A stretch of 63,694 nt of DNA, the filler included. It is 3 parts of 3 records of this genome, joined end to end, with 100 filler letters (N's around TTAATTAATTAA, not from the genome) between each part and the next. Parts side by side here need not be neighbours in the genome. Positions count along the whole stretch, not along the records: positions 1 to 23,211 come from DRR378314_96; 2 more parts are not named here. One strand, 5' to 3'. A program made the position numbers and the translations under genes. This document shows, piece after piece, positions 1-63,694 of the stretch. Numbering within the stretch: position 1 is the stretch's first letter; each line of letters begins with the position of its first letter. The notes under the pieces were generated by a model, which was not told where the DNA came from, ran no database searches, and was given only the letters and a program-made list of their open reading frames with translations.

Positions 1-28
1 GTCCCTGGTTCGAGCCCAGGTGGGACCA
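1..28 (+). tRNA. 3' end of a tRNA gene (or its att-site duplicate): T-arm, acceptor 3' strand and discriminator; CCA not encoded; isotype not determinable from this fragment (resembles Flavobacteriaceae CAT-anticodon tRNAs)
   Basis: CCTGG-TTCGAGC-CCAGG T-arm at 4-20, then TGGGACC + A, followed by CTA rather than CCA; truncated by the contig start. Confidence 0.85.
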
Positions 29-39
29 CTAGTAAAATC

Positions 40-67
40 AAGCCTTCCCAGATGGGAGGGCTTTTTT
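40..67 (+). terminator. Rho-independent terminator after the tRNA
   Basis: AAGCCTTCCCA-GA-TGGGAGGGCTT stem followed by a T-run. Confidence 0.8.
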
Positions 68-159
68 GTTGGCATTGGGTACAACATAGGTACAACATTT
101 ATTTTCCGTTCCATTTCTTCACTTTTGATTATATTTATTACCAGGAAGATTGGATCTCA

Positions 160-834
160 ATGGAAAAATTCATCCAAAACGCCGGTAGGGCACTTGCCAG
201 GGTACGGACCGCCACCAATGATTTTCTGAACGAAAGGATCGGTGGCAATAGGAGGAACCTGATCTTTTTTCTAGTTTCCGTATATATCCTATTCATACTT
301 CTTGTTTCGGCCGTCATCAATTTTAGGTCGCTTATCGACCATTATCCGATATATCTTGGACTATTATTAGTTCTGGTAATTGTCATATTTTGGGTGGCCG
401 TTTTTTATGAGTCCGAATCCCATATGACAAAGGACGGACATGGATTTGCTATGGAGCGGTTAAAGAGGTCAAGGATGAGATTCCATCTTCTGGATCTGGA
501 CCCCGATGGAGGAAAAGAGTTCGAACGCATACTTTTGGGCAGGAATGTCAACAACAAGATCAATTTTACCATGGGCAACAAAAGTGGGGAATCGGCAAAC
601 CACCGCATTCTATTTGTCCTGTTCGATGAGATCATAGTGGGAGGAGTTACCGAGATTACCGGGGAACGGAAACAGGAATTCTTCCAATTTCTGCAAAATT
701 CCTTTATGATGAACGGTGAACCGATCAACCCCAATACCCTAAAGTCCAGTTTTTCCTCTTGGAAGACCGATCAGGAAAAGACAAACTCCAAGAACCAGCG
801 CAAATTGGTGAAACAAATGCTCGGCAAAGCATAA
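160..834 (+). CDS. Hypothetical membrane protein (2 N-terminal TM helices plus soluble C-terminal domain) of the element
   Basis: ORF 52..834, likely start ATG160 (MEKFIQ); two hydrophobic segments. Confidence 0.65.
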   Translation: MEKFIQNAGRALARVRTATNDFLNERIGGNRRNLIFFLVSVYILFILLVSAVINFRSLIDHYPIYLGLLLVLVIVIFWVAVFYESESHMTKDGHGFAMERLKRSRMRFHLLDLDPDGGKEFERILLGRNVNNKINFTMGNKSGESANHRILFVLFDEIIVGGVTEITGERKQEFFQFLQNSFMMNGEPINPNTLKSSFSSWKTDQEKTNSKNQRKLVKQMLGKA

Positions 835-894
835 TTATAGCATAATCCTTTCCAAGGCCCGATTATCGTATTGACATGTGCATATCTGTTGCCA

Positions 895-902
895 TATGTT
901 TG
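895..902 (+). promoter_or_regulatory. Bacteroidota sigma70 -7 element (TAnnTTTG) upstream of the xis-like gene
   Basis: TATGTTTG 60 nt upstream of ATG962. Confidence 0.5.
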
Positions 903-961
903 TCCCGTACAAAAGAGCGATCGGCCGGTTGCACATTCTTCAAAATCCTAAAAATACGATA

Positions 962-1252
962 ATGGAAAATCAACAGGATGTGGTAACACTACTAACAGAG
1001 ATCAAGGGGCTATTGGCCCACAACAAAAAAACGCTCAATGTGGAGGACCTCGCGCAATACACTGGCCTTTCCAAGAGCAAGATCTACAAGCTTACCCAAC
1101 AGAAGCTTATCCCCATGGGGAACAATCCCCATATCAGACAAAAATTCTTCGACAAGGACACCATTGATGCCTGGCTCCTGGGGGAACCCGATCTTTCCGA
1201 TGAGACTCTGGAACATAGGTTCAACCAGTCTTTAATAAAGAATAGGAGGTAA
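962..1252 (+). CDS. Excisionase/AlpA-like HTH DNA-binding protein
   Basis: KKTLNVEDLAQYTGLSKSKIYKLT...FFDKDTIDAWL, an HTH_17-type signature. Confidence 0.85.
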   Translation: MENQQDVVTLLTEIKGLLAHNKKTLNVEDLAQYTGLSKSKIYKLTQQKLIPMGNNPHIRQKFFDKDTIDAWLLGEPDLSDETLEHRFNQSLIKNRR

Positions 1253-1256
1253 ACGG

Positions 1257-1721
1257 ATGTCCATTGGTATGGAACCTACAGAAAGAAATTTTCAGGGCAT
1301 CTGGATACCCAGATCGATCTATCTGAACAAGGAGGCGAACTGGTACGCGAAGATCCTGTTTATGGAGATACACAGCTTTACCGAAAATGGGAAGGAATGC
1401 TATATGTCCAACAGGTATATCGCCTCCTTCCTTCACATTTCCGAACGACAGGTCAGCAGGTATATTTCCGAACTGAAATCCCTGGGCTGGATAGAGGAGA
1501 CCTCCTTCAACGGAAGGAAGCGCTATCTGAGAAGTCTGCTCCGTTTCGGGTTCAAAATTGGCGACTCTGCCCCGACAATGGTGTCCGGGCTGCCTGGACA
1601 GAAATGTCGTGGCAGCATGGACAAAAATGTCAAGTATACTAAACAAGTAACAAAACAAGAAAAAAAAGAATTTACCTTTTTAAAAGAAGGAAATAAAAAT
1701 AGAAGTCCAATATTGGAATAA
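1257..1721 (+). CDS. HTH-domain replication-initiator-like protein
   Basis: FQGIWIP...CYMSNRYIASFLHISERQVSRYISELKSLGWI winged-HTH typical of phage/ICE replication proteins. Confidence 0.7.
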   Translation: MSIGMEPTERNFQGIWIPRSIYLNKEANWYAKILFMEIHSFTENGKECYMSNRYIASFLHISERQVSRYISELKSLGWIEETSFNGRKRYLRSLLRFGFKIGDSAPTMVSGLPGQKCRGSMDKNVKYTKQVTKQEKKEFTFLKEGNKNRSPILE

Positions 1722-1726
1722 TCGAT

Positions 1727-2389
1727 ATGGAAAAGGAATGGTCCAATCAATTTCGGAGGAAGCAAACGGAACCAAAACCGCTATGCGCCCCAGAGCTTTT
1801 TAAAAAAGTTTTTTATAGGGCGGCACAGGAATTTTATGCCCGGATGGATCTCGATTTTGAAGTGGACGGGACCAACAAAAATTTCCTCGGGCATTTCTGC
1901 AGGTATTGGAACAGGGATCCAACATTCGAACTTGTGGAAAATATCTCTTTGGGAAAGGGATTGATGGTCTTCGGTTCCTACGGCACCGGAAAGACATCGA
2001 GTTTTAAGATCATCCAGAACATGAGCAAACAATATGGTCTAAGGGCACTGTGGTTCCCCTCCATAAGTGCCCAGGAAGTAGTGGACAAGTACAATGAGGA
2101 AAAGAACAAGGACGATGTCATAAAATATTATTCGAAGGGAAATTTTCTGTTCGATGACCTGGGATCCGAAACGGTGGCGAACAATGTCTACCAATACGGA
2201 AAGGAGGATATATTCGTCAGGATATTGCTCAACCGTTACCGAAATTTTGAGGAACTTGGGACAAAGACCCATATCACTACCAACCTTAACGATTCCCAAC
2301 TAGAAGACCGTTACGGAAGACAGATCTCGGACCGGTTCGTAAGAATGTTCAACCAGTTAAAGTTGGACGGCCCAAGTCGGAGAAAGTAG
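1727..2389 (+). CDS. DnaC/IstB-like P-loop ATPase
   Basis: Walker A GSYGTGKT, Walker B FLFDDLG, THITTN, YG..ISDR arginine finger. Confidence 0.85.
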   Translation: MEKEWSNQFRRKQTEPKPLCAPELFKKVFYRAAQEFYARMDLDFEVDGTNKNFLGHFCRYWNRDPTFELVENISLGKGLMVFGSYGTGKTSSFKIIQNMSKQYGLRALWFPSISAQEVVDKYNEEKNKDDVIKYYSKGNFLFDDLGSETVANNVYQYGKEDIFVRILLNRYRNFEELGTKTHITTNLNDSQLEDRYGRQISDRFVRMFNQLKLDGPSRRK

Positions 2390-3372
2390 CTGGTGAAAAG
2401 AAAAACAAAATTTGAGGGTCTGTGTTAAAGTACAAGAAGAGTATTCGAAAAACCGGTAGCGTAGCGTATGAGGTTTGGAATAGCAAGAGGGTAACACGCC
2501 AAGGCGGTGTTACAGTTGGTAAAGGGTTGGTTTTTAGTCTCTTATTTACAAATCAAATTGAAGACGATGTCCTATTATTACTGTAAATCAACTTGAAGGG
2601 CCCAAAATCATTGGAGTTTTTACTGTAAATAATATCCTAGTGATAGTTTCTGAAAGCCAGATTACCATTGGATATGGCCCATAAAACTTCGAAATGCTTA
2701 TGATGAAGTTGTAAAAAAATTGCTATTGCAAGTCACTATTTGATGATTTAGAAAAACAAATCCAGTACCTGCGGAAGTTGAAAAACGTCAGTATTTTTCA
2801 ACCTCCTCAAGACCGCTGATAAAAACATGGGTCATAGAAAAAATGTCCCATGCTTTTATCTTTGCCAGCGCACGGTCATTTACTTTGGATGAAATGCGAA
2901 ATAAAAAAATGACATAAGTAGGTGCGCCCTAATCCGATTTTATTTTACGCTTATCTTCCCGAAAACTATAAAATCGAATTAGGATCCATGCGCAAAGTTT
3001 GCAGGTAAGATTTGGGGTTAATAGGATCTCCATTGAAATAAAGGTTTGTTGATTATAGGCAATCGGTTAATGTTAAGAATGAAAAATAAATGTTGAAAAA
3101 ATATCTAGGTTTAAATATAAATTTGAACCTTTTTAGTAATAGATATTTCGGATAATATTTGTTAGTGTAAAAATGGGAATATTGAACCTTTAAACGGATT
3201 CACTTACTGTTCTAATGACAAAGTGAAATTTCGATTAATAACAATTATTCTAGTCCTTTATATATATTAAAATCACGATTTCGTACAAAAAGAGAAGGCA
3301 TAGGTTTTAATTAGTTCTATTTTAGTATTAAAAGATTTATTAACATTTTATTAGATACTTAAAAACAAAATA

Positions 3373-4152
3373 GTGATAGTATACAGTTATAGCCATATTG
3401 GAAAAAAAAACAATAATGAGGATGCTCTGCGATATAATAAATGGTGCCTTTTGGTATGTGATGGTGTTGGAGGGGGAGTAAAAGGGGAATTGGCAAGTAA
3501 AGAAGTTTCGGATTATATCTTACAAAATTTTGACAATGAGCCATTGAATGGACCAAGGTTAATGGAATTGGCCCGGAAGGCCCAAAGTCGATTGAATAAC
3601 TTAGTATCCAAGGAACCTAGTTTGGAAGGTATGGCGACAACCATAGCGGCAATTTTTTTGACAAAAACAGGACTTTTTACTATGCATGCCGGTGATAGTC
3701 GAGTGTTTATTGTAAAACCTAAAAAGAAAAAATTTTGGCAAACTTGGGATCATTCCTTGGTATCATCCTTGGTTAGAACAGGTGAGATAACACGGGAACA
3801 GGCAAGGAAGCATCCTCTAAACAATCAAATTAATAAAGCATTCATAGCTAATATGGAAAATAGTACCATTGAACCAGAGATACATCTTTTGTCGGATATA
3901 GCGGAGGGCGATATATGTTTTATATGTTCGGATGGTGTATTGGAAGCTTTTTCGGATTATGAGCTCTTAAGTTTATTAAGCGAAGAAAAGTTGAATTTGA
4001 ATCAAAAACTGGTACATATACAGCAAAGGTGCAAAAAAGATAGCAGGGATAATCATTCGGCTATAATTGCTGTATTTGAAAAAAAAGACATAAACTTTTT
4101 TTCTGATTATCCAACAAATTGGTCTTTAATAGATTATCTAGCCACAAGTTAA
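3373..4152 (+). CDS. PP2C/PPM-family Ser/Thr protein phosphatase
   Basis: NEDA, VCDGVGG, MATT, HAGDSRV, DHS, ICSDG and RDN motifs; GTG start. Confidence 0.92.
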   Translation: MIVYSYSHIGKKNNNEDALRYNKWCLLVCDGVGGGVKGELASKEVSDYILQNFDNEPLNGPRLMELARKAQSRLNNLVSKEPSLEGMATTIAAIFLTKTGLFTMHAGDSRVFIVKPKKKKFWQTWDHSLVSSLVRTGEITREQARKHPLNNQINKAFIANMENSTIEPEIHLLSDIAEGDICFICSDGVLEAFSDYELLSLLSEEKLNLNQKLVHIQQRCKKDSRDNHSAIIAVFEKKDINFFSDYPTNWSLIDYLATS

Positions 4153-4201
4153 GTTTTAAAACCATTTTTTTTTATTTTGCTTGGCAAAATAAGTTATAGG
4201 A

Positions 4202-4936
4202 GTGGTTACTAAGGATACCTTATTAGAATTTGAAAACTTTCCCGATTTAGAATCTGAAGAAAGCATAAAAAGGCAATGGGCATTAAATAAAAATGTTTTT
4301 GTGGATAATGGCGAAAAACTGGTCTTTTTTTATCTTGAAGATAACCAGTTGGAAGATAGGATTAAACTTAGGGGTTTTTTAAGCTATTACAGAAATAACG
4401 AAAGGGAGCTTAACAAACAAAAAAATTTAAATAAGCATGCCAGAATAGTGGTTACGGTTAGGGAGGCTTCTCTTTTTTATAATTTTTATGGATGGGAGGA
4501 AGATATTTCATTTTGTTACAATTTGGACAATGATCCCAGTGATGTAATGAAAAAATTGGTAAATAGGTTAATGTACTATCCATTTGATAAAAATGCGCCT
4601 ATAGAGAAAATGAAAATAAAATCAAAAGGAAGTTTTGATCTGGAATTCATTTCTGATATCTGTTATTGTGTGGCTTCCCAAAACTATACCGAGATTCATT
4701 TGGCCAATGGAAAAAAAAGATTGGAAAGCAAAGCCATTGCGTTTATTGAACAAAGATTACGCAATATTTCATGTATTCAAAAAGTGGGTAGATCCTATAT
4801 GATCAATAGAAATAGAATTTTAAAGGTCGATGCAGAAAAAGTGTGGTTTACGGCAAACCATGGTTGTCCTTCACGTATAGTGAGTCTAGGGCCGGAGTAT
4901 ATAAAAAGAATCCGAAAATTTGTTTACTGGTACTGA
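4202..4936 (+). CDS. LytTR DNA-binding domain protein without a canonical receiver domain
   Basis: C-terminal ISDICYCVASQNYTEIHL...IQKVGRSYMINRNRI; N-terminal half unrecognised. Confidence 0.8.
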   Translation: MVTKDTLLEFENFPDLESEESIKRQWALNKNVFVDNGEKLVFFYLEDNQLEDRIKLRGFLSYYRNNERELNKQKNLNKHARIVVTVREASLFYNFYGWEEDISFCYNLDNDPSDVMKKLVNRLMYYPFDKNAPIEKMKIKSKGSFDLEFISDICYCVASQNYTEIHLANGKKRLESKAIAFIEQRLRNISCIQKVGRSYMINRNRILKVDAEKVWFTANHGCPSRIVSLGPEYIKRIRKFVYWY

Positions 4937-4937
4937 T

Positions 4938-5606
4938 ATGAAATTTACTATAGGAAGAAATGGGGATAACAATTATATAGTAGGCAACGATACTGTAAGT
5001 GGTCATCATGCGGAAATTCTTGTTTCAGATGATTATAAAAATTTTACCCTTGTTGATCTGGAATCAACGAATGGTACCTACGTTAACGAAATAGAGATTG
5101 TATCAAAGAAGATCACGTCAAAGGATGTAATCCGGTTTGGCAGCCATAGAACAGACCAGGGGAATTTATTCGATCAGTTAACAAAATATATAAAATCCCA
5201 AAGAACGGATTTTACCCAGGAGTTTGGCCAGCTCCTTAAGATAGAAGCTGCCTATAAGACCAAACGAAGGAGCCTTAATAAAAATTATAGGCTCATTGCC
5301 ATGTTGCCAAGATTGGTCATAACGGTATTGGTGGTAGTGGTAATTTACTTTTTTCCCAATATAAAATCGGAATTGAGGTATCCACTGATGATTGGCGCAA
5401 CATTTTTAGGAAGTACCATTTCAACCTTGGGCATTTCAGAAAGAAAAAAAGAAGAACTTTTGGACGAACTGAAAACCGAGTTTCAACTAAATTTTGTATG
5501 CCCTAAATGCGGTTCCGAGTTATCGGGCAAGGAAGGTATTTTTTGGAAAGAGAAAAAAGCATGTAGAAATAAACAATGTAATGCCACTTGGCAAATTAAA
5601 TCGTAA
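4938..5606 (+). CDS. FHA-domain protein with two TM helices and a C-terminal zinc ribbon
   Basis: FTIGR...VSGHHA...DLESTNGTYVN FHA; TM pair; CPKCG...CRNKQC. Confidence 0.9.
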   Translation: MKFTIGRNGDNNYIVGNDTVSGHHAEILVSDDYKNFTLVDLESTNGTYVNEIEIVSKKITSKDVIRFGSHRTDQGNLFDQLTKYIKSQRTDFTQEFGQLLKIEAAYKTKRRSLNKNYRLIAMLPRLVITVLVVVVIYFFPNIKSELRYPLMIGATFLGSTISTLGISERKKEELLDELKTEFQLNFVCPKCGSELSGKEGIFWKEKKACRNKQCNATWQIKS

Positions 5607-5608
5607 TT

Positions 5609-5857
5609 ATGAAAGATCTTATCTATGAAATAGAAGTTGATGAACCTTCTATTATTGAGGAGCTTCATGTAAGTGAAAACAATTTCATTGAATTGGACTA
5701 TAGTTATTTGGACGAAGAGATTGAAAGGGAGGTACAGATGGATGCTGATATTGAAGATTCTCTTTATGATGATGAAATAAATGATGATAATGTAGAGGGA
5801 ATGGACGATAATGACGATGACACCTACGACGATGATAATGAGGACCTAGAATTTTAG
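5609..5857 (+). CDS. Small highly acidic protein
   Basis: 82 aa with about 36 Asp/Glu; 2-nt gaps to both neighbours. Confidence 0.65.
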   Translation: MKDLIYEIEVDEPSIIEELHVSENNFIELDYSYLDEEIEREVQMDADIEDSLYDDEINDDNVEGMDDNDDDTYDDDNEDLEF

Positions 5858-5859
5858 AT

Positions 5860-6447
5860 ATGCAGCATACGTGTAAATCTTGTGGGACCAGAGTAAAAAT
5901 ACCGGAGGAATGGATCCTGATAGGACTGGATCAAAGAATAAAATGTCAGGTATGCGGCAATCGAGTTAATCTCAAAATAAAAGAATTTATTGATAAAACA
6001 AATTCTACGATGTCTAAGGGTAAATCCCAAAAAGGCACTGTCATCATAGCCCCAAAAAAGGAAACAAACACAAGTTGCCGCCTTTCCATTACCAATGGGT
6101 ATACGAATACGACCCTTGCCATATTGGATATCGATACCCGTAAGACCTATATTGTGGGTAGAAGCGTACAAAAAATAAATTTGATGGACCAAAGCGCTGA
6201 GCCTATCATAATACCTACCGAATTTGATTCAGCAGTTTCCCGAGTACATTTTGAACTAAAATTCAGATCCATAAACGGCAGGTCAAAAATTGCGATCAAA
6301 GATTTAAATAGCCTGCATAAAACCCATTTGTTGAGGGACGGAAAATCCCAAACCGTGGAGGCTCAGGAACAAGTTTTTGTGGATATATCGGATACCATAA
6401 AAATTGGGCAGAATACTTTAATTGGTTTTTCAAAGAGCGATTTTTAG
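5860..6447 (+). CDS. Zinc-ribbon plus FHA-domain protein
   Basis: N-terminal CKSC...CQVC; C-terminal VGRS...AVSRVH...KDLNSLHKT FHA. Confidence 0.85.
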   Translation: MQHTCKSCGTRVKIPEEWILIGLDQRIKCQVCGNRVNLKIKEFIDKTNSTMSKGKSQKGTVIIAPKKETNTSCRLSITNGYTNTTLAILDIDTRKTYIVGRSVQKINLMDQSAEPIIIPTEFDSAVSRVHFELKFRSINGRSKIAIKDLNSLHKTHLLRDGKSQTVEAQEQVFVDISDTIKIGQNTLIGFSKSDF

Positions 6448-6532
6448 TCTTTGATATATCAAAAAGCCAGTTTCGTGTAAGAAAAGAATGGCTATAACAT
6501 TGGTGATACTAGTTTTAAATTAAAATAAGTCA

Positions 6533-7240
6533 ATGAGCAAAGAAAATATAAAATTAAAGGTGAACCCCAACCAAGGTAAAAAACTCACTTTTAGAGTTAC
6601 ACCAGAAGGAGCCCAGTTATTAAAGAAGGGTCAAATGCCTTTGTCGGTTTTGGCAGGACTGTTAGGAGGTATAGGAGGTGTTAAGGGTTTTGAATATGCC
6701 AAGGATAGATATGCACAAAGGGATGATTCGTCAGGTAATGATGATATTGAGGATGTAGATATCGAAGAAGATTCCAATGACCTATGCGAATATGAAGTGC
6801 CCACCTCTGTTGAGTTTTCGGAAAGTGTAACAGATGAAATGTCCTTTAATCAAGCTTTTCAAACGGCAAGGGAAGAATTGGGACAAGGAGGTTTTTTTAC
6901 ATGGAGAGGGCAATATTATAATACCTATAATAAAGAGGAATGGGATTCATTTTCTGAGGAGGATAAAAAGGAATTTTTCAAAATGTTCCAGGAGAATACT
7001 GATTTTGAAAACGGAAAGGATAACTCCAATGAAGATACTATAGTTCCAGATCACGGGGGGAGTGAACCAGACCCCAATAGGAACCAGGAAAAAGAACAGG
7101 AAGGCGATGACGGAAACGAAAGTAGTGAAATTGAAGAAGTAAGCTTGGAGGAAATTGGTTCGGATGAAGAAATTATAGATGGTTTAAATGACGGGGAAGC
7201 GTACACGGAAGAAGATAATTATGGAGAAGATATTACATAA
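6533..7240 (+). CDS. Acidic protein with a Gly-rich hydrophobic segment and an SFnqAF..AR...G.GG.F.WRG..YNTY motif
   Basis: 235-aa ORF; motif flanked by low-complexity acidic regions. Confidence 0.75.
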   Translation: MSKENIKLKVNPNQGKKLTFRVTPEGAQLLKKGQMPLSVLAGLLGGIGGVKGFEYAKDRYAQRDDSSGNDDIEDVDIEEDSNDLCEYEVPTSVEFSESVTDEMSFNQAFQTAREELGQGGFFTWRGQYYNTYNKEEWDSFSEEDKKEFFKMFQENTDFENGKDNSNEDTIVPDHGGSEPDPNRNQEKEQEGDDGNESSEIEEVSLEEIGSDEEIIDGLNDGEAYTEEDNYGEDIT

Positions 7241-7244
7241 AGCA

Positions 7245-7595
7245 ATGGATAGGAAAAGATTGTTTTCCTTATTTCTTTTAATGCTTACGGTGTGCGTTTC
7301 ATGTACATCAACAAAGAAATTAACCGTTGGGGAAGAATTTAAAATTGTATTGGAGGGTGAAGGTGATGGAGGATTTTCTTGGCAATTTGTAGAAAATCCG
7401 GAAATCGTATTGACCGATTCTTTAAAAATAGACAAGGAAAAGGAAAATGGCCTTTCTGAATTCTCCAAAGTTTTTGTTTTAAAAAGTTTTAAATCGGGTT
7501 CATATATTTTACAATTTAAAAAAATAAGAAGTTTTGATCCCGATTTAATTTTAGAGGGTCACTTAAAAGAAATAACAGTCAACATTAAGAAATAG
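7245..7595 (+). CDS. Lipoprotein, chagasin/I42 cysteine-protease-inhibitor-like
   Basis: Lipobox CVSC; VGEEFKIVL-EGEGDGGFSW (cf. NPTTGYxW) and GSYILQFKKIRSF (cf. RPW/F); directly upstream of a C1A protease. Confidence 0.7.
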   Translation: MDRKRLFSLFLLMLTVCVSCTSTKKLTVGEEFKIVLEGEGDGGFSWQFVENPEIVLTDSLKIDKEKENGLSEFSKVFVLKSFKSGSYILQFKKIRSFDPDLILEGHLKEITVNIKK

Positions 7596-7600
7596 ATAAA

Positions 7601-8806
7601 ATGAAAAAAGTAATTATTGGTTTACTTTGTTTAATGTTCTTTCAAATTGTAGTATCCCAAAACAAAGGAACTGGTTTAATTCCCTTGACCCCTGAGGAAA
7701 TGTTAAAAATCCAGGAGGTCCACAGCGAATTTATTGGAGCAGGGGATTTGTTATACGACAAATTATCAAGTTCCTACGGGGATGAGAATCAAGAACGTTT
7801 TGACTTGCGTTCGGTAAACGGAATATCCGAAGTTAAGGATCAATTCGAATGTGGGTCTTGCTGGGCATTTTCCACCTTGGCGGCGATGGAATCTAGCAAC
7901 CTACTAATTAATCAAAAGCAAATAGATTTAAGTGAACAACAATTGGTCAATTGCATAGGACAAAGCAAAGGTTGTAATGGTGGTTACCCGGAAATGGCAT
8001 TACAAGAGCTACTAAAGAGTGATAAAGGAGTAGTGAGTGAAAAGGAAATTCCCTACCAAAATAAAAAGGGGTATTGTGCCATTGCCCAAAATTCACCTGT
8101 AAAAGTTTCCAACTGGGGACAATTGGATGATAATGCCTCCATAACTGAAATTAAGAGGGCTATTGTAAAACACGGCGCGGTCATAGCTGCTTTGAACGCC
8201 AGTAGTACCGCTTTTCAGTCTTACAATAGTAAATCTGGAATATTACAGGATAAAAATACAGGAAAGGTGAGTCACGCCGTGGTCCTGGCAGGCTGGGATG
8301 ATGCCAAACAAGCATGGCTCATAAAAAACTCCTGGGGAATAAAATGGGGGCAAGAGGGCTATGGCTGGGTAAAATATGGTAAACAAGACCTTAAACGATT
8401 TTCATGGGTAGATGTTACACGGTTGGATGAAAGTTATCAGTTGCCAAAATTTACGGAAGCTGATAAGTATACATTAAACATATCAAGTGTGTTGGGATCA
8501 ATTCAAGATTATCAAATCCTCGGCTTATTTATAGATAGCGGTAAAAAAGTTTATAGATATGGCATGAATAAAAAAAATGTCAAGTACAATAATAAGGTGA
8601 AGTTAACACCTGGGGCACACAAAATTAAGGTTGTTACATATTCGAAAGTCTCCAAGGATGGTAAAAAATCTACGATTTTGGGGGAAAGTATGGCCAAAAC
8701 AATTGTGATGAACGCAGATAAATCGTTTAAATTATCGTACAAGAAACGTATAAAAAATCCAAATGTCTTTTCGTTAGAATTGGAGGAGGAAAAAGTAGAG
8801 CGGTAA
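7601..8806 (+). CDS. Secreted papain-like cysteine peptidase (C1A) with a C-terminal extension
   Basis: Signal peptide; DQFECGSCWAFS (catalytic Cys), LSEQQLVNC, GCNGG, SHAV (His), IKNSWGIKWG (Asn). Confidence 0.93.
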   Translation: MKKVIIGLLCLMFFQIVVSQNKGTGLIPLTPEEMLKIQEVHSEFIGAGDLLYDKLSSSYGDENQERFDLRSVNGISEVKDQFECGSCWAFSTLAAMESSNLLINQKQIDLSEQQLVNCIGQSKGCNGGYPEMALQELLKSDKGVVSEKEIPYQNKKGYCAIAQNSPVKVSNWGQLDDNASITEIKRAIVKHGAVIAALNASSTAFQSYNSKSGILQDKNTGKVSHAVVLAGWDDAKQAWLIKNSWGIKWGQEGYGWVKYGKQDLKRFSWVDVTRLDESYQLPKFTEADKYTLNISSVLGSIQDYQILGLFIDSGKKVYRYGMNKKNVKYNNKVKLTPGAHKIKVVTYSKVSKDGKKSTILGESMAKTIVMNADKSFKLSYKKRIKNPNVFSLELEEEKVER

Positions 8807-8883
8807 GTGATTCTTATAAGACGCCATTGGATTAGCGCATCGTTTCCTTTCCAATCAAGTATAACCAACTAATAACCAGTTAA

Positions 8884-10893
8884 GTGACCAGACAAGAGTT
8901 TCATAATAGATATAAATACAATAACAAAGACCATAAAATTGGTGGCGGCGCTTTTGGTACGGTATATAAGGCGTATGATTGCACTTTGGACAGGGAGGTG
9001 GCCATAAAGGTACAGGAGATACAGGAAATTGAGGGCAAAGAGTTTTCCCTTCAGTTGGAGTACGACGCTATAAAGGCATTGGAAGATCATCCAAATATTG
9101 CCAATTATGAAAGTGTATATAGGTATGCGGACGGTCCGGGCCTTTATGATTATGCCATTATGCAGTTTTATCCCTTGGGGAACCTTTCATCTTATCTGAA
9201 AAACAATACTATTGGCAATGGGGAAAGGAATAAAATTTTGGTTCAGATTTTACAAGGTATAGCCTACCTTCATCATAATAGAGTGGTACATAGGGATATT
9301 AAACCTGGAAATATATTGGTAGTGAACCGGCCTGGGGTAGGAATAATACCCAAAATAACTGATTTTGGACTGAGCAAGCTAGCGGAAATCCAGAATGATT
9401 ATTCACAATTTCAGAACAGTTTTGCAGGGGGTACTGTGGAGTATAGCTCTCCTGAGCAACTTAAGGGACTTCCTCTAAAATTCAATACGGATCTATGGAG
9501 TTTTGGAGTTATCATATTCGAAGTTTTTACTGGTAGAACACTTTTTGATGTAGATGGATACAGTGCTGGAAGTGCAGGGAAGCAGGGTGAAATAATGCAA
9601 CAAATATTTAAGAAAGACTTACTTGAGGATATAAAATTGCTTCCGGAAGATTGGCAACCAATTACAAGATTTTGTTTGGAAAGGGATCCAGAAAAAAGAC
9701 CTTTTACAGGTAGGGAACTGTTGAAAAAATTACCGAAAGAATTCTATAAGCTAGAGGAGGATTCCTTTCTAAGGGCAGAAAGCACATTAAAATCCAGTAG
9801 GCAAGAATTATATAGCCCATTGGACGATAGTGATGAGCTTACCACGATTTTAAATCATGAGGTGGCGGTTGATGATACGCCAACGGTCGTTAACCATAAA
9901 AATCAGGAAGTCCCTGAGGGGCCCATACAGGAAAGCCCCAAACCCGTTGGGAACACCGGAAACAAGACCAAGAAACCGATGGTCTTGGCAGCTATTGTTT
10001 TGGTTTGTATCGGTTTATCAGCCTTCCTGATTTCACGGTTTTTGGGAGGAAGTACGGAACCTGAATTTTCCGCGATGGTGCAATTGAACGGCAAAACAGG
10101 ATATATTGATTCCCAAGGCAATTCAATAATTGAGCCAACTTATAATGGGGGATTAAACTTCAGGGAAGGTGTTGCCCCTATTGCTACGGAAGAAGGGTGG
10201 AATTTTATTGACATTGACGGAAATATTGCGGTGAAGGGCGATTTTGATCTGGCTACTCCCTTTTCCGATGGGTTGGCACTTGTGAAAAATAACGAAGGGT
10301 GGTTTTTTATTGATAAGAATGGAAATAACGCCTTTGATCAATTTTATCAAGCTGCCAAGCTTTTTGGTGATGGACTTGCTCCCATAAGAATAAGTGAAGG
10401 TTGGAGTTTTATGGGCCAAGATGGAAAGAGGGCATTTTCTGGTATATATGACAATGTACATTCTTTTTCGAATGGTTTGGCAGGAGTAAATAAACAGGGG
10501 AAATGGGGCTTTATCGATTTAACCGGAGAACAAGTAATTAATTTTAATTACTTAGGGGTAGAAAAATATTCTGAAGGATTAATGGGGGTGTTAATAGGTG
10601 AGAATAAATGGCAATTTATTGATAAGGGTGAAAACCTAGCGTTTAATGACACTTTTGAACAAGTGGGAATATTTTCTGAGGGTTTGGCAGCGGTAAAAAA
10701 AGGAAATAAATGGGGGTTTGTTGACAAAAAAGGAAAGCTAATAATTGATTTTAAGTATGAAAATACTGGGAATTTTGTTAATGGGATTGCACCAGTAAAA
10801 TTAAATTCCAAATGGACTTATATAGACAAAAACAATAAACAAATAATAGAGCAAATCTATGACCGTGTAGAGGATTTTGAACTCGTAAATTGA
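8884..10893 (+). CDS. Membrane Hanks-type Ser/Thr kinase with extracytoplasmic WG repeats
   Basis: GGGAFGTV, AIK, HRDIKPGN, DFG, SPE, DLWSFG; TM at ~aa 366-386; repeated F(S)EGLA.V....KWGFID units. Confidence 0.95.
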   Translation: MTRQEFHNRYKYNNKDHKIGGGAFGTVYKAYDCTLDREVAIKVQEIQEIEGKEFSLQLEYDAIKALEDHPNIANYESVYRYADGPGLYDYAIMQFYPLGNLSSYLKNNTIGNGERNKILVQILQGIAYLHHNRVVHRDIKPGNILVVNRPGVGIIPKITDFGLSKLAEIQNDYSQFQNSFAGGTVEYSSPEQLKGLPLKFNTDLWSFGVIIFEVFTGRTLFDVDGYSAGSAGKQGEIMQQIFKKDLLEDIKLLPEDWQPITRFCLERDPEKRPFTGRELLKKLPKEFYKLEEDSFLRAESTLKSSRQELYSPLDDSDELTTILNHEVAVDDTPTVVNHKNQEVPEGPIQESPKPVGNTGNKTKKPMVLAAIVLVCIGLSAFLISRFLGGSTEPEFSAMVQLNGKTGYIDSQGNSIIEPTYNGGLNFREGVAPIATEEGWNFIDIDGNIAVKGDFDLATPFSDGLALVKNNEGWFFIDKNGNNAFDQFYQAAKLFGDGLAPIRISEGWSFMGQDGKRAFSGIYDNVHSFSNGLAGVNKQGKWGFIDLTGEQVINFNYLGVEKYSEGLMGVLIGENKWQFIDKGENLAFNDTFEQVGIFSEGLAAVKKGNKWGFVDKKGKLIIDFKYENTGNFVNGIAPVKLNSKWTYIDKNNKQIIEQIYDRVEDFELVN

Positions 10894-10930
10894 ATTGGAT
10901 AAATTATTGCAACATAAATTAAAACACCAA

Positions 10931-11815
10931 ATGAAAATGAAATTACAACTTTTAAAAATGCAGCACACCGTACTTTTTCTTATTTTAATATTGTGTATTT
11001 CCCCTGGGATATCACAAAATTTAAAAAATAAGAAAACAACCATTGGTCTTACCACTTTTGAGGCATTGGACGAAAAAAATTATAGGGAGGCAGAACTGCT
11101 TACAGAAACTGTAAAGGAACTTTTTGTAGAATCTAAAAGATATATACCCCTAGACAGGACCACCTATGCCGAAACTGCCAAGTATAAGGAAATAGAGGTT
11201 CAAAAGAATGTTAGTTTTATCAATGGGGTAGTGGCCAAACAAGGGCGTCAAAAAGGAGCAAAGTATTTGGTAGGTGGTAAATTAACGGCTGTTGAATATG
11301 CGGATATGAAAAACGGTATTGATTGTAAGCTTAGTTTTAGCATCAATATCTCCAGTGTTGAGACAGGTGAGTTAATGGCTTCAGAAACATTTACCCCGGG
11401 GCCAATAGCCATTTCAGCGGATGGCATAGACGAAATTAGCGCTATGTCGACCCAAATAAACCTCTTAAGAAATAAAATAGGGAATTTCATTATTGCCAAC
11501 ACCCCATTTTCCGTTGAGATAATTCAATTGGAAAAGACTAAAAAAGGGGCCAATATTCTTATTAATGTAGGAGTGGATGAAGGTGTTGAAAAAGGAAACA
11601 GGTTTGCCATTTATAAGGTTTCCAGTATTGCAGGGCTTACCCGTAAACAAGAAATCATTAAGTTTTCCATAGACGAAGTCCAAGGGGGTATTTCAGTTGG
11701 TGGTATCAAAAAGAATATGGTAGATGAGTTGGATCAATTGATCAATGATCCAAATGTGGAGCTTAGTTGTGAAGAAATAGAATGTAAAATATGTTTCAAT
11801 AATCTTAAAATATAA
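10931..11815 (+). CDS. Secreted CsgG/HfaB-like protein with a C-terminal beta domain
   Basis: Signal peptide; RYIPLDR...GRQKGAKYLVGGKLT...SSVETGELMAS; INVG.DEGVEKG.RFAIY. Confidence 0.7.
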   Translation: MKMKLQLLKMQHTVLFLILILCISPGISQNLKNKKTTIGLTTFEALDEKNYREAELLTETVKELFVESKRYIPLDRTTYAETAKYKEIEVQKNVSFINGVVAKQGRQKGAKYLVGGKLTAVEYADMKNGIDCKLSFSINISSVETGELMASETFTPGPIAISADGIDEISAMSTQINLLRNKIGNFIIANTPFSVEIIQLEKTKKGANILINVGVDEGVEKGNRFAIYKVSSIAGLTRKQEIIKFSIDEVQGGISVGGIKKNMVDELDQLINDPNVELSCEEIECKICFNNLKI

Positions 11816-12702
11816 TGAAGATCAAATTTACCATTATAGCATTATTATTTGTTCTTGTAGTACAGGCAAAGAAATCCAATGAGCGATTGGTGCTGCCAAG
11901 TATTATGATTATGCCTGGTGAGAAGGCCTATAAGAATATTATAGATAATAAAGTACCCTTTAATTTAAAAGCAGGAATGGCCACCGTAAACGATGCTTTT
12001 AAAAATTTCGGTTATGATACTAGGGATTTTGAAGCGGCATTCAACAAACTCATGAGAGATGGCAAGTTGGACGAATGTAGTCAGTGCAGCTTAACAGAAA
12101 TGTTATTTGAAGATGCGGTGGCGGATGTATTGGTAGAATTGGAGTTTGAATATGTAGAAACAGCCCACGGTAATAAAGTGACAGTAATCGTTGAAGCAAT
12201 TCATTTCTCATCGGCTACATCTTGGGCCAGTGAAGTATGTGAGTCAAATTATTTTAATACGACCGATATTACTGCCCTCACAAAGTCTGCCATTAATCAA
12301 ATGGCTTATGAAGACGAGGAGGGGAACGATGTTTCGTATATAGAACATTTTATGCAGGAAATAGTGGATTATTTGGAAAAGTGTAGTGAGTACGGTGCTA
12401 TTGCCGATATCAGATTTACTATAAGTGGAGATTCGGATTGTAATATGGATTGCAAATTACCACAGGCTTCCAATACCAGGTTAAAGTACGTTTTGGAAGA
12501 TTGGATAGAGGAAACATCCAAAGATGGATACTACAAGATTAAGAGCCAAAGTGAAAATCAACTGATTGTGGAGGAATACCGATATGAATGTAATTCAAGA
12601 ACAAGTAAGATTGAAAGACAACTTTCAAGATTTTTGGATGAATTGGAATTGGATTTTAAGGTGAAAACAAGTAGGGCTACACTTTATGTGGAACTTTATT
12701 AA
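11815..12702 (+). CDS. Secreted protein, DUF6175-like
   Basis: Signal peptide; PSIMIMP, GYDTRDF, ADVLVEL; start overlaps the upstream stop (TAATG). Confidence 0.55.
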   Translation: MKIKFTIIALLFVLVVQAKKSNERLVLPSIMIMPGEKAYKNIIDNKVPFNLKAGMATVNDAFKNFGYDTRDFEAAFNKLMRDGKLDECSQCSLTEMLFEDAVADVLVELEFEYVETAHGNKVTVIVEAIHFSSATSWASEVCESNYFNTTDITALTKSAINQMAYEDEEGNDVSYIEHFMQEIVDYLEKCSEYGAIADIRFTISGDSDCNMDCKLPQASNTRLKYVLEDWIEETSKDGYYKIKSQSENQLIVEEYRYECNSRTSKIERQLSRFLDELELDFKVKTSRATLYVELY

Positions 12703-12706
12703 ATAA

Positions 12707-13657
12707 ATGGATATGAAGAAATTTATAGTTTTGGCTTTATTGTTTTTTGGGCCAACAATATATTCCCAAAATGATGATTTAGGCCAAATTAAACTGGCTG
12801 TAGTAACACCAGATTTTTTACTGGAAGATTTAACAATTGGTCATGTTTCCAAAATTCAGACCAAGATTCAAAGTATGGTCTCCAATTATGGAATGTCCGG
12901 GACCGATTATATCAACGACTTTGTAATTTATCCCAAGTTTGAAATTTATGCCCAGGACATCATTCCCGGAACTTACGGGGATATCCATTCTATTGAAGCA
13001 GAACTGACCCTTTTGGTAGTCGATGCAAAAACGAAGAGTTTATTGGCAGCGGCTTTTCCTTTAAAACTTAAGGGAGAATCTAGAAGAAGTAGGGATGATG
13101 CCATTACTAAAAGTATAGGCCGAATAAAGACCAGTGGACAGGATATTGAAAAATTTATGGGAGTTATAAAGCAAAAAATAATGGAATACTACCAGTCCAA
13201 TTGCAATAGAATATATAATGAGGCCAATGCTAAGCTGAACAATGGTTTGGTTGCAGATGCCATTAATTTATTATTGACCGTTCCCAATAGCCTATCAGGT
13301 GATTGCTATGATAGGATACAATCAAAACTTGTGGAAGCTTATATTGCTTATAGTAACTTTAAATGTAAATCATTGATTACGGAGGCCAAGGCTGCCATAG
13401 GTAAAAATGAGTTGGATTATGCCAGAGGGTTATTGGCACAGATAAGTCAAAATTCAAGCTGCTATTCCGAAGCGCAAAGCCTAATGAAAGGAATTGAAAC
13501 GAATAAAAACAGTGAAAATTCTGAGAAGAACCAAGATGCCGAAGTTAAATTAGAGAAACGAAAAGAAACGGTACTTAAAAAGGCACAAAGGGAGGTGGCC
13601 CAAAAAGACGATAAGGAACAGCTTTGTGATCTGGGTATTGGAGTAGATTGTAATTGA
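12707..13657 (+). CDS. Secreted protein with an N-terminal alpha/beta domain and TPR-like helical C-terminus
   Basis: Signal peptide; two Cys-bounded helical repeats (C...A...A..LL..P/Q..S.CY..A). Confidence 0.7.
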   Translation: MDMKKFIVLALLFFGPTIYSQNDDLGQIKLAVVTPDFLLEDLTIGHVSKIQTKIQSMVSNYGMSGTDYINDFVIYPKFEIYAQDIIPGTYGDIHSIEAELTLLVVDAKTKSLLAAAFPLKLKGESRRSRDDAITKSIGRIKTSGQDIEKFMGVIKQKIMEYYQSNCNRIYNEANAKLNNGLVADAINLLLTVPNSLSGDCYDRIQSKLVEAYIAYSNFKCKSLITEAKAAIGKNELDYARGLLAQISQNSSCYSEAQSLMKGIETNKNSENSEKNQDAEVKLEKRKETVLKKAQREVAQKDDKEQLCDLGIGVDCN

Positions 13658-13674
13658 TAGGTTATCTCAATTTT

Positions 13675-13706
13675 AAAAAAAAGAACCAAAAAGGTTCTTT
13701 TTTTTG
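13675..13706. terminator. Bidirectional intrinsic terminator ending the signalling operon
   Basis: AAAAAAAAGAACC-AAAAA-GGTTCTTTTTTTT. Confidence 0.8.
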
Positions 13707-13808
13707 ACACCAAAAGTTAGGTTTTATAAACTAATTAAAGTCAGTAAAGCGCAGTGTGAAGTCTCCCGCCTTCGCACTACCTGTCCGCCAGACAGGCCCA
13801 TCGGTAGC

Positions 13809-14078
13809 TTAGGACTTTGTAAATAAATAAACTAGAGTGCTTATATAGGCTAGTATTAGCAAAATTAGCGTAAAAAACAGTAGTTGAAATTTGATTTTTT
13901 TCGATTGGATTTCTTCTTGGGAAAGTAGTTTGGAAAAATTGGAAAAATCCTTTAAATGGTTACCTCTGTACCAATATACATGATATCCTTTTTTATGCAA
14001 TATTCTTTTCATGGTATACACTAAAATGACTATAAGTGCACCAACGATAATTAAAAGTTCAATAGGAAGGTTCTTCAT
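13809..14078 (-). CDS. Small membrane protein (2 TM)
   Basis: 89-aa ORF with two hydrophobic segments. Confidence 0.55.
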   Translation of the reverse strand: MKNLPIELLIIVGALIVILVYTMKRILHKKGYHVYWYRGNHLKDFSNFSKLLSQEEIQSKKIKFQLLFFTLILLILAYISTLVYLFTKS

Positions 14079-14207
14079 GCTTCTGTATTACAATAAGGGT
14101 TTGTGAATGTTTATATATACTAAAATAACCATTTCAAATATAATTAAAAAGCTAATTGATTGTGTGGATTTAGTTTTAATGAACAATCAATTAAATAAAA
14201 CTTAAAA

Positions 14208-14915
14208 ATGATGAGAACAGTATTGATCACCATGGTGATAACAATGATTGCCATGAACAGTATTTGGGCAAGAAAAGGTGTTTTTGGGAAAATGGAATCC
14301 ATTGAGGAAATTCAGGAATTGGATGTGTCTGGCCCAAAGGGAGAAGACCTTTATTTGGCTTACAGAACTTCTAGCAGGTTTTTTATAGCAGGTCTTTATT
14401 TTAAAGATCATGGTTATGTTCTTGGTATAAGGGGCCAGTATAATTCATATTATCCACTGGATACCACACGTATTGCGCAACTTCAAGAAGCAGGGCAATT
14501 GCCAAATCCAATGCCGGCGTATGATATTCCTTGGAAGGAATATGCTTTTGGCTATTCGGGCTGGTTAATTTTACCGTTACTTTTTTGGAGATTGTTGCTC
14601 TTTTTTAAAAACTTGGGGGACGATACTACGGACAGGAAAAACCTAAATGATATTCCGGAATGGAATTATAATATGGGACTAAAGAACTATAACCCTAAAA
14701 AAGGACGGCCAGATTATAGAAGTGCCTTTAAATTATTTAAAAAGGCTGCCGAGCAAGGTCATATAGAAGCATTATATAATACCGGGATAATGTTGTGCAA
14801 AGGTCAGGGAATAGAACAAGATCTGGCTCTTGGTTATAAATATCTTACCATGGCGGAACAAAAAGGCCATAGGGAGTCGGCTATTGTAATAAAAAAACTT
14901 CAGGAATTAAATTAA
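14208..14915 (+). CDS. Membrane protein with an exported N-terminal domain and C-terminal Sel1-like repeat
   Basis: Signal peptide, TM at ~aa 115-133, DYRSAFKLFKKAAEQGHIEALYNTGIMLCKGQGIEQD. Confidence 0.8.
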   Translation: MMRTVLITMVITMIAMNSIWARKGVFGKMESIEEIQELDVSGPKGEDLYLAYRTSSRFFIAGLYFKDHGYVLGIRGQYNSYYPLDTTRIAQLQEAGQLPNPMPAYDIPWKEYAFGYSGWLILPLLFWRLLLFFKNLGDDTTDRKNLNDIPEWNYNMGLKNYNPKKGRPDYRSAFKLFKKAAEQGHIEALYNTGIMLCKGQGIEQDLALGYKYLTMAEQKGHRESAIVIKKLQELN

Positions 14916-14925
14916 AATAGAACTA

Positions 14926-16302
14926 GTGAAAATAGAATTAAAACACATAATCGCACATTACGAAGCATTTATTCCTCTGTTGGATCTTATAAAACAAAAT
15001 AATGGAACGGCAATGCTCATAGGTGGAGCTGTAATAGATGGTATTAATAAAATTGAAATTAAGGATGTAGATATTGAGGTTTACGGCCTGCAGTACGAAG
15101 AAATCCACAAGCTGCTGGCACAGCTAAATTTATCTTCAAATATAGTTGGTAAGGCTTTTGGCGTTTTAAAAACAGTGATTCAAGATATAGAAATAGATTT
15201 GTCCGTGCCCAGACGTGAAAATAAGGTAGGTATAGGGCATAAGGGTTTTGAGGTAGAATTGGATATGGCTATGACCCCACTAGAAGCAGGTAGACGTAGG
15301 GATCTCACTATAAATAGTATGTACTTAAACATGCATAATGGAGAATTGGTAGACCCATTTAATGGCTTGGATGACCTGCAGAACGGTATACTTAGGGCAA
15401 CAGATTATAATACGTTTGTAGAAGATCCATTGCGCGTTTTGCGAATAATGCAATTATTACCCAGAAAAGGCACTAGCGTTGAAAAGGAGACCATTGCGTT
15501 GTGCCAGAAAATGACTGATGAATTTTATGAACTTCCTGCAGAACGCGTATTTTCGGAGTGGGAAAAATTATTGTTGAAAGCTGATAAACCTTCAATGGGA
15601 TTGCAATTTTTGAGAGATTGTGGTTGGTTAAAACACTTTCCGGAGCTCAATGATTTAATAGGATGCCCTCAAAATCCAATTTGGCACCCGGAGGGAGATG
15701 TATGGGTACATACTTGTATGGTAATTGACCAAGCAGCTAAACTAAGGGACCAATTGCCCAATAGTGATTGGCGTCTCGCTTTTATGTTCGGGGCATTATT
15801 GCACGATGTGGGAAAACCATCTACAACTACTCCAGATTTAAGGGCATACGGGCACGATGCTGCAGGAGTTCCAATTGCTGAGGCTTTTATGAAGCGCATG
15901 ACCAATAATAAAAGTTTAATAAAAAAAGTAATCACTATTGTTGGGCTTCATATGAGGCCTGGGCAATTATTCAATTCAGGTGCTAAAGAACCAGCTTGGA
16001 AAAGATTACATAACAAATGTAGACTTGATGTTTTGGGGTGGCAGAGTAAGGCAGATTCTGCCGGAAGAACAGGTAGGAACGTATTAAGTGATAAGCATGA
16101 AACTTCTGAGATGTGTTTCCAATTGTTTCAGAAATTTGGTGAAGAGGAAATCGCACCTTTGGTCCAAGGAAAAGATTTGATCGTGCTTGGGTTAAGACCA
16201 TCCAAAGAATTTGGAATAATTTTAGCGAAAAGCTATGAACTACAACTGGAGGGGGAGAAAAAAGAAGCAATACTCTTAAAAATAAAGAATAACACTATTT
16301 AG
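14926..16302 (+). CDS. cca: Class II tRNA nucleotidyltransferase (CCA-adding-like) fused to an HD phosphohydrolase
   Basis: IGGAV.D, KDVDIEV, RRDLTINS, EDPLRVLR, HPEGDVWVHT, LLHDVGK. Confidence 0.88.
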   Translation: MKIELKHIIAHYEAFIPLLDLIKQNNGTAMLIGGAVIDGINKIEIKDVDIEVYGLQYEEIHKLLAQLNLSSNIVGKAFGVLKTVIQDIEIDLSVPRRENKVGIGHKGFEVELDMAMTPLEAGRRRDLTINSMYLNMHNGELVDPFNGLDDLQNGILRATDYNTFVEDPLRVLRIMQLLPRKGTSVEKETIALCQKMTDEFYELPAERVFSEWEKLLLKADKPSMGLQFLRDCGWLKHFPELNDLIGCPQNPIWHPEGDVWVHTCMVIDQAAKLRDQLPNSDWRLAFMFGALLHDVGKPSTTTPDLRAYGHDAAGVPIAEAFMKRMTNNKSLIKKVITIVGLHMRPGQLFNSGAKEPAWKRLHNKCRLDVLGWQSKADSAGRTGRNVLSDKHETSEMCFQLFQKFGEEEIAPLVQGKDLIVLGLRPSKEFGIILAKSYELQLEGEKKEAILLKIKNNTI

Positions 16303-16387
16303 ATTGCCATATATATTCTATAAGAAGCGCAAAAGGGTGCTTTTTTACAGTAGAACAATTGCCCAACCTTAATCGAATACCTTAAAG

Positions 16388-16416
16388 AAAGAGTCCACAT
16401 TTATGGGCTCTTTTTT
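16388..16416 (+). terminator. Intrinsic terminator after the CCA-HD gene
   Basis: AAAGAGTCCA-CATTTA-TGGGCTCTTTTTT. Confidence 0.65.
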
Positions 16417-16526
16417 GTTTCCTATACTAAATACTTGGTTTTATACAACAAAAAAGTATGGAGGCGCCAACTGAAAATATATTTGAGCCATCAAATAATA
16501 TTAACAACATTCCAAAACTTGAAACC

Positions 16527-17141
16527 ATGAAAAATTTTAAAAACCCATTGGCCCTTTTATTAGTATTTACGATCCTATTCGTTAGCTGTGACAACAAGAA
16601 GCAGAAAGAATTGGCCAGGCAAAAGAATTATGAAATAGGAATATTGCAATCCAAACTTATGGATTACCAATCTTATCGCAATTTATTGGATTCGGAGTTG
16701 ATCAATCAACAGGCCAAATTAACAGACTATAGCCGGTATAAATTTCAATTGGAATCCAAGTTAGAAGATTACGAAAGTAAGGTAACAGCTTACCTCATGG
16801 ACCATAAAATGGCGGTGGCCTGTATAGTTGGGGGTTTGGGAGGTGCCAGTGTTTCCTTTGATACCACCAATGAGTTGTCCAGAGAGGTAAAAGACGTAGC
16901 AGGCGCCGTAACGGCCATCAGCGCTATCTACGCCGTCTTAAACTACTCAGAGGTTTCAGAGGTAGCTGATGTTTTGGTTCAGGCAGATAGCCATGTGAAA
17001 AACATAAAGAAGGAGATTGGAAAAGTAGATGCGTTAATTAAAAACACCAAGTATGATATTGGGGATAAAGAGCTGAAGTTGATTGCTATGAAGAAGAACA
17101 TAATTGCAACTAGGACTAGGATAGCACAATTAAATATTTAA
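16527..17141 (+). CDS. Coiled-coil lipoprotein with a central Gly/Ala hydrophobic hairpin
   Basis: Lipobox LFVSC; heptad-rich flanks; MAVACIVGGLGG...AGAVTAISAIYAV. Confidence 0.75.
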   Translation: MKNFKNPLALLLVFTILFVSCDNKKQKELARQKNYEIGILQSKLMDYQSYRNLLDSELINQQAKLTDYSRYKFQLESKLEDYESKVTAYLMDHKMAVACIVGGLGGASVSFDTTNELSREVKDVAGAVTAISAIYAVLNYSEVSEVADVLVQADSHVKNIKKEIGKVDALIKNTKYDIGDKELKLIAMKKNIIATRTRIAQLNI

Positions 17142-17186
17142 GAATCAATTCCTTGTTTTTTTATTAAAACCCAAGCCTGCATTTAA

Positions 17187-17567
17187 ATGAAATCAATTAT
17201 TCTTTATTCAGATTCTTCCACAACTACTTCGGTCCAATTTTTTGAATCGGGCCAAGTTTTAATTTGCAATGAGGAACTGGCGGGAACATATCTTCTTAGG
17301 GTGCCTAAGGAGGAAAAGCAAGATTTTTTTTATATTTTGTTTGAGGCATGGATCAATAATAAAAAAACCTACTTTCTTGGTTTTATAACTAGAAGATTTG
17401 GACTAAAGCTTCCTGAAAATCTAACAGATGATAAAATCAATGATAATATGATTCTTTGTTTAAAGAAATTGTTTTTAAACCGATTGGAAGACCCCTTTGA
17501 GGAAATTAAATCCTTTCTATTTAAAAAAGAAATTAAGTTTGGTTCAGAATATTGGACATCTCACTGA
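17187..17567 (+). CDS. Hypothetical protein
   Basis: 126-aa ATG ORF co-oriented with its neighbours. Confidence 0.55.
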   Translation: MKSIILYSDSSTTTSVQFFESGQVLICNEELAGTYLLRVPKEEKQDFFYILFEAWINNKKTYFLGFITRRFGLKLPENLTDDKINDNMILCLKKLFLNRLEDPFEEIKSFLFKKEIKFGSEYWTSH

Positions 17568-17685
17568 TTTTCGTAATCTGTTGAACTTAAGTATTTTATT
17601 AATATACTGATGCTGAATAGCTCATGTATTTTCATTTGATCAATCAAAATGGAAAGCCCTTCATTAAACCTACAACAACACAAAA

Positions 17686-18021
17686 ATGAAAAAACTATTT
17701 CTTGATGATGTAAGAACTTTATCGATGGTTTACCCAAATGACTTAGAATCTGATTGGGACATTGTTCGGAACTACCAAGATTTTGTGACCTATATTAAAA
17801 GAAATGGCCTGCCCCCTTTCATTAGTTTTGATAATGATTTAGGGCTGGACCAAGAAGGTCGTGTAGCTCCGGATGGTTATGCGGCCTCAAAATGGTTGGT
17901 ATATGAATCTGGATTGGATTTAAGGGGGTTAAGGTATCACGTGCACTCTGCAAATCCGGTGGCTGCAGAGCAAATTAGGGGATTATTTGATAATTATTTG
18001 AAATATCTGAAGGGTCAATAG
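17686..18021 (+). CDS. Cyclic-phosphate-processing receiver-like (cREC) domain protein
   Basis: LFLDDVR, ISFDNDLG, DGY..A.WLV and HSANP motifs in 111 aa. Confidence 0.8.
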   Translation: MKKLFLDDVRTLSMVYPNDLESDWDIVRNYQDFVTYIKRNGLPPFISFDNDLGLDQEGRVAPDGYAASKWLVYESGLDLRGLRYHVHSANPVAAEQIRGLFDNYLKYLKGQ

Positions 18022-18256
18022 GGAAGGCTACAATTGGGACGGAAGATAGGTTAAGCATTTGTTTTCAAGATGCTTTTTGGTCGTTTCCTATTCCCGGATT
18101 AAAGGAAGTTCATAATGTTCGCCACCTTTATCAAAGGGGCGTTGGTACCATTTTGAAATCCATTTAATATATCAAAACCCCTATTCCATACACTAAATAC
18201 TTTTTCTCCTGACAGTTCAAAATACATTTGGTTTAAATCTAAAAAAAACCAAAACC

Positions 18257-19015
18257 ATGTATTTTAAAAACATCACCACAGCAATTTTTTTCATAGCCCA
18301 AATTATATGGGCAAGTCCAAAGCCTTGTGGCTGCTCGGAAAGCAATTCGGAATCCTTTTTCACCAACGGTTGGTCTATTGTAGAGAATGGGTATTCCAAT
18401 TCATTTAAAAAGGTATTAGAGAACAATTACGGCATAAAGGTCCACAAGGATTATGAAATAACTGGCCTTAGACGTCACCATCTGGAATTTTATGACTACG
18501 GGTGGTTGTATGAGTTTACCGTTCTTGACCGAGGAACACAAAAAAAGATATATGTACTTAATGCGAATATGCAATCGGTACTGCTAACAGATGCCAAAAA
18601 GATTGCTGGGTTTCTTTTAAAAAACCAACCAGACCTTAGCACCGATAAGGGTCTCCTGGAATATTGGGCTATGCTGACCTATATGGCAGAATTGGACAAC
18701 GATCCAATACATGTACTATTCTCAAATGAAGATCTCAACTCGTCTTGTTCAACTAATAATGTAAGTGTTCCAAGAGTGATCTACAAAGATGGGCATATCG
18801 CCAGAATACAAGCCTTGGTCAATATAGAAGGGCAGGTATTCTCGGCGATTTATGATTTGGATTTTAAAATAATGAACATTGTAATGAAAGATGCTATTCC
18901 GATTATCCCCGGCAATTCCAATACGGGTTGCAGGTCTTCATATAACAAAAGCGAGGTTTCATACAGTGAATGGAATCCAAATAGGAAATCCCAGGTATTT
19001 TTACCTCAGAAATAA
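18257..19015 (+). CDS. Secreted hypothetical protein
   Basis: Signal peptide followed by PCGC. Confidence 0.65.
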   Translation: MYFKNITTAIFFIAQIIWASPKPCGCSESNSESFFTNGWSIVENGYSNSFKKVLENNYGIKVHKDYEITGLRRHHLEFYDYGWLYEFTVLDRGTQKKIYVLNANMQSVLLTDAKKIAGFLLKNQPDLSTDKGLLEYWAMLTYMAELDNDPIHVLFSNEDLNSSCSTNNVSVPRVIYKDGHIARIQALVNIEGQVFSAIYDLDFKIMNIVMKDAIPIIPGNSNTGCRSSYNKSEVSYSEWNPNRKSQVFLPQK

Positions 19016-19041
19016 AACATAAACCACTAAATACAGGCAAA

Positions 19042-19560
19042 ATGAAATCACTTATCTACATTATCGGCATCCTATTAATAACAATATCCGGGAACAAAAC
19101 AAAGAGTACTTATTTTAATTCTACGGTTTTGGTAGACGGTGTTGAGGAAACCACCTTTGGCAAGGTAACCCTGGCCACAGAGAAACCAAAAATGATACTT
19201 TTCTATAGCTCGCAAAATTGTGGTCCCTGTTTGGAGCAGATTGCAAATATGAAACCCCATCTTAGCGAATTGGATAAAAAATATCAGTTGATATTTATAG
19301 ACAGTTGGACCATTGGCAAGGCCAAAAAGCATCAAAGTAGACAATTCGCCTTTGATTTTTACAAAGAACACCTCAAGACCAATACCTCACATTTCTTATT
19401 GGATCCTGAAGACGAGCTATTGGCCTCTTTTCAAGAAAAGGAAAGTCTTAAAGGTGCCTTGCCCTTTTTCGTGGTACAGGACAAAGTAGGTTTGGAGGTC
19501 TATCAGCAACTTGGCCGAACAAATTTTAACGAGGCACCTGTTTATGCCAGTCTTTTTTAA
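19042..19560 (+). CDS. Exported thioredoxin-fold (TlpA-like) protein
   Basis: ILFYSSQNCGPC motif; cis-Pro region GALPFFVV. Confidence 0.75.
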   Translation: MKSLIYIIGILLITISGNKTKSTYFNSTVLVDGVEETTFGKVTLATEKPKMILFYSSQNCGPCLEQIANMKPHLSELDKKYQLIFIDSWTIGKAKKHQSRQFAFDFYKEHLKTNTSHFLLDPEDELLASFQEKESLKGALPFFVVQDKVGLEVYQQLGRTNFNEAPVYASLF

Positions 19561-19747
19561 AAAAAGGATCATTCGTTCACTAAGCAGGTATGGTATAGGG
19601 TATTCGGACGTATGGTATACAGTTGTCCGGTAGAAAGTGATAGTCCCGAGGTAACACGAGAAAATTAATAGGGGCCCAGGGAGGATCTGGATGATTTTTT
19701 GATGGGGATATCCTATAAATGATAAACTAGGCCAGGACATTTAAATT

Positions 19748-20605
19748 ATGGTAAATATGAAAGATATACTATTGAAGATTCCATTTCTAATACTAATGGG
19801 AACCTGTTTGCTAATAATTGGTTTTGGAGCCTATAAACAAAGCAATCTAATAGAAAGGCAACTGGCCATTTTCCAAAACAGCCATGAATCGGAATTTAGA
19901 TTTTACGAACAATGGCTCCAATTTACTTGTACCTCAAAAAAGGACTTGATTTTTTTAATGAATACCGAGAGTTTTTATCGCTTGGATAGGCCAGTTGGGA
20001 ACTATAAGGAATTAGGCAAGACGCTAGCAAAAATTTATAGTCAAAGCTTAAAAATACAACCTTATTCAATGGAGACAAGAAATTTGACCAATGAACTGCA
20101 ATTAACACTTCAGAATGGCGTGAATGCATCATATGAATTGGCCAAATTGGTCACAGGTCCGAAAACCGTAAAACCGGACGATATGATGGTAGAGAGCATT
20201 CAATACTATAATTTTTTCACCCTGCTGCCTTCCAGTGCCTTGATTCCTAAAGAGGATCGGAAAAGATCTAACGATCTAACTAAAGTACTAGAGGAAGTAA
20301 GTAATAAACTGGGCGGATTTAGGGAGGTGACCCATACTGTCAAAGAAAGTATGGCCAAAGATGTCGATAACTTCATTATGAAGCTCGAACACTCCTTTGA
20401 GAGTCCATTGAATAACATTTTGGTAAGTACACAAAAGAAAGAACTTGGCTTGCTAAGGCTAAAGGAAATAATCAAAACGAGCCCGTCTTTTGTAGGGGAT
20501 CCGGAGGGTTCCTGTGATATTGTAAAGCCTGGTGATGATTCCCAGATTGGTTTGAAATTGGAATCTGCCTATAAAAGAGCCGTCAGGCTACATGAGTTTA
20601 AATGA
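19748..20605 (+). CDS. Hypothetical protein with an N-terminal membrane anchor
   Basis: 285-aa ORF, single hydrophobic N-terminal helix. Confidence 0.65.
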   Translation: MVNMKDILLKIPFLILMGTCLLIIGFGAYKQSNLIERQLAIFQNSHESEFRFYEQWLQFTCTSKKDLIFLMNTESFYRLDRPVGNYKELGKTLAKIYSQSLKIQPYSMETRNLTNELQLTLQNGVNASYELAKLVTGPKTVKPDDMMVESIQYYNFFTLLPSSALIPKEDRKRSNDLTKVLEEVSNKLGGFREVTHTVKESMAKDVDNFIMKLEHSFESPLNNILVSTQKKELGLLRLKEIIKTSPSFVGDPEGSCDIVKPGDDSQIGLKLESAYKRAVRLHEFK

Positions 20606-20722
20606 CCAAACCATAGGCCTTCATTAGGGTTTTATGAATCAAAACCGTGCTTTCATATATTGGTTTTCTCTGTAATTGGCCTGCCTAGCTAACTTTATTT
20701 CACAATTAAAACCTAAATAATT

Positions 20723-21157
20723 ATGAAAACTAGAACATGTACAAGCTGTCAAGGAAGAGGGGTAGAAACCGATTATAATACAAGAATCGAGTCAACTAAA
20801 AATAGCTTTACCTATGGTGATAGGCCATGCGTTGTATGCTCGGGCGCCGGGGTCATATACGACTATAGCCCGGACCCGGAGGTAGCCAAAAAATCGGTTG
20901 CAAAGGCGGCTCCGGTAAAACCCAATTCCACAAAGACATCGAGCGCCAAAAAAACATCCGGGAACGATTTTAGCATGAACGATTTTTTTATGCTGCTTGG
21001 ATTTATTATTGGAGGGATTGCGGCCTATCAGTATACCGCCAATTGGATTGCAATAGGGGTAACAGCCCTAATTTCAGGTTTCATTTTAAGAATTACCTAT
21101 AAACTGATCTTTGTTATTTTAATTATCGTTGCAGCGGTATATTTCTACAACCACTAG
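20723..21157 (+). CDS. DnaJ-type CxxCxGxG zinc finger plus C-terminal TM helices
   Basis: CTSCQGRG and CVVCSGAG; three hydrophobic segments. Confidence 0.75.
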   Translation: MKTRTCTSCQGRGVETDYNTRIESTKNSFTYGDRPCVVCSGAGVIYDYSPDPEVAKKSVAKAAPVKPNSTKTSSAKKTSGNDFSMNDFFMLLGFIIGGIAAYQYTANWIAIGVTALISGFILRITYKLIFVILIIVAAVYFYNH

Positions 21158-21351
21158 CGTATTAACTTTTGTAAAAAAATTACTTCTCTTTAAATAACGG
21201 AGGATGACCTTTGGCCACTATGTTTGGCCAATTGGAAACTAAAAAAACAAGGGAATAGGATGGACCCAACACTATAAATCAATAGTGTTGGGCTTTGTTA
21301 TTTAAGAATGTTTAAGCAAACGATAGTGGCTGCAATATGCACAAGGGTAAA

Positions 21352-21381
21352 AGGGACCCTACTTTTTTTAGGAGGGACCCT
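21352..21381. promoter_or_regulatory. Candidate transcription-factor site: 9-bp direct repeat with a 12-bp spacer
   Basis: AGGGACCCT-ACTTTTTTTAGG-AGGGACCCT about 100 nt upstream of ATG21478. Confidence 0.55.
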
Positions 21382-21477
21382 TTCCTATAACAAAATGCCT
21401 GTTTCATACAGTAATAACCGCCCTTTCCTTTAAACAGACATAATATTGGATTATCAATAACATTTAAAACATTAATT

Positions 21478-21738
21478 ATGAAAAAATCAATGGTATTTAT
21501 GGCCCTGGTGGCCACAATGGTATTTACAAGTTGTACACCTGATACGGTAAGGGATTCAGCAGAGACTTTTAATAGTTTGGAGTGTCTAAACAAGTTGCTC
21601 AAGTTAAGTGAAAACGAAGATGATTTAAGCTGTTCGGAATTGGTGTCGGCATTACAGGGTCTTAAGAAATCCTGTGGTGATGAAGATGGGGATATACAAG
21701 AGGCCATAGATGTAATTATAGCCAGTTGTGAAGATTAA
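21478..21738 (+). CDS. Small Cys-rich lipoprotein
   Basis: Lipobox FTSC plus four further Cys. Confidence 0.75.
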   Translation: MKKSMVFMALVATMVFTSCTPDTVRDSAETFNSLECLNKLLKLSENEDDLSCSELVSALQGLKKSCGDEDGDIQEAIDVIIASCED

Positions 21739-21769
21739 ATCAATTCGTAATAATTAAAGGAAGAGAACA

Positions 21770-22444
21770 ATGAAAACGAATTTTTTAAGGCTAGTTGCCG
21801 TCACTGCAATTCTTGCTTTTGTTAGTTGCTCCAAGGAAGACGATTTGGGGAATATGGGTTTCGATGGATCTTTAAGCTCTATTGAAGATTTTTATACACC
21901 AGAATTGGTAAGGGCTTTGGATTCTTTGGGGTTCCAAATGAACCTAGGCAATAAGCCGCCAAAAATAGAAGGGACATATCATGTAAAGCCTATGCTCCTT
22001 AAGTCCAGCACAGTGCCAGGCGATGTTGTAGGCTCCCAATTTAATAACTACGAGCTTACGTTTTCCAATCAGGATAATGGAAAATTGACCATTGATTATT
22101 TTGGGGATCAAGGCGTAGAAATAGATGAAGGCTATGGTTCATTTATATCAGGGGAGAACGATAAATTTTCGGTTTTCCTAATAACAACCTCGGACATTGG
22201 CTCCTTTACGGCCGATTCTGCTATCTCCCTATCGGGAAGAATAGTGGAGGGCGGAATTGAAAATGTCCAAATGGCATTTGTAATGCTGGATAATAAGGGA
22301 AATGAAGGAGGGGTGTTTATAGGGAACAATACGGGAAGGATTGTTTACGATTCCGATTACTTTTCTGAAAAGGTTGAAAATTCAGGGGAATTAGATTCAA
22401 TAGTAAGCCACGGGGCATCTATGATGCAGATTACAGTACAATAA
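21770..22444 (+). CDS. Surface lipoprotein
   Basis: Lipobox FVSC followed by the SKEDD acidic export-signal-like stretch; beta-rich body. Confidence 0.8.
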   Translation: MKTNFLRLVAVTAILAFVSCSKEDDLGNMGFDGSLSSIEDFYTPELVRALDSLGFQMNLGNKPPKIEGTYHVKPMLLKSSTVPGDVVGSQFNNYELTFSNQDNGKLTIDYFGDQGVEIDEGYGSFISGENDKFSVFLITTSDIGSFTADSAISLSGRIVEGGIENVQMAFVMLDNKGNEGGVFIGNNTGRIVYDSDYFSEKVENSGELDSIVSHGASMMQITVQ

Positions 22445-22469
22445 CAAATAACAATTTAAAAAAAATAAG

Positions 22470-23024
22470 ATGAAAGCTTTAAACAAAAAAACAACCACAA
22501 TGAGAAAATCAATTATATATATCGCCATCGCTTTATTGGCTGGTCCAATGGTCATGGCCCAAGAATTTAATGTTGGCACCAATGTTGTAAATGGGGGTAT
22601 TGGTTTTGGAGGGAGATATGGAAACTACACAACCTCATCACAAAGCCCAGGGTTCAGTATCAGTTATGAAAGAGGTATTTGGGATGTCCCAGGGCCTGGA
22701 GTCGTGAGTTTAGGAGGCTATGTAGGTACTAAAACCTATAAGTACAATTATTTGGGGGGGAATGACAAATGGTCCTACACCATTATTGGGGTTCGAGGGG
22801 CTTATCACTATACGGGCTTGAATGTAGACAATCTTGATGTCTATGGCGGCCTTATGGCTACGTATAATTTTCTGTCCTATAGTGGCGCGGGGAGTTATGG
22901 TGGAGGTTTAAGTGCAACGGCCTTCGCCGGAGGGCGGTGGTATTTTTCCAAAAACCTTGCGGTCTTTGCTGAGCTAGGTTATGGAGTTGCCTATTTAACC
23001 GTGGGGGCCTCGATTAGAATATAG
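22470..23024 (+). CDS. Outer-membrane beta-barrel protein (8-stranded type)
   Basis: Signal peptide; alternating aromatic/Gly strands; C-terminal FAELGYG...VGASIRI. Confidence 0.8.
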   Translation: MKALNKKTTTMRKSIIYIAIALLAGPMVMAQEFNVGTNVVNGGIGFGGRYGNYTTSSQSPGFSISYERGIWDVPGPGVVSLGGYVGTKTYKYNYLGGNDKWSYTIIGVRGAYHYTGLNVDNLDVYGGLMATYNFLSYSGAGSYGGGLSATAFAGGRWYFSKNLAVFAELGYGVAYLTVGASIRI

Positions 23025-23085
23025 TTGTTCAAAAAAAAGGAATTGCCCTTATAGTCTTTTACAAATAATTATGCAGTCGTATTTT

Positions 23086-23122
23086 AAAGAGGTCGTCTAA
23101 AAACTATTTAGACGACCTCTTT
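23086..23122. terminator. Strong stem-loop (terminator)
   Basis: AAAGAGGTCGTCTAAA-loop-TTTAGACGACCTCTTT. Confidence 0.75.
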
Positions 23123-23211
23123 CATTTCCTGGAATGAAGCTGGGCTTGCTATAGCTTTCAATAGGAAATGAAAAAAATGATGGATCAAGAACAATTGTTG
23201 TGTTTATGCAA

Positions 23212-23311
23212 NNNNNNNNNNNNNNNNNNNNNNNNNNNNNNNNNNNNNNNNNNNNTTAATTAATTAANNNNNNNNNNNNNNNNNNNNNNNNNNNNNNNNN
23301 NNNNNNNNNNN
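23212..23311. other. Artificial contig linker
   Basis: 44 N + TTAATTAATTAA (stops in six frames) + 44 N; GC content and gene style change across it. Confidence 0.97.
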
Positions 23312-23312
23312 T

Positions 23313-24500
23313 GTCGGGGCACGTTTGGTGATTGCCCAACCAGGCGACCATCGGGATCCTGAGCGCATTATCGAGCTGATCCAGCGGCAAGGCGTTACCA
23401 CGCTCAACTTTGTGCCCTCAATGCTCAAGGCTTTCCTGGCTTATCCTGATGTCAAGGCCAAAACACGGCTCAAGCATATTATGTGCGGTGGTGAGGCCGT
23501 TCCAGCGACGCTGCAGCAAGATGTAGCTGAGTGTCTTGATGGTGCCCACTTACATGATCTCTATGGCCCCACCGAAACCACTATTCACGTCACGCACTGG
23601 TGGTGCCGTGATGAAACCCATCGACAAATACCCATTGGGCGGCCTATCAGCGGTACTCGTACCTACGTTTTGGATGGTGGACTCAACCTGGTTCCACCGG
23701 GCGTGGCGGGAGAGCTGTACCTGGGGGGAGTAAGCCTGGCTCGTGGATATCTCAATCGCAGTGATCTAACGGCGGAGCGTTTTGTAGCGGATCCGTTCAC
23801 AGAGGGCGAACGCCTCTATCGCACTGGTGACCTAGTGCGTTGGCGTGATGATGGTCAGCTCGAATACCTGGGCCGCCTTGATCATCAAGTAAAAATCCGT
23901 GGCTTGCGGATCGAGCTAGGTGAGATCGAAGCCGAGCTATTAGCTCAGCCGGAAGTTCGCGAAGCGGTGGTGGTCGCCCAAGAAGGCCCCGGTGGTTCTA
24001 GGTTAGTCGCTTATGTAGTTCCCCAAGCCGACAGTGAACTCGACACCAGCTCACTACGTGAAGCGCTGGGTCAAAAGCTACCGGATTATATGGTGCCGGG
24101 CGTCGTGGTCACGCTCGAGGCACTGCCGCTGAATGCTAATGGCAAGGTGGATCGCAAGGCCCTGCCCGAGCCGGAGTTAGCCAGTGGCTCGCAGTATGAA
24201 CCGCCTCAAGATGAGGTGGAAGAAGCGCTAGCGGCGATCTGGTCCGAAGTGTTGGGGGGGGAACAGTTGGGCCGTCATGACAACTTCTTTGAGGTAGGAG
24301 GCCACTCGCTTACAGCAATTCAGATATCGGCACGTTTCACGCAGCGCTTTGGTGAGGCGTTGCCAGTACGGCTGATATTCGAATATCCGACGCTGGCGGA
24401 AATGGCAACACAAGTCGCGTTAAAACAGGTGAATGCCGATGGTGGTCGCGCGAAGCGGCTCTCCACTATGGATCAACTGCTCAACGAATTGGAAGGGTGA
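23313..24500 (+). CDS. NRPS, 5'-truncated: C-terminal half of an A domain, T domain and a COM-like tail
   Basis: [40 protein letters not shown]; ends [10 protein letters not shown]. Confidence 0.95.
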
Positions 24501-24503
24501 AAC

Positions 24504-27500
24504 ATGGAATTGGACGAAAGAAAGATTGCTCAACGTTTTGCAGAACTAAAGCTCGATGCGCAGCGAAGTTTTCTGAATAAGCTGAGAAGTAGTGGCATCG
24601 ATTTTCGTGAGCTTCCTATCGTGCCGGCTACCTGCGCTGAGCAATTTCCGTTGTCATATTCGCAGCGTAGCTTATGGCTGACATGGCAACTTGACCCGGC
24701 AAGCCCTGCTTACAACATGCCCGGTGTGCTTCATTTGCAAGGCCCACTGGATGTTGCTGCATTCGAGTCGAGTGTGAATGACCTTGTGACGCGTCATGAA
24801 GTACTCCGCACAATATATCCTCAGAGCGAGAATGGAGAACCTCTGCAGGAGGTTCTCAGTGACTGGCGTGTTCCGGTATTACACGATGATTTACAGTACC
24901 ACGCCGAGTTAGGGCAGGAAAAAGAGCTACAGCGCCTTAGTGGCGAGTTCTCTCAGCGCCCGTTTGCGCTTGATGCTGAACCGCCATTCAGAATGGCAAT
25001 TTACCAGCTGAATACTAACCATCATGCGGTTGCCATTGTATTGCACCATATCGCTTGTGACGGTTGGTCGATTCAGTTGCTCATCGATGAGCTGTTCGAG
25101 CTTTACGAAGCCCGAATCCAACAACGTAATGCAGCACTACCATCGTTACCCATTCAGTTTGGTGACTATGCGATATGGCAGCGGAGTTGGTTTGAGGCTG
25201 GCGAAATGGAGCGGCAGCTAGACCACTGGCGCCAACGCTTGGGGGACTCGCACGCGCCTATCGATCTTCCTTTTGATCGCCCAAGGGGTTCTTTGGAAAC
25301 ATCGAAAGCCGGTCAGTGTCATGTTCAATTATCTCGTGAGGTGAGCCTGGGTATTCATCAGCTAGCCCGTGAGCATGGCGCTTCACTGTATATGGTGATG
25401 CTGTCACTGTTAAAGCTGACGCTACATCGCTTCAGTGGACAAAGTGACATAAGGGTAGGTTCTCCCAGTGCGAATCGAAACAGAGCTGAAACTCATGGTT
25501 TGATTGGTTATCTGCTCAATGTTCAAGTGCTGAGAACCTTATTAGATCCTACCAAGGGGTTTACCAGTTTATTAGGCGCCGTTAAAGAAACCGTGCTTGA
25601 TGCACAGGACTACCAGGATATTCCCTTCGATACTTTGGTAGAGGCGCTGCAGCCTGAGCGCCAGCCTAGCGTACATCCGTTATTTCAGGTCAAGTGTACT
25701 CAACAGAACGAGTTGGAAAGAGAAAAGAGCGTAGGTGACTTAAAGGTACATCTTGAAGAACTCAGCGGTGGTGATGCTCACTTCGATCTAAGCTTTGATT
25801 TTACCGATACTCCTGATGGAATTCGCTGTGTCTTCGCCTATGCGACGGCACTTTTTGACGCACAGACAATCAAGAGACTCGCCGGAGCACTACAAAGCCT
25901 GGCTGAGCAAGTGCTTAAAGAACCAAATGCACCGTTGGCATCGCTCGAAATCCCAGCCCCGACTTCGGCGCTTGCAGGCAAGTCAACCACATTTTCTTGC
26001 GGCAGCGTCACAAAGCTCTGGGATCAAGCCGTCGAAGAACATTCCCAACAACTTGCGATGCAAGATGAGCCGGATCATGGCATCACTTATGCCAGCCTGA
26101 ATGCTCGAGCCCAGCGTCTGGCACAAGCACTAATCGCAGAAGGCGTAGGCCCCGAGGTGCGTGTTGCCATTCACGCCGATCGTTCATGCGAGTACGTGCT
26201 GGGTATCCTCGCCGTACTCAAAGCGGGCGGGGCGTTTGTGCCGCTTGATCCACAACTGCCAGCGGAGCGCTTGGCCTATCAACTGGCTGACAGTGGCGCT
26301 CGTTTAATGTTGAGCAGTACGGCGTGCGACTGGAGCGGTGACGTTCAGGTAATGGCGCTGGCGTTTGCTAATGATATGCCGGCTGCAACTGAGCACGAAC
26401 TACCCGTCATCCATCCTCAGCAGACCGCCTATGTGATCTATACCTCTGGCTCTACGGGCAAGCCCAAGGGGGTGGCGGTAAGTCACGGTGCTCTGGCCAA
26501 TTACGTGCAGGGTGTTCTGGAGGCGCTGGCGCTACCAAAAGGTGCCCGCAACATGGCGATGGTGTCGACGGTGGCGGCAGATCTGGGCCATACCGTGCTG
26601 TTTGGTGCCTTGTGCACCGGGCGTACCTTGCATCTTATTTCCCCCGAGTGCGCCTTCGACCCGGATGCCTTTGCGGCTTATATGCGCGAACAGCAGGTGG
26701 ATGTGCTCAAAATTGTGCCTAGCCACCTGCGGGCGCTGCTGAGTGCGGCAACTCCGGCTGACGTGCTTCCGTACGAGCGCCTGATTCTGGGCGGCGAAGC
26801 GACCGACTGGGCGCTACTGGAACGTCTCACCGAACTCAAGCCAACCTGCCAGGTGCTTAATCACTACGGTCCTACGGAAACCACGGTAGGTATTCTCACC
26901 CAGCAAGCCGATATGGCCGATCAAGCTGCCAGCGGCGTGCCGATCGGCGCGCCGCTGGCCAATGCTCAGGCCTATGTACTCGATCCCTGGCTTAATCCGG
27001 TGCCGCAAGGCGTTGCTGGGGAGCTCTACTTGGGTGGCCCCGGGCTGGCTCACGGCTATCTACAGCGTCAGGGGCAAACGGCGGAACGTTTCGTCGCCAG
27101 CCCCTTCCATGCAGGCGAACGGCTCTATCGCAGCGGTGACCGGGTGCGCCAACTGGCCGATGGTAGCCTGGAGTGCCTTGGCCGTGCGGATGATCAGGTC
27201 AAGATTCGCGGTTATCGGGTGGAACCGAGCGAGATTGCTGCCCTGTTGCGCGATCAGCCTGATATTGCAGAAGCTGAAGTAATTGCACGGGAAAACGAAG
27301 AAGGCCGCGCACAACTGTACGCCTATGTGGTGATAGCCGCCGGGAGCGGCGTCGATGACGCCGCATTACTCGCGCGGCTTGGCGAGCGCGTGCCGGACTA
27401 TATGGTACCCAGCGCCATGGTGCGGTTGGATGCCTTACCGCTAACCGCCAATGGCAAGCTGGATCGCAAGGCGCTGCCCGAGCCGGTGCAAACCGGTAGT

Positions 27501-30500
27501 GGCAAAGCCTTTGAAGCTCCCCAGGGAGAAGCAGAGGAGGCGTTGGCAGCAGTCTGGGCCGACGTAATCGGCTGCGACCAGGTGGGACGTAATGACAACT
27601 TCTTCGAGCTGGGTGGCGACTCCATTCTCAGCCTGCAGATCGTCGCGCGCTCGCGCAAGCGTGGCTACAAGGTAACGCCCAAGCAGTTGATGGAAGGGCA
27701 GACTATTGCCGCCGTAGCGGCGATGGCCACTCCCTTGGCGGCTACCAACCCTAAACAAGTGGCTGTACCAGATAAGGTCGCCCCCTTCGCACTGCTGCCG
27801 GTACAGCGCTGGTTCTTCGAGCAGAACTTCGCCGAGCCACATCACTGGAATCAGTCGTTGATGCTGGAAGCGGCCAGTGATGTAGATGCCGCGCTGCTAC
27901 GGCGTGCCATTGAGGCAGTGGTAGATCACCATGGTGCCTTGCGGCTGCGCTATGAGCGCGTTGGCGATAGCTGGCAACAAGTCTATGGCAAGCTGGCTGG
28001 TGATCTCTTCGAGCACCTCGACCTGAGCGATCATGCAGATCTGGCGCAGGCTATCACCCAGGCCGCCGGCACTGCGCAACACAGCCTAAGCCTGGAGCGG
28101 CCGTTCCGTGCCATCTGGATGGAACTGGGAGGCGAGTATGGTGGGCGATTGCTGCTAGTAGCTCACCACCTAGTGGTAGACGGCGTCTCGTGGCGCGTGA
28201 TTCTCGACGACCTGCAAACGGCCTACACGCAGTTAAGTGCAGCAAAGGCGCTCGATCTGCCACCAGCCACCACCTCGCTTGATGAATGGGCGCGCGCCCT
28301 GGCCGACTACGCCACATCGGAGGCGTTGGCTGAGCAACGCCCCTATTGGGAAGGTCTTGTCAAAGAGCCGGAGCCTAGCCTACCGGCACAGAATCTCCTG
28401 GGCAGCAACACCGTTGCCGATACCGCATCACTTGCCGGCAGCTTGTCTACTGAGGCAACCATACAACTGCTGGGGCCAGTGCATAAAGCCTACCGCACCC
28501 AGGTGGATGATCTGCTCCTCACTGCACTATCGAGCGCCCTGTGCCAATGGGCGGAGCGAGACAGTGTACTAATCGAACTGGAAGGCCATGGCCGCGAAGA
28601 CCTGTTCGACGGTATCGATCTCAGTCGCAGCGTGGGCTGGTTCACCTCGCTCTACCCGGTTCGCCTGACGCCAGGTAATGCGGAACCGGGCTCGAGCCTA
28701 AAAGCCATCAAGGAGCAGCTTCGCCAAGTGCCCGACAAGGGGCTTGGCTACGGCGTGTTGCGCTATTTGAAAGAGGAACCCGCGCTGGTCGGCGGTGCCT
28801 ACCCCCAGGTCACCTTCAATTATCTAGGCCAGTTTGACCGCTCCCTGCAGGGCGATGCGGCCTGGCGGCTAGCCAAAGAGAGCACAGGGCAGCCACGCGC
28901 GCCGCAAAGTGAACGCCGTACCTGGATTGAGGTGGTGGCCTGGGTTCAGAAGGGCCAACTGCGCTTTGACTGGAATTACAGTCGTGAGATTCACAGCGAG
29001 GCAGCGATGCATGCCTTGCAAGCAAGCTTCCAAGCGCAACTAGAGGCACTTCTTGAACACTGTGCTAGCGGAGTTCGTGGCGCTACGCCATCGGACTTCC
29101 CGCTGGCGGGGCTGAGTCAAGGGCAACTGGACGATTTGAGGTTGGATGTCGCCAATGTTGAGGACATCTACCCGTTGGCGCCGATGCAGCAAGGGCTGCT
29201 ATTGCATACCCTGCTCAATCCGGGCGCGGGTATGTACATGATGCAGGATCGCTATCGGTTTGCTTCGCCGATTGATGTCAATGCTTTCGAGAAAGCATGG
29301 CAGCGAGTCGTCGAACGGTATGAGGTGCTACGTACAGGGTTTGTTTGGCGCACCGAAGAGATGCAGTTGCAAGTGGTGTATCGGCAAGCCCCTTCACCCG
29401 TGGAATATATCGATTGGCGCGGCATCGACGAGGATGAGGCCGATCGTCGCTTGTCGGAGTTATTGCGTCAGGAACTTGATGATGGCTTCAATCTGGAACG
29501 GCCACCACTGCTAAAGGTACGCCTTATTCAACTGGCGGAGAACCTGTTCTACGTCGTACAGAGTTTCCACCATATCCTGATGGATGCCTGGTGTCGTTCC
29601 CTGCTGCTCAGCGATTTTTTCCACTACTACGATGCCTATCGTCTCGGGACGAGTCACGAGTTGACGCAACCAAGGCCATATCGTGATTTTATTGCTTGGT
29701 TGCAGCAGCAGGATGCCAATGTGCTACGCAACTATTGGCAACATGAGCTTGAAGGTTTCGATGAGGTAACGCCGATTCCTTATCTTAAACCGCACGGTTC
29801 GCTCGACAGTGTTGCCACAGTGGCTGATGTATTCTCCTCGCTCTCCCACGATGAGAGTGCGGGACTACAGAGCGTTGCCCGACAGCATCAATTGACTATC
29901 AATACAATCGTACAAGGGGCATGGGCACTGCTGTTAGGGCGGCTTTCTCAGGTGGATGACATCCTATTCGGCGTGACAGTAGCTGGGCGTCCGCTAGAAC
30001 TGGAGGGCATACAGGAGACGATGGGGCTGTTTATCAACACGATTCCTCTACGTGTGTCAGCCCCTGCGCCGCAAACATCCGTCCTTGATTGGCTACAGGC
30101 GCTATTGGCGAAAAACCTGGAGATACGTCAATACGAGCACCTACCGTTAGTCGAAATTCAATCGTTGGGAGAGCGGTCACAAGCACGCAGCCTATTCGAT
30201 AGCCTCTTTGTATTCGAAAATGCGCCGATAGATGCCAGCATAATGGAGAAAATCCATGATCTTCATGTGTCTATCAAGGGCAACCGTACCCACACTAATT
30301 ATCCCTTGACCGTAGTGGTGGTGCCTGGCGAGCAGCTGATGCTGCAGCTCTCCTACGACGCCCGAAAGTTTGACGGCTCTGAGGTCGAGAGACTGCTCTC
30401 GGGCTTCCGTCAAATCCTCTGGCAAATTATTGACAGACCTGACGCTCCCTATCATGAATTGGAAATATTGCCGGTAGATGAGATAGAGGTGCAGCGGGCA

Positions 30501-33500
30501 CAGTGCAGTGGGCAGTCGGTTGCTTACCCCTTTGAGCGAGGCTATATCGGCTTGTTCCGTGAGCAAGTACGACAGCATCCACACCAAGTGGCCGTTCGCC
30601 ACCAGGGAGAGTCGCTCACTTATGATCGGCTAGAAGGCACCTCTAATCGCATTGCCCAGGCGCTGCGGCAAGCAGGGGTGAAGAAGGATGATGTCGTAGC
30701 CCTGCATGCCGAGCGTGGCTTGGCGTTACCGAGCATGATTCTGGGCACGTTTAAGGCTGGCGGTGCGTATCTAGCGCTGGATACCCGGCTTCCTGATCAG
30801 CGTATCGTCGATATGCTGGCGTCCAGCCAGGCATCAGTTCTGGTTGTCACCGCTGGGCAGACACAGCGTCTCGAAGCTGTGCTTGCATCCATGCCCAACC
30901 CGCCGCAGATGTTTGTGTTTGAGGAACTAGCCGTGGCGGAAGGGCTAGAGGGTGATATCACCGTACCGGTGCACCCTGATCAGGCTGCCTATGTCATCTA
31001 TACCTCTGGTTCCACCGGCGAACCCAAGGGTGTCGTCGTTAGCCATCGTGGCATGCTCAATAACCAGTTGAGTAAGGTTCCCTACCTGGATCTGTCGGCC
31101 AGCGATGTCATTGCCCAGACTGCAGCGCTGAGTTTCGATATCTCCGTCTGGCAAACGCTGGCGGGGCTGTTGTGTGGTGCTTGCATCGAGATCGTGCCTA
31201 ATGAGATTGCACGCGATCCCAGTGCGTTGCTCCCTTATGTGCGCGACAACGGCGTCACGGTACTGCAAAGCGTACCTGCAGTGATCCAGGGAATGTTGAA
31301 TACTGCCTCAGTCGACCTGCCAGCACTGCGCTGGCTGCTGCCCACGGGCGAAGCCTCCACGTCTGAGCTAGTGCGCCAATGGTTTGCGCGCTACCCGACG
31401 ATCCCATTGGTCAATGCCTATGGCCCTGCAGAATGTGCTGATGATGTATCCCTGCACTTACTGCGTAGCGACGATGACGAGCACGTAGCCGTGGTGCCAA
31501 TCGGTAAACCGGCCGACAACACCCAGTTAATCGTCCTCGACAATCAACTGAACCCACTACCAATAGGGGTGAGTGGCGAACTATATGTCGCCGGTGTCGG
31601 TGTTGGGCGGGGTTACCTGAATCAGCCGAAGCTGACGGCCGAGCGCTTCGTGCCCAACCCGTTTGCCGATGTGCCTGGGGAGCGGCTCTACCGGACAGGC
31701 GATCTGGCCTGCTATCGCACCGATGGGGCGCTTGAATACATCGGGCGCACCGATCAACAGGTCAAAATACGGGGCCAGCGCATTGAGTTGGGAGAGATAA
31801 CGTCTCGGTTGGTGGAGTTCGATGTAATACGAGAAGCGGTAGTGGTGGCCCAGGAAGGGCCAGGAGGAGCTAGGTTAGTGGCTTATGCCGTCGCCCAGCC
31901 ACATGAGTCGATTGATGCGACCGAGCTACGCGAACGCCTGGGGCAAGTATTGCCCGACTATATGGTGCCAAGTGTGGTGGTGATGCTCGATGCCTTGCCA
32001 CTAACGCCCAACGGCAAGGTGGATCGCAAGGCATTGCCCGAGCCTGACTTCGCTAGTAGCTCGCAATACGAGCCGCCCCAAGGTGAGATTGAAGAGACAC
32101 TAGCAGCGATTTGGAGTGAGGTGCTGGGTGTCGAGCTGGTAGGGCGCTACGACAACTTCTTCGAGTTAGGGGGGCATTCGCTGCTGGCACTGAGTGTGCT
32201 TGAGCGTATGCGGGTTCGAGGCCTGGAGTCTCAAGTACGGACGTTGTTCCAGTCGCCAGAACTAGCGGCCTTTGCCAAGGCGCTGTCCCTAGAATCTGAT
32301 AGGAAAAAACTGGTTGTACCGCCCAACAGGATTCCAGAGCATTGTCGGTCGATCCAGCCGGAGATGCTGACGCTGATCGATTTGGATATAGATGAAATCA
32401 GTCGCATAGAAGATGCAGTGTCAGGCGGGGCGATCAATATCCAGGATATCTACCCTCTGGCACCATTGCAGGAGGGCATCCTTTTCCATCACCGATTACA
32501 GCAAGAGGGTGACACTTATGTACTCGCTTGCCTGCTGGGTTTTGATAGTAAGGAACGACTTGAGCAGTTCGTTGCCGGTTTCAATCAACTTATTGCCCGT
32601 CACGATATTTTGCGCACTGCAGTACTCTGGGAAGGGCTTCATGAACCAGTGCAAGTAGTGTATCGGTACGCCTCCCTAGAGGTGGAATGGCTGGAAATGG
32701 AAGAAACCAGTGTTTCGTGCAGCGTTTCCGAGCGACTAAATGCTCATGTTGATCCTGAACATTATCGCATCGATGTACGCCAGGCGCCGATGGTGCGAGT
32801 TATTGCGGCACAAGATGCTGAGCAAGGACGATGGCTACTGCAACTGCCCAGCCACCACTTGGTGCTGGATCACACCACACTTGATCTGCTAGTGGACGAG
32901 ATTGCCCTAATCCAGCAAGGACGAGAAGGTGAGTTACCCAAACCGCTGCCATTCCGAAACTTCGTAGCACAGGCAAGGTTGGGAGTGAGTCAGACAGAGC
33001 ATGAAGCCTTCTTTAGAGAAAAATTGGGCGATGTTGAGGAGCCTACTGCTCCATTCGGATTACTGGATGTACGTGGCGATGGCAGTGGTATTGAGGAGAT
33101 TCGCTTACCACTGACAGCAGAACTGGCCCAACAAGTTCGACAGCAGGCACAGCGACATGGTGTCAGTACCGCTACCCTATTTCACCTAGCCTGGGCGCAA
33201 GTGCTGAGTAAAACGACCGGGCGGGACAACGTGGTGTTCGGCACCCTACTATTTGGCCGTATGCAAGGTAGTGAAGGCGCCGAAAGAGCACTTGGGATGT
33301 TCATTAACACGTTACCTATTCGTATTAGACTAGGTACTAACAGCGTGGGCGACTGTTTACGCCAGACCCATAGTGAGTTGGCCGAATTGTTGAACCATGA
33401 GCATGCTAGTCTCGGACTAGCACAGCGATGCAGCGGAGTAGGTGGAGGATCACCACTGTTCTCAACCTTATTGAACTATCGTTATAGTACTCTGGAGAGG

Positions 33501-34348
33501 GAGAATGCAACTAGCCGGGCGTGGGAAGGGATGAAAGCCCTGGGCAATCGAGGTCGTACTAACTACCCAATTGTGATGTCAGTAGACGACCTTGGGGAGG
33601 GGTTTCAACTAGTGGGGCAGGTTAGCCGCAAACTCGGGGCTCAGCGGTTGTGTGATTATATGTGTGCGGCACTGGTCGGCATTGTAAATAGTCTTCAAAA
33701 GGCGCCTCAGCAATCATTAAGTGACATAAGCCTGCTAGGAAAAGACGAACGGCAATTGTTGAGCGAGTGGGGCGAGAACTCACTCCAGCATCCCAGTGGT
33801 CAGCCAGTCCACCAAATGATTGAATGCCAAGCCATGAAGACGCCAGAGGCAATGGCATTGATCTTCTCAGAGCACCGTCTCAGCTACGGCGAGCTTAATA
33901 TTCGTGCCAACCGTTTAGCGCACTATTTGATTGGCTTGGGTGTGCGCCCTGAAACCCGGGTAGGTATTGCCGCAGAGCGTTCCATTGAGATGGTGGTGGG
34001 GCTTCTGGCTATTCTTAAGGCGGGAGGCGCCTATGTGCCGCTAGACTCTGAGTATCCCATGGAGCGGTTGGCCTTTATCGTCGAAGATAGTGGCATTGAG
34101 CTGCTGCTGACTCAGCATCACTTGCGCGAGTCATTGCCAGTAGCTGATAGCCTAAGCGTTGTTGAGTTGGATCGTCTGGATGTGGCACATCACGCCTCTA
34201 TCAATCCAAAGGTGGCGATCCATGGGGAGCATCTTGCTTATGTGATCTATACCTCAGGCTCCACCGGGCGGCCTAAAGGTGCCGCTATCCGCCATGATGC
34301 CTTGACCAATTGCATGGCCTGGATGCAGGAGACCTACCAGCTCACCGA
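24504..34348 (+). CDS. NRPS, 3'-truncated: C-A(Asp)-T-E-C-A(Dab)-T-dual E/C-A(partial); probably siderophore-type
   Basis: HHIACDG; A1 ADLGHT/VLKIV/NHYGPTETTVG; T GGDS; E HHLVVDGVSW + EGHGRE; C HHILMDAWCRS; A2 FDISVWQ/PTGEA/NAYGPAECADD; T GGHS; HHLVLDHTT; A3 YTSGSTG. Confidence 0.95.
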
Positions 34349-34448
34349 NNNNNNNNNNNNNNNNNNNNNNNNNNNNNNNNNNNNNNNNNNNNTTAATTAA
34401 TTAANNNNNNNNNNNNNNNNNNNNNNNNNNNNNNNNNNNNNNNNNNNN
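34349..34448. other. Artificial contig linker
   Basis: 44 N + TTAATTAATTAA + 44 N. Confidence 0.97.
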
Positions 34449-35378
34449 GCAAAAGGTGTTGTAGCCGCCCATGCAGACAACACCGGCCGCTCCGGCGAAC
34501 AGAGTTTCGATCTGGGATTCAAAGCCAACGGCAGTAACCCGACCATTCAGCGCGGCAACGCGGGTCTCAAAATCTTCGCGCAGTTCTCCTGACAGGAAAG
34601 GCCCGTAGACCAGAACCGCACGCGGCGATAGGTCTGGGTCTTTCTCATAAGCAGACAACACAAGATTAACCATCGCTTTGCCATCACCACCGCCACCGGG
34701 GGTGATCAGGATATAGGGTTGTTCGGGCGGTTCGCCGATAGGCCCCAGATCACGCCGCAAATACCCTGTCCAATGAATACGCTGTTGCGTCGCCGGGTTG
34801 AGCGGCAGGCCTTGCGTCGGGTCGTAGACGGACCGCAGCCCATACACCCAGATCTCATCATAGAACCGTTCGGTCGCGGCTATGGCTTCTTTGCGTTTCC
34901 ATTCGGCGGCCAGAACGTCGGGCTCATCCAGAACATCGCGTAGGCCCAGTATCAGCTTGGTGGAACATGAGTTTTCAAGATATTCAAGTGTCGGCAGCAG
35001 TTCGCCACGAAATCCGGTTGGTTCTTTGTCGACGATCAGAACATCAGGGTCGAATTGCTCAACCGCTGTCTGAATTAGGCTTGAACGCAGCTCGGTCACG
35101 TCGTCGATTCCCATACCGATGGTCTGCGAGGCATATGAGCCATCTGCACGCTTGGTGACACCGGGCAGGCGAACGTGGTCGACCCGGTGCGGAAACGTGA
35201 ACCGGCCTGCCACGGGCGAGCCGGTCAGAATCAAAGCCGAGGCACGCTGATCAGCTTGAGTAATGGCGGCAGCCAGAGCCCGAGACCGGCGCAAATGACC
35301 CAGACCGAACGTGTCGTGACTGTAGAGCAAGATGCGAGGCGCGCGGCCGTGATGTTCGTTTTTGTTACCTAGGCTCAT
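34449..35378 (-). CDS. GT-B glycosyltransferase (GT28-like), 3'-truncated
   Basis: YSHDTFGLGHLRR, TPGGGGDG, MGGYNTFC. Confidence 0.88.
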
Positions 35379-35760
35379 GCCTTCGCCCGTTTTGGTTCCG
35401 ATGCAACTCCGCGCGTTTGCACCTGATTATCCCATTTCTTTTGCGTCCGCTTGCCCAAGGCAGGGAATTTGCCTTGCAAATGCGCCAAACATTGCGATTT
35501 GGCAACAGCATAATGGCCGATCAGCCACCAAAGTGCCGCACAGACTAACGTGGCGATTACTCAATCTGACCAAATAAGCGTGCACAATTATCGCATAGGC
35601 GGTGATATTCAATTTTTGAATGTTTGGAAACACTTTATCCAGTCGATTGCGCAGAAGTCACTGACCTTACACGAAGTCGTATACTTACGCGTGGAAAATT
35701 TGAACAGCCGAGCGAGGTTCTGTAGTCTTGCCTACAACTGTGAATTAGGTGCAACACACT

Positions 35761-38148
35761 ATGAAAATGAATGTTCTGGCCGGGCTGGTTCTGGCGCTTT
35801 GGGCTGCGATGCTTGCGTGCGTATCCGAAGCGACGGCACAAACCTCGCTGATACCGGGATATCCCACAGGATCATCCGAAGAAACCAGCACAACCGCCTC
35901 GGATGAAGAGGGCGATCTAGCCGCTGCCATCCGTTCAGCCACCGAAGCAGGCGCAAGTGTTATTGTCATTGATAGCGTCGGGCAATTGGTTTCGACGCCC
36001 GGTGGTACAGACGCTACGGCCGCGTCGGAAGATGCTGATCCGATGGCGGATGGTTCTCAGTTGATGAGGGCGCAGGAGCGGTTCTCGAAATTCCGGGACT
36101 CTGTCCGTTCACGACTGGAGGCGCTGCCGTATTCTGTTTTTGAGGTGCAGTACGTCCTGAGGCAAACAAGCCCGGATGGCCGTATTCAGACCTATGTCGA
36201 GGTTTTGGCCTGGAACATTGTTTTCCTTCTGTTGGGTCGCTGGCTATCGACCGAGATCTACGGCAAGCGGTTCGCCAAGCGGTGGGTCGTGGCCCGTATA
36301 AAGGAAAACCCCATAGGCTATCGCGAAAAGATGCCCTTCCTGGTTTATCGTTTCGTGATGGGTATCGGCGGTACGGTCTTTGCCATGCTGATGGCGCTGA
36401 TCGTAGGATATCTGTTTTTCGGAGAAGCCGAGGATATATCCATTCAGTTCACTGTTACGGCGATCTTCACCGCGTTTTTCCTGTCGCGCACGGTTGCAGA
36501 TCTATGGCGGATGATCCTGTCGCCGTTTCTCAGCCAATATCGCTTGCCTCCGTTCTCAGACCGAGATGCGAAGCGGTTGTACAGGTGGGCCTCAGCTATC
36601 GCGACTTATGACATCTCGGTCGTTTTGTTTGCCACTTGGGTGGCGGATTTCGGGCTGAACTACAATGTCTACGCCATGGTTTATGGTGGTCTGACACTGG
36701 TCGGGGCGCTGGGCAATGTCCTGATGATCTTGTTCAATGCACGTGCGATTTCGCATGCGATCCGAGGTGGACGCATGCCTGATCAGGTCTCTTGGATCTT
36801 GCGATTTATCTCATTCGCCTGGGCTCCGGTTTTGATGCTGTACATCGTATTTAGCTGGTTCAAACTGGCGGTGGACCTGGTTCTTGAAGTCGAGGATTCG
36901 ATCCCGATCGTCGCCAGCAGCTATGCAATCTTCATGTCGGTTGTTGTTGCCTATGGTGCGATGAATTACCTGCTGGAGCGTTATTTCGACCGCAATCGTC
37001 AGATTGAGGAACTGAACGCCGATGCAGATGAAGCCGATGCCGGAGATATGGCTGAGGTCGCCACGCCCGAAGCTGAAAAGCGCAAATACGCTATTTTGAC
37101 CTACGAAGACCTTGCCCGCAGGGTGGCTGGCATTCTGGCTTTTGTCGTTGGGCTTTATGCGTTGGTTGTTATTTGGAACCCGCAAGCCAATTGGAGCGAT
37201 GACCTACCGGTCGAGCGGGCGCTTGATATGATGGTGATCCTGTTCATTGGCTATATTCTGTTTCACTTCTTCCGTGTCTGGATCGACAGCAAAATCGCGG
37301 AAGAGGTTGTCGACGGTGCCGCTGATGCGGAGCTTGGTGACGAAGGGGGGGAAGGCGGGCAAAGCCGGCTGGCAACTCTGCTTCCTTTGTTCAGGGGGGC
37401 TATTCTTGCCGTAGTTGTAGTCACCATCGCCCTGATTGCTCTGATGGAACTTGGGATCAATGTCAGCCCGCTGTTTGCCGGTGCTGGCGTCGTTGGACTG
37501 GCCGTTGGATTCGGGTCGCAAACGCTGGTGCGTGATATCTTTTCAGGGGCGTTCTTCCTTATGGATGATGCCTTCCGAAAGGGTGAATATATCGACATCG
37601 GGGATGTGAAGGGGACAGTCGAGAAAATTTCGATCCGTTCGTTTCAATTGCGCCATCACCTAGGGGCGTTGAACACGATTCCCTTTGGTGAGATCAAAGT
37701 GCTGACGAACTATTCTCGTGACTGGGTGATCATGAAGTTACCGCTGCGGGTGACTTACGACACCGATGTCGAGAAGGTGCGGAAACTGATCAAGAAGCTG
37801 GGCCAGGAATTGCTGAGCGATCCTGTGATCGGTGAAAACTTCATTCAGCCGCTGAAATCGCAGGGCGTGATTGAAATGCAGGACTCGGCAATGATCATCC
37901 GGGTCAAGTTCATGACCAAGCCGGGTGATCAATGGCTGGTGCGCAAAAAGGTCTATCAGGATATTCGAGAGTTGTTCGCCCGCGAAGGTATCCGATTCGC
38001 GCATCGCGAAGTCACCGTCCGATTGGCCGATGGCAAGGAGACGGAAGACCTGACACCGAAACAGCGTGAAGCGGTGACTGGTGCTGTTCAGGCGGCGATT
38101 GACGAAGATTATCTGGATGATATCGGCCCCGGGGGCGATGACCGCTAG
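35761..38148 (+). CDS. Large MscS-family mechanosensitive channel
   Basis: Many TMs; GAGVVGLAVGFGSQTLVRDIFSG...FRKGEYI...GTVEKISIRS. Confidence 0.92.
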   Translation: MKMNVLAGLVLALWAAMLACVSEATAQTSLIPGYPTGSSEETSTTASDEEGDLAAAIRSATEAGASVIVIDSVGQLVSTPGGTDATAASEDADPMADGSQLMRAQERFSKFRDSVRSRLEALPYSVFEVQYVLRQTSPDGRIQTYVEVLAWNIVFLLLGRWLSTEIYGKRFAKRWVVARIKENPIGYREKMPFLVYRFVMGIGGTVFAMLMALIVGYLFFGEAEDISIQFTVTAIFTAFFLSRTVADLWRMILSPFLSQYRLPPFSDRDAKRLYRWASAIATYDISVVLFATWVADFGLNYNVYAMVYGGLTLVGALGNVLMILFNARAISHAIRGGRMPDQVSWILRFISFAWAPVLMLYIVFSWFKLAVDLVLEVEDSIPIVASSYAIFMSVVVAYGAMNYLLERYFDRNRQIEELNADADEADAGDMAEVATPEAEKRKYAILTYEDLARRVAGILAFVVGLYALVVIWNPQANWSDDLPVERALDMMVILFIGYILFHFFRVWIDSKIAEEVVDGAADAELGDEGGEGGQSRLATLLPLFRGAILAVVVVTIALIALMELGINVSPLFAGAGVVGLAVGFGSQTLVRDIFSGAFFLMDDAFRKGEYIDIGDVKGTVEKISIRSFQLRHHLGALNTIPFGEIKVLTNYSRDWVIMKLPLRVTYDTDVEKVRKLIKKLGQELLSDPVIGENFIQPLKSQGVIEMQDSAMIIRVKFMTKPGDQWLVRKKVYQDIRELFAREGIRFAHREVTVRLADGKETEDLTPKQREAVTGAVQAAIDEDYLDDIGPGGDDR

Positions 38149-38236
38149 GAGGGCTCCCGCCGCTTTGGATTGCGTCTCTGACGAGACGCCAACCAAAGCG
38201 TTGGGCCAAGCCACGCGTTCCGCGCGGTGGTTGGTC
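38149..38236. repeat. Palindromic REP-like intergenic element between convergent genes
   Basis: GGAGGGCTCCCGCC head; CGCTTTGG..GCGTCTC-TGAC-GAGACGC..CCAAAGCG hairpin (38161-38200); second hairpin at 38205-38235. Confidence 0.55.
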
Positions 38237-38336
38237 TGCGGTGCGTTCAGTTGTCTTTAAATTATGCGCACCACTTGTCGCGACCGACTGATGGGAGAAA
38301 CTGCGAAGCAGCGATCCAACACAAATCGGAGGTGGG

Positions 38337-39692
38337 CTAGGTGGACAACGACGGCCATACAGGCCTTGACGTTCCCAGCTTCGAGGCGGGTAGGGGCCAT
38401 TGCATCTTGGCGGGCCCGACGGTCAGAGCCGGTTTCAACCGGTACCCAGTCCCCCAACCGGATTGTTCAGACGCATCCGAATAATCGGCAGGTATCGCCC
38501 CGGTGATATCTTCACCAGTATCGCGCTTGGCGAGAGTGGCCAGTAACTCGGCAGTCCGTGCCAGCGAGAGCCGGGCGTCCATGACAGCCTGTCCGGATGC
38601 GGCCTCAGCCAGTGCTGATAGGACGGCGGCGGCCATCAGGTATCCAGTCGCGTGATCCAAAGCCTGCACGGGCAGCGGGGTCGGCTTATCAGCCCCCACC
38701 CATTCCATTCCAGCATGCGCGATCCCGGCGCTCATCTGCACCAGACTATCAAAGCCGCGTCGCGTCGCCCAAGGTCCTTGCCAACCATAGGCGTCAAGCG
38801 TGACCTCAACTCTGTTGGGCGCAAGCTGATCGCGCGTTGCCTTGTCCAGACCAAGCGCATCCAGCGCACCGGGGCGGTATCCATGGACAAGTACATCCGC
38901 CTGCTTCAGCAGCTCTTGAAGTTGTTCTTTTCCGTCGGATGACTTCAGGTTCAGATAAGCGCAGTGTTTGCCCAATGAGATGTCGGGGATGACGCCGGGC
39001 TCGTCCCATTCGGGTGGATCGATCCTTAGGACTTCGGCGCCAAAACCTGCGAGTGTTCTTGTGGAAACCGGTCCGGCCAGAATACGGGTCAGGTCAAGCA
39101 CGCGTAATCCAGCAAGAGGGCGCGCGGCGGTTGCCTGAGGCCTGTCGCGCAGCTTGATATTGCGTGGGCCTTGCCACCCGATCAACGGTTCGCGCGCCAG
39201 TACGCGCCCTTGCGGATGGTCTTGCCATTCCGTGCGGCTGCGCATAGCGGCAGCGACGCCCCCTTCGGCGACAATCGCAGCTTCAAGTCCAGCAATGGCC
39301 CAATCTCGGATGGCGCGTTCCACTGACGGCCTATCAGGTTTGACCTGCAACACTTTCAGGGCTGCGGCGCGATGATGAGGCAGGTTGGTGTGCAGCCTGA
39401 TCCACCCATCAGAGGCCTGATAGTCGCCGGCAATCGCGTTCCAAAGGCTGGGCATGTCCCACCCTTCAGGTTTGAACGAAAAGCCATACCATAGTGACGC
39501 CAATCGATGATCCACGGAAATTTCCGGCGGCTCTGGCGACAGGTTCAGGGCAATCATGAGGCGTGACAGTTCCTTCCCGACCGCCGCAAAGCTGGCTGTT
39601 GCCAGTTCCGAGACCGCAAATGCGCTGGGCCGCGCACCCACCCCGTTGACCAGATATGTGTCAGGTGAGGGGAGGGCAGACAGCAGGCTCAT
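38337..39692 (-). CDS. CaiB/BaiF family III CoA transferase
   Basis: PLAGLRVLDLTRILAGP, ADVLVHGYRPG, GFDSLVQ. Confidence 0.9.
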   Translation of the reverse strand: MSLLSALPSPDTYLVNGVGARPSAFAVSELATASFAAVGKELSRLMIALNLSPEPPEISVDHRLASLWYGFSFKPEGWDMPSLWNAIAGDYQASDGWIRLHTNLPHHRAAALKVLQVKPDRPSVERAIRDWAIAGLEAAIVAEGGVAAAMRSRTEWQDHPQGRVLAREPLIGWQGPRNIKLRDRPQATAARPLAGLRVLDLTRILAGPVSTRTLAGFGAEVLRIDPPEWDEPGVIPDISLGKHCAYLNLKSSDGKEQLQELLKQADVLVHGYRPGALDALGLDKATRDQLAPNRVEVTLDAYGWQGPWATRRGFDSLVQMSAGIAHAGMEWVGADKPTPLPVQALDHATGYLMAAAVLSALAEAASGQAVMDARLSLARTAELLATLAKRDTGEDITGAIPADYSDASEQSGWGTGYRLKPALTVGPAKMQWPLPASKLGTSRPVWPSLST

Positions 39693-40843
39693 TGCTGGTA
39701 GGGGTCCAGACTGTCACGCAGCCCGTCGCCAAGGAAGTTGAAGGCCAGCACGATGACGATGATCGGCAACATCGGGATAGCGGTCCAGGGATAGATTTCG
39801 ATCGAAGCGAGGTTCTGCGCGTCGTTCAACATTACTCCCCAGCTGACGGCAGGGGCCCGCAGCCCAAGGCCGAGGAAGCTGAGCGCTGTTTCACCGAGGA
39901 TCATCGCGGGTATCGACAGTGAGGCCGAAGCAATCAAATGAGACATGAAGTTGGGTAGCAGGTGCTTGCGGATAACACGGCCCGAACTTGCGCCCATCAT
40001 CTCTGCCGCACGAACGTATTCCTCTTCCCGTAGGGACAGGAACTTGGCGCGTACTGATCGGGCAAGACCGGGCCAATCCAGAATGCCGAGGATGATTGAG
40101 ATGATGAAGAAGACTGCAACGGGGCTCCAATTCGACGGTACTGCCGCGGACAAAGCCAACCAGAGTGGCAATTCCGGCAGAGAACGCAGAATTTCGATCA
40201 CGCGGTTGATAACCCAGTCGATGCGCCCGCCGAAATATCCGGCGATGGATCCGAACAGGATACCAAGGAAGAATGATACCGAAATGCCGATCAGGCCCAC
40301 GGTCAGCGACAGCTGTGCGCCATAGAGAATTCGGCTGAACACGTCACGGCCCAAACGGTCTGACCCCCAGAGGAAAAGGGTGGCGCCTTCAGGCGCGCAG
40401 AACAGATGGGTGTCTGATTTGATCAGGCCCGCCAGCTTGTATTCTGATCCTTCACAGAAGAACCGGATCGGGCGCGGATCATCCGTGTCTGGGGCGAATT
40501 TCCATTGGAAGGTCTCAAGGTCCGCTTCCGCGACGATAGGATAGACATAGGGGCCGATAAATTCGCCCTCGTGGAACCAGTTGACCGACTGGGGCGGGGC
40601 ATAAAGATGCTCTCCATTCCGGTCATTTGGGCCATAGGGGGCGATGAAACCCGCAAAGGGTAGCATCACATAGCAAAGCAGCAGGAAGATGCCCGAGATC
40701 AGGCCCAGCTTGTGTGTTCTGAACTTGCGCCAAACCAAGACCCAATTGGGGGCATCAAGATCAGCACGCTCAAGCTGTTGGATCGAGGCTTGCGGATCGA
40801 ATGGGGCTTCGTCGACATAGCGACCATCGGGGCGTTTGCTCAT
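39689..40843 (-). CDS. Peptide/nickel-type ABC transporter permease (OppC/DppC-like)
   Basis: GSDRLGRDVFSR, EYVRAAEMMGA. Confidence 0.93.
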   Translation of the reverse strand: MSKRPDGRYVDEAPFDPQASIQQLERADLDAPNWVLVWRKFRTHKLGLISGIFLLLCYVMLPFAGFIAPYGPNDRNGEHLYAPPQSVNWFHEGEFIGPYVYPIVAEADLETFQWKFAPDTDDPRPIRFFCEGSEYKLAGLIKSDTHLFCAPEGATLFLWGSDRLGRDVFSRILYGAQLSLTVGLIGISVSFFLGILFGSIAGYFGGRIDWVINRVIEILRSLPELPLWLALSAAVPSNWSPVAVFFIISIILGILDWPGLARSVRAKFLSLREEEYVRAAEMMGASSGRVIRKHLLPNFMSHLIASASLSIPAMILGETALSFLGLGLRAPAVSWGVMLNDAQNLASIEIYPWTAIPMLPIIVIVLAFNFLGDGLRDSLDPYQQ

Positions 40844-41868
40844 GCTTCTCGCCCCTCATAACGGATGCGCGGGTCGAGCATGACCAGCAAGATGTCGGAA
40901 ATCATAGTGCCGATCAGGGTCAGTAAAGCCACGAACATAAGAATGAACGCCGAGAGGAACTGGTCTTGTGTTTTGAGCGCCGTCAACAGGGTTGGCCCAA
41001 TGGTCTGCAGACCCAAAACGACTGAGACCAGAACCGATCCCGAAACCATGGAAGGCAGCAGGTTACCAATGTCGGCAACAAAGGGGTTGAAGGCCACACG
41101 CAGCGGGTATTTTGTCAGCATGCGTGACGGGGCCATCCCTTTGGCGATGGCGGTTTCCACATAAGGTTTACCCAGCTCATCCAGCATATTGGCGCGCAGG
41201 CGTTGCATCATGGCAGATGCGCCTGAGGTGCCGATCACAAAGGTTGGTACGATCAGGTGAACAAGGATGGATTTCAACTTGTCCCAGCTCATCGGTTCCC
41301 CTTCAAAAGAAGGGTCCATCAAGCCGCCGATGGGTAGATTGAAATAGCGATGGCCGTAGTAGAAAAGGATCAGCGCCAGCAGAAAGTTTGGCGTAGCGAG
41401 CCCAAGATATCCGACAAAGGCTGACGTATAGTCGATCCAGGTCCGTGATTTTGCCGCTGCGAGGACGCCGAGTGGCAAAGCGACGGCATAGACGAACAGG
41501 ATGGCTGCCAGATTGACGACCACCGTCAGCCAGAGTGTATCACCGACGATTTCCGCGACAGGACGGTCAAATTCGAAGGACCATCCGTAATTGCCCTGCA
41601 ATAAGCCTTCGAACCCGTGTGGGCCGGGCCAGAAGCCTGCCCAGATCAGATATTGTTCCGGCAAAGAACGGTCCAGAGAATACTCTTTGCGCAGAAACTC
41701 GGCTTTGGCGACACCTGCGGACTGACCCGAGGCCTGCAACTCGGCGATCTGGTTGCTAAGGTAATCACCCGGGGGAAGGTTGATGATCACGAAAACCATG
41801 ACCGACACCACCAATAGTGTCAGCAGCATCGTGAAAAAGCGAAACACCGCATAGCGCAGCATTACCAT
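40840..41868 (-). CDS. Peptide/nickel-type ABC transporter permease (OppB/DppB-like)
   Basis: LPPGD, YVETAIAKG. Confidence 0.93.
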   Translation of the reverse strand: MVMLRYAVFRFFTMLLTLLVVSVMVFVIINLPPGDYLSNQIAELQASGQSAGVAKAEFLRKEYSLDRSLPEQYLIWAGFWPGPHGFEGLLQGNYGWSFEFDRPVAEIVGDTLWLTVVVNLAAILFVYAVALPLGVLAAAKSRTWIDYTSAFVGYLGLATPNFLLALILFYYGHRYFNLPIGGLMDPSFEGEPMSWDKLKSILVHLIVPTFVIGTSGASAMMQRLRANMLDELGKPYVETAIAKGMAPSRMLTKYPLRVAFNPFVADIGNLLPSMVSGSVLVSVVLGLQTIGPTLLTALKTQDQFLSAFILMFVALLTLIGTMISDILLVMLDPRIRYEGREA

Positions 41869-41882
41869 TTAGCTGCTCCTGC

Positions 41883-43796
41883 TCAGTCGGCGAAGAAGAA
41901 CTCGTCCGGACGGTGAATGCCGAAATGTGCGCCAGGCTCCCACGCCCACATCGCCTGCTCGGGTACGTTGCGCAGGCGGTTCGACACCACGATCGGTTGC
42001 GGTGCGCCGTTCAGAATACCTATGGCATACAGCTGATCCGCATGGATCTTCAGCATCTCGGTCCAGACAGCAGCGCGTTCGTCATCCGTTGTGGCGACTT
42101 CCCAATCATGGGCCAACTTCATGAGAAGTTCAGCCTCGGGCATGTCTGGTGGCTCACCCGAGCCTCCATTGGTCTGATAATACTGGCCCCATTTCGGCCA
42201 AGACAAAAAGACCTGATCAGTGGGGGCAAGATAAGCGGGTGAAGTATGCATCTGCGGGATGCCGTCATCCCAGCCGAACCAGACCGAGGCCATGGTATTC
42301 CCCGAAAATACGCGGTTACGCAGAATGTCCCGGTCCAATGGACGCATCACAAGGTCGACCCCGATTTCACGCCAGGTATCGGTGACGATCTGAAGGGCGT
42401 TTTCTACCTCTTGCCGTTCGCCTGCGGTTTCGATGACCAATTCCATCGGGCGCCCGTCGGGCAAAAGGCGAACGCCGTCTCGGTCGCGCTCGGTCAATCC
42501 GGCCTCGTCAAGAAGTGCATTAGCCATGTCGACATCATATTCCGCCCACGCTTTTGCATTTGCTTCGTCATAGAAGGGCGACGTCGGCAGAACTGACATC
42601 GCGCCGGGATGAGCCAGCTTGAAATAAAGCGCCTGATTGATCGTTTTGCGGTCAATCGCCAGCGAAAGAGCCCTGCGGACACGAACATCGCGCAGTATGT
42701 TGCGCCAAGCCTCATCTTCAAAATTCAGGTTGGGATAGATAGCGATTTGTGACGCAACACCCGTCTTCCACAAAAGCGTTTTGTAGCCGCCCTCAGCCTC
42801 ACCTTTTTTCAGGATCGAAGCGTCGCGGAATGCCAGCCCGCGCCCCTGCAAATCGCTCTCGCCCGCGTTGGTCTTGGCCGCAACGAGGCCGGGGGCCACG
42901 ATCTCCATCTCGACCACGTCGACATAGGGCAATTGCACGCCTTTTGAATCGACCCTGTGGTAGTACGGGTTACGGATGAAACCGTACCGGATTTTCTTAC
43001 CCGAACTGGCATTGAACCAAGGCTGCAATGTGGGCAGTTCGTGATTGTCGTACTTATAGAGGTTATCCAGTTTGTTGTGCAGCGCCGCCCAGCTTTTGAC
43101 CCGAGCGTCTTCGACATGGAATGCTAATTCTTCAGGATCGGCAAACTTCTCATGGTATTTTTTCAGGAATTCGGACGGGCGGTAGATAAAGGGTGGGCGT
43201 GCCTGGGCGAGCGATTGCAGAAAGTCGGGGTTCGGATTCTCCCATTCAAACACAATCGTCGTTTCATCGGGGAAGGAAACCGTAGGCGGCTTGCCTTCAA
43301 CCAGCAGAAAATCTGGTGGACCTGAGGGGCTGAGCAATTCGTTATTTGCTACATCCTCCCACCAATAGCGGAAATCCTCGGACGTAAATGGAGTGCCGTC
43401 CGACCATTTGTGGCCGGGACGCAGGTTCAGAGTGAACTTGCGATTGTCCTCATTTTCAAATGAGGCCAGCAAATCGGGTACGATGTTATAGTCGTGATCA
43501 AACCCCACAAGACGCGCGTAGCCATACACCACCATCTGACGAATGTCCTTGGACCGGGTGACCATGGTGCGCAGTGTTCCGCCGGGTGTCCCGAAATCGC
43601 GTCCCTTCGCCGCCAGATCAACGATCAGTGGCTCTTGCGGGATGCGTTCGGCGATTGGTGGCAAGCCGCCGCTCTCAACCTCAGCTTCCCAATAGGGGGT
43701 TTCCTGAAGATTGGCAGGGATTTCTGCCGTGGCGGGCAGCCCTGATATGGTGACCAGTGCGGCCGCCAAAAACATACGATGAGTGGTCTTAAACAT
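41883..43796 (-). CDS. ABC transporter substrate-binding protein (family 5)
   Basis: Signal peptide; LRPGHKWSDGTPFTSED; RVRRALSLAIDR. Confidence 0.93.
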   Translation of the reverse strand: MFKTTHRMFLAAALVTISGLPATAEIPANLQETPYWEAEVESGGLPPIAERIPQEPLIVDLAAKGRDFGTPGGTLRTMVTRSKDIRQMVVYGYARLVGFDHDYNIVPDLLASFENEDNRKFTLNLRPGHKWSDGTPFTSEDFRYWWEDVANNELLSPSGPPDFLLVEGKPPTVSFPDETTIVFEWENPNPDFLQSLAQARPPFIYRPSEFLKKYHEKFADPEELAFHVEDARVKSWAALHNKLDNLYKYDNHELPTLQPWFNASSGKKIRYGFIRNPYYHRVDSKGVQLPYVDVVEMEIVAPGLVAAKTNAGESDLQGRGLAFRDASILKKGEAEGGYKTLLWKTGVASQIAIYPNLNFEDEAWRNILRDVRVRRALSLAIDRKTINQALYFKLAHPGAMSVLPTSPFYDEANAKAWAEYDVDMANALLDEAGLTERDRDGVRLLPDGRPMELVIETAGERQEVENALQIVTDTWREIGVDLVMRPLDRDILRNRVFSGNTMASVWFGWDDGIPQMHTSPAYLAPTDQVFLSWPKWGQYYQTNGGSGEPPDMPEAELLMKLAHDWEVATTDDERAAVWTEMLKIHADQLYAIGILNGAPQPIVVSNRLRNVPEQAMWAWEPGAHFGIHRPDEFFFAD

Positions 43797-45561
43797 GGCA
43801 ACGTACCTTATGGCCGGGCTCCAATTCTACCAACGAGGGTATCACGGAGTCGGAAAATCGAAAGGCATCATCCCAACTGTCGGGTGAACCAGCACCCAAC
43901 GCAACCAGTTTCAGGTCAATCGGGCGATTGATATCCGGTTCCGGTTGGGCGGCGATCAATGCCTTGGTGTAGGGATGACGTGGATTGTAGAACAGGGTTT
44001 CGGGTGGGGCTTGTTCGACCACAAGGCCCCGGCGCATAACGGCAACTTCGTCGGCGATGCGCGCGACAACTGCCAGATCGTGCGAGATGAAAAGATAAGA
44101 CAGGTTCAGACTGTCCTGCAGGTTTTCGAGCAGGGTCAGAATCTGCTCCTGAACGGATACATCCAAGGCCGAGGTTGGTTCGTCACAAACGATCAGGGCC
44201 GGGTCCAGCATCATTGCACGCGCGATTGACAGGCGCTGCCGCTGCCCGCCTGAAAACGCATGTGGATAGCGTTTGAGCATATCCTCATTCAATCCGACCC
44301 GCTGCAACATCTCAGCAGCTTTATCACGCTGCTCGGACACGTTGCCGAGGCGATGAATCTCCAACGGCTCGGTCATAGCATCCTGAATGCGCATTCGAGG
44401 GCTGAGAGAGCTATAGGGATCCTGAAACACCATCTGTGCCTTGCGCTGAAAAGCGGTGCGTTCAACACGTGTCATGTGGTGAACCGTTATCGGTTCGGAG
44501 TCTTTGGTCGTTCGGAACAGAACTTTACCGCCGGGGTCTGGCAGTTCAGCGCCCAGAGCGATCCGTGCCGCTGTGGTTTTGCCCGATCCGCTTTCACCTA
44601 CAATCGCAAGTGTTTTGCCACGCGCAAGTTTCATATCAACGCCCCGGCAGGCGTGTATCAGTTTTTCCGCCTTCCAGCCTTTGCTAGACCGCATTGTATA
44701 GGTCTTAGACACATCGGTCATCTGCAGGATCAGGTCTTCGTCAGGCATAGGAATGCCGACCGAATCCTGATCGGGTATCTCGGGTGCCGCATCGAATAGT
44801 TGCTGGGTATAAGGATGCGCCGGTTCATTCAGGATAAGCGCGGCCGGGCCGGCTTCCATCACGCGGCCCTTGTGCATGACAACGACTTGCTCGGCCATGT
44901 TGGCGACCACACCAAGATCATGGGTGACCAGGATCAGCGCCATGCCGGTTTCGCGCTGCAGTTCTTTGATCAGCCCAAGAACCTGCGCTTGGGTAGTCAC
45001 GTCCAGCGCCGTCGTGGGCTCGTCAGCAATCAGCAGTTCAGGTTTCGCAACCATCGCCATGGCGATCATCGCGCGCTGGCGCATTCCGCCGGACAATTCG
45101 AACGGATAACTGTCATAGGCGCGCGCCGGGTCGGGGAAGCCGACCCTCTCGAACTGAGTCAGAACCTCTTTGCGTGCCTCTGAATCGGACGCACCGCGAT
45201 GCAGCCACAGAACTTCGCTGACCTGATTTCCGATTTTGTGAAGCGGAGACAGAGACCGCATCGGCTCCTGAAAGATCATCGAGACACGATTGCCGCGAAT
45301 GCTACGCATCTGGCGTTCGCTGAGCTTCATCAGATCAGCCGCGCCGTGGGAATCGTTCAATGTAATCGTACCGCTACGAATCTGAGCGGTGCGCGGCAGA
45401 ATACGCAGCGCAGCCCGACATGATATCGTTTTGCCCGACCCGGATTCTCCTACCAATGCTAGTGTCTGCCCTGGTTCGACATCAAAGCTGACGTCACGGA
45501 CAACAGATGGGCCCGAGCCGAAGCCGATGCTGAGATCCCGAACGGACAACAACGCACTCAT
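43789..45561 (-). CDS. Double-NBD peptide ABC transporter ATP-binding protein
   Basis: Two [16 protein letters not shown] and FSGGQRQR; two DEPT. Confidence 0.95.
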
Positions 45562-45790
45562 TCGGGTTTTCCACCCGTCTGGCCGCTAGATAACATCGGC
45601 TTTGTGAACTCCCTGTCTTTTTTCCGCAGTTTCGCGCGGTTCAGGCGAGGTAGTCAAACACCTTCTTCACCTGAATCGTCGCGGAATCGTGAATTCTTTA
45701 TCGCGCGCCTACACATTCCCTTGAGAATTTGCCACTACCAGATCAAAGGGCACAGTTTAGGTGTCGTTTCTATAAACAGGGGTTATAGCC

Positions 45791-46288
45791 GTGCCGGAAG
45801 CTCAAAGTCGTCTAGATTTGTTCATCGACCGCATGGTCTCGCAGCGCACCTGTCTGGATTATGCAATCGCGCAGACGACAGGACAGCCCGGTCCGGTTTT
45901 TGAGCTGGGGCTGGGCAATGGGCGCACGTATCATCACATGGTTCAGCATATTCAGGATCGCCCCGTATATGTTTTTGAACGTGCGGTAGCCTCGCATCCC
46001 GATTCAACCCCGCCCAATGATCTTGTGATTCTGGGCGATGTGCGCGAGACGCTGCCCGCATCGGTCGCGCGATTTGGCGCGTCGGCCAGCCTGATCCATG
46101 CTGATCTGGGTGGGCATAACCGGCAAAAGAACGATGCGTTTGCGCGCCTTGTCTCACCGTTGATCGAGCCGCTTTTGGCGCAAGGTGGGCTGATGGTTTC
46201 GAGCGATCGTATGTATTTCGAACAACTGACCGAGCTGCCGCTGCCAGAAAGCGCGGTTGAGGGGCGCTGTTTCATTTATCAACGCTGA
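45791..46288 (+). CDS. Class I SAM-dependent methyltransferase (Methyltransf_17-like)
   Basis: SRLD.FI.RM..QR, ELGLGNGRTYHH, HADLG. Confidence 0.82.
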   Translation: MPEAQSRLDLFIDRMVSQRTCLDYAIAQTTGQPGPVFELGLGNGRTYHHMVQHIQDRPVYVFERAVASHPDSTPPNDLVILGDVRETLPASVARFGASASLIHADLGGHNRQKNDAFARLVSPLIEPLLAQGGLMVSSDRMYFEQLTELPLPESAVEGRCFIYQR

Positions 46289-46380
46289 TCTGCCGTGGGG
46301 TCACATTGTGATCGGACTCGCGCTGCCGTGGTGGGGCGGTCTAACATCTGAGTCGTGAAGTTTCATAAGGGACCGTCAAT

Positions 46381-47010
46381 ATGCTGTTCTACGACTGCTC
46401 GACCGCTCCAAGCCCACGCCGTGCCCGGATGTTTATCGCGGAAAAAGGGTTGGAGTTTGAGAGCCGAGACATCTCAATCGCCAAGGGCGAACAGCTCGGT
46501 GATGCGTTTCGGGCTGTGAACCCCGGTGCGACCATCCCCGTTCTGGTCACGGATGAAGGCACAACACTGACAGAGAACCTTGGCATCGCCGCCTATCTCG
46601 AGGCACTTTTTCCGGAACCGCCGCTAATGGGTCGAACCGCGGATGAAAAAGGCGAAGTTCTGATGTGGAACGCCATCGCCGAGCAGCAGTGCGGAGCGCC
46701 AATTGCAGAAACGCTGCGCAACACCCATCCCTCGTTCAAGGATCGCGCGATCACGGGGCCTGCAAACCACGCCCAAATCCCTGAACTGGCGCAACGGGGT
46801 GCCGAGCGGGTGCGCACCTTCTTCGATCTTCTTGAAACCCGCCTGCGCGAAAGCGATTTCGTAGCGGCGGGTTCATTTACGCTGGCCGATATCACTACAT
46901 TTGTTTTTGTCGATTTTGCACGCGTCATCAAGATGCACATTCCTGCCGAAAATGCAGCGACATTGGCTTGGTTTGACACCATCCAAGCGCGCGCCAGTGC
47001 GCAGCGATAA
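46381..47010 (+). CDS. Glutathione S-transferase
   Basis: APSPRRARMFIAEKG, VNP.ATIPVL, FTLADIT. Confidence 0.92.
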   Translation: MLFYDCSTAPSPRRARMFIAEKGLEFESRDISIAKGEQLGDAFRAVNPGATIPVLVTDEGTTLTENLGIAAYLEALFPEPPLMGRTADEKGEVLMWNAIAEQQCGAPIAETLRNTHPSFKDRAITGPANHAQIPELAQRGAERVRTFFDLLETRLRESDFVAAGSFTLADITTFVFVDFARVIKMHIPAENAATLAWFDTIQARASAQR

Positions 47011-47144
47011 CTTCGCACGCGCAGAAGACCTGGAACTTTGCAAAGGTGCCCAGAAAGCGTTATCGGCGCCTCTGGCATCCGAGCGGGGTCGCTCGGCACA
47101 GGCCAGGCGGGGTTCACCATGGTCTGCCGTTTCTTAGTTCCCGG

Positions 47145-50100
47145 TTAGGTGGTCAGTGCGCGCGCTTTCTGAAAGCTTTCTGCGCGCACAGGTCCGTAAC
47201 CTCGTATCTGGTCCGCAGTTGACAACGCTTCCAGCCATTCTGCCTCGGATCGATTTGCGGGGTTGGTTAGATACGTGTCCAACAGCGTCTCAAACCAACG
47301 CAGGATATCCCGGTGCAGCCGCGCTTCGGCGTGATACCCAAACGGGTTCAGGGCTGATCCGCGCAAACCACGCAACCGCGACAGCCCAAGCAGAACCGGG
47401 CGCATCCATGAACCCAGTCCAAACTTTACGGGCCTTCCCCTCTCATCCTTGCGCCAACTCAGCATTGGCGGGGCGAAATGGTATTTGGTTTTGAAGTTTC
47501 CTTCGAATTGCTGCGCGAGTTCATCCGCGAAGGTAGAAGATGTTTGTAACCGCGCCACTTCGAATTCGTCTTTGTAAGCCATGAAACGGAACAGGTTACG
47601 GGCGAGGGTTTCAAGAATTGGGTCCGAGATGTCCGGCTTAGACGCCCGGATCGCCCCGATCCGTTGCGCATAGCGCTCAGCATAGACGGCATCCTGATAG
47701 TCGGTCAGATACGCAATCCGACGCGCGATCATCTGATCCAGCGTTTCTTCTGTTTCAGTCGGCTGCGCCAACCCCTGAACCCGACTGGGGTCAACCGCGA
47801 GGCACCGCCCAACCGCAAAGGCGAGCCGGTTCTTTTCAACTGCAACACCGTTCAGTAATATGGCCTGTGCCAGAGCGGTTTGCGACACAGGCACCAATGC
47901 CCTTTGCCACGCGTAGCCCAACATGATGACATTGGCGAAGACCGCATCCCCCAACAGGGCCTCGGCCGTAGCGTTTGCGTCAAGGCTGGCCAGATTGTCC
48001 GTACCCACCGCATCGGCAATCGCCTGTTCCCGTGCGTTGACCCTAAGTTGGGCATCACGATGCAGCACGAGGTCTCCGGTGGGCATCTCGGCCCGGTTCA
48101 GCACGACACGTGTTCCTCGGGCATAATGTGCCGATGCTTTGGGGGCCGAACTGACCACCACATCGCAGCCGATCACAGCATCCGCCGCGCCCTGATCAAT
48201 GCGCACCTGATTAAGCACATCGGGAGCGGCACCAAGTCGGATATAGCTCAGCACGGTTCCAAACTTTTGTGCAAACCCGGTGAAATCCAGAACCGAGGCG
48301 CCTTTGCCTTCCAGATGCGCCGCCATGGTGATCAAGGCCCCAACAGTGACCACCCCGGTGCCGCCAACACCAGTCACCAGAAGGTCAAAGGGTTCCTCCA
48401 AAGATGGAAGCGTGGGAGTTGGTAATCCGGTTTCAAGCGTATCAAGATCCAGTTTGACGGCCCGCTTTCGCCGGGTTGCGCCCTCGATCGTCACGAAACT
48501 TGGGCAGAACCCGTTCAGGCACGAGAAATCCTTGTTGCAGGAGCTCAGGTTGATCTTGCGCTTGCGGCCCAAGGGGGTTTCGCGCGGTTCAACGCTCAGG
48601 CAATTCGAGGCGACCGAGCAATCGCCGCAGCCTTCGCACACCAAATCGTTGATCCAGACGAATTTTTGAGGGTCCTCCATCGTGCCGCGCTTGCGGCGGC
48701 GACGTTTCTCGGTGGCGCAGGTTTGTTCGTATATCAGGGCCGTGACGCCGGGTATGTCGCGCAATTCGCGTTGTAGGCCATCCATCTCTGCCCGGTCGTG
48801 AAACGTGGTCTCCGTCGGGAAATCGGCGCGGTGGAACTTGGTGATGTCGTCCGAGACCAGCGCGATCCGCTTTACCCCTTCGGCGCGGCAGGTTTGCGCG
48901 ATGCCAGCAACACTGATGGGTCCATCCACCGGTTGCCCACCGGTCATTGCGACCGCATCATTGTAGAGGATTTTGTAGGTGATGTTCGTCCCTGCAGCGA
49001 CCGCCTGTCGGATGGCGAGAGAGCCCGAATGGTACCACGTCCCCTCGCCAAGGTTCTGAAAGATATGCTTGCCACCGTTGAATTGTGAAGCGACCACATG
49101 GGGCACGCCCTCACCCCCCATCTGGGCATAGCCCACCGTCTCGCGATCCATCCACGAGGCCATGACGTGGCAACCAATTCCACTGGCGGCGGTGGAACCT
49201 TCGGGGACCTTGGTCGAGGTATTGTGCGGGCAACCCGAGCAGAAATAGGGCGTCCGCACAGCGCCCGCGACATTGATGATCGGTGGTGGCGTCTCGGTCA
49301 GAGCCTGCGCCTTTGCGGGCAGGTTTTCTTCTGGGAAGAATGTATCCAGACGGGCGGCCACAATGGGGGCCAGCATCAACGGGCTGAGTTCCCCGGTCCA
49401 TGGGATGAGCGGCTCACCATGGCTGTCATATTTTCCGACCATCTTGTGAGGCTTGTCGCCGGGCCAGTCATAGAAATACTCCTTGAACTGGCTCTCGATA
49501 ATGCCGCGTTTTTCTTCAACGACCAGAACCTCGGCCTTGCCCTTCACAAAACGCAACGCGTTACGGCGTGCCAGCGGCCAAACCATACCGACCTTGTAGA
49601 TATCGATCCCCAGACGGCGGCAGGCAGCTTCATCCAGACCCAGCAGGCGTAAGGTTTCCATCAGGTCCAGGTGGCCTTTCCCGGTGGTCACAAAGCCGAA
49701 CTTGGCGTTGTCGATGTCATAGATACGCCTGTCGATGGGGTTTTCTTCGGCAAAGGCTCGAACGGCGCGCAGCTTGTGTTGGATGCGAGTTTCAATCTCG
49801 GGCGAAGGCAAGTCTGCGGTCCGCACATGCAAACCCAGTTCGGGCAGGTCAATCTGTGGCAGGGTAAAGCTGCGATCCGGGGGCAGATTAACCGAACGCG
49901 CGCTTTCAACCGTTTCCGAGATGGCCTTGAACCCAACCCATGTGCCCGAGAATCGCGAGAGGGCGAAGCCGTATTCGCCAAACTCAAGGTATTCCTCGAC
50001 CGAGGCCGGGTTCAGTGTCGGCATGAACCAGGCCATGAAGGCCACATCCGATTGGTGCGGCATGGATGAGCTGACGCAGCCATGGTCGTCGCCTGCAACA

Positions 50101-50540
50101 ACTAATACACCACCTTTGGGCGAGCTCCCGTAGGCATTCCCGTGTTTCAGCGCATCACCCGACCGATCAACGCCGGGGCCCTTGCCGTACCACATCGAAA
50201 AGATGCCCTCGACCTCGCAATGGGGATCCAGGGTTGCCTGTTGTGCACCCAAAACCGCCGTCGCGCCGAGGTCTTCATTCACCGCGGGCATGAATGTGAT
50301 ACGGTTGGTTTTCAGCCGCTCATTCGCGCGCCATAGCTCAAGGTCCAAACCACCCAGTGGTGATCCGCGATAACCCGAGACAAATCCCGCCGTTTTCAGC
50401 CCTGCTTGCCGGTCACGCCGTGCCTGATCCATCATGATTCGGGCCAGTGCCTGCGTGCCAGTCAGAAAAACGCGGCCCTCTGCCACGTTATAGCGATCTT
50501 CAAGCTGATAGGTGCGGTAGTCAGCGTCGTGGTGACTCAT
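47145..50540 (-). CDS. Indolepyruvate:ferredoxin oxidoreductase family, fused alpha/beta
   Basis: GFVSGYRGSPLGG, YFCSGCPH, GIGCH, TPP motif GEGT...NDAVAMTGGQ, CEGCGDC, TGVGGTGV. Confidence 0.93.
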   Translation of the reverse strand: MSHHDADYRTYQLEDRYNVAEGRVFLTGTQALARIMMDQARRDRQAGLKTAGFVSGYRGSPLGGLDLELWRANERLKTNRITFMPAVNEDLGATAVLGAQQATLDPHCEVEGIFSMWYGKGPGVDRSGDALKHGNAYGSSPKGGVLVVAGDDHGCVSSSMPHQSDVAFMAWFMPTLNPASVEEYLEFGEYGFALSRFSGTWVGFKAISETVESARSVNLPPDRSFTLPQIDLPELGLHVRTADLPSPEIETRIQHKLRAVRAFAEENPIDRRIYDIDNAKFGFVTTGKGHLDLMETLRLLGLDEAACRRLGIDIYKVGMVWPLARRNALRFVKGKAEVLVVEEKRGIIESQFKEYFYDWPGDKPHKMVGKYDSHGEPLIPWTGELSPLMLAPIVAARLDTFFPEENLPAKAQALTETPPPIINVAGAVRTPYFCSGCPHNTSTKVPEGSTAASGIGCHVMASWMDRETVGYAQMGGEGVPHVVASQFNGGKHIFQNLGEGTWYHSGSLAIRQAVAAGTNITYKILYNDAVAMTGGQPVDGPISVAGIAQTCRAEGVKRIALVSDDITKFHRADFPTETTFHDRAEMDGLQRELRDIPGVTALIYEQTCATEKRRRRKRGTMEDPQKFVWINDLVCEGCGDCSVASNCLSVEPRETPLGRKRKINLSSCNKDFSCLNGFCPSFVTIEGATRRKRAVKLDLDTLETGLPTPTLPSLEEPFDLLVTGVGGTGVVTVGALITMAAHLEGKGASVLDFTGFAQKFGTVLSYIRLGAAPDVLNQVRIDQGAADAVIGCDVVVSSAPKASAHYARGTRVVLNRAEMPTGDLVLHRDAQLRVNAREQAIADAVGTDNLASLDANATAEALLGDAVFANVIMLGYAWQRALVPVSQTALAQAILLNGVAVEKNRLAFAVGRCLAVDPSRVQGLAQPTETEETLDQMIARRIAYLTDYQDAVYAERYAQRIGAIRASKPDISDPILETLARNLFRFMAYKDEFEVARLQTSSTFADELAQQFEGNFKTKYHFAPPMLSWRKDERGRPVKFGLGSWMRPVLLGLSRLRGLRGSALNPFGYHAEARLHRDILRWFETLLDTYLTNPANRSEAEWLEALSTADQIRGYGPVRAESFQKARALTT

Positions 50541-50683
50541 TGCTTTGATTCCATGAGTTTATGCCGTTGGTGCGGTAATTTTAACCTGAGGTAATCGGTT
50601 ATCCGTTCCAAACTGTGTGTTGATTACGGAAATAGTGGAAAAAATCCCCACAATTACCAGAAAATATGGTTAAAGTAGTCATC

Positions 50684-51145
50684 ATGACTACGTTTGATGA
50701 CAGGGACCGCCGTATTCTGACGCTACTGCAGAATGACAGCCGAATTTCAAATGCCGAGTTGGCTGATGCGGTGGGGATGTCGGCTTCGGCGCTTTGGCGC
50801 AGGGTGCGTGCGCTTGAAGAGGCGGGTGTAATAGAACGCTACAGCGCTTTGGTGAATCCGCCAGCGATGGGTCTGACCTTCGAAGCGATCGTGCATGTGC
50901 ATCTGACGCGGCATGACCCGGACAAAATCGTCGATTTCATTCGGGCGGTGGGGATGAGCCCTGAAGTGCAGGAATGCTATGCTACCACAGGCCAGGCGGA
51001 TTATCACCTGCGTGTCCTGTGTCGCGATCTTGCGGCCTACAATACGTTTCTGGAAGATTTCCTGTTTCGGTTGCCGGCGGTCGCCAGCGCGCAGACCAAT
51101 GTTGTGCTGCGCACGATCAAGCGGAACCGACCTGTCGTGCCCTGA
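50684..51145 (+). CDS. Lrp/AsnC regulator divergent from the oxidoreductase (IorR-like)
   Basis: DDRDRRILTLLQNDSRISNAELADAVGMS...RRVRALEEAGVI. Confidence 0.92.
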   Translation: MTTFDDRDRRILTLLQNDSRISNAELADAVGMSASALWRRVRALEEAGVIERYSALVNPPAMGLTFEAIVHVHLTRHDPDKIVDFIRAVGMSPEVQECYATTGQADYHLRVLCRDLAAYNTFLEDFLFRLPAVASAQTNVVLRTIKRNRPVVP

Positions 51146-51148
51146 TGC

Positions 51149-51538
51149 TCAGGCTGCGAACGCAACCCAGGCCCAGGCCATGCCAATATAGGTCAGATTG
51201 TGAAACAACTGATCCAGACCAGCGGCACGCCAAAACGCGGCCTGATTGGGCTGCAATTGTTTGCGGTCGGAATAGTTGGCTTTCGCAAAATCGATGTGGA
51301 AATGCACAATCCATTCCAATGCAGCGATGATCAGGATGAACTCGGCTGGTGCACGAAAAACAGCAAATATGATGACCGAACCCACAACATGCACAGCTGC
51401 ATGTTGCGCGCGTCCCATATGGAAATACGTGCCCCGCCCAGAAAGCATTTTGGGCGTCTGTAAGTAATAGTCGGCGAACATATGTTTGATCTGAAGCAGA
51501 CAGAGCAACAGAAACACAGCGCCATAACTGGCAGGCAA
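51149..51538 (-). CDS. DUF3307 membrane protein
   Basis: KHMFADYYLQ, HAAVH, HFHIDFAK, GLDQLFH; TTG start after GGAGGG. Confidence 0.85.
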   Translation of the reverse strand: MPASYGAVFLLLCLLQIKHMFADYYLQTPKMLSGRGTYFHMGRAQHAAVHVVGSVIIFAVFRAPAEFILIIAALEWIVHFHIDFAKANYSDRKQLQPNQAAFWRAAGLDQLFHNLTYIGMAWAWVAFAA

Positions 51539-51740
51539 ATGAACCCTCCCGATATCGTCCTGAATCAGAAGATTAGGGGGTAATTGTCTGCCACGCAAAT
51601 GAACTTGTTCACACAACGCAATTTAGGCGCAAATCGGAATTTCATTTGCGTCGAGGGATACGATCGCGGTAAATTCGTCCCGTTGTATTCACGCCAAAAT
51701 CAGTAAACTGAGTGGCGGATCACTAGTAGGGGCGGGTTCA

Positions 51741-54700
51741 ATCGAGCGCACTATATTTCGGTTTATCTGGAAATACTCAAAACGCGACCAGTTGATTCTT
51801 CTGGCCGTGACGGCAACGCTTTTTCCGTTGCTCTATCTGACGCTGGAACTGCCCAAGCGCATAATCAATGATGCGATCGGCGCCACCAGCCAGATTGTCG
51901 ATGTCTGGGGATACAGCCTGCCGCAGACCACATTCCTGATGATCCTGTGTTTTGCCTTTTTGGTTGCGGTGCTGGCGCATGGCTTGATGAAGATGCGCAT
52001 CAACACCATGAAAGGCGTTCTGAGCGAACGAATGCTGCGCCGCCTCCGCTATCTGTTGATCAACCGCGCGCTTAGATTTCCGCAGCCATATTTTGAGCGG
52101 GTGAGTCAGGGCGAAATGGTGTCGATGATCACCGCCGAAAGTGAGCCCATGGGCGGGCTGATGGGGGACGCGATCAGTCAGCCTGTGCTGCAAGCCGGGC
52201 AGATGATCACGATCCTGTCCTTCCTGTTCCTGCAAAGTGTGTGGTTTGGATTGGCTGCCGTTGCGTTGATCCCGTTGCAGGCATGGCTGATCCCGCGCCT
52301 GCAGCGTCAGATCAATCTTTTGAATAAGCAGCGCATCCAAGAGGTGCGCGTGCTGGCCGCGCAGATTGGCGAGAATGCAGCCGGGGCCTCAACCCTACGT
52401 GCCAACGGTGGTTGGCGGTATCGTCGGGCGATGATTTCGGATCAGTTGGGGCGGCTGTTCGCAATTCGGTTCGATATTTACCAGAAGAAGTTCTTTATGA
52501 AGTTCATCAACAACTTCATATCGCAACTTACGCCGTTCATGTTCTACTTGGTGGGCGGACTTCTGGTGCTGCAAGGCTCAGTTTCACTTGGGGCACTCGT
52601 GGCTGCGCTGGCGGCTTATAAAGACCTGAGTTCGCCCTGGAAGGAATTGCTGACCTACTACAATCAGACGCAGGACATGTCGCTGAGATGGGACGTTGTG
52701 ATCGAGCGTTTCGCGCCGGATGGCATGATTGATGAAAAACTGTTCGAGGGAGAGCCAGCAGAGCGCCCCCAACTGAACGGGGACATTGTCCTGGATAGGG
52801 TTTCGGTTCGCGATATCGACGGCAATCAGGTGTTGGACGATCTGAACCTGACGTTCCCTGCGGGTCGGACCATCGGTATCTCTGCTACCAGCGAAGAAGA
52901 CCGCAACGCGTTGACTGAATTGCTGACCCGAGAGATCGTGCCAACCTCGGGCCGGATTGAAGTTGGCGGCATCAACATGGCCGACCTGCATCAAGGCGTT
53001 GTTGCCGCGCGAATAGGTTTGGCAACCTCTCGCCCGGTGATGTTTCAGGGTACTTTGGGCGAAAACGTGATGATGCCGATGCGGTCTCGACCCTTGTCAG
53101 CGTCAACAGAAGACCCGGATTTTCCGGAAACTATACGTGCTGGTAACAGCGCCGATCCTTTCGATGTCGAATGGGTTGATCTCGGACTGGCCGGTTTTGA
53201 TGATACGGCCCGATTGCGCGACTGGTGGCTGCAATTGATCGACGGCATGGGCTCGGGTGCGGCGCTGTTTCAGCGCGGGGCTGAACAGGCCTTTGATCCG
53301 AATGAACACCCAGACCTGGCAGCCAAACTGATCGAGCTGCGACCGTTGGTACAAAAGGAAGTACAAAAGGCTGGCCTGACCGAGCAGGCGTTGGTTTTTG
53401 ATCGTTTAGCTTACAATCCGGCACTCCCGGTTGCTGAAAACCTCTTGTTTGCGACGCCCTGTGTGCCGGTCACGCGGCAACTTCTGGCACAGCAGACTGT
53501 GTTTCTTGGCCAGTTGCGAGAATTGGGGTTGGATGAAACGTTGGTCAGCCTGACACGCGACGTGATTGAATTGCTGCGCCAGATCTTTGGGCTGGATGGG
53601 ACCGATCACCCCCTATTTCGCAAACTTGGGTTAGAGGCCCAAACCTACGAGGCGGCGGTTGAACTGGTCGAGCAAACCCGCAAGGAAGGCGCGCGCGGAC
53701 TTGATGACGAGCAGTTGGCCAGCTTGTTGTCGGTACCGTTTGTGATCTCTGCAGAACAAATTGGCCCAGCGTTTTCAGATGAGCTTAAGAACCGTATTCT
53801 TGAGCTGCGCCACAGCCATTCCGACAAACTGCTGGAACCTTTGCACGATGTATTTGTGCCCTTGGACGAGAACGCATTTGCGCCCGGTCTGACGGTTATG
53901 GAAAACGCGTTGTTCGGCAAGGTCAGCCAGATTGGCGGTGCGCGGACTGATGAGGCGCGCAAGAAGATCGTCGATGTGCTCGCCGAAAATGGCGCGCGCC
54001 CGATGGTCGTCGAGCTGATCTATGATGTACCAGTCTCGCTTGGTGGTCAGAATCTTCCAGCCGTATTTGCGGAACCGTTGGCCTTTACCCGTGCGACGAT
54101 CAAGAAGCCCGATATTCTGATCCTGGAAACCGCACTTGCCAGCTATGACATGGAGACACAGGTCGCCGTGTATAAGAATTTGCGTGAATTGCTGCCCGAA
54201 ACCACGGTAATCTACCTGAATGACACGTTCGAGAATCCAGATGTTTTCGACATGTATGTTGAAATCCGTCAGGGCCGGGTGGTGACAGGCGAAGGTCCAA
54301 CCGACGTCGAAGGTGACGGCGCGGCGTCTGCCGATCTTGTGCGCAAATTACGTGCGCTGGAGCAAACACCGTTGTTCTCTGGTCTGGACCGCCGCCAGCT
54401 TCGCCTGCTGGCTTTCGGTGCACGCTGGTTCGAGGCCAAACCGGGCCAGGTCGTATTTCTCAAGGACGATCAGCCGACCGATGGGGCCTATGTCGTTCTC
54501 GAGGGAGAAGCAGGCCTTTACTTGCCGCGTTCGGGTGAGGCCGACCAACTTATTGCAACCGTTGGTGCCGGTGCGCTGGTGGGCGAGCTGGGGTTGATCC
54601 GTAAAGAACCCCGGGCGTTGAGCATGGTTGCGGAAACCGAGTTGTCTTGCCTGCGTATCGGTGAAGAAGAATTTCTGGCGGTGGTCGAGAATGACGCTGC

Positions 54701-54749
54701 CACGGCCTTCAAACTGCTGCAGGTGATCGCGGGCTACGTCTCGAACTGA
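51741..54749 (+). CDS. ABC transmembrane domain + split/degenerate NBD + C-terminal cyclic-nucleotide-binding domain
   Basis: TMD in first ~300 aa; PTSGRIEVGG, KPDILIL; TPLFSGL...GELGLI.KEPRA cNMP; start inferred at ATC51741 (first standard start is TTG51792). Confidence 0.85.
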   Translation: MERTIFRFIWKYSKRDQLILLAVTATLFPLLYLTLELPKRIINDAIGATSQIVDVWGYSLPQTTFLMILCFAFLVAVLAHGLMKMRINTMKGVLSERMLRRLRYLLINRALRFPQPYFERVSQGEMVSMITAESEPMGGLMGDAISQPVLQAGQMITILSFLFLQSVWFGLAAVALIPLQAWLIPRLQRQINLLNKQRIQEVRVLAAQIGENAAGASTLRANGGWRYRRAMISDQLGRLFAIRFDIYQKKFFMKFINNFISQLTPFMFYLVGGLLVLQGSVSLGALVAALAAYKDLSSPWKELLTYYNQTQDMSLRWDVVIERFAPDGMIDEKLFEGEPAERPQLNGDIVLDRVSVRDIDGNQVLDDLNLTFPAGRTIGISATSEEDRNALTELLTREIVPTSGRIEVGGINMADLHQGVVAARIGLATSRPVMFQGTLGENVMMPMRSRPLSASTEDPDFPETIRAGNSADPFDVEWVDLGLAGFDDTARLRDWWLQLIDGMGSGAALFQRGAEQAFDPNEHPDLAAKLIELRPLVQKEVQKAGLTEQALVFDRLAYNPALPVAENLLFATPCVPVTRQLLAQQTVFLGQLRELGLDETLVSLTRDVIELLRQIFGLDGTDHPLFRKLGLEAQTYEAAVELVEQTRKEGARGLDDEQLASLLSVPFVISAEQIGPAFSDELKNRILELRHSHSDKLLEPLHDVFVPLDENAFAPGLTVMENALFGKVSQIGGARTDEARKKIVDVLAENGARPMVVELIYDVPVSLGGQNLPAVFAEPLAFTRATIKKPDILILETALASYDMETQVAVYKNLRELLPETTVIYLNDTFENPDVFDMYVEIRQGRVVTGEGPTDVEGDGAASADLVRKLRALEQTPLFSGLDRRQLRLLAFGARWFEAKPGQVVFLKDDQPTDGAYVVLEGEAGLYLPRSGEADQLIATVGAGALVGELGLIRKEPRALSMVAETELSCLRIGEEEFLAVVENDAATAFKLLQVIAGYVSN

Positions 54750-54773
54750 TTGTCTTAGTTTATTTGCCGAATG

Positions 54774-56006
54774 TTACGACTCGGTCGCGGGTGCGCCGCC
54801 CTGAAACGCGTTTCCGTTTACATAGTCGCACGGTGCTTCTTGCATTTGCAGGTGCAGCCCGTCGTCAGAGTAAGGATGGGCGCGGGCGAGGCTTTCATCA
54901 ATCTCGATACCGAGACCAGGCGCGGTCGGAGGTGTGACGAACCCGCCCTCGACGCGGATGCTTCCTTTGATCAGCTGATCGTGGAACGGGGTCTCGATGC
55001 TTTCCAGAAGCAGCAGGTTTGGAATTGATGCGGCCAAATGAATGTTGGCGGCCCACTCGATCGGACCTGCATATAAATGGGGTGCCATCTGCGCGTTGAA
55101 GACCTCGGCCATGGCGGCCACTTTCTTCATCTCCCAAATGCCCCCGGCGCGGCCAAGTGCGGGTTGCAGGATTTCAGCGGCGCCTGCGCGCAGGACCGCA
55201 CCAAATTCGGCCTTGGTCGTCATCCGTTCACCTGTCGCAACAGGGATGCGGACATTTCGCGCGATGCGGGCCATGTCCTCGATCATGTCCGGAGGGGTAG
55301 GTTCTTCGAACCAGAGCGGCGAATAGGGTTCCAACGCTTGGCCCAGACGAATGGCTCCGGCTGTATTGAACTGACCGTGGGTGCCAAACAGCAGATCGGC
55401 CTTATCCCCGACCGCCTCGCGGATGGCTTTACAGAATGCAACCGAGAGCGAGATGTCAGACATCGCAGGCATATGCCCGCCGCGGATGGTATATGGCCCT
55501 GCCGGATCAAATTTCACTGCCGTATAGCCGCGCCGCACCATTTCGGCAGCGCTTTCACCAGCCTGTTCCGGTGAAGTCCAGAAGTCTGTCAGATTGTGCT
55601 GGGGAAGCGGATACAGGTAAGTATATGCCCGGATACTATCATTCATCAGCCCGCCCAACAGCGCGTAGACCGGGCGATCGCGATCTTTGCCGAGGATATC
55701 CCAGCAGGCGATCTCAAGCCCTGAAAACGCACCCATGACGGTTAGGTCCGGGCGTTGAGTGAACCCGCTGGAATAGGCACGCCGGAACATCAACTCGATA
55801 TTCTCAGGGTTCTCACCCAACATGTGCCGTTCAAACACGTCGCGGATGACATGGACCATCGCGCCCGGTCCGACTGACGAAGCATAACATTCGCCCCAGC
55901 CGGTGACGCCTGTGTCAGTGGTGACCTTTACAAGGATCCAATAGCGCCCTCCCCAACCAGGTGCCGGAGGGGCGGTGACGATGACATCTAGATCTTGCAG
56001 TTTCAT
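54774..56006 (-). CDS. Mandelate racemase/muconate lactonizing enzyme family (enolase superfamily)
   Basis: GWGE, GLEIACWDILGK, KFDP, WFEEP, ATGE, PGLGIE. Confidence 0.92.
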   Translation of the reverse strand: MKLQDLDVIVTAPPAPGWGGRYWILVKVTTDTGVTGWGECYASSVGPGAMVHVIRDVFERHMLGENPENIELMFRRAYSSGFTQRPDLTVMGAFSGLEIACWDILGKDRDRPVYALLGGLMNDSIRAYTYLYPLPQHNLTDFWTSPEQAGESAAEMVRRGYTAVKFDPAGPYTIRGGHMPAMSDISLSVAFCKAIREAVGDKADLLFGTHGQFNTAGAIRLGQALEPYSPLWFEEPTPPDMIEDMARIARNVRIPVATGERMTTKAEFGAVLRAGAAEILQPALGRAGGIWEMKKVAAMAEVFNAQMAPHLYAGPIEWAANIHLAASIPNLLLLESIETPFHDQLIKGSIRVEGGFVTPPTAPGLGIEIDESLARAHPYSDDGLHLQMQEAPCDYVNGNAFQGGAPATES

Positions 56007-56026
56007 CGGGCGCTCCTTTCAGGGGA

Positions 56027-57121
56027 TCAATCGTGGTCGAACAGGATCACGTTACGCTTAGCGGCACCGGATTTGGTATCCTCAATGGCCTCGTTGATCT
56101 GGGCAAGTGACCAGCGCCCCGAGATCAGTTCATCCAGTTTCAATCGCCCTTGTTCATAAAGATCGATCATCCACGGGATGTCGCGCTGGATAACCACATC
56201 CCCCATTTTCGATCCGACCATGCCTTGGCCAAGCGCCGCCAGAACGACGGGTTCATAACTGGACATATCACCCGAATGCGGCATCCCGATCATGATCGCT
56301 TTGCCGCCCCGGCCCAGATAGCGCGGGGCTTGGTCGTAGGCGGGAATTGCGCCGACGGTGATCAGGACCGCATCCGCGCCGCGCCCGCCGAGCGCTTTGT
56401 GAGCGGCCTTCCACGGCTCTTTCAGGCTGCCCAGAACGCCATGGGTCGCGCCGAATTCCATCGCGATGTCCAGCTTATCCTCAGTCATGTCGACGGCAAC
56501 GATACGGCGCGCGCCTGCGATGCGCGCGCCTTGTATGGCGTTCAGGCCAACCCCGCCCGCACCGATCACGACGACATCCTGTCCGGGACGCAATTCTGCT
56601 GCGTTGACCGCTGCGCCAACTCCGGTGATCACTCCGCAGGACAGCAGGCTGGCGAGATCTTTGGGGAGGGTTTCGGGGATCTTGACGATTTGCCGATGAC
56701 TGACCACCACTTTCTCGGCAAAGGCCCCGCAGGCCATGGCCTGTTCCAGCGCGCTACCATCCGCAGTGCGCAATGGGCCTTTGACCGTGTCATACGGGGT
56801 TTCGCAAATGGTGGGTTTGCCGCCAGCACATGACGGGCAGGACCCGCAAGCGCGGATCAGGGTCACGACAACCGGGTCGCCGACCCGGAAGTCTCCGGCA
56901 GCGTCGCCGATGGCCGAGATTATCCCGGCTGCCTCATGCCCGTAGACTGCGGGTAGATGTCCGCCCCATGCCCCGCTGGCGAATGAGATGTCCGAGTGGC
57001 AGATTGCCACCGCGTCCAGTGTGACCTCGACCTCGCCCATTCCGGGTGGTGCGATCAAGATGTCTTCGATGACCAGCGGCTCGCCGAAAGCCCGGCACAC
57101 GGCTGCTTTGATGGATTGCAT
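56027..57121 (-). CDS. Zn-dependent alcohol dehydrogenase
   Basis: CHSD, GHE, C..C..C structural zinc, GAGGVG. Confidence 0.93.
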   Translation of the reverse strand: MQSIKAAVCRAFGEPLVIEDILIAPPGMGEVEVTLDAVAICHSDISFASGAWGGHLPAVYGHEAAGIISAIGDAAGDFRVGDPVVVTLIRACGSCPSCAGGKPTICETPYDTVKGPLRTADGSALEQAMACGAFAEKVVVSHRQIVKIPETLPKDLASLLSCGVITGVGAAVNAAELRPGQDVVVIGAGGVGLNAIQGARIAGARRIVAVDMTEDKLDIAMEFGATHGVLGSLKEPWKAAHKALGGRGADAVLITVGAIPAYDQAPRYLGRGGKAIMIGMPHSGDMSSYEPVVLAALGQGMVGSKMGDVVIQRDIPWMIDLYEQGRLKLDELISGRWSLAQINEAIEDTKSGAAKRNVILFDHD

Positions 57122-57304
57122 GCGTTTCCCCGTTCCCAATTGGAATCACGGTGACCCGTAGCAAACTTATCTGCAAGGTGGATTCCGCCACAGATATGTC
57201 GTTGTTATGCCAACGTGAAGCGCATGCGCAGAAAAGCAACAGCCCGTTATCCATCTCGCTGCTCACCCCGACCGTCCGAACCCGCAGATGGAACAAGAGC
57301 CTCG

Positions 57305-58021
57305 CTACATCCGAGTTGCGATCTGGTGAATCAAACCTGCCAGATGCTCGGGGTGCGAAAAGAACGGCGAATGAGAGCTATCAATGGTCAGGCTTGTATC
57401 TGGGGCTGCACAGCCCGCCATTTCGGCCTGATATTCGGTTGGAACGGTCCGGTCATCGGTGGTTCTGATGTACCCTTTGGGCACGCGCGCGAAGTTTTCG
57501 CTTGTATCCAAGGGGGTTGCCTGCGGCGCGATCGCTTGCGGGCACAGGCGACCGAACGCGTAGGCCACAACCTCGCGCGGGCAGTCATGATAAAACAGTT
57601 CATGCACCCGATCCGGCACGACAGTGTACGACAATCCGTCAGCAGACTTCTCGACCGCGTCACCGATCAATTGGCGTGGGGCGCGTTTACGCATATCGAT
57701 CATTGAAAGCCCCGATTGCGGGACATATGCGCTAAGATAAATCACACCTCGCATAGCATCCGGGTTGGCCTCGGCAGCCGCGCTGACGGGATAACCACCC
57801 CACGAGTGCCCCACGAGAATCGTTTGCGGAGTCGATGCTTTTAATACTACATCCCGGCATGAGCTGAGTGTGACATCCCGAATTGGCGTCGGGTCTGAAC
57901 CATGACTTGGCATGTCAATTGCGCGGGCGGTATGCCCGAATGTGGTTAGTTCCGGGATCAGATCGCGCCAGCACCAGGCACCGTGGCATGACCCATGTAC
58001 AAGCAAAAAGTCCGCCAACAA
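57305..58021 (-). CDS. Alpha/beta hydrolase (methylesterase-like)
   Basis: LVHGSCHGAWCW, GHSWGG, SHSPF. Confidence 0.9.
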   Translation of the reverse strand: MLADFLLVHGSCHGAWCWRDLIPELTTFGHTARAIDMPSHGSDPTPIRDVTLSSCRDVVLKASTPQTILVGHSWGGYPVSAAAEANPDAMRGVIYLSAYVPQSGLSMIDMRKRAPRQLIGDAVEKSADGLSYTVVPDRVHELFYHDCPREVVAYAFGRLCPQAIAPQATPLDTSENFARVPKGYIRTTDDRTVPTEYQAEMAGCAAPDTSLTIDSSHSPFFSHPEHLAGLIHQIATRM

Positions 58022-58030
58022 ATCTCTCCT

Positions 58031-58819
58031 TCAGATATGTCCGATCTCGGACAGGAAACCGCCTAGCAGTTCGGCATATTCCTTCGGACGTTCGACGCAG
58101 GGCAGGTGGCCCGCCTTTCGGATCAACGCAAAGCGCGATCCCGGGATCAGATCAATCGTTTCGCGCACCAGATCGGGCGGGGTCGAGCCATCCTCGCTGC
58201 CCGCAATCCCCAGGGTCGGCAGACGCAAGCCACTGGTGGGGGTGTAGAAATCCGTACCCGAGATTGCAGCGCAACACCCCAGGTAACCATCAACCGGTTG
58301 TCGAACCATCATGGTACGCCACAAATTCATCTCAGGGCTGGCGTGGAACGATTTTGAGAACCACCTTTCCATTGTCGCATCTGCCAGTGCCTCGATCCCG
58401 CCGGCGCGGACGGCGTCAATGCGATCCTGCCAGACTTTGGGTGTACCAATCTTGGCCGCGGTATTTGACAGCACCAGCCCGCGGATCTGGTCCATACGCT
58501 TCACCGCCAATCCTTGTGCAATCATGCCTCCGACAGACAATCCAACAAATACACAGTCTTTGACCTTTAAGTGATCAAGAAGACGTTCAGCGTCGCGCAC
58601 CAGATTACCCATCGAATAGGGTGCAGTGGGTGCGGAAGACAAGCCGTGCCCGCGTTTGTCATACCTTATGATGCGCAAACCTTTGGGTAGCAGCGGTAAA
58701 ATCGGGTCCCAAAGGCGCATGTCGGTACCCAGCGAGTTGGCAAACACAATGGGGGCACCATTAGGGTCACCGTCAATTCGGTAATGTATCCTGACGTCTT
58801 TCAGGTCAGCGATGTGCAT
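58031..58819 (-). CDS. pcaD: 3-oxoadipate enol-lactonase
   Basis: FANSLGTD, RYDKRGHG, GLSVGG, AGHL. Confidence 0.85.
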   Translation of the reverse strand: MHIADLKDVRIHYRIDGDPNGAPIVFANSLGTDMRLWDPILPLLPKGLRIIRYDKRGHGLSSAPTAPYSMGNLVRDAERLLDHLKVKDCVFVGLSVGGMIAQGLAVKRMDQIRGLVLSNTAAKIGTPKVWQDRIDAVRAGGIEALADATMERWFSKSFHASPEMNLWRTMMVRQPVDGYLGCCAAISGTDFYTPTSGLRLPTLGIAGSEDGSTPPDLVRETIDLIPGSRFALIRKAGHLPCVERPKEYAELLGGFLSEIGHI

Positions 58820-58894
58820 AGGTATGGTCCCCATCCGCTCAGGGTGCCGGAATAATAGGTTACCATCGGAGTTTGCATTGGTTACTACCGATTG

Positions 58895-59869
58895 TCAGGT
58901 AAGGAATTCCAACGCTTGTCCAAATATTTGTGGATCTACGTTGCCGCCTGAGGCCACGACGATCACTGCATCCCCTTCGATTTGGTCATTGCGAAACAAT
59001 GCCGAAGCCAGCGAGACAGCGCCCCCCGGTTCTAGCACGATTTTGAGGCGCAGAAACGCGAGGGCCATGGCGTGCAAGGCTTCCTGTTCAGACACCGAAA
59101 AACCGGGGCCGCAAAGCCGTTTCAAAATCGGAAAGGTGATCTTCCCCGGCTGTGGCGTTAGAATCGCGTCGCAGATATTCCCAGAAGTGGCAATATTGAT
59201 TTGGATCGCTCCGGTCGCCAAAGAGCGTTTCACATCTTCAAATCCTTCAGGTTCGCACGGGCGGGCGCGCAAGCCGGGCGCGTGGTGTTCCAAGGCCAGC
59301 GCGATGCCTGATGTCAGTCCGCCACCGCCGCAACAAATCAGGACATCACCGTCAGTTACACCAAGCTCGCGTGCCTGCCGGGCCAATTCCAACCCTGTTG
59401 TCCCTTGGCCCGCGATCACCTGCGGCTCATCGTAGGGCCGGATCAAGGTCAAGCCACGCTCGGCCGCCAGCGCTTCGCCGATATCTTCTCGGCTTTCACT
59501 TGCACGGTCATAAAGGACGACCTCGCCACCCAAAGCTCGGGTGTTTCCGATTTTCAGCCTTGGCGCATCCGACGGCATGATGATGACCGAAGATATTCCA
59601 TGTTTCGTCGCCGCGTAGGCAACGCCTTGCGCATGATTGCCCGAGGAATAGGCGATAACGCCCCGCTTTCGCGCTGCGTCATCCAGCGCCGAGATCGCTG
59701 ACCAAGCACCGCGAAACTTGAAGCTGCCGGTGTGTTGCAGGCATTCGGGCTTTACCAGCACGCGGCGACCCGCGATTTCATCCAGGAATGGCGATGACAA
59801 AAGCGGTGTCTCGCGCGCATGACCTTTCAGTCGCTCTGCTGCCGCTTCGATCAATTCAATGCTGCTCAT
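58895..59869 (-). CDS. PLP-dependent threonine/serine dehydratase
   Basis: LQHTGSFKFRGA, SSGNHAQG, GGGGL, SGGN. Confidence 0.92.
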   Translation of the reverse strand: MSSIELIEAAAERLKGHARETPLLSSPFLDEIAGRRVLVKPECLQHTGSFKFRGAWSAISALDDAARKRGVIAYSSGNHAQGVAYAATKHGISSVIIMPSDAPRLKIGNTRALGGEVVLYDRASESREDIGEALAAERGLTLIRPYDEPQVIAGQGTTGLELARQARELGVTDGDVLICCGGGGLTSGIALALEHHAPGLRARPCEPEGFEDVKRSLATGAIQINIATSGNICDAILTPQPGKITFPILKRLCGPGFSVSEQEALHAMALAFLRLKIVLEPGGAVSLASALFRNDQIEGDAVIVVASGGNVDPQIFGQALEFLT

Positions 59870-60693
59870 GTGGCGTCCAGTATTTTGCGGATCAGGTCTA
59901 GTGATTGCGGCTCATTCAGGAAAGGAACGTGGCCTCGGTCCGGCACTTCGCAGGAAATCAGCCCGGGGCGGCGTGCGTGCATGTCTTGCAGAGTGGTCGC
60001 GCTGAGCAGATCAGAATTTGCACCCCGGATAACACCGGTCGGGATGTCGCGCAGCGCGTCGAACAGTGGCCACAGGTCGGGTGCCGGGGTGACGGCAGCC
60101 TGCTCGATCAGTGCCTGACGAAGGGCGGGATCGTAGCGCAGTTCTAGTCCTGTATCGGTCTGAATGTACTGATGCTCAACCTGCTGCCTCCAGATGTTCA
60201 GGGGGACGTCTGGGAATTGTGGTTCCAACATCGCGTGCAAGGCGCGCGCCGCCTCGTCGTAGGTTTGCGAGGTCGGCCGATTGCCAACATAACCCATGAT
60301 CTTGGCAATACCGCCGGGTTCGATCACCGGTCCAACGTCATTCAGGATGACCCTGGACAGTCGGTCAGGATGGCTCATGGCCAGCGCCATCGCAATCAGA
60401 CCCCCGCGCGACGTGCCCAACAGGGTTACTTGGTCCAAACCCAAGTGTTCCAGCAGCTCGATCGCATCCTGCCCTTCGCGCAGAATGTTGTAATTCAAAT
60501 ACTCCGCATCGAAATCGGATTTCCCGCGCCCGCGATAGTCCATCGCGATCATGCGAAGGTCTGCCATATGGGGTGCAAGGAAGGAAAAATCGCAACTATT
60601 GCGGGTCAGACCCGCCAAGCAAAGCAACGGCTGGCCTGTGCCTGTATCTTCGTAATAAAGGCGCTTGCCATCCGAGGTGGTGAAGAACGCCAT
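59866..60693 (-). CDS. Alpha/beta hydrolase
   Basis: Start MAFFTT; GLTRN, DYRGRG, GTSRGG, RGHVP. Confidence 0.9.
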   Translation of the reverse strand: MAFFTTSDGKRLYYEDTGTGQPLLCLAGLTRNSCDFSFLAPHMADLRMIAMDYRGRGKSDFDAEYLNYNILREGQDAIELLEHLGLDQVTLLGTSRGGLIAMALAMSHPDRLSRVILNDVGPVIEPGGIAKIMGYVGNRPTSQTYDEAARALHAMLEPQFPDVPLNIWRQQVEHQYIQTDTGLELRYDPALRQALIEQAAVTPAPDLWPLFDALRDIPTGVIRGANSDLLSATTLQDMHARRPGLISCEVPDRGHVPFLNEPQSLDLIRKILDAT

Positions 60694-61379
60694 TAAAGCC
60701 CTGCCAGTTTGGGGATCGTGGTCAGGTCCGACAGGACATGCGCTGGTTTCCAAGGCAAGCGATCCATAGGTTCGCCTGCGCGGTTCACCCAGGCGGTGAC
60801 AAACCCATAGCCGCTTGCCCCGGCTGCATCCCAACCATTTGAGCTGACAAACAGAACTTCATCCCGTGCGCAGCCGAACCGGTTCTGTACCAGATCATAA
60901 ACGCTGGAGTGAGGTTTGAAGACGCCGACGCTTTCGACAGACAATACATCATCAAGCGCGTCTCCGATTCCGGCCGATTGTACCGCCCCGTCCAGCATCG
61001 GAGGCGAGCCGTTGGACAAGATGGCGGTCTGCATCCCGCCAGATTTCAGTGCCTTCAGCATCTGGGGAACTTCGGGGTAGGCCTGCAGTTCCCAATAAAG
61101 GTCCAGCAGGCGTTGCCGCAGGGTGGCATCCCCTTGCAGCCCAACCGCTTCCAGAGCCCAATCCAACCCGTCCTGCGTCACATCCCAAAAGTCGCAATGC
61201 GCATCAGCAACCGCCCGCAGCCAAGTATATTGCAGCTGCTTCAGACGCCAGTGACTGGCCAATTCCGGCCATTTGCCCGCCAACGCTTCGAACTCCGGCT
61301 CTGCTGCGGCCTGCCGCGCAGCAGCGGCCACGTCAAAGAGCGTGCCGTAAGCGTCGAATACACAAGTGGTGATTGCCAT
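60693..61379 (-). CDS. Haloacid dehalogenase type II
   Basis: FDAYGTLFDV, LSNG, FKP, FVSSNGWD. Confidence 0.92.
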   Translation of the reverse strand: MAITTCVFDAYGTLFDVAAAARQAAAEPEFEALAGKWPELASHWRLKQLQYTWLRAVADAHCDFWDVTQDGLDWALEAVGLQGDATLRQRLLDLYWELQAYPEVPQMLKALKSGGMQTAILSNGSPPMLDGAVQSAGIGDALDDVLSVESVGVFKPHSSVYDLVQNRFGCARDEVLFVSSNGWDAAGASGYGFVTAWVNRAGEPMDRLPWKPAHVLSDLTTIPKLAGL

Positions 61380-61503
61380 TTGATCCTCCCATGATCGCGC
61401 GCAGGTAAGCACAACGATCCCGGGGGTTAAAGAGGGCAGGGTTTACAATGCCGTGTCAGCCTCTAGTCTGCGCCGTTTATTTCTTTTCAGGCCGGAGGCC
61501 ACA

Positions 61504-61932
61504 ATGACCGCGATCAAACAAGGCGACACCGTTCGCATCCACTACACTGGAACCCTGCTGGACGGCAAAGTCTTTGACAGTTCTGAGGGGCGCGATCCAC
61601 TTGAGTTTGCGGTTGGCTCAGGTCAGATCATTGCCGGATTGGATGCAGCAATGCCAGGAATGGAGACCGGAGAGAAAAAGCGCGTCGAGATTGCTTGTGT
61701 CGACGCCTATGGGCCGATCAACCCCGGGATGCGGCAGCAAATCCCGCGTGAAGGCATCCCGGATGATATCCCACTAGAGCCGGGTACGCAGTTGCAGATG
61801 CAAACTCCTGACGGCCAGACAATACCAGTGACGGTGGTTGAGGTCGATGAGGCGACGGTGACGATGGACGCAAATCATCCGCTGGCGGGACAGGATCTGA
61901 TTTTCGATATCGAGATCGTTTCGATCAACTGA
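61504..61932 (+). CDS. FKBP-type peptidyl-prolyl isomerase (SlyD/SlpA-like)
   Basis: IHYTGTLLDG.VFDSS, DANHPLAG. Confidence 0.92.
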   Translation: MTAIKQGDTVRIHYTGTLLDGKVFDSSEGRDPLEFAVGSGQIIAGLDAAMPGMETGEKKRVEIACVDAYGPINPGMRQQIPREGIPDDIPLEPGTQLQMQTPDGQTIPVTVVEVDEATVTMDANHPLAGQDLIFDIEIVSIN

Positions 61933-61943
61933 CCCCGTTTGAA

Positions 61944-62132
61944 TCACTGGCCCGATAGCTGCGTTAATAACGGCTCAACTGCGTTTCGCACAGGTGGTTG
62001 AGTCTGAAACACAAAGGCAATCAGCAACAATGTGAGGACCAGCAACAATAGAGTTGCGCGCCTGCTTCCTGACTTGCGTTTGAAAGCTGGTGAGCGTGTG
62101 TTGCTCGCGAGGATCTGTTCAAGCTTACTCAT
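61944..62132 (-). CDS. Small single-TM hypothetical protein
   Basis: Basic N-terminus plus a hydrophobic helix. Confidence 0.4.
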   Translation of the reverse strand: MSKLEQILASNTRSPAFKRKSGSRRATLLLLVLTLLLIAFVFQTQPPVRNAVEPLLTQLSGQ

Positions 62133-62191
62133 ATCGCAATCCCTGCAGGGCAAAGATGGTCAAATCTTGGCGTCCGCAGGGAAAGATATGG

Positions 62192-62983
62192 TCACATCGC
62201 CTCGGGTTGGGGCATGCCCAGAATATGATATCCGCCATCGACGCGGATGATCTCGCCCGAGGTGTAGCTGCCAGCGTCGGACGCCAGATAAACAGCCGTG
62301 CCGCCAACGGCCTCCAGAGTAGCATTCGAACGCATGGGCGCGTTCTGGTCGCAGAACTTGTAAGTCTTGCGCGCGCCGCCGATTGCGGCTCCGGCCAGTG
62401 TTTTCATTGGGCCGGGCGAGATGGCGTTGACGCGAATGCCTTCCGGGCCCAGATCATTGGCCAGATAGCGTGTCGCAGATTCCAGCGCTGCCTTGGCAAC
62501 ACCCATGACATTGTAGTTGGGCACAACCTTGTTCGAGCCCTGATAGGTCAGCGTCAACAGCGTTCCGCCATTGTCTTTCATCATCGGATAGGCGCGCCGC
62601 GCAACCTCGATGAACGAATAGGCCGACACGTCTAGTGAATGCTTGAAGTTCGCCCGTGTGGTGTTCAGGAACCGGCCTGTCAGTTCGGACTTGTCCGAAT
62701 AGGCGATGGCATGAACGACAAAATCAATCGTCGGCCAGCGCGCCGCCAGTTCGTCAAAAGCACGATCCAGCGATGCGTCGTCGGTGACGTCTGCATCGAC
62801 CATGAAATCGCTGCCCAGGCTTTGCGCCAGTGGTTCAAGCCGTTTGCCAAATGCCTCGCCCTGATAGGTGAATGCCAGTTCCGCGCCCGCCTCGTGCATG
62901 GCCTTGGCGATGCCCCATGCGATCGAACGGTCATTTGCCACGCCCATGATCAGGCCGCGTTTACCCTTGAGATTATCCGACAT
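62192..62983 (-). CDS. fabI: Enoyl-ACP reductase
   Basis: GVANDRSIAWGIA, YNVMGVAKAALE, NAISPGP. Confidence 0.95.
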   Translation of the reverse strand: MSDNLKGKRGLIMGVANDRSIAWGIAKAMHEAGAELAFTYQGEAFGKRLEPLAQSLGSDFMVDADVTDDASLDRAFDELAARWPTIDFVVHAIAYSDKSELTGRFLNTTRANFKHSLDVSAYSFIEVARRAYPMMKDNGGTLLTLTYQGSNKVVPNYNVMGVAKAALESATRYLANDLGPEGIRVNAISPGPMKTLAGAAIGGARKTYKFCDQNAPMRSNATLEAVGGTAVYLASDAGSYTSGEIIRVDGGYHILGMPQPEAM

Positions 62984-62988
62984 CTTAT

Positions 62989-63694
62989 TCACCCGTTATA
63001 CTTCGACAGAATCATGGACCCATTCGTGCCGCCAAAGCCGAAGCTATTGGTCATCACGCTGTCCAAGCCTGCGTTTTCAACTACTTGAGTTGCAATTTCA
63101 CCGGGCAGGATGCCTTCGGCAAGTGTGTCGACATTGATCGACGGAGTAATGAAATCATGTTCCAGCATCAGCAGGCAGAAGATCGCCTCGAGCGCGCCTG
63201 CCGCACCTTGTGCATGGCCGGTCATCGACTTGGTCGATGAAATCGGTGGGACCTGACCTTCACCGAAGATACGGCGCACTGCTTCGACTTCACCGACGTC
63301 GCCAACCGGGGTCGAGGTGCCATGGGCGTTGATATAGCCGACGTTGCGATCTTTGGGCAGGGTGGACAGCGCCAGACGCATCGCGCGTTCGCCACCTTCG
63401 CCTGACGGCGCCACCATGTCATGCCCGTCCGAAGTCGCGGCATATCCAGTGACTTCGGCATAGATCTTGGCACCACGGGCCAATGCATGTTCGAGGTCTT
63501 CCAAAACCACGATGCCACCGCCGCCAGAAATCACGAACCCGTCGCGGTTCTGGTCGAACGCGCGTGAGGCTTTGTCGGGTGTATCGTTGAACTTGGACGA
63601 CATCGCGCCCATTGCGTCAAACAGGCACGAGAGCGTCCAGTCCAGCTCTTCTCCGCCGCCCGCGAACATCACGTCCTGTTTGCCCAGCATGATC
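62989..63694 (-). CDS. fabB: Beta-ketoacyl-ACP synthase I, 5'-truncated
   Basis: [24 protein letters not shown]. Confidence 0.92.

Follow-up and report, generated by a model that had tools for sequence, protein, structure and literature searches.

The window, by which we mean the whole 63,694-nucleotide stretch of DNA analysed here, probably encodes, on an island flanked by a tRNA gene in an Arenibacter-like bacterium, a second CCA-adding enzyme which was acquired horizontally and repairs tRNA 3' ends on its own, the nearby cREC gene being independent of it. This reading is built on the following observations: the domain architecture and intact catalytic motifs of the enzyme, the separate clade to which it belongs, how rarely it occurs, and the RNA-repair genes located next to its relatives. 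The first-pass annotation of the same DNA had proposed that this enzyme, which ends with an HD domain (CCA-HD enzyme), forms together with the cREC protein a module that heals and rebuilds damaged tRNA ends. The part of this proposal concerning an extra, mobile enzyme was supported, its clade being repeatedly located beside RNA-repair genes, and the partnership with cREC was not.

Composition of the Window and Island Setting

The window is made of three contigs joined with N44-TTAATTAATTAA-N44 linkers, whose differing GC contents had escaped the first-pass annotation. The CCA-HD and cREC genes are located on the first contig (positions 1–23211), which shows 37% GC, compared to 56–57% for the other two. 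Genome G001 matched the 56–57% GC contigs alone and gave no match to contig 1–23211; contigs of two organisms are mixed in the window. Contig 1–23211 belongs to an Arenibacter-like marine flavobacterium.

This contig opens with the 3' end of a tRNA gene (Table 1), after which comes a hairpin and its T-run. No whole tRNA was called on it by ARAGORN, because the contig begins inside the tRNA gene, and Rfam called no family. The tRNA 3' end is likely the left border of an integrative island. A second copy of its terminal 22-mer was not found in the window or in the related locus L089, where a tyrosine recombinase gene lies just past the position matching the contig end. Genes encoding HTH_17, HTH_36 and DnaC-like proteins are present on the contig, and the genes surrounding the CCA-HD and cREC genes are accessory, as had been annotated. 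PADLOC detected nothing in the five genes between 14208 and 18021 except a 14-bit Cas3 HD match. The Bacteroidetes -7 motif TAnnTTTG was not enriched (32 matches vs. 38.9 expected). Single sites at 16478, 17534 and 18223 were noted as leads only.

Table 1. Position of the features described on contig 1–23211 and evidence for each.
Feature	Position	Strand	Evidence
tRNA gene 3' end (T-arm and acceptor strand, CCA not encoded)	1–31	+	Read from sequence
Sel1-repeat protein, 235 aa, two hydrophobic stretches	14208–14915	+	Pfam Sel1 7.7e-12; translation
Class II CCA-adding enzyme with C-terminal HD phosphohydrolase domain, accessory, 458 aa	14926–16302	+	Pfam, motifs, tree
Terminator-like hairpin, 13-bp stem then T-run	16385–16416	+	Sequence and RNA fold
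Lipoprotein-like coiled-coil protein, 204 aa from second Met	16527–17141	+	Signal-peptide-plus-Cys motif in translation
Orphan protein, 126 aa	17187–17567	+	1.84 billion representatives searched, 4 relatives
Stand-alone cREC (cyclic-phosphate processing receiver-like) protein, 111 aa	17686–18021	+	cREC_REC PF20274

Domains and Motifs of the CCA-HD Enzyme

The gene starts with a GTG codon. The predicted assignment to class II nucleotidyltransferases with DxD, RRD and EDxxR motifs and an HD domain was borne out by the Pfam matches and the translation. The E-values were 3e-16 for PolyA_pol, 5.6e-10 for PolyA_pol_RNAbd and 2.4e-6 for HD. The head domain scored 60.4 bits (Pfam cut-off 23) and the C-terminal domain 28.2 bits with HD (cut-off 22) and 28.3 bits with HDIG (cut-off 27.6). 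The translation contains KDVDIE (DxD), RRRDLT (RRD) and EDPLR (EDxxR), followed by WHPEGD...HT, LLHDVGK (HD) and ERVFSEWEKLL, and the metal-binding H...HD...H...D residues of the HD domain are present in the alignment. According to the sections consulted of PMC10673834, a flexible loop is absent in CC-adding enzymes, and the motif ERxxxExxxhh sets CCA-adding enzymes apart from A-adding ones. Both CCA-adding marks are found here: the segment PRRENKVGIGHKGF aligns with the flexible loop of the housekeeping relatives, and the ERxxxExxxhh motif is present.

A single deviation, missed in the first-pass annotation, concerns motif A, which reads GGAVID instead of GGxVRD, the conserved Arg being replaced by Ile at position 37. 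In a docking study, this Arg probably binds the NTP triphosphate (PMC12166844). It was replaced by Ile, Val or Ser in 130/130 clade sequences with a matched motif (135 in all), and kept in all 32 flavobacterial housekeeping sequences and in 121 of the 123 housekeeping relatives from other phyla. Among the same 135 clade sequences, DxD was found in 131, RRD in 129 and [EQ]DPLR in 132. A Lys at position 181, just after motif D, is clade-specific and invariant; the signature changes of the clade are I/V37, K181 and a short insert with H391 and S394. As judged from the sequence, the motif-A Ile may weaken or otherwise alter the polymerase activity, and the gained Lys181 may, if we extrapolate from its charge, compensate for the one lost at motif A.

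The best NCBIfam match was NF008137, the E. coli-type multifunctional CCA addition/repair protein (Cca), at 183.2 bits, below its cut-off of 451. The two enzymes share the three-domain architecture and the DxD, RRD, EDxxR and HD residues, but differ in the score and by the motif-A Ile and Lys181. In addition, the E. coli-type Cca is a housekeeping enzyme whereas the one described here is accessory and island-borne.

Phylogeny, Rarity and Mobility

In a tree of 82 rows, 40 rows formed the accessory clade containing the CCA-HD enzyme, with 100% support. Its sister group (94%) consisted of PVC, Acidobacteriota and Nitrospirota enzymes. The flavobacterial housekeeping enzymes formed another clade (100% support, branch length 1.47), and grouping of the CCA-HD enzyme with them, which the first-pass annotation had named as an observation that would speak against an acquired enzyme, was not seen. 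A total of 296 of the 301 sampled family genomes matched the query. Apart from the query-centre genome G002, all of them (295 genomes) showed 29–33% identity with ORFs of 472–518 aa. A match at E <= 1e-100 was obtained in one of the 401 sampled family genomes, the query-centre genome itself. The Flavobacteriaceae housekeeping cca thus resembles the CCA-HD gene in its PolyA_pol and HD architecture and in the host family, but belongs to a separate clade and is present in 296/301 genomes, vs. 1/401 for the CCA-HD type.

Both types were present in the three relative-bearing genomes (G002, G003 and G004), each with two PolyA_pol genes. More distant relatives, at 40–44% identity, corresponded to the sole PolyA_pol gene in three of five genomes tested and to one of two in the other two, where the second gene is presumably pcnB. 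Close relatives were found in Flavobacteriaceae, Cytophagales, one planctomycete and one Acinetobacter, and viral or mobile contigs carry relatives at 61% and 48% identity. The tree, the 29–33% identity, the presence in 1/401 genomes and the two PolyA_pol genes in 3/3 genomes support, on comparative sequence grounds, the view that the CCA-HD enzyme differs from the housekeeping cca of flavobacteria and represents an additional type that moves horizontally, in agreement with what had been annotated. A second, housekeeping cca would then be expected in the host genome. No published description of the accessory clade was found in the literature searched, from which Burroughs and Aravind 2016 (PMC5062991) was absent.

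RNA-Repair Genes Next to the Relatives

Genes for RtcB, PrfH, RlaP, a PNK-like kinase or a phosphoesterase were located near the CCA-HD gene in 9 of 22 clade loci. In the Maribacter loci L002 and L003, the order was WYL / RtcB-CCA-95aa-RtcB-PrfH, and locus L090 showed WYL, PrfH, RtcB-CCA-RlaP-RlaP. L099 and L092 contained RtcB fragments; L097, L103 and L156, an AAA_33 kinase; and L101, a Metallophos gene. Of 20 viral loci, five (L229, L233, L234, L242 and L245) had RtcB or RlaP next to the CCA gene.

The accessible part of Burroughs and Aravind 2019 (PMC6514570) describes RtcB-PrfH (RFH) RNA-repair operons to which NTase, TPR and WYL genes are added. Relatives 70% identical to the CCA-HD enzyme lie inside such operons (L002, L003, L090), and a gene of the TPR class (Sel1) is located directly 5' of the CCA-HD gene here, but the window is devoid of RtcB, PrfH, RlaP and WYL. 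The NTase is called uncharacterised in that part of the paper, and may therefore differ from the CCA-HD enzyme. More generally, tblastn of the window (E <= 0.01) found no RNA ligase, kinase, RtcB, PrfH, RlaP or WYL gene, so that the repair theme comes solely from relatives at 46–70% identity. None of the neighbours of the CCA-HD gene in the window recurred beside its relatives in the loci compared, the sole matches being weak Sel1 or kinase similarities (L006, L118, L100, L075 and L078).

From the CCA-HD Gene to cREC

The Sel1 gene ends 10 bp before the CCA-HD start and is probably co-transcribed with it. On the other side, the CCA-HD gene is followed by a hairpin of -15.9 kcal/mol (z -4.38), equalled by none of 200 shuffles. 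As predicted from its sequence, this hairpin with its T-run argues against co-transcription of CCA-HD and cREC. The next ORF opens at 16458 and encodes the 204-aa lipoprotein-like protein, with relatives in Arenibacter and metagenomes only; this gene is outside any repair module. The 204-aa protein and the 126-aa orphan protein belong to no Pfam, PHROG or PADLOC family, and the ESM Atlas returned no usable match for either. No Pfam family was found in the four relatives of the orphan protein. Its structure model reached a pLDDT of 85.1; Foldseek found nothing at E <= 0.001, and in a wide VIA fold search the best Z was 5.2 (PUR-alpha repeats; rmsd 2.9 over 59 residues), which is below a meaningful level.

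The annotated stand-alone receiver-like protein, 1.4 kb downstream of the CCA-HD gene, was recovered with PF20274 at 78.2 bits (cut-off 27), the gap measuring 1383 bp. It contains LFLDDVR, FDNDLG and HVHSANP, with the conserved acidic and HSxNP residues intact. Among 33 aligned bacterial and phage homologues, no variation was seen at D49, D51, S88, N90 and P91, and conservation of D7 and D8 was 90% or more. Intact copies showed 60–76% identity to one another. The cREC gene was present in 13 of the 301 sampled genomes, and the accessory CCA-HD enzyme in none of those 13. The neighbours of cREC were different in all 12 loci examined; elsewhere it lies between two RtcB genes (Marinoscillum L224) or with WYL (L223).

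Processing of cyclic phosphates is the function predicted for cREC in the sections consulted of Iyer et al. 2021 (PMC7824862), where its genes are described in the company of WYL regulators, RNA ligases or NAD/ADP-ribose enzymes. None of these was found around cREC on contig 1–23211. The jumbo-phage systems of that paper share with the window the same domain and conserved residues, at about 40% identity. Jumbo phage CBB encodes a Nudix protein with cREC fused at its C-terminus, next to NAD-salvage genes, Sir2 and a fragment of an RNA ligase, whereas the window cREC is stand-alone and possesses no such neighbour. No experimental paper on a cyclic-phosphate phosphoesterase activity of cREC was found in the literature searched. 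Being strongly conserved, rare and found in unrelated contexts, cREC is likely to possess a self-contained activity. Most plausibly, the cREC gene is accessory, independent of the CCA-HD gene and transcribed as a unit of its own; it moves widely among Bacteroidota and phages, in many contexts, and its product is a predicted small phosphoesterase, the activity of which would be worth assaying.

The block formed by the CCA gene, the lipoprotein gene, one or two small genes and cREC was conserved in Arenibacter sp. ARW7G5Y1, M-2 and F20364, as judged by consecutive accession numbers, and was also present in L089. No such adjacency was seen outside the genus Arenibacter: cREC was found in none of the examined flanks of 21 other clade loci, and a CCA-type gene was found within 10 kb of cREC in one of 28 viral cREC loci. 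In G004, both families lie on one contig, 27 kb apart. The block in the three named genomes and the co-occurrence in G004 make some functional tie possible. The cREC survey is a warning that a single adjacency is a poor guide to function.

Proposed Function and Alternatives

The CCA-HD protein is likely an accessory CCA enzyme of repair type, and we infer its activity, its substrate and its protective role as follows. The HD domain would strip a 2',3'-cyclic or 3'-phosphate from the tRNA 3' end, after which the nucleotidyltransferase head would rebuild C-C-A, the enzyme most likely acting alone, without a partner protein. This would provide added capacity against toxins which trim, cleave or extend the tRNA acceptor end. 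Removal of 2',3'-cyclic phosphates by the HD domain of Cca is mentioned in the part consulted of PMC10673834, citing Yakunin 2004. In the accessible part of PMC11541572, a toxin acting on the tRNA 3' end is counteracted when the class II CCA/HD enzyme of mycobacteria is overexpressed. This resembles our model, the extra enzyme dose rescuing the cell from a tRNA 3'-end nucleotidyltransferase toxin, but the mycobacterial enzyme is, in that text, the essential housekeeping copy whereas the CCA-HD enzyme is accessory. Jumbo-phage tRNA nucleotidyltransferases (PHROG 2244) are also related, with a match of 215.8 bits, and restoration of CCA ends during conflict is the role proposed for them in the relevant section of PMC7824862. 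The best catalogued phage proteins are only 37–38% identical, however, and the CCA-HD copy is located on a chromosomal island. If the accessory clade is dedicated to repair, a single protein could offer mobile elements and the cells hosting them a simple means to resist toxins of the tRNA acceptor end.

It is unlikely that the two genes make up a repair module with cREC opening the 2',3'-cyclic phosphate and the tRNA 3' end being restored by the CCA-HD enzyme, as the first-pass annotation had it. The conserved Arenibacter block, the pair of genes in G004, the cyclic-phosphate processing predicted for cREC in the part consulted of Iyer et al. 2021 and the fact that each family adjoins RtcB somewhere (CCA-HD in Maribacter, cREC in Marinoscillum) are consistent with it. 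The adjacency is nevertheless limited to one genus, with the 0/21 clade loci and 1/28 viral loci described above, and the 13 cREC-positive genomes and the one CCA-HD-positive genome among 301 do not overlap. The strong hairpin and then the gene for an exported lipoprotein separate the two genes, and the HD domain already covers the step proposed for cREC. Moreover, the Nudix fusion of phage CBB, beside Sir2 and NAD-salvage genes, points to substrates derived from ADP-ribose.

We similarly give little credence to a plain redundant xenologue, i.e., a back-up cca brought in by the island, without any particular function in conflict or repair. The lack of an RNA-repair neighbour in the window, the ordinary housekeeping cca of other phyla as nearest outgroup and the polymerase and HD motifs, standard in all but one case, would fit such a gene. 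The long, fully supported stem of the clade with its fixed signature changes, the patchy spread over phyla and mobile contigs, and the RtcB, PrfH, RlaP or kinase genes in 9/22 loci argue against it.

A bolder version, in which the mobile clade with I/V37 and Lys181 is a dedicated counter-toxin enzyme that restores tRNA 3' ends and moves between phages, islands and RtcB-PrfH-RlaP cassettes, and is teamed in Arenibacter with a stand-alone cREC phosphoesterase preparing the cyclic-phosphate ends, is quite improbable. Very improbable is a changed chemistry, with inefficient CCA synthesis for want of the triphosphate-binding Arg and the enzyme either acting mainly through HD, transferring another nucleotide or handling another RNA: the replacement of this Arg throughout the clade and its role in the docking study speak for it, but the retention of DxD, RRD and [EQ]DPLR in nearly all clade sequences argues for a working NTP site, and Lys181 may offset the lost charge. 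The clade represents in this respect a natural experiment on the motif-A Arg, with a charge lost at position 37 and one gained at position 181.

A Probable Accessory CCA-HD Enzyme

The product of the CCA-HD gene matched the Pfam families PolyA_pol, PolyA_pol_RNAbd and HD, and the DxD, RRD, EDxxR and HD residues were all intact. The first-pass annotation had described such a nucleotidyltransferase upstream of a cREC protein, and this observation was correct, the two genes lying on the same strand with 1383 bp between them. In NCBIfam, the E. coli-type multifunctional CCA addition/repair protein scored best, though far under the cut-off (183 versus 451 bits). The enzyme also had an ERxxxExxxhh motif and a flexible loop, which a paper on the mycobacterial enzyme gives as marks of CCA-adding versus CC- or A-adding enzymes (PMC10673834). 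A Sel1-repeat protein gene preceded the CCA-HD gene, with a gap of 10 bp.

Location of the features in the window and in related loci (L-numbers)
Feature	Position	Strand	Description
Contig A	1–23211		37.3% GC; carries CCA-HD and cREC
Contig B	23312–34348		55.6% GC
Contig C	34449–63694		56.8% GC
Linkers	23212–23311, 34349–34448		N44-TTAATTAATTAA-N44
Left end of contig A	1–2389		tRNA 3'-end fragment, then HTH_17, HTH_36 and DnaC-like loader genes
Signalling and envelope gene cluster	3373–13657		includes PP2C phosphatase, LytTR protein, two FHA proteins, LpoB-like protein, DUF6175
CCA-HD	14926–16302	+	458 aa
Orphan gene	17187–17567		126 aa
cREC	17686–18021	+	111 aa; 78.2 bits (cut-off 27)
Putative peptide synthetase, partial	23325–24500		start of contig B
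Tyrosine recombinase	L089:16618–17373		metagenome copy of contig A
cREC in histidine operon	L214:7394–9079		flavobacterial genome
UPF0227 and cREC, separate	L222:7471–8327		adjacent genes
UPF0227-cREC fusion	L223:5843–7626		directly after WYL/WCX regulator

It had also been inferred that the enzyme is extra, horizontally acquired and separate from the housekeeping cca, and this reading was well supported. A maximum likelihood tree (quick IQ-TREE, LG+G4) was built from 82 rows that we picked from 199 candidates. The flavobacterial housekeeping genes grouped together as one clade (100% support, branch of 1.47), whereas the window's protein fell inside a separate clade of 40 rows (100% support, stem of 0.65). 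This accessory clade had as its sister group (94%) enzymes from Verrucomicrobiota, Lentisphaerota, Kiritimatiellota, Acidobacteriota and Nitrospirota. These 40–44% relatives were the sole PolyA_pol gene in three of five genomes tested and one of two in the others, the second being presumably pcnB. The genome sample covered 301 members of the family to which G002 belongs, G002 being its centre because it carries a relative. Matches were present in 296 of them, and all but that of G002 were only 29–33% identical to the window enzyme, via ORFs of 472–518 aa corresponding to the ordinary flavobacterial cca. At E ≤ 1e-100 G002 alone matched among 401 genomes, the accessory type being found in none of the 400 others. 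Two PolyA_pol genes, one of housekeeping and one of accessory type, were present in each of three genomes with a 55–70% relative: Maribacter zhoushanensis, a Maribacter MAG and a Marinoscillum MAG. Close clade members also occurred in a planctomycete and an Acinetobacter, and others, 61% and 48% identical, lay on contigs that are viral or mobile. Good support for CCA-HD being an additional enzyme gained by horizontal transfer comes from these comparisons and from the island-like features of contig A described below.

In all 130 clade sequences with a matchable motif (135 in total), the arginine of motif A (GGxVRD) was replaced by Ile, Val or Ser, versus its retention in 121 of 123 housekeeping relatives of other phyla and in all 32 of the flavobacterial ones. 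According to a docking study, this residue probably contacts the NTP triphosphate (PMC12166844). Lys181, just after motif D, was present in 100% of the 135 clade sequences, versus Phe or Leu in 127 housekeeping ones. The loss of the arginine and the gain of Lys181 may compensate each other, and the remaining motifs were retained in 129–132 of the 135 sequences. The CCA-HD and cREC genes are both already correctly named in public records. No description of the accessory clade or its motif-A signature was found in the literature searched.

RNA-Repair Neighbours of the Clade

The clade loci numbered 22: the window, L002, L003 and L004, 16 metagenome loci and the viral L226 and L230. RNA-end-processing neighbours were seen in nine. 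In the Maribacter loci L002 and L003, a divergent WYL/WCX regulator came first, after which the CCA enzyme and a 95-aa gene lay between two RtcB genes, the second of these followed by a PrfH-like RF-1 protein. L090 showed WYL, PrfH and RtcB, and then the CCA enzyme with two RlaP genes. There were RtcB fragments at contig edges in L099 and L092, an AAA_33 kinase in L097, L103 and L156, and a calcineurin-like phosphoesterase in L101. PMC6514570 presents RtcB-PrfH cassettes that gather nucleotidyltransferase and TPR genes as RNA-repair systems, and PMC12776372 describes RlaP as a repair-linked nucleotidyltransferase. Unlike L002, L003 and L090, which sit inside such cassettes, the window contained no RtcB, PrfH, RlaP or WYL gene, nor any other of the clade's RNA-repair neighbours. 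Among more distant viral CCA genes, RtcB or RlaP was adjacent in 5 of 20 loci. DUF3228 and the AAA_33 kinase recurred beside clade CCA enzymes on phage-like, small-ORF contigs (L094, L097, L103, L156), which may represent a further repair cassette.

cREC as a Probable Separate Passenger Gene

The cREC domain was clear, with no loss of conserved Asp, Ser, Asn or Pro residues. The proposal that CCA-HD and cREC form a two-gene tRNA-end repair module is unlikely to hold. Three named Arenibacter genomes (judging by consecutive protein accessions) and L089 kept the same succession, with the CCA enzyme followed by a lipoprotein, then one or two small genes, then cREC, and the Marinoscillum genome contained both families, 27 kb apart, with cREC flanked by two RtcB genes. 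However, cREC was missing from the fetched flanks of all 21 other clade loci, and of the 28 viral loci with cREC, just 1 had a CCA-type gene within 10 kb. None of the 13 cREC-positive genomes among the 301 sampled (two with broken copies) carried the accessory enzyme, and G002 lacked cREC. No family was common to the 12 cREC neighbourhoods examined: the gene was found in a histidine operon, in a restriction island, between the two RtcB genes, as a UPF0227 fusion downstream of a WYL regulator, and with a NIF phosphatase or a SpoU methylase. Jumbo phage CBB carries the domain as a Nudix fusion beside Sir2 and NAD-salvage genes, a setting that fits the ADP-ribose-derived cyclic nucleotides proposed by Iyer et al. 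as an alternative cREC substrate (PMC7824862). Within the window, the CCA gene was followed by a 13-bp hairpin and T-run (-15.9 kcal/mol, z -4.38; 0 of 200 shuffles folded as well), then by a lipoprotein-like gene found only in Arenibacter and by the orphan gene. Moreover, removal of 2',3'-cyclic phosphates is already an activity of the HD domain in Cca-type enzymes, as noted in PMC10673834 citing Yakunin 2004. For all these reasons, cREC is read as a separate passenger.

CCA-HD most likely works alone as a heal-and-rebuild enzyme, with a presumed activity, substrate and protective role. The HD domain would heal the 3' end, the polymerase head would then rebuild it, and the cell's capacity to restore toxin-damaged acceptor ends would rise. 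An overexpressed class II CCA/HD enzyme experimentally rescued cells from a toxin extending tRNA 3' ends (PMC11541572), acceptor-region-cleaving toxins are known (PMC5737660, PMC9071432) and phage-borne CCA enzymes have been published as repair factors (PMC7824862).

In L214 the cREC ORF lay between hisF-like and hisIE-like genes, overlapping both, and the L222 pair was beside type I restriction and GmrSD genes. The orphan protein had four relatives in 1.84 billion representatives, one being the C-terminus of a 388-aa protein. Its model, a confident one (pLDDT 85), showed a four-strand-plus-helix N-terminal half. The only fold matches, at a Z of about 5, were weak ones to nucleic-acid binders of the PUR-alpha, Whirly and PC4-like types.

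Origin and Organization of Contig A

The two linkers divide the window into three contigs. The nearest genome among those searched, G001, was 97% identical to the high-GC part and had no match to 14000–19000, and contig A proteins were 87–98% identical to those of named Arenibacter genomes. On these matches and the GC contents, the bin is a mixture of two organisms, contig A being Arenibacter-like DNA binned with another organism. Contig B appears to open part-way through a non-ribosomal peptide synthetase gene, its translation reading like an adenylation-domain end followed by a carrier domain.

Contig A looks like most of a roughly 24-kb integrative island. It begins within a tRNA gene, in the 3' end, and the tyrosine recombinase of L089, a 97.6%-identical metagenome copy, lies just past the position of the window contig's right end. 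No repeat corresponding to a second copy of the tRNA end was found in the window or in L089. In the signalling and envelope cluster, a chagasin-like I42 inhibitor adjoined a papain-family C1 peptidase, and a Ser/Thr kinase with WG repeats had mad6 as top PADLOC match (193.6 bits), then PD-T4-6. The divergence from L089 over 6927–23077 was mosaic: 4–8% at 7–12 kb, 0–0.5% at 12–19 kb except for 1.3% in the 16–17 kb bin, and 0.9–2.4% at 19–23 kb. Twelve substitutions in the lipoprotein gene were clustered in 16542–16691.
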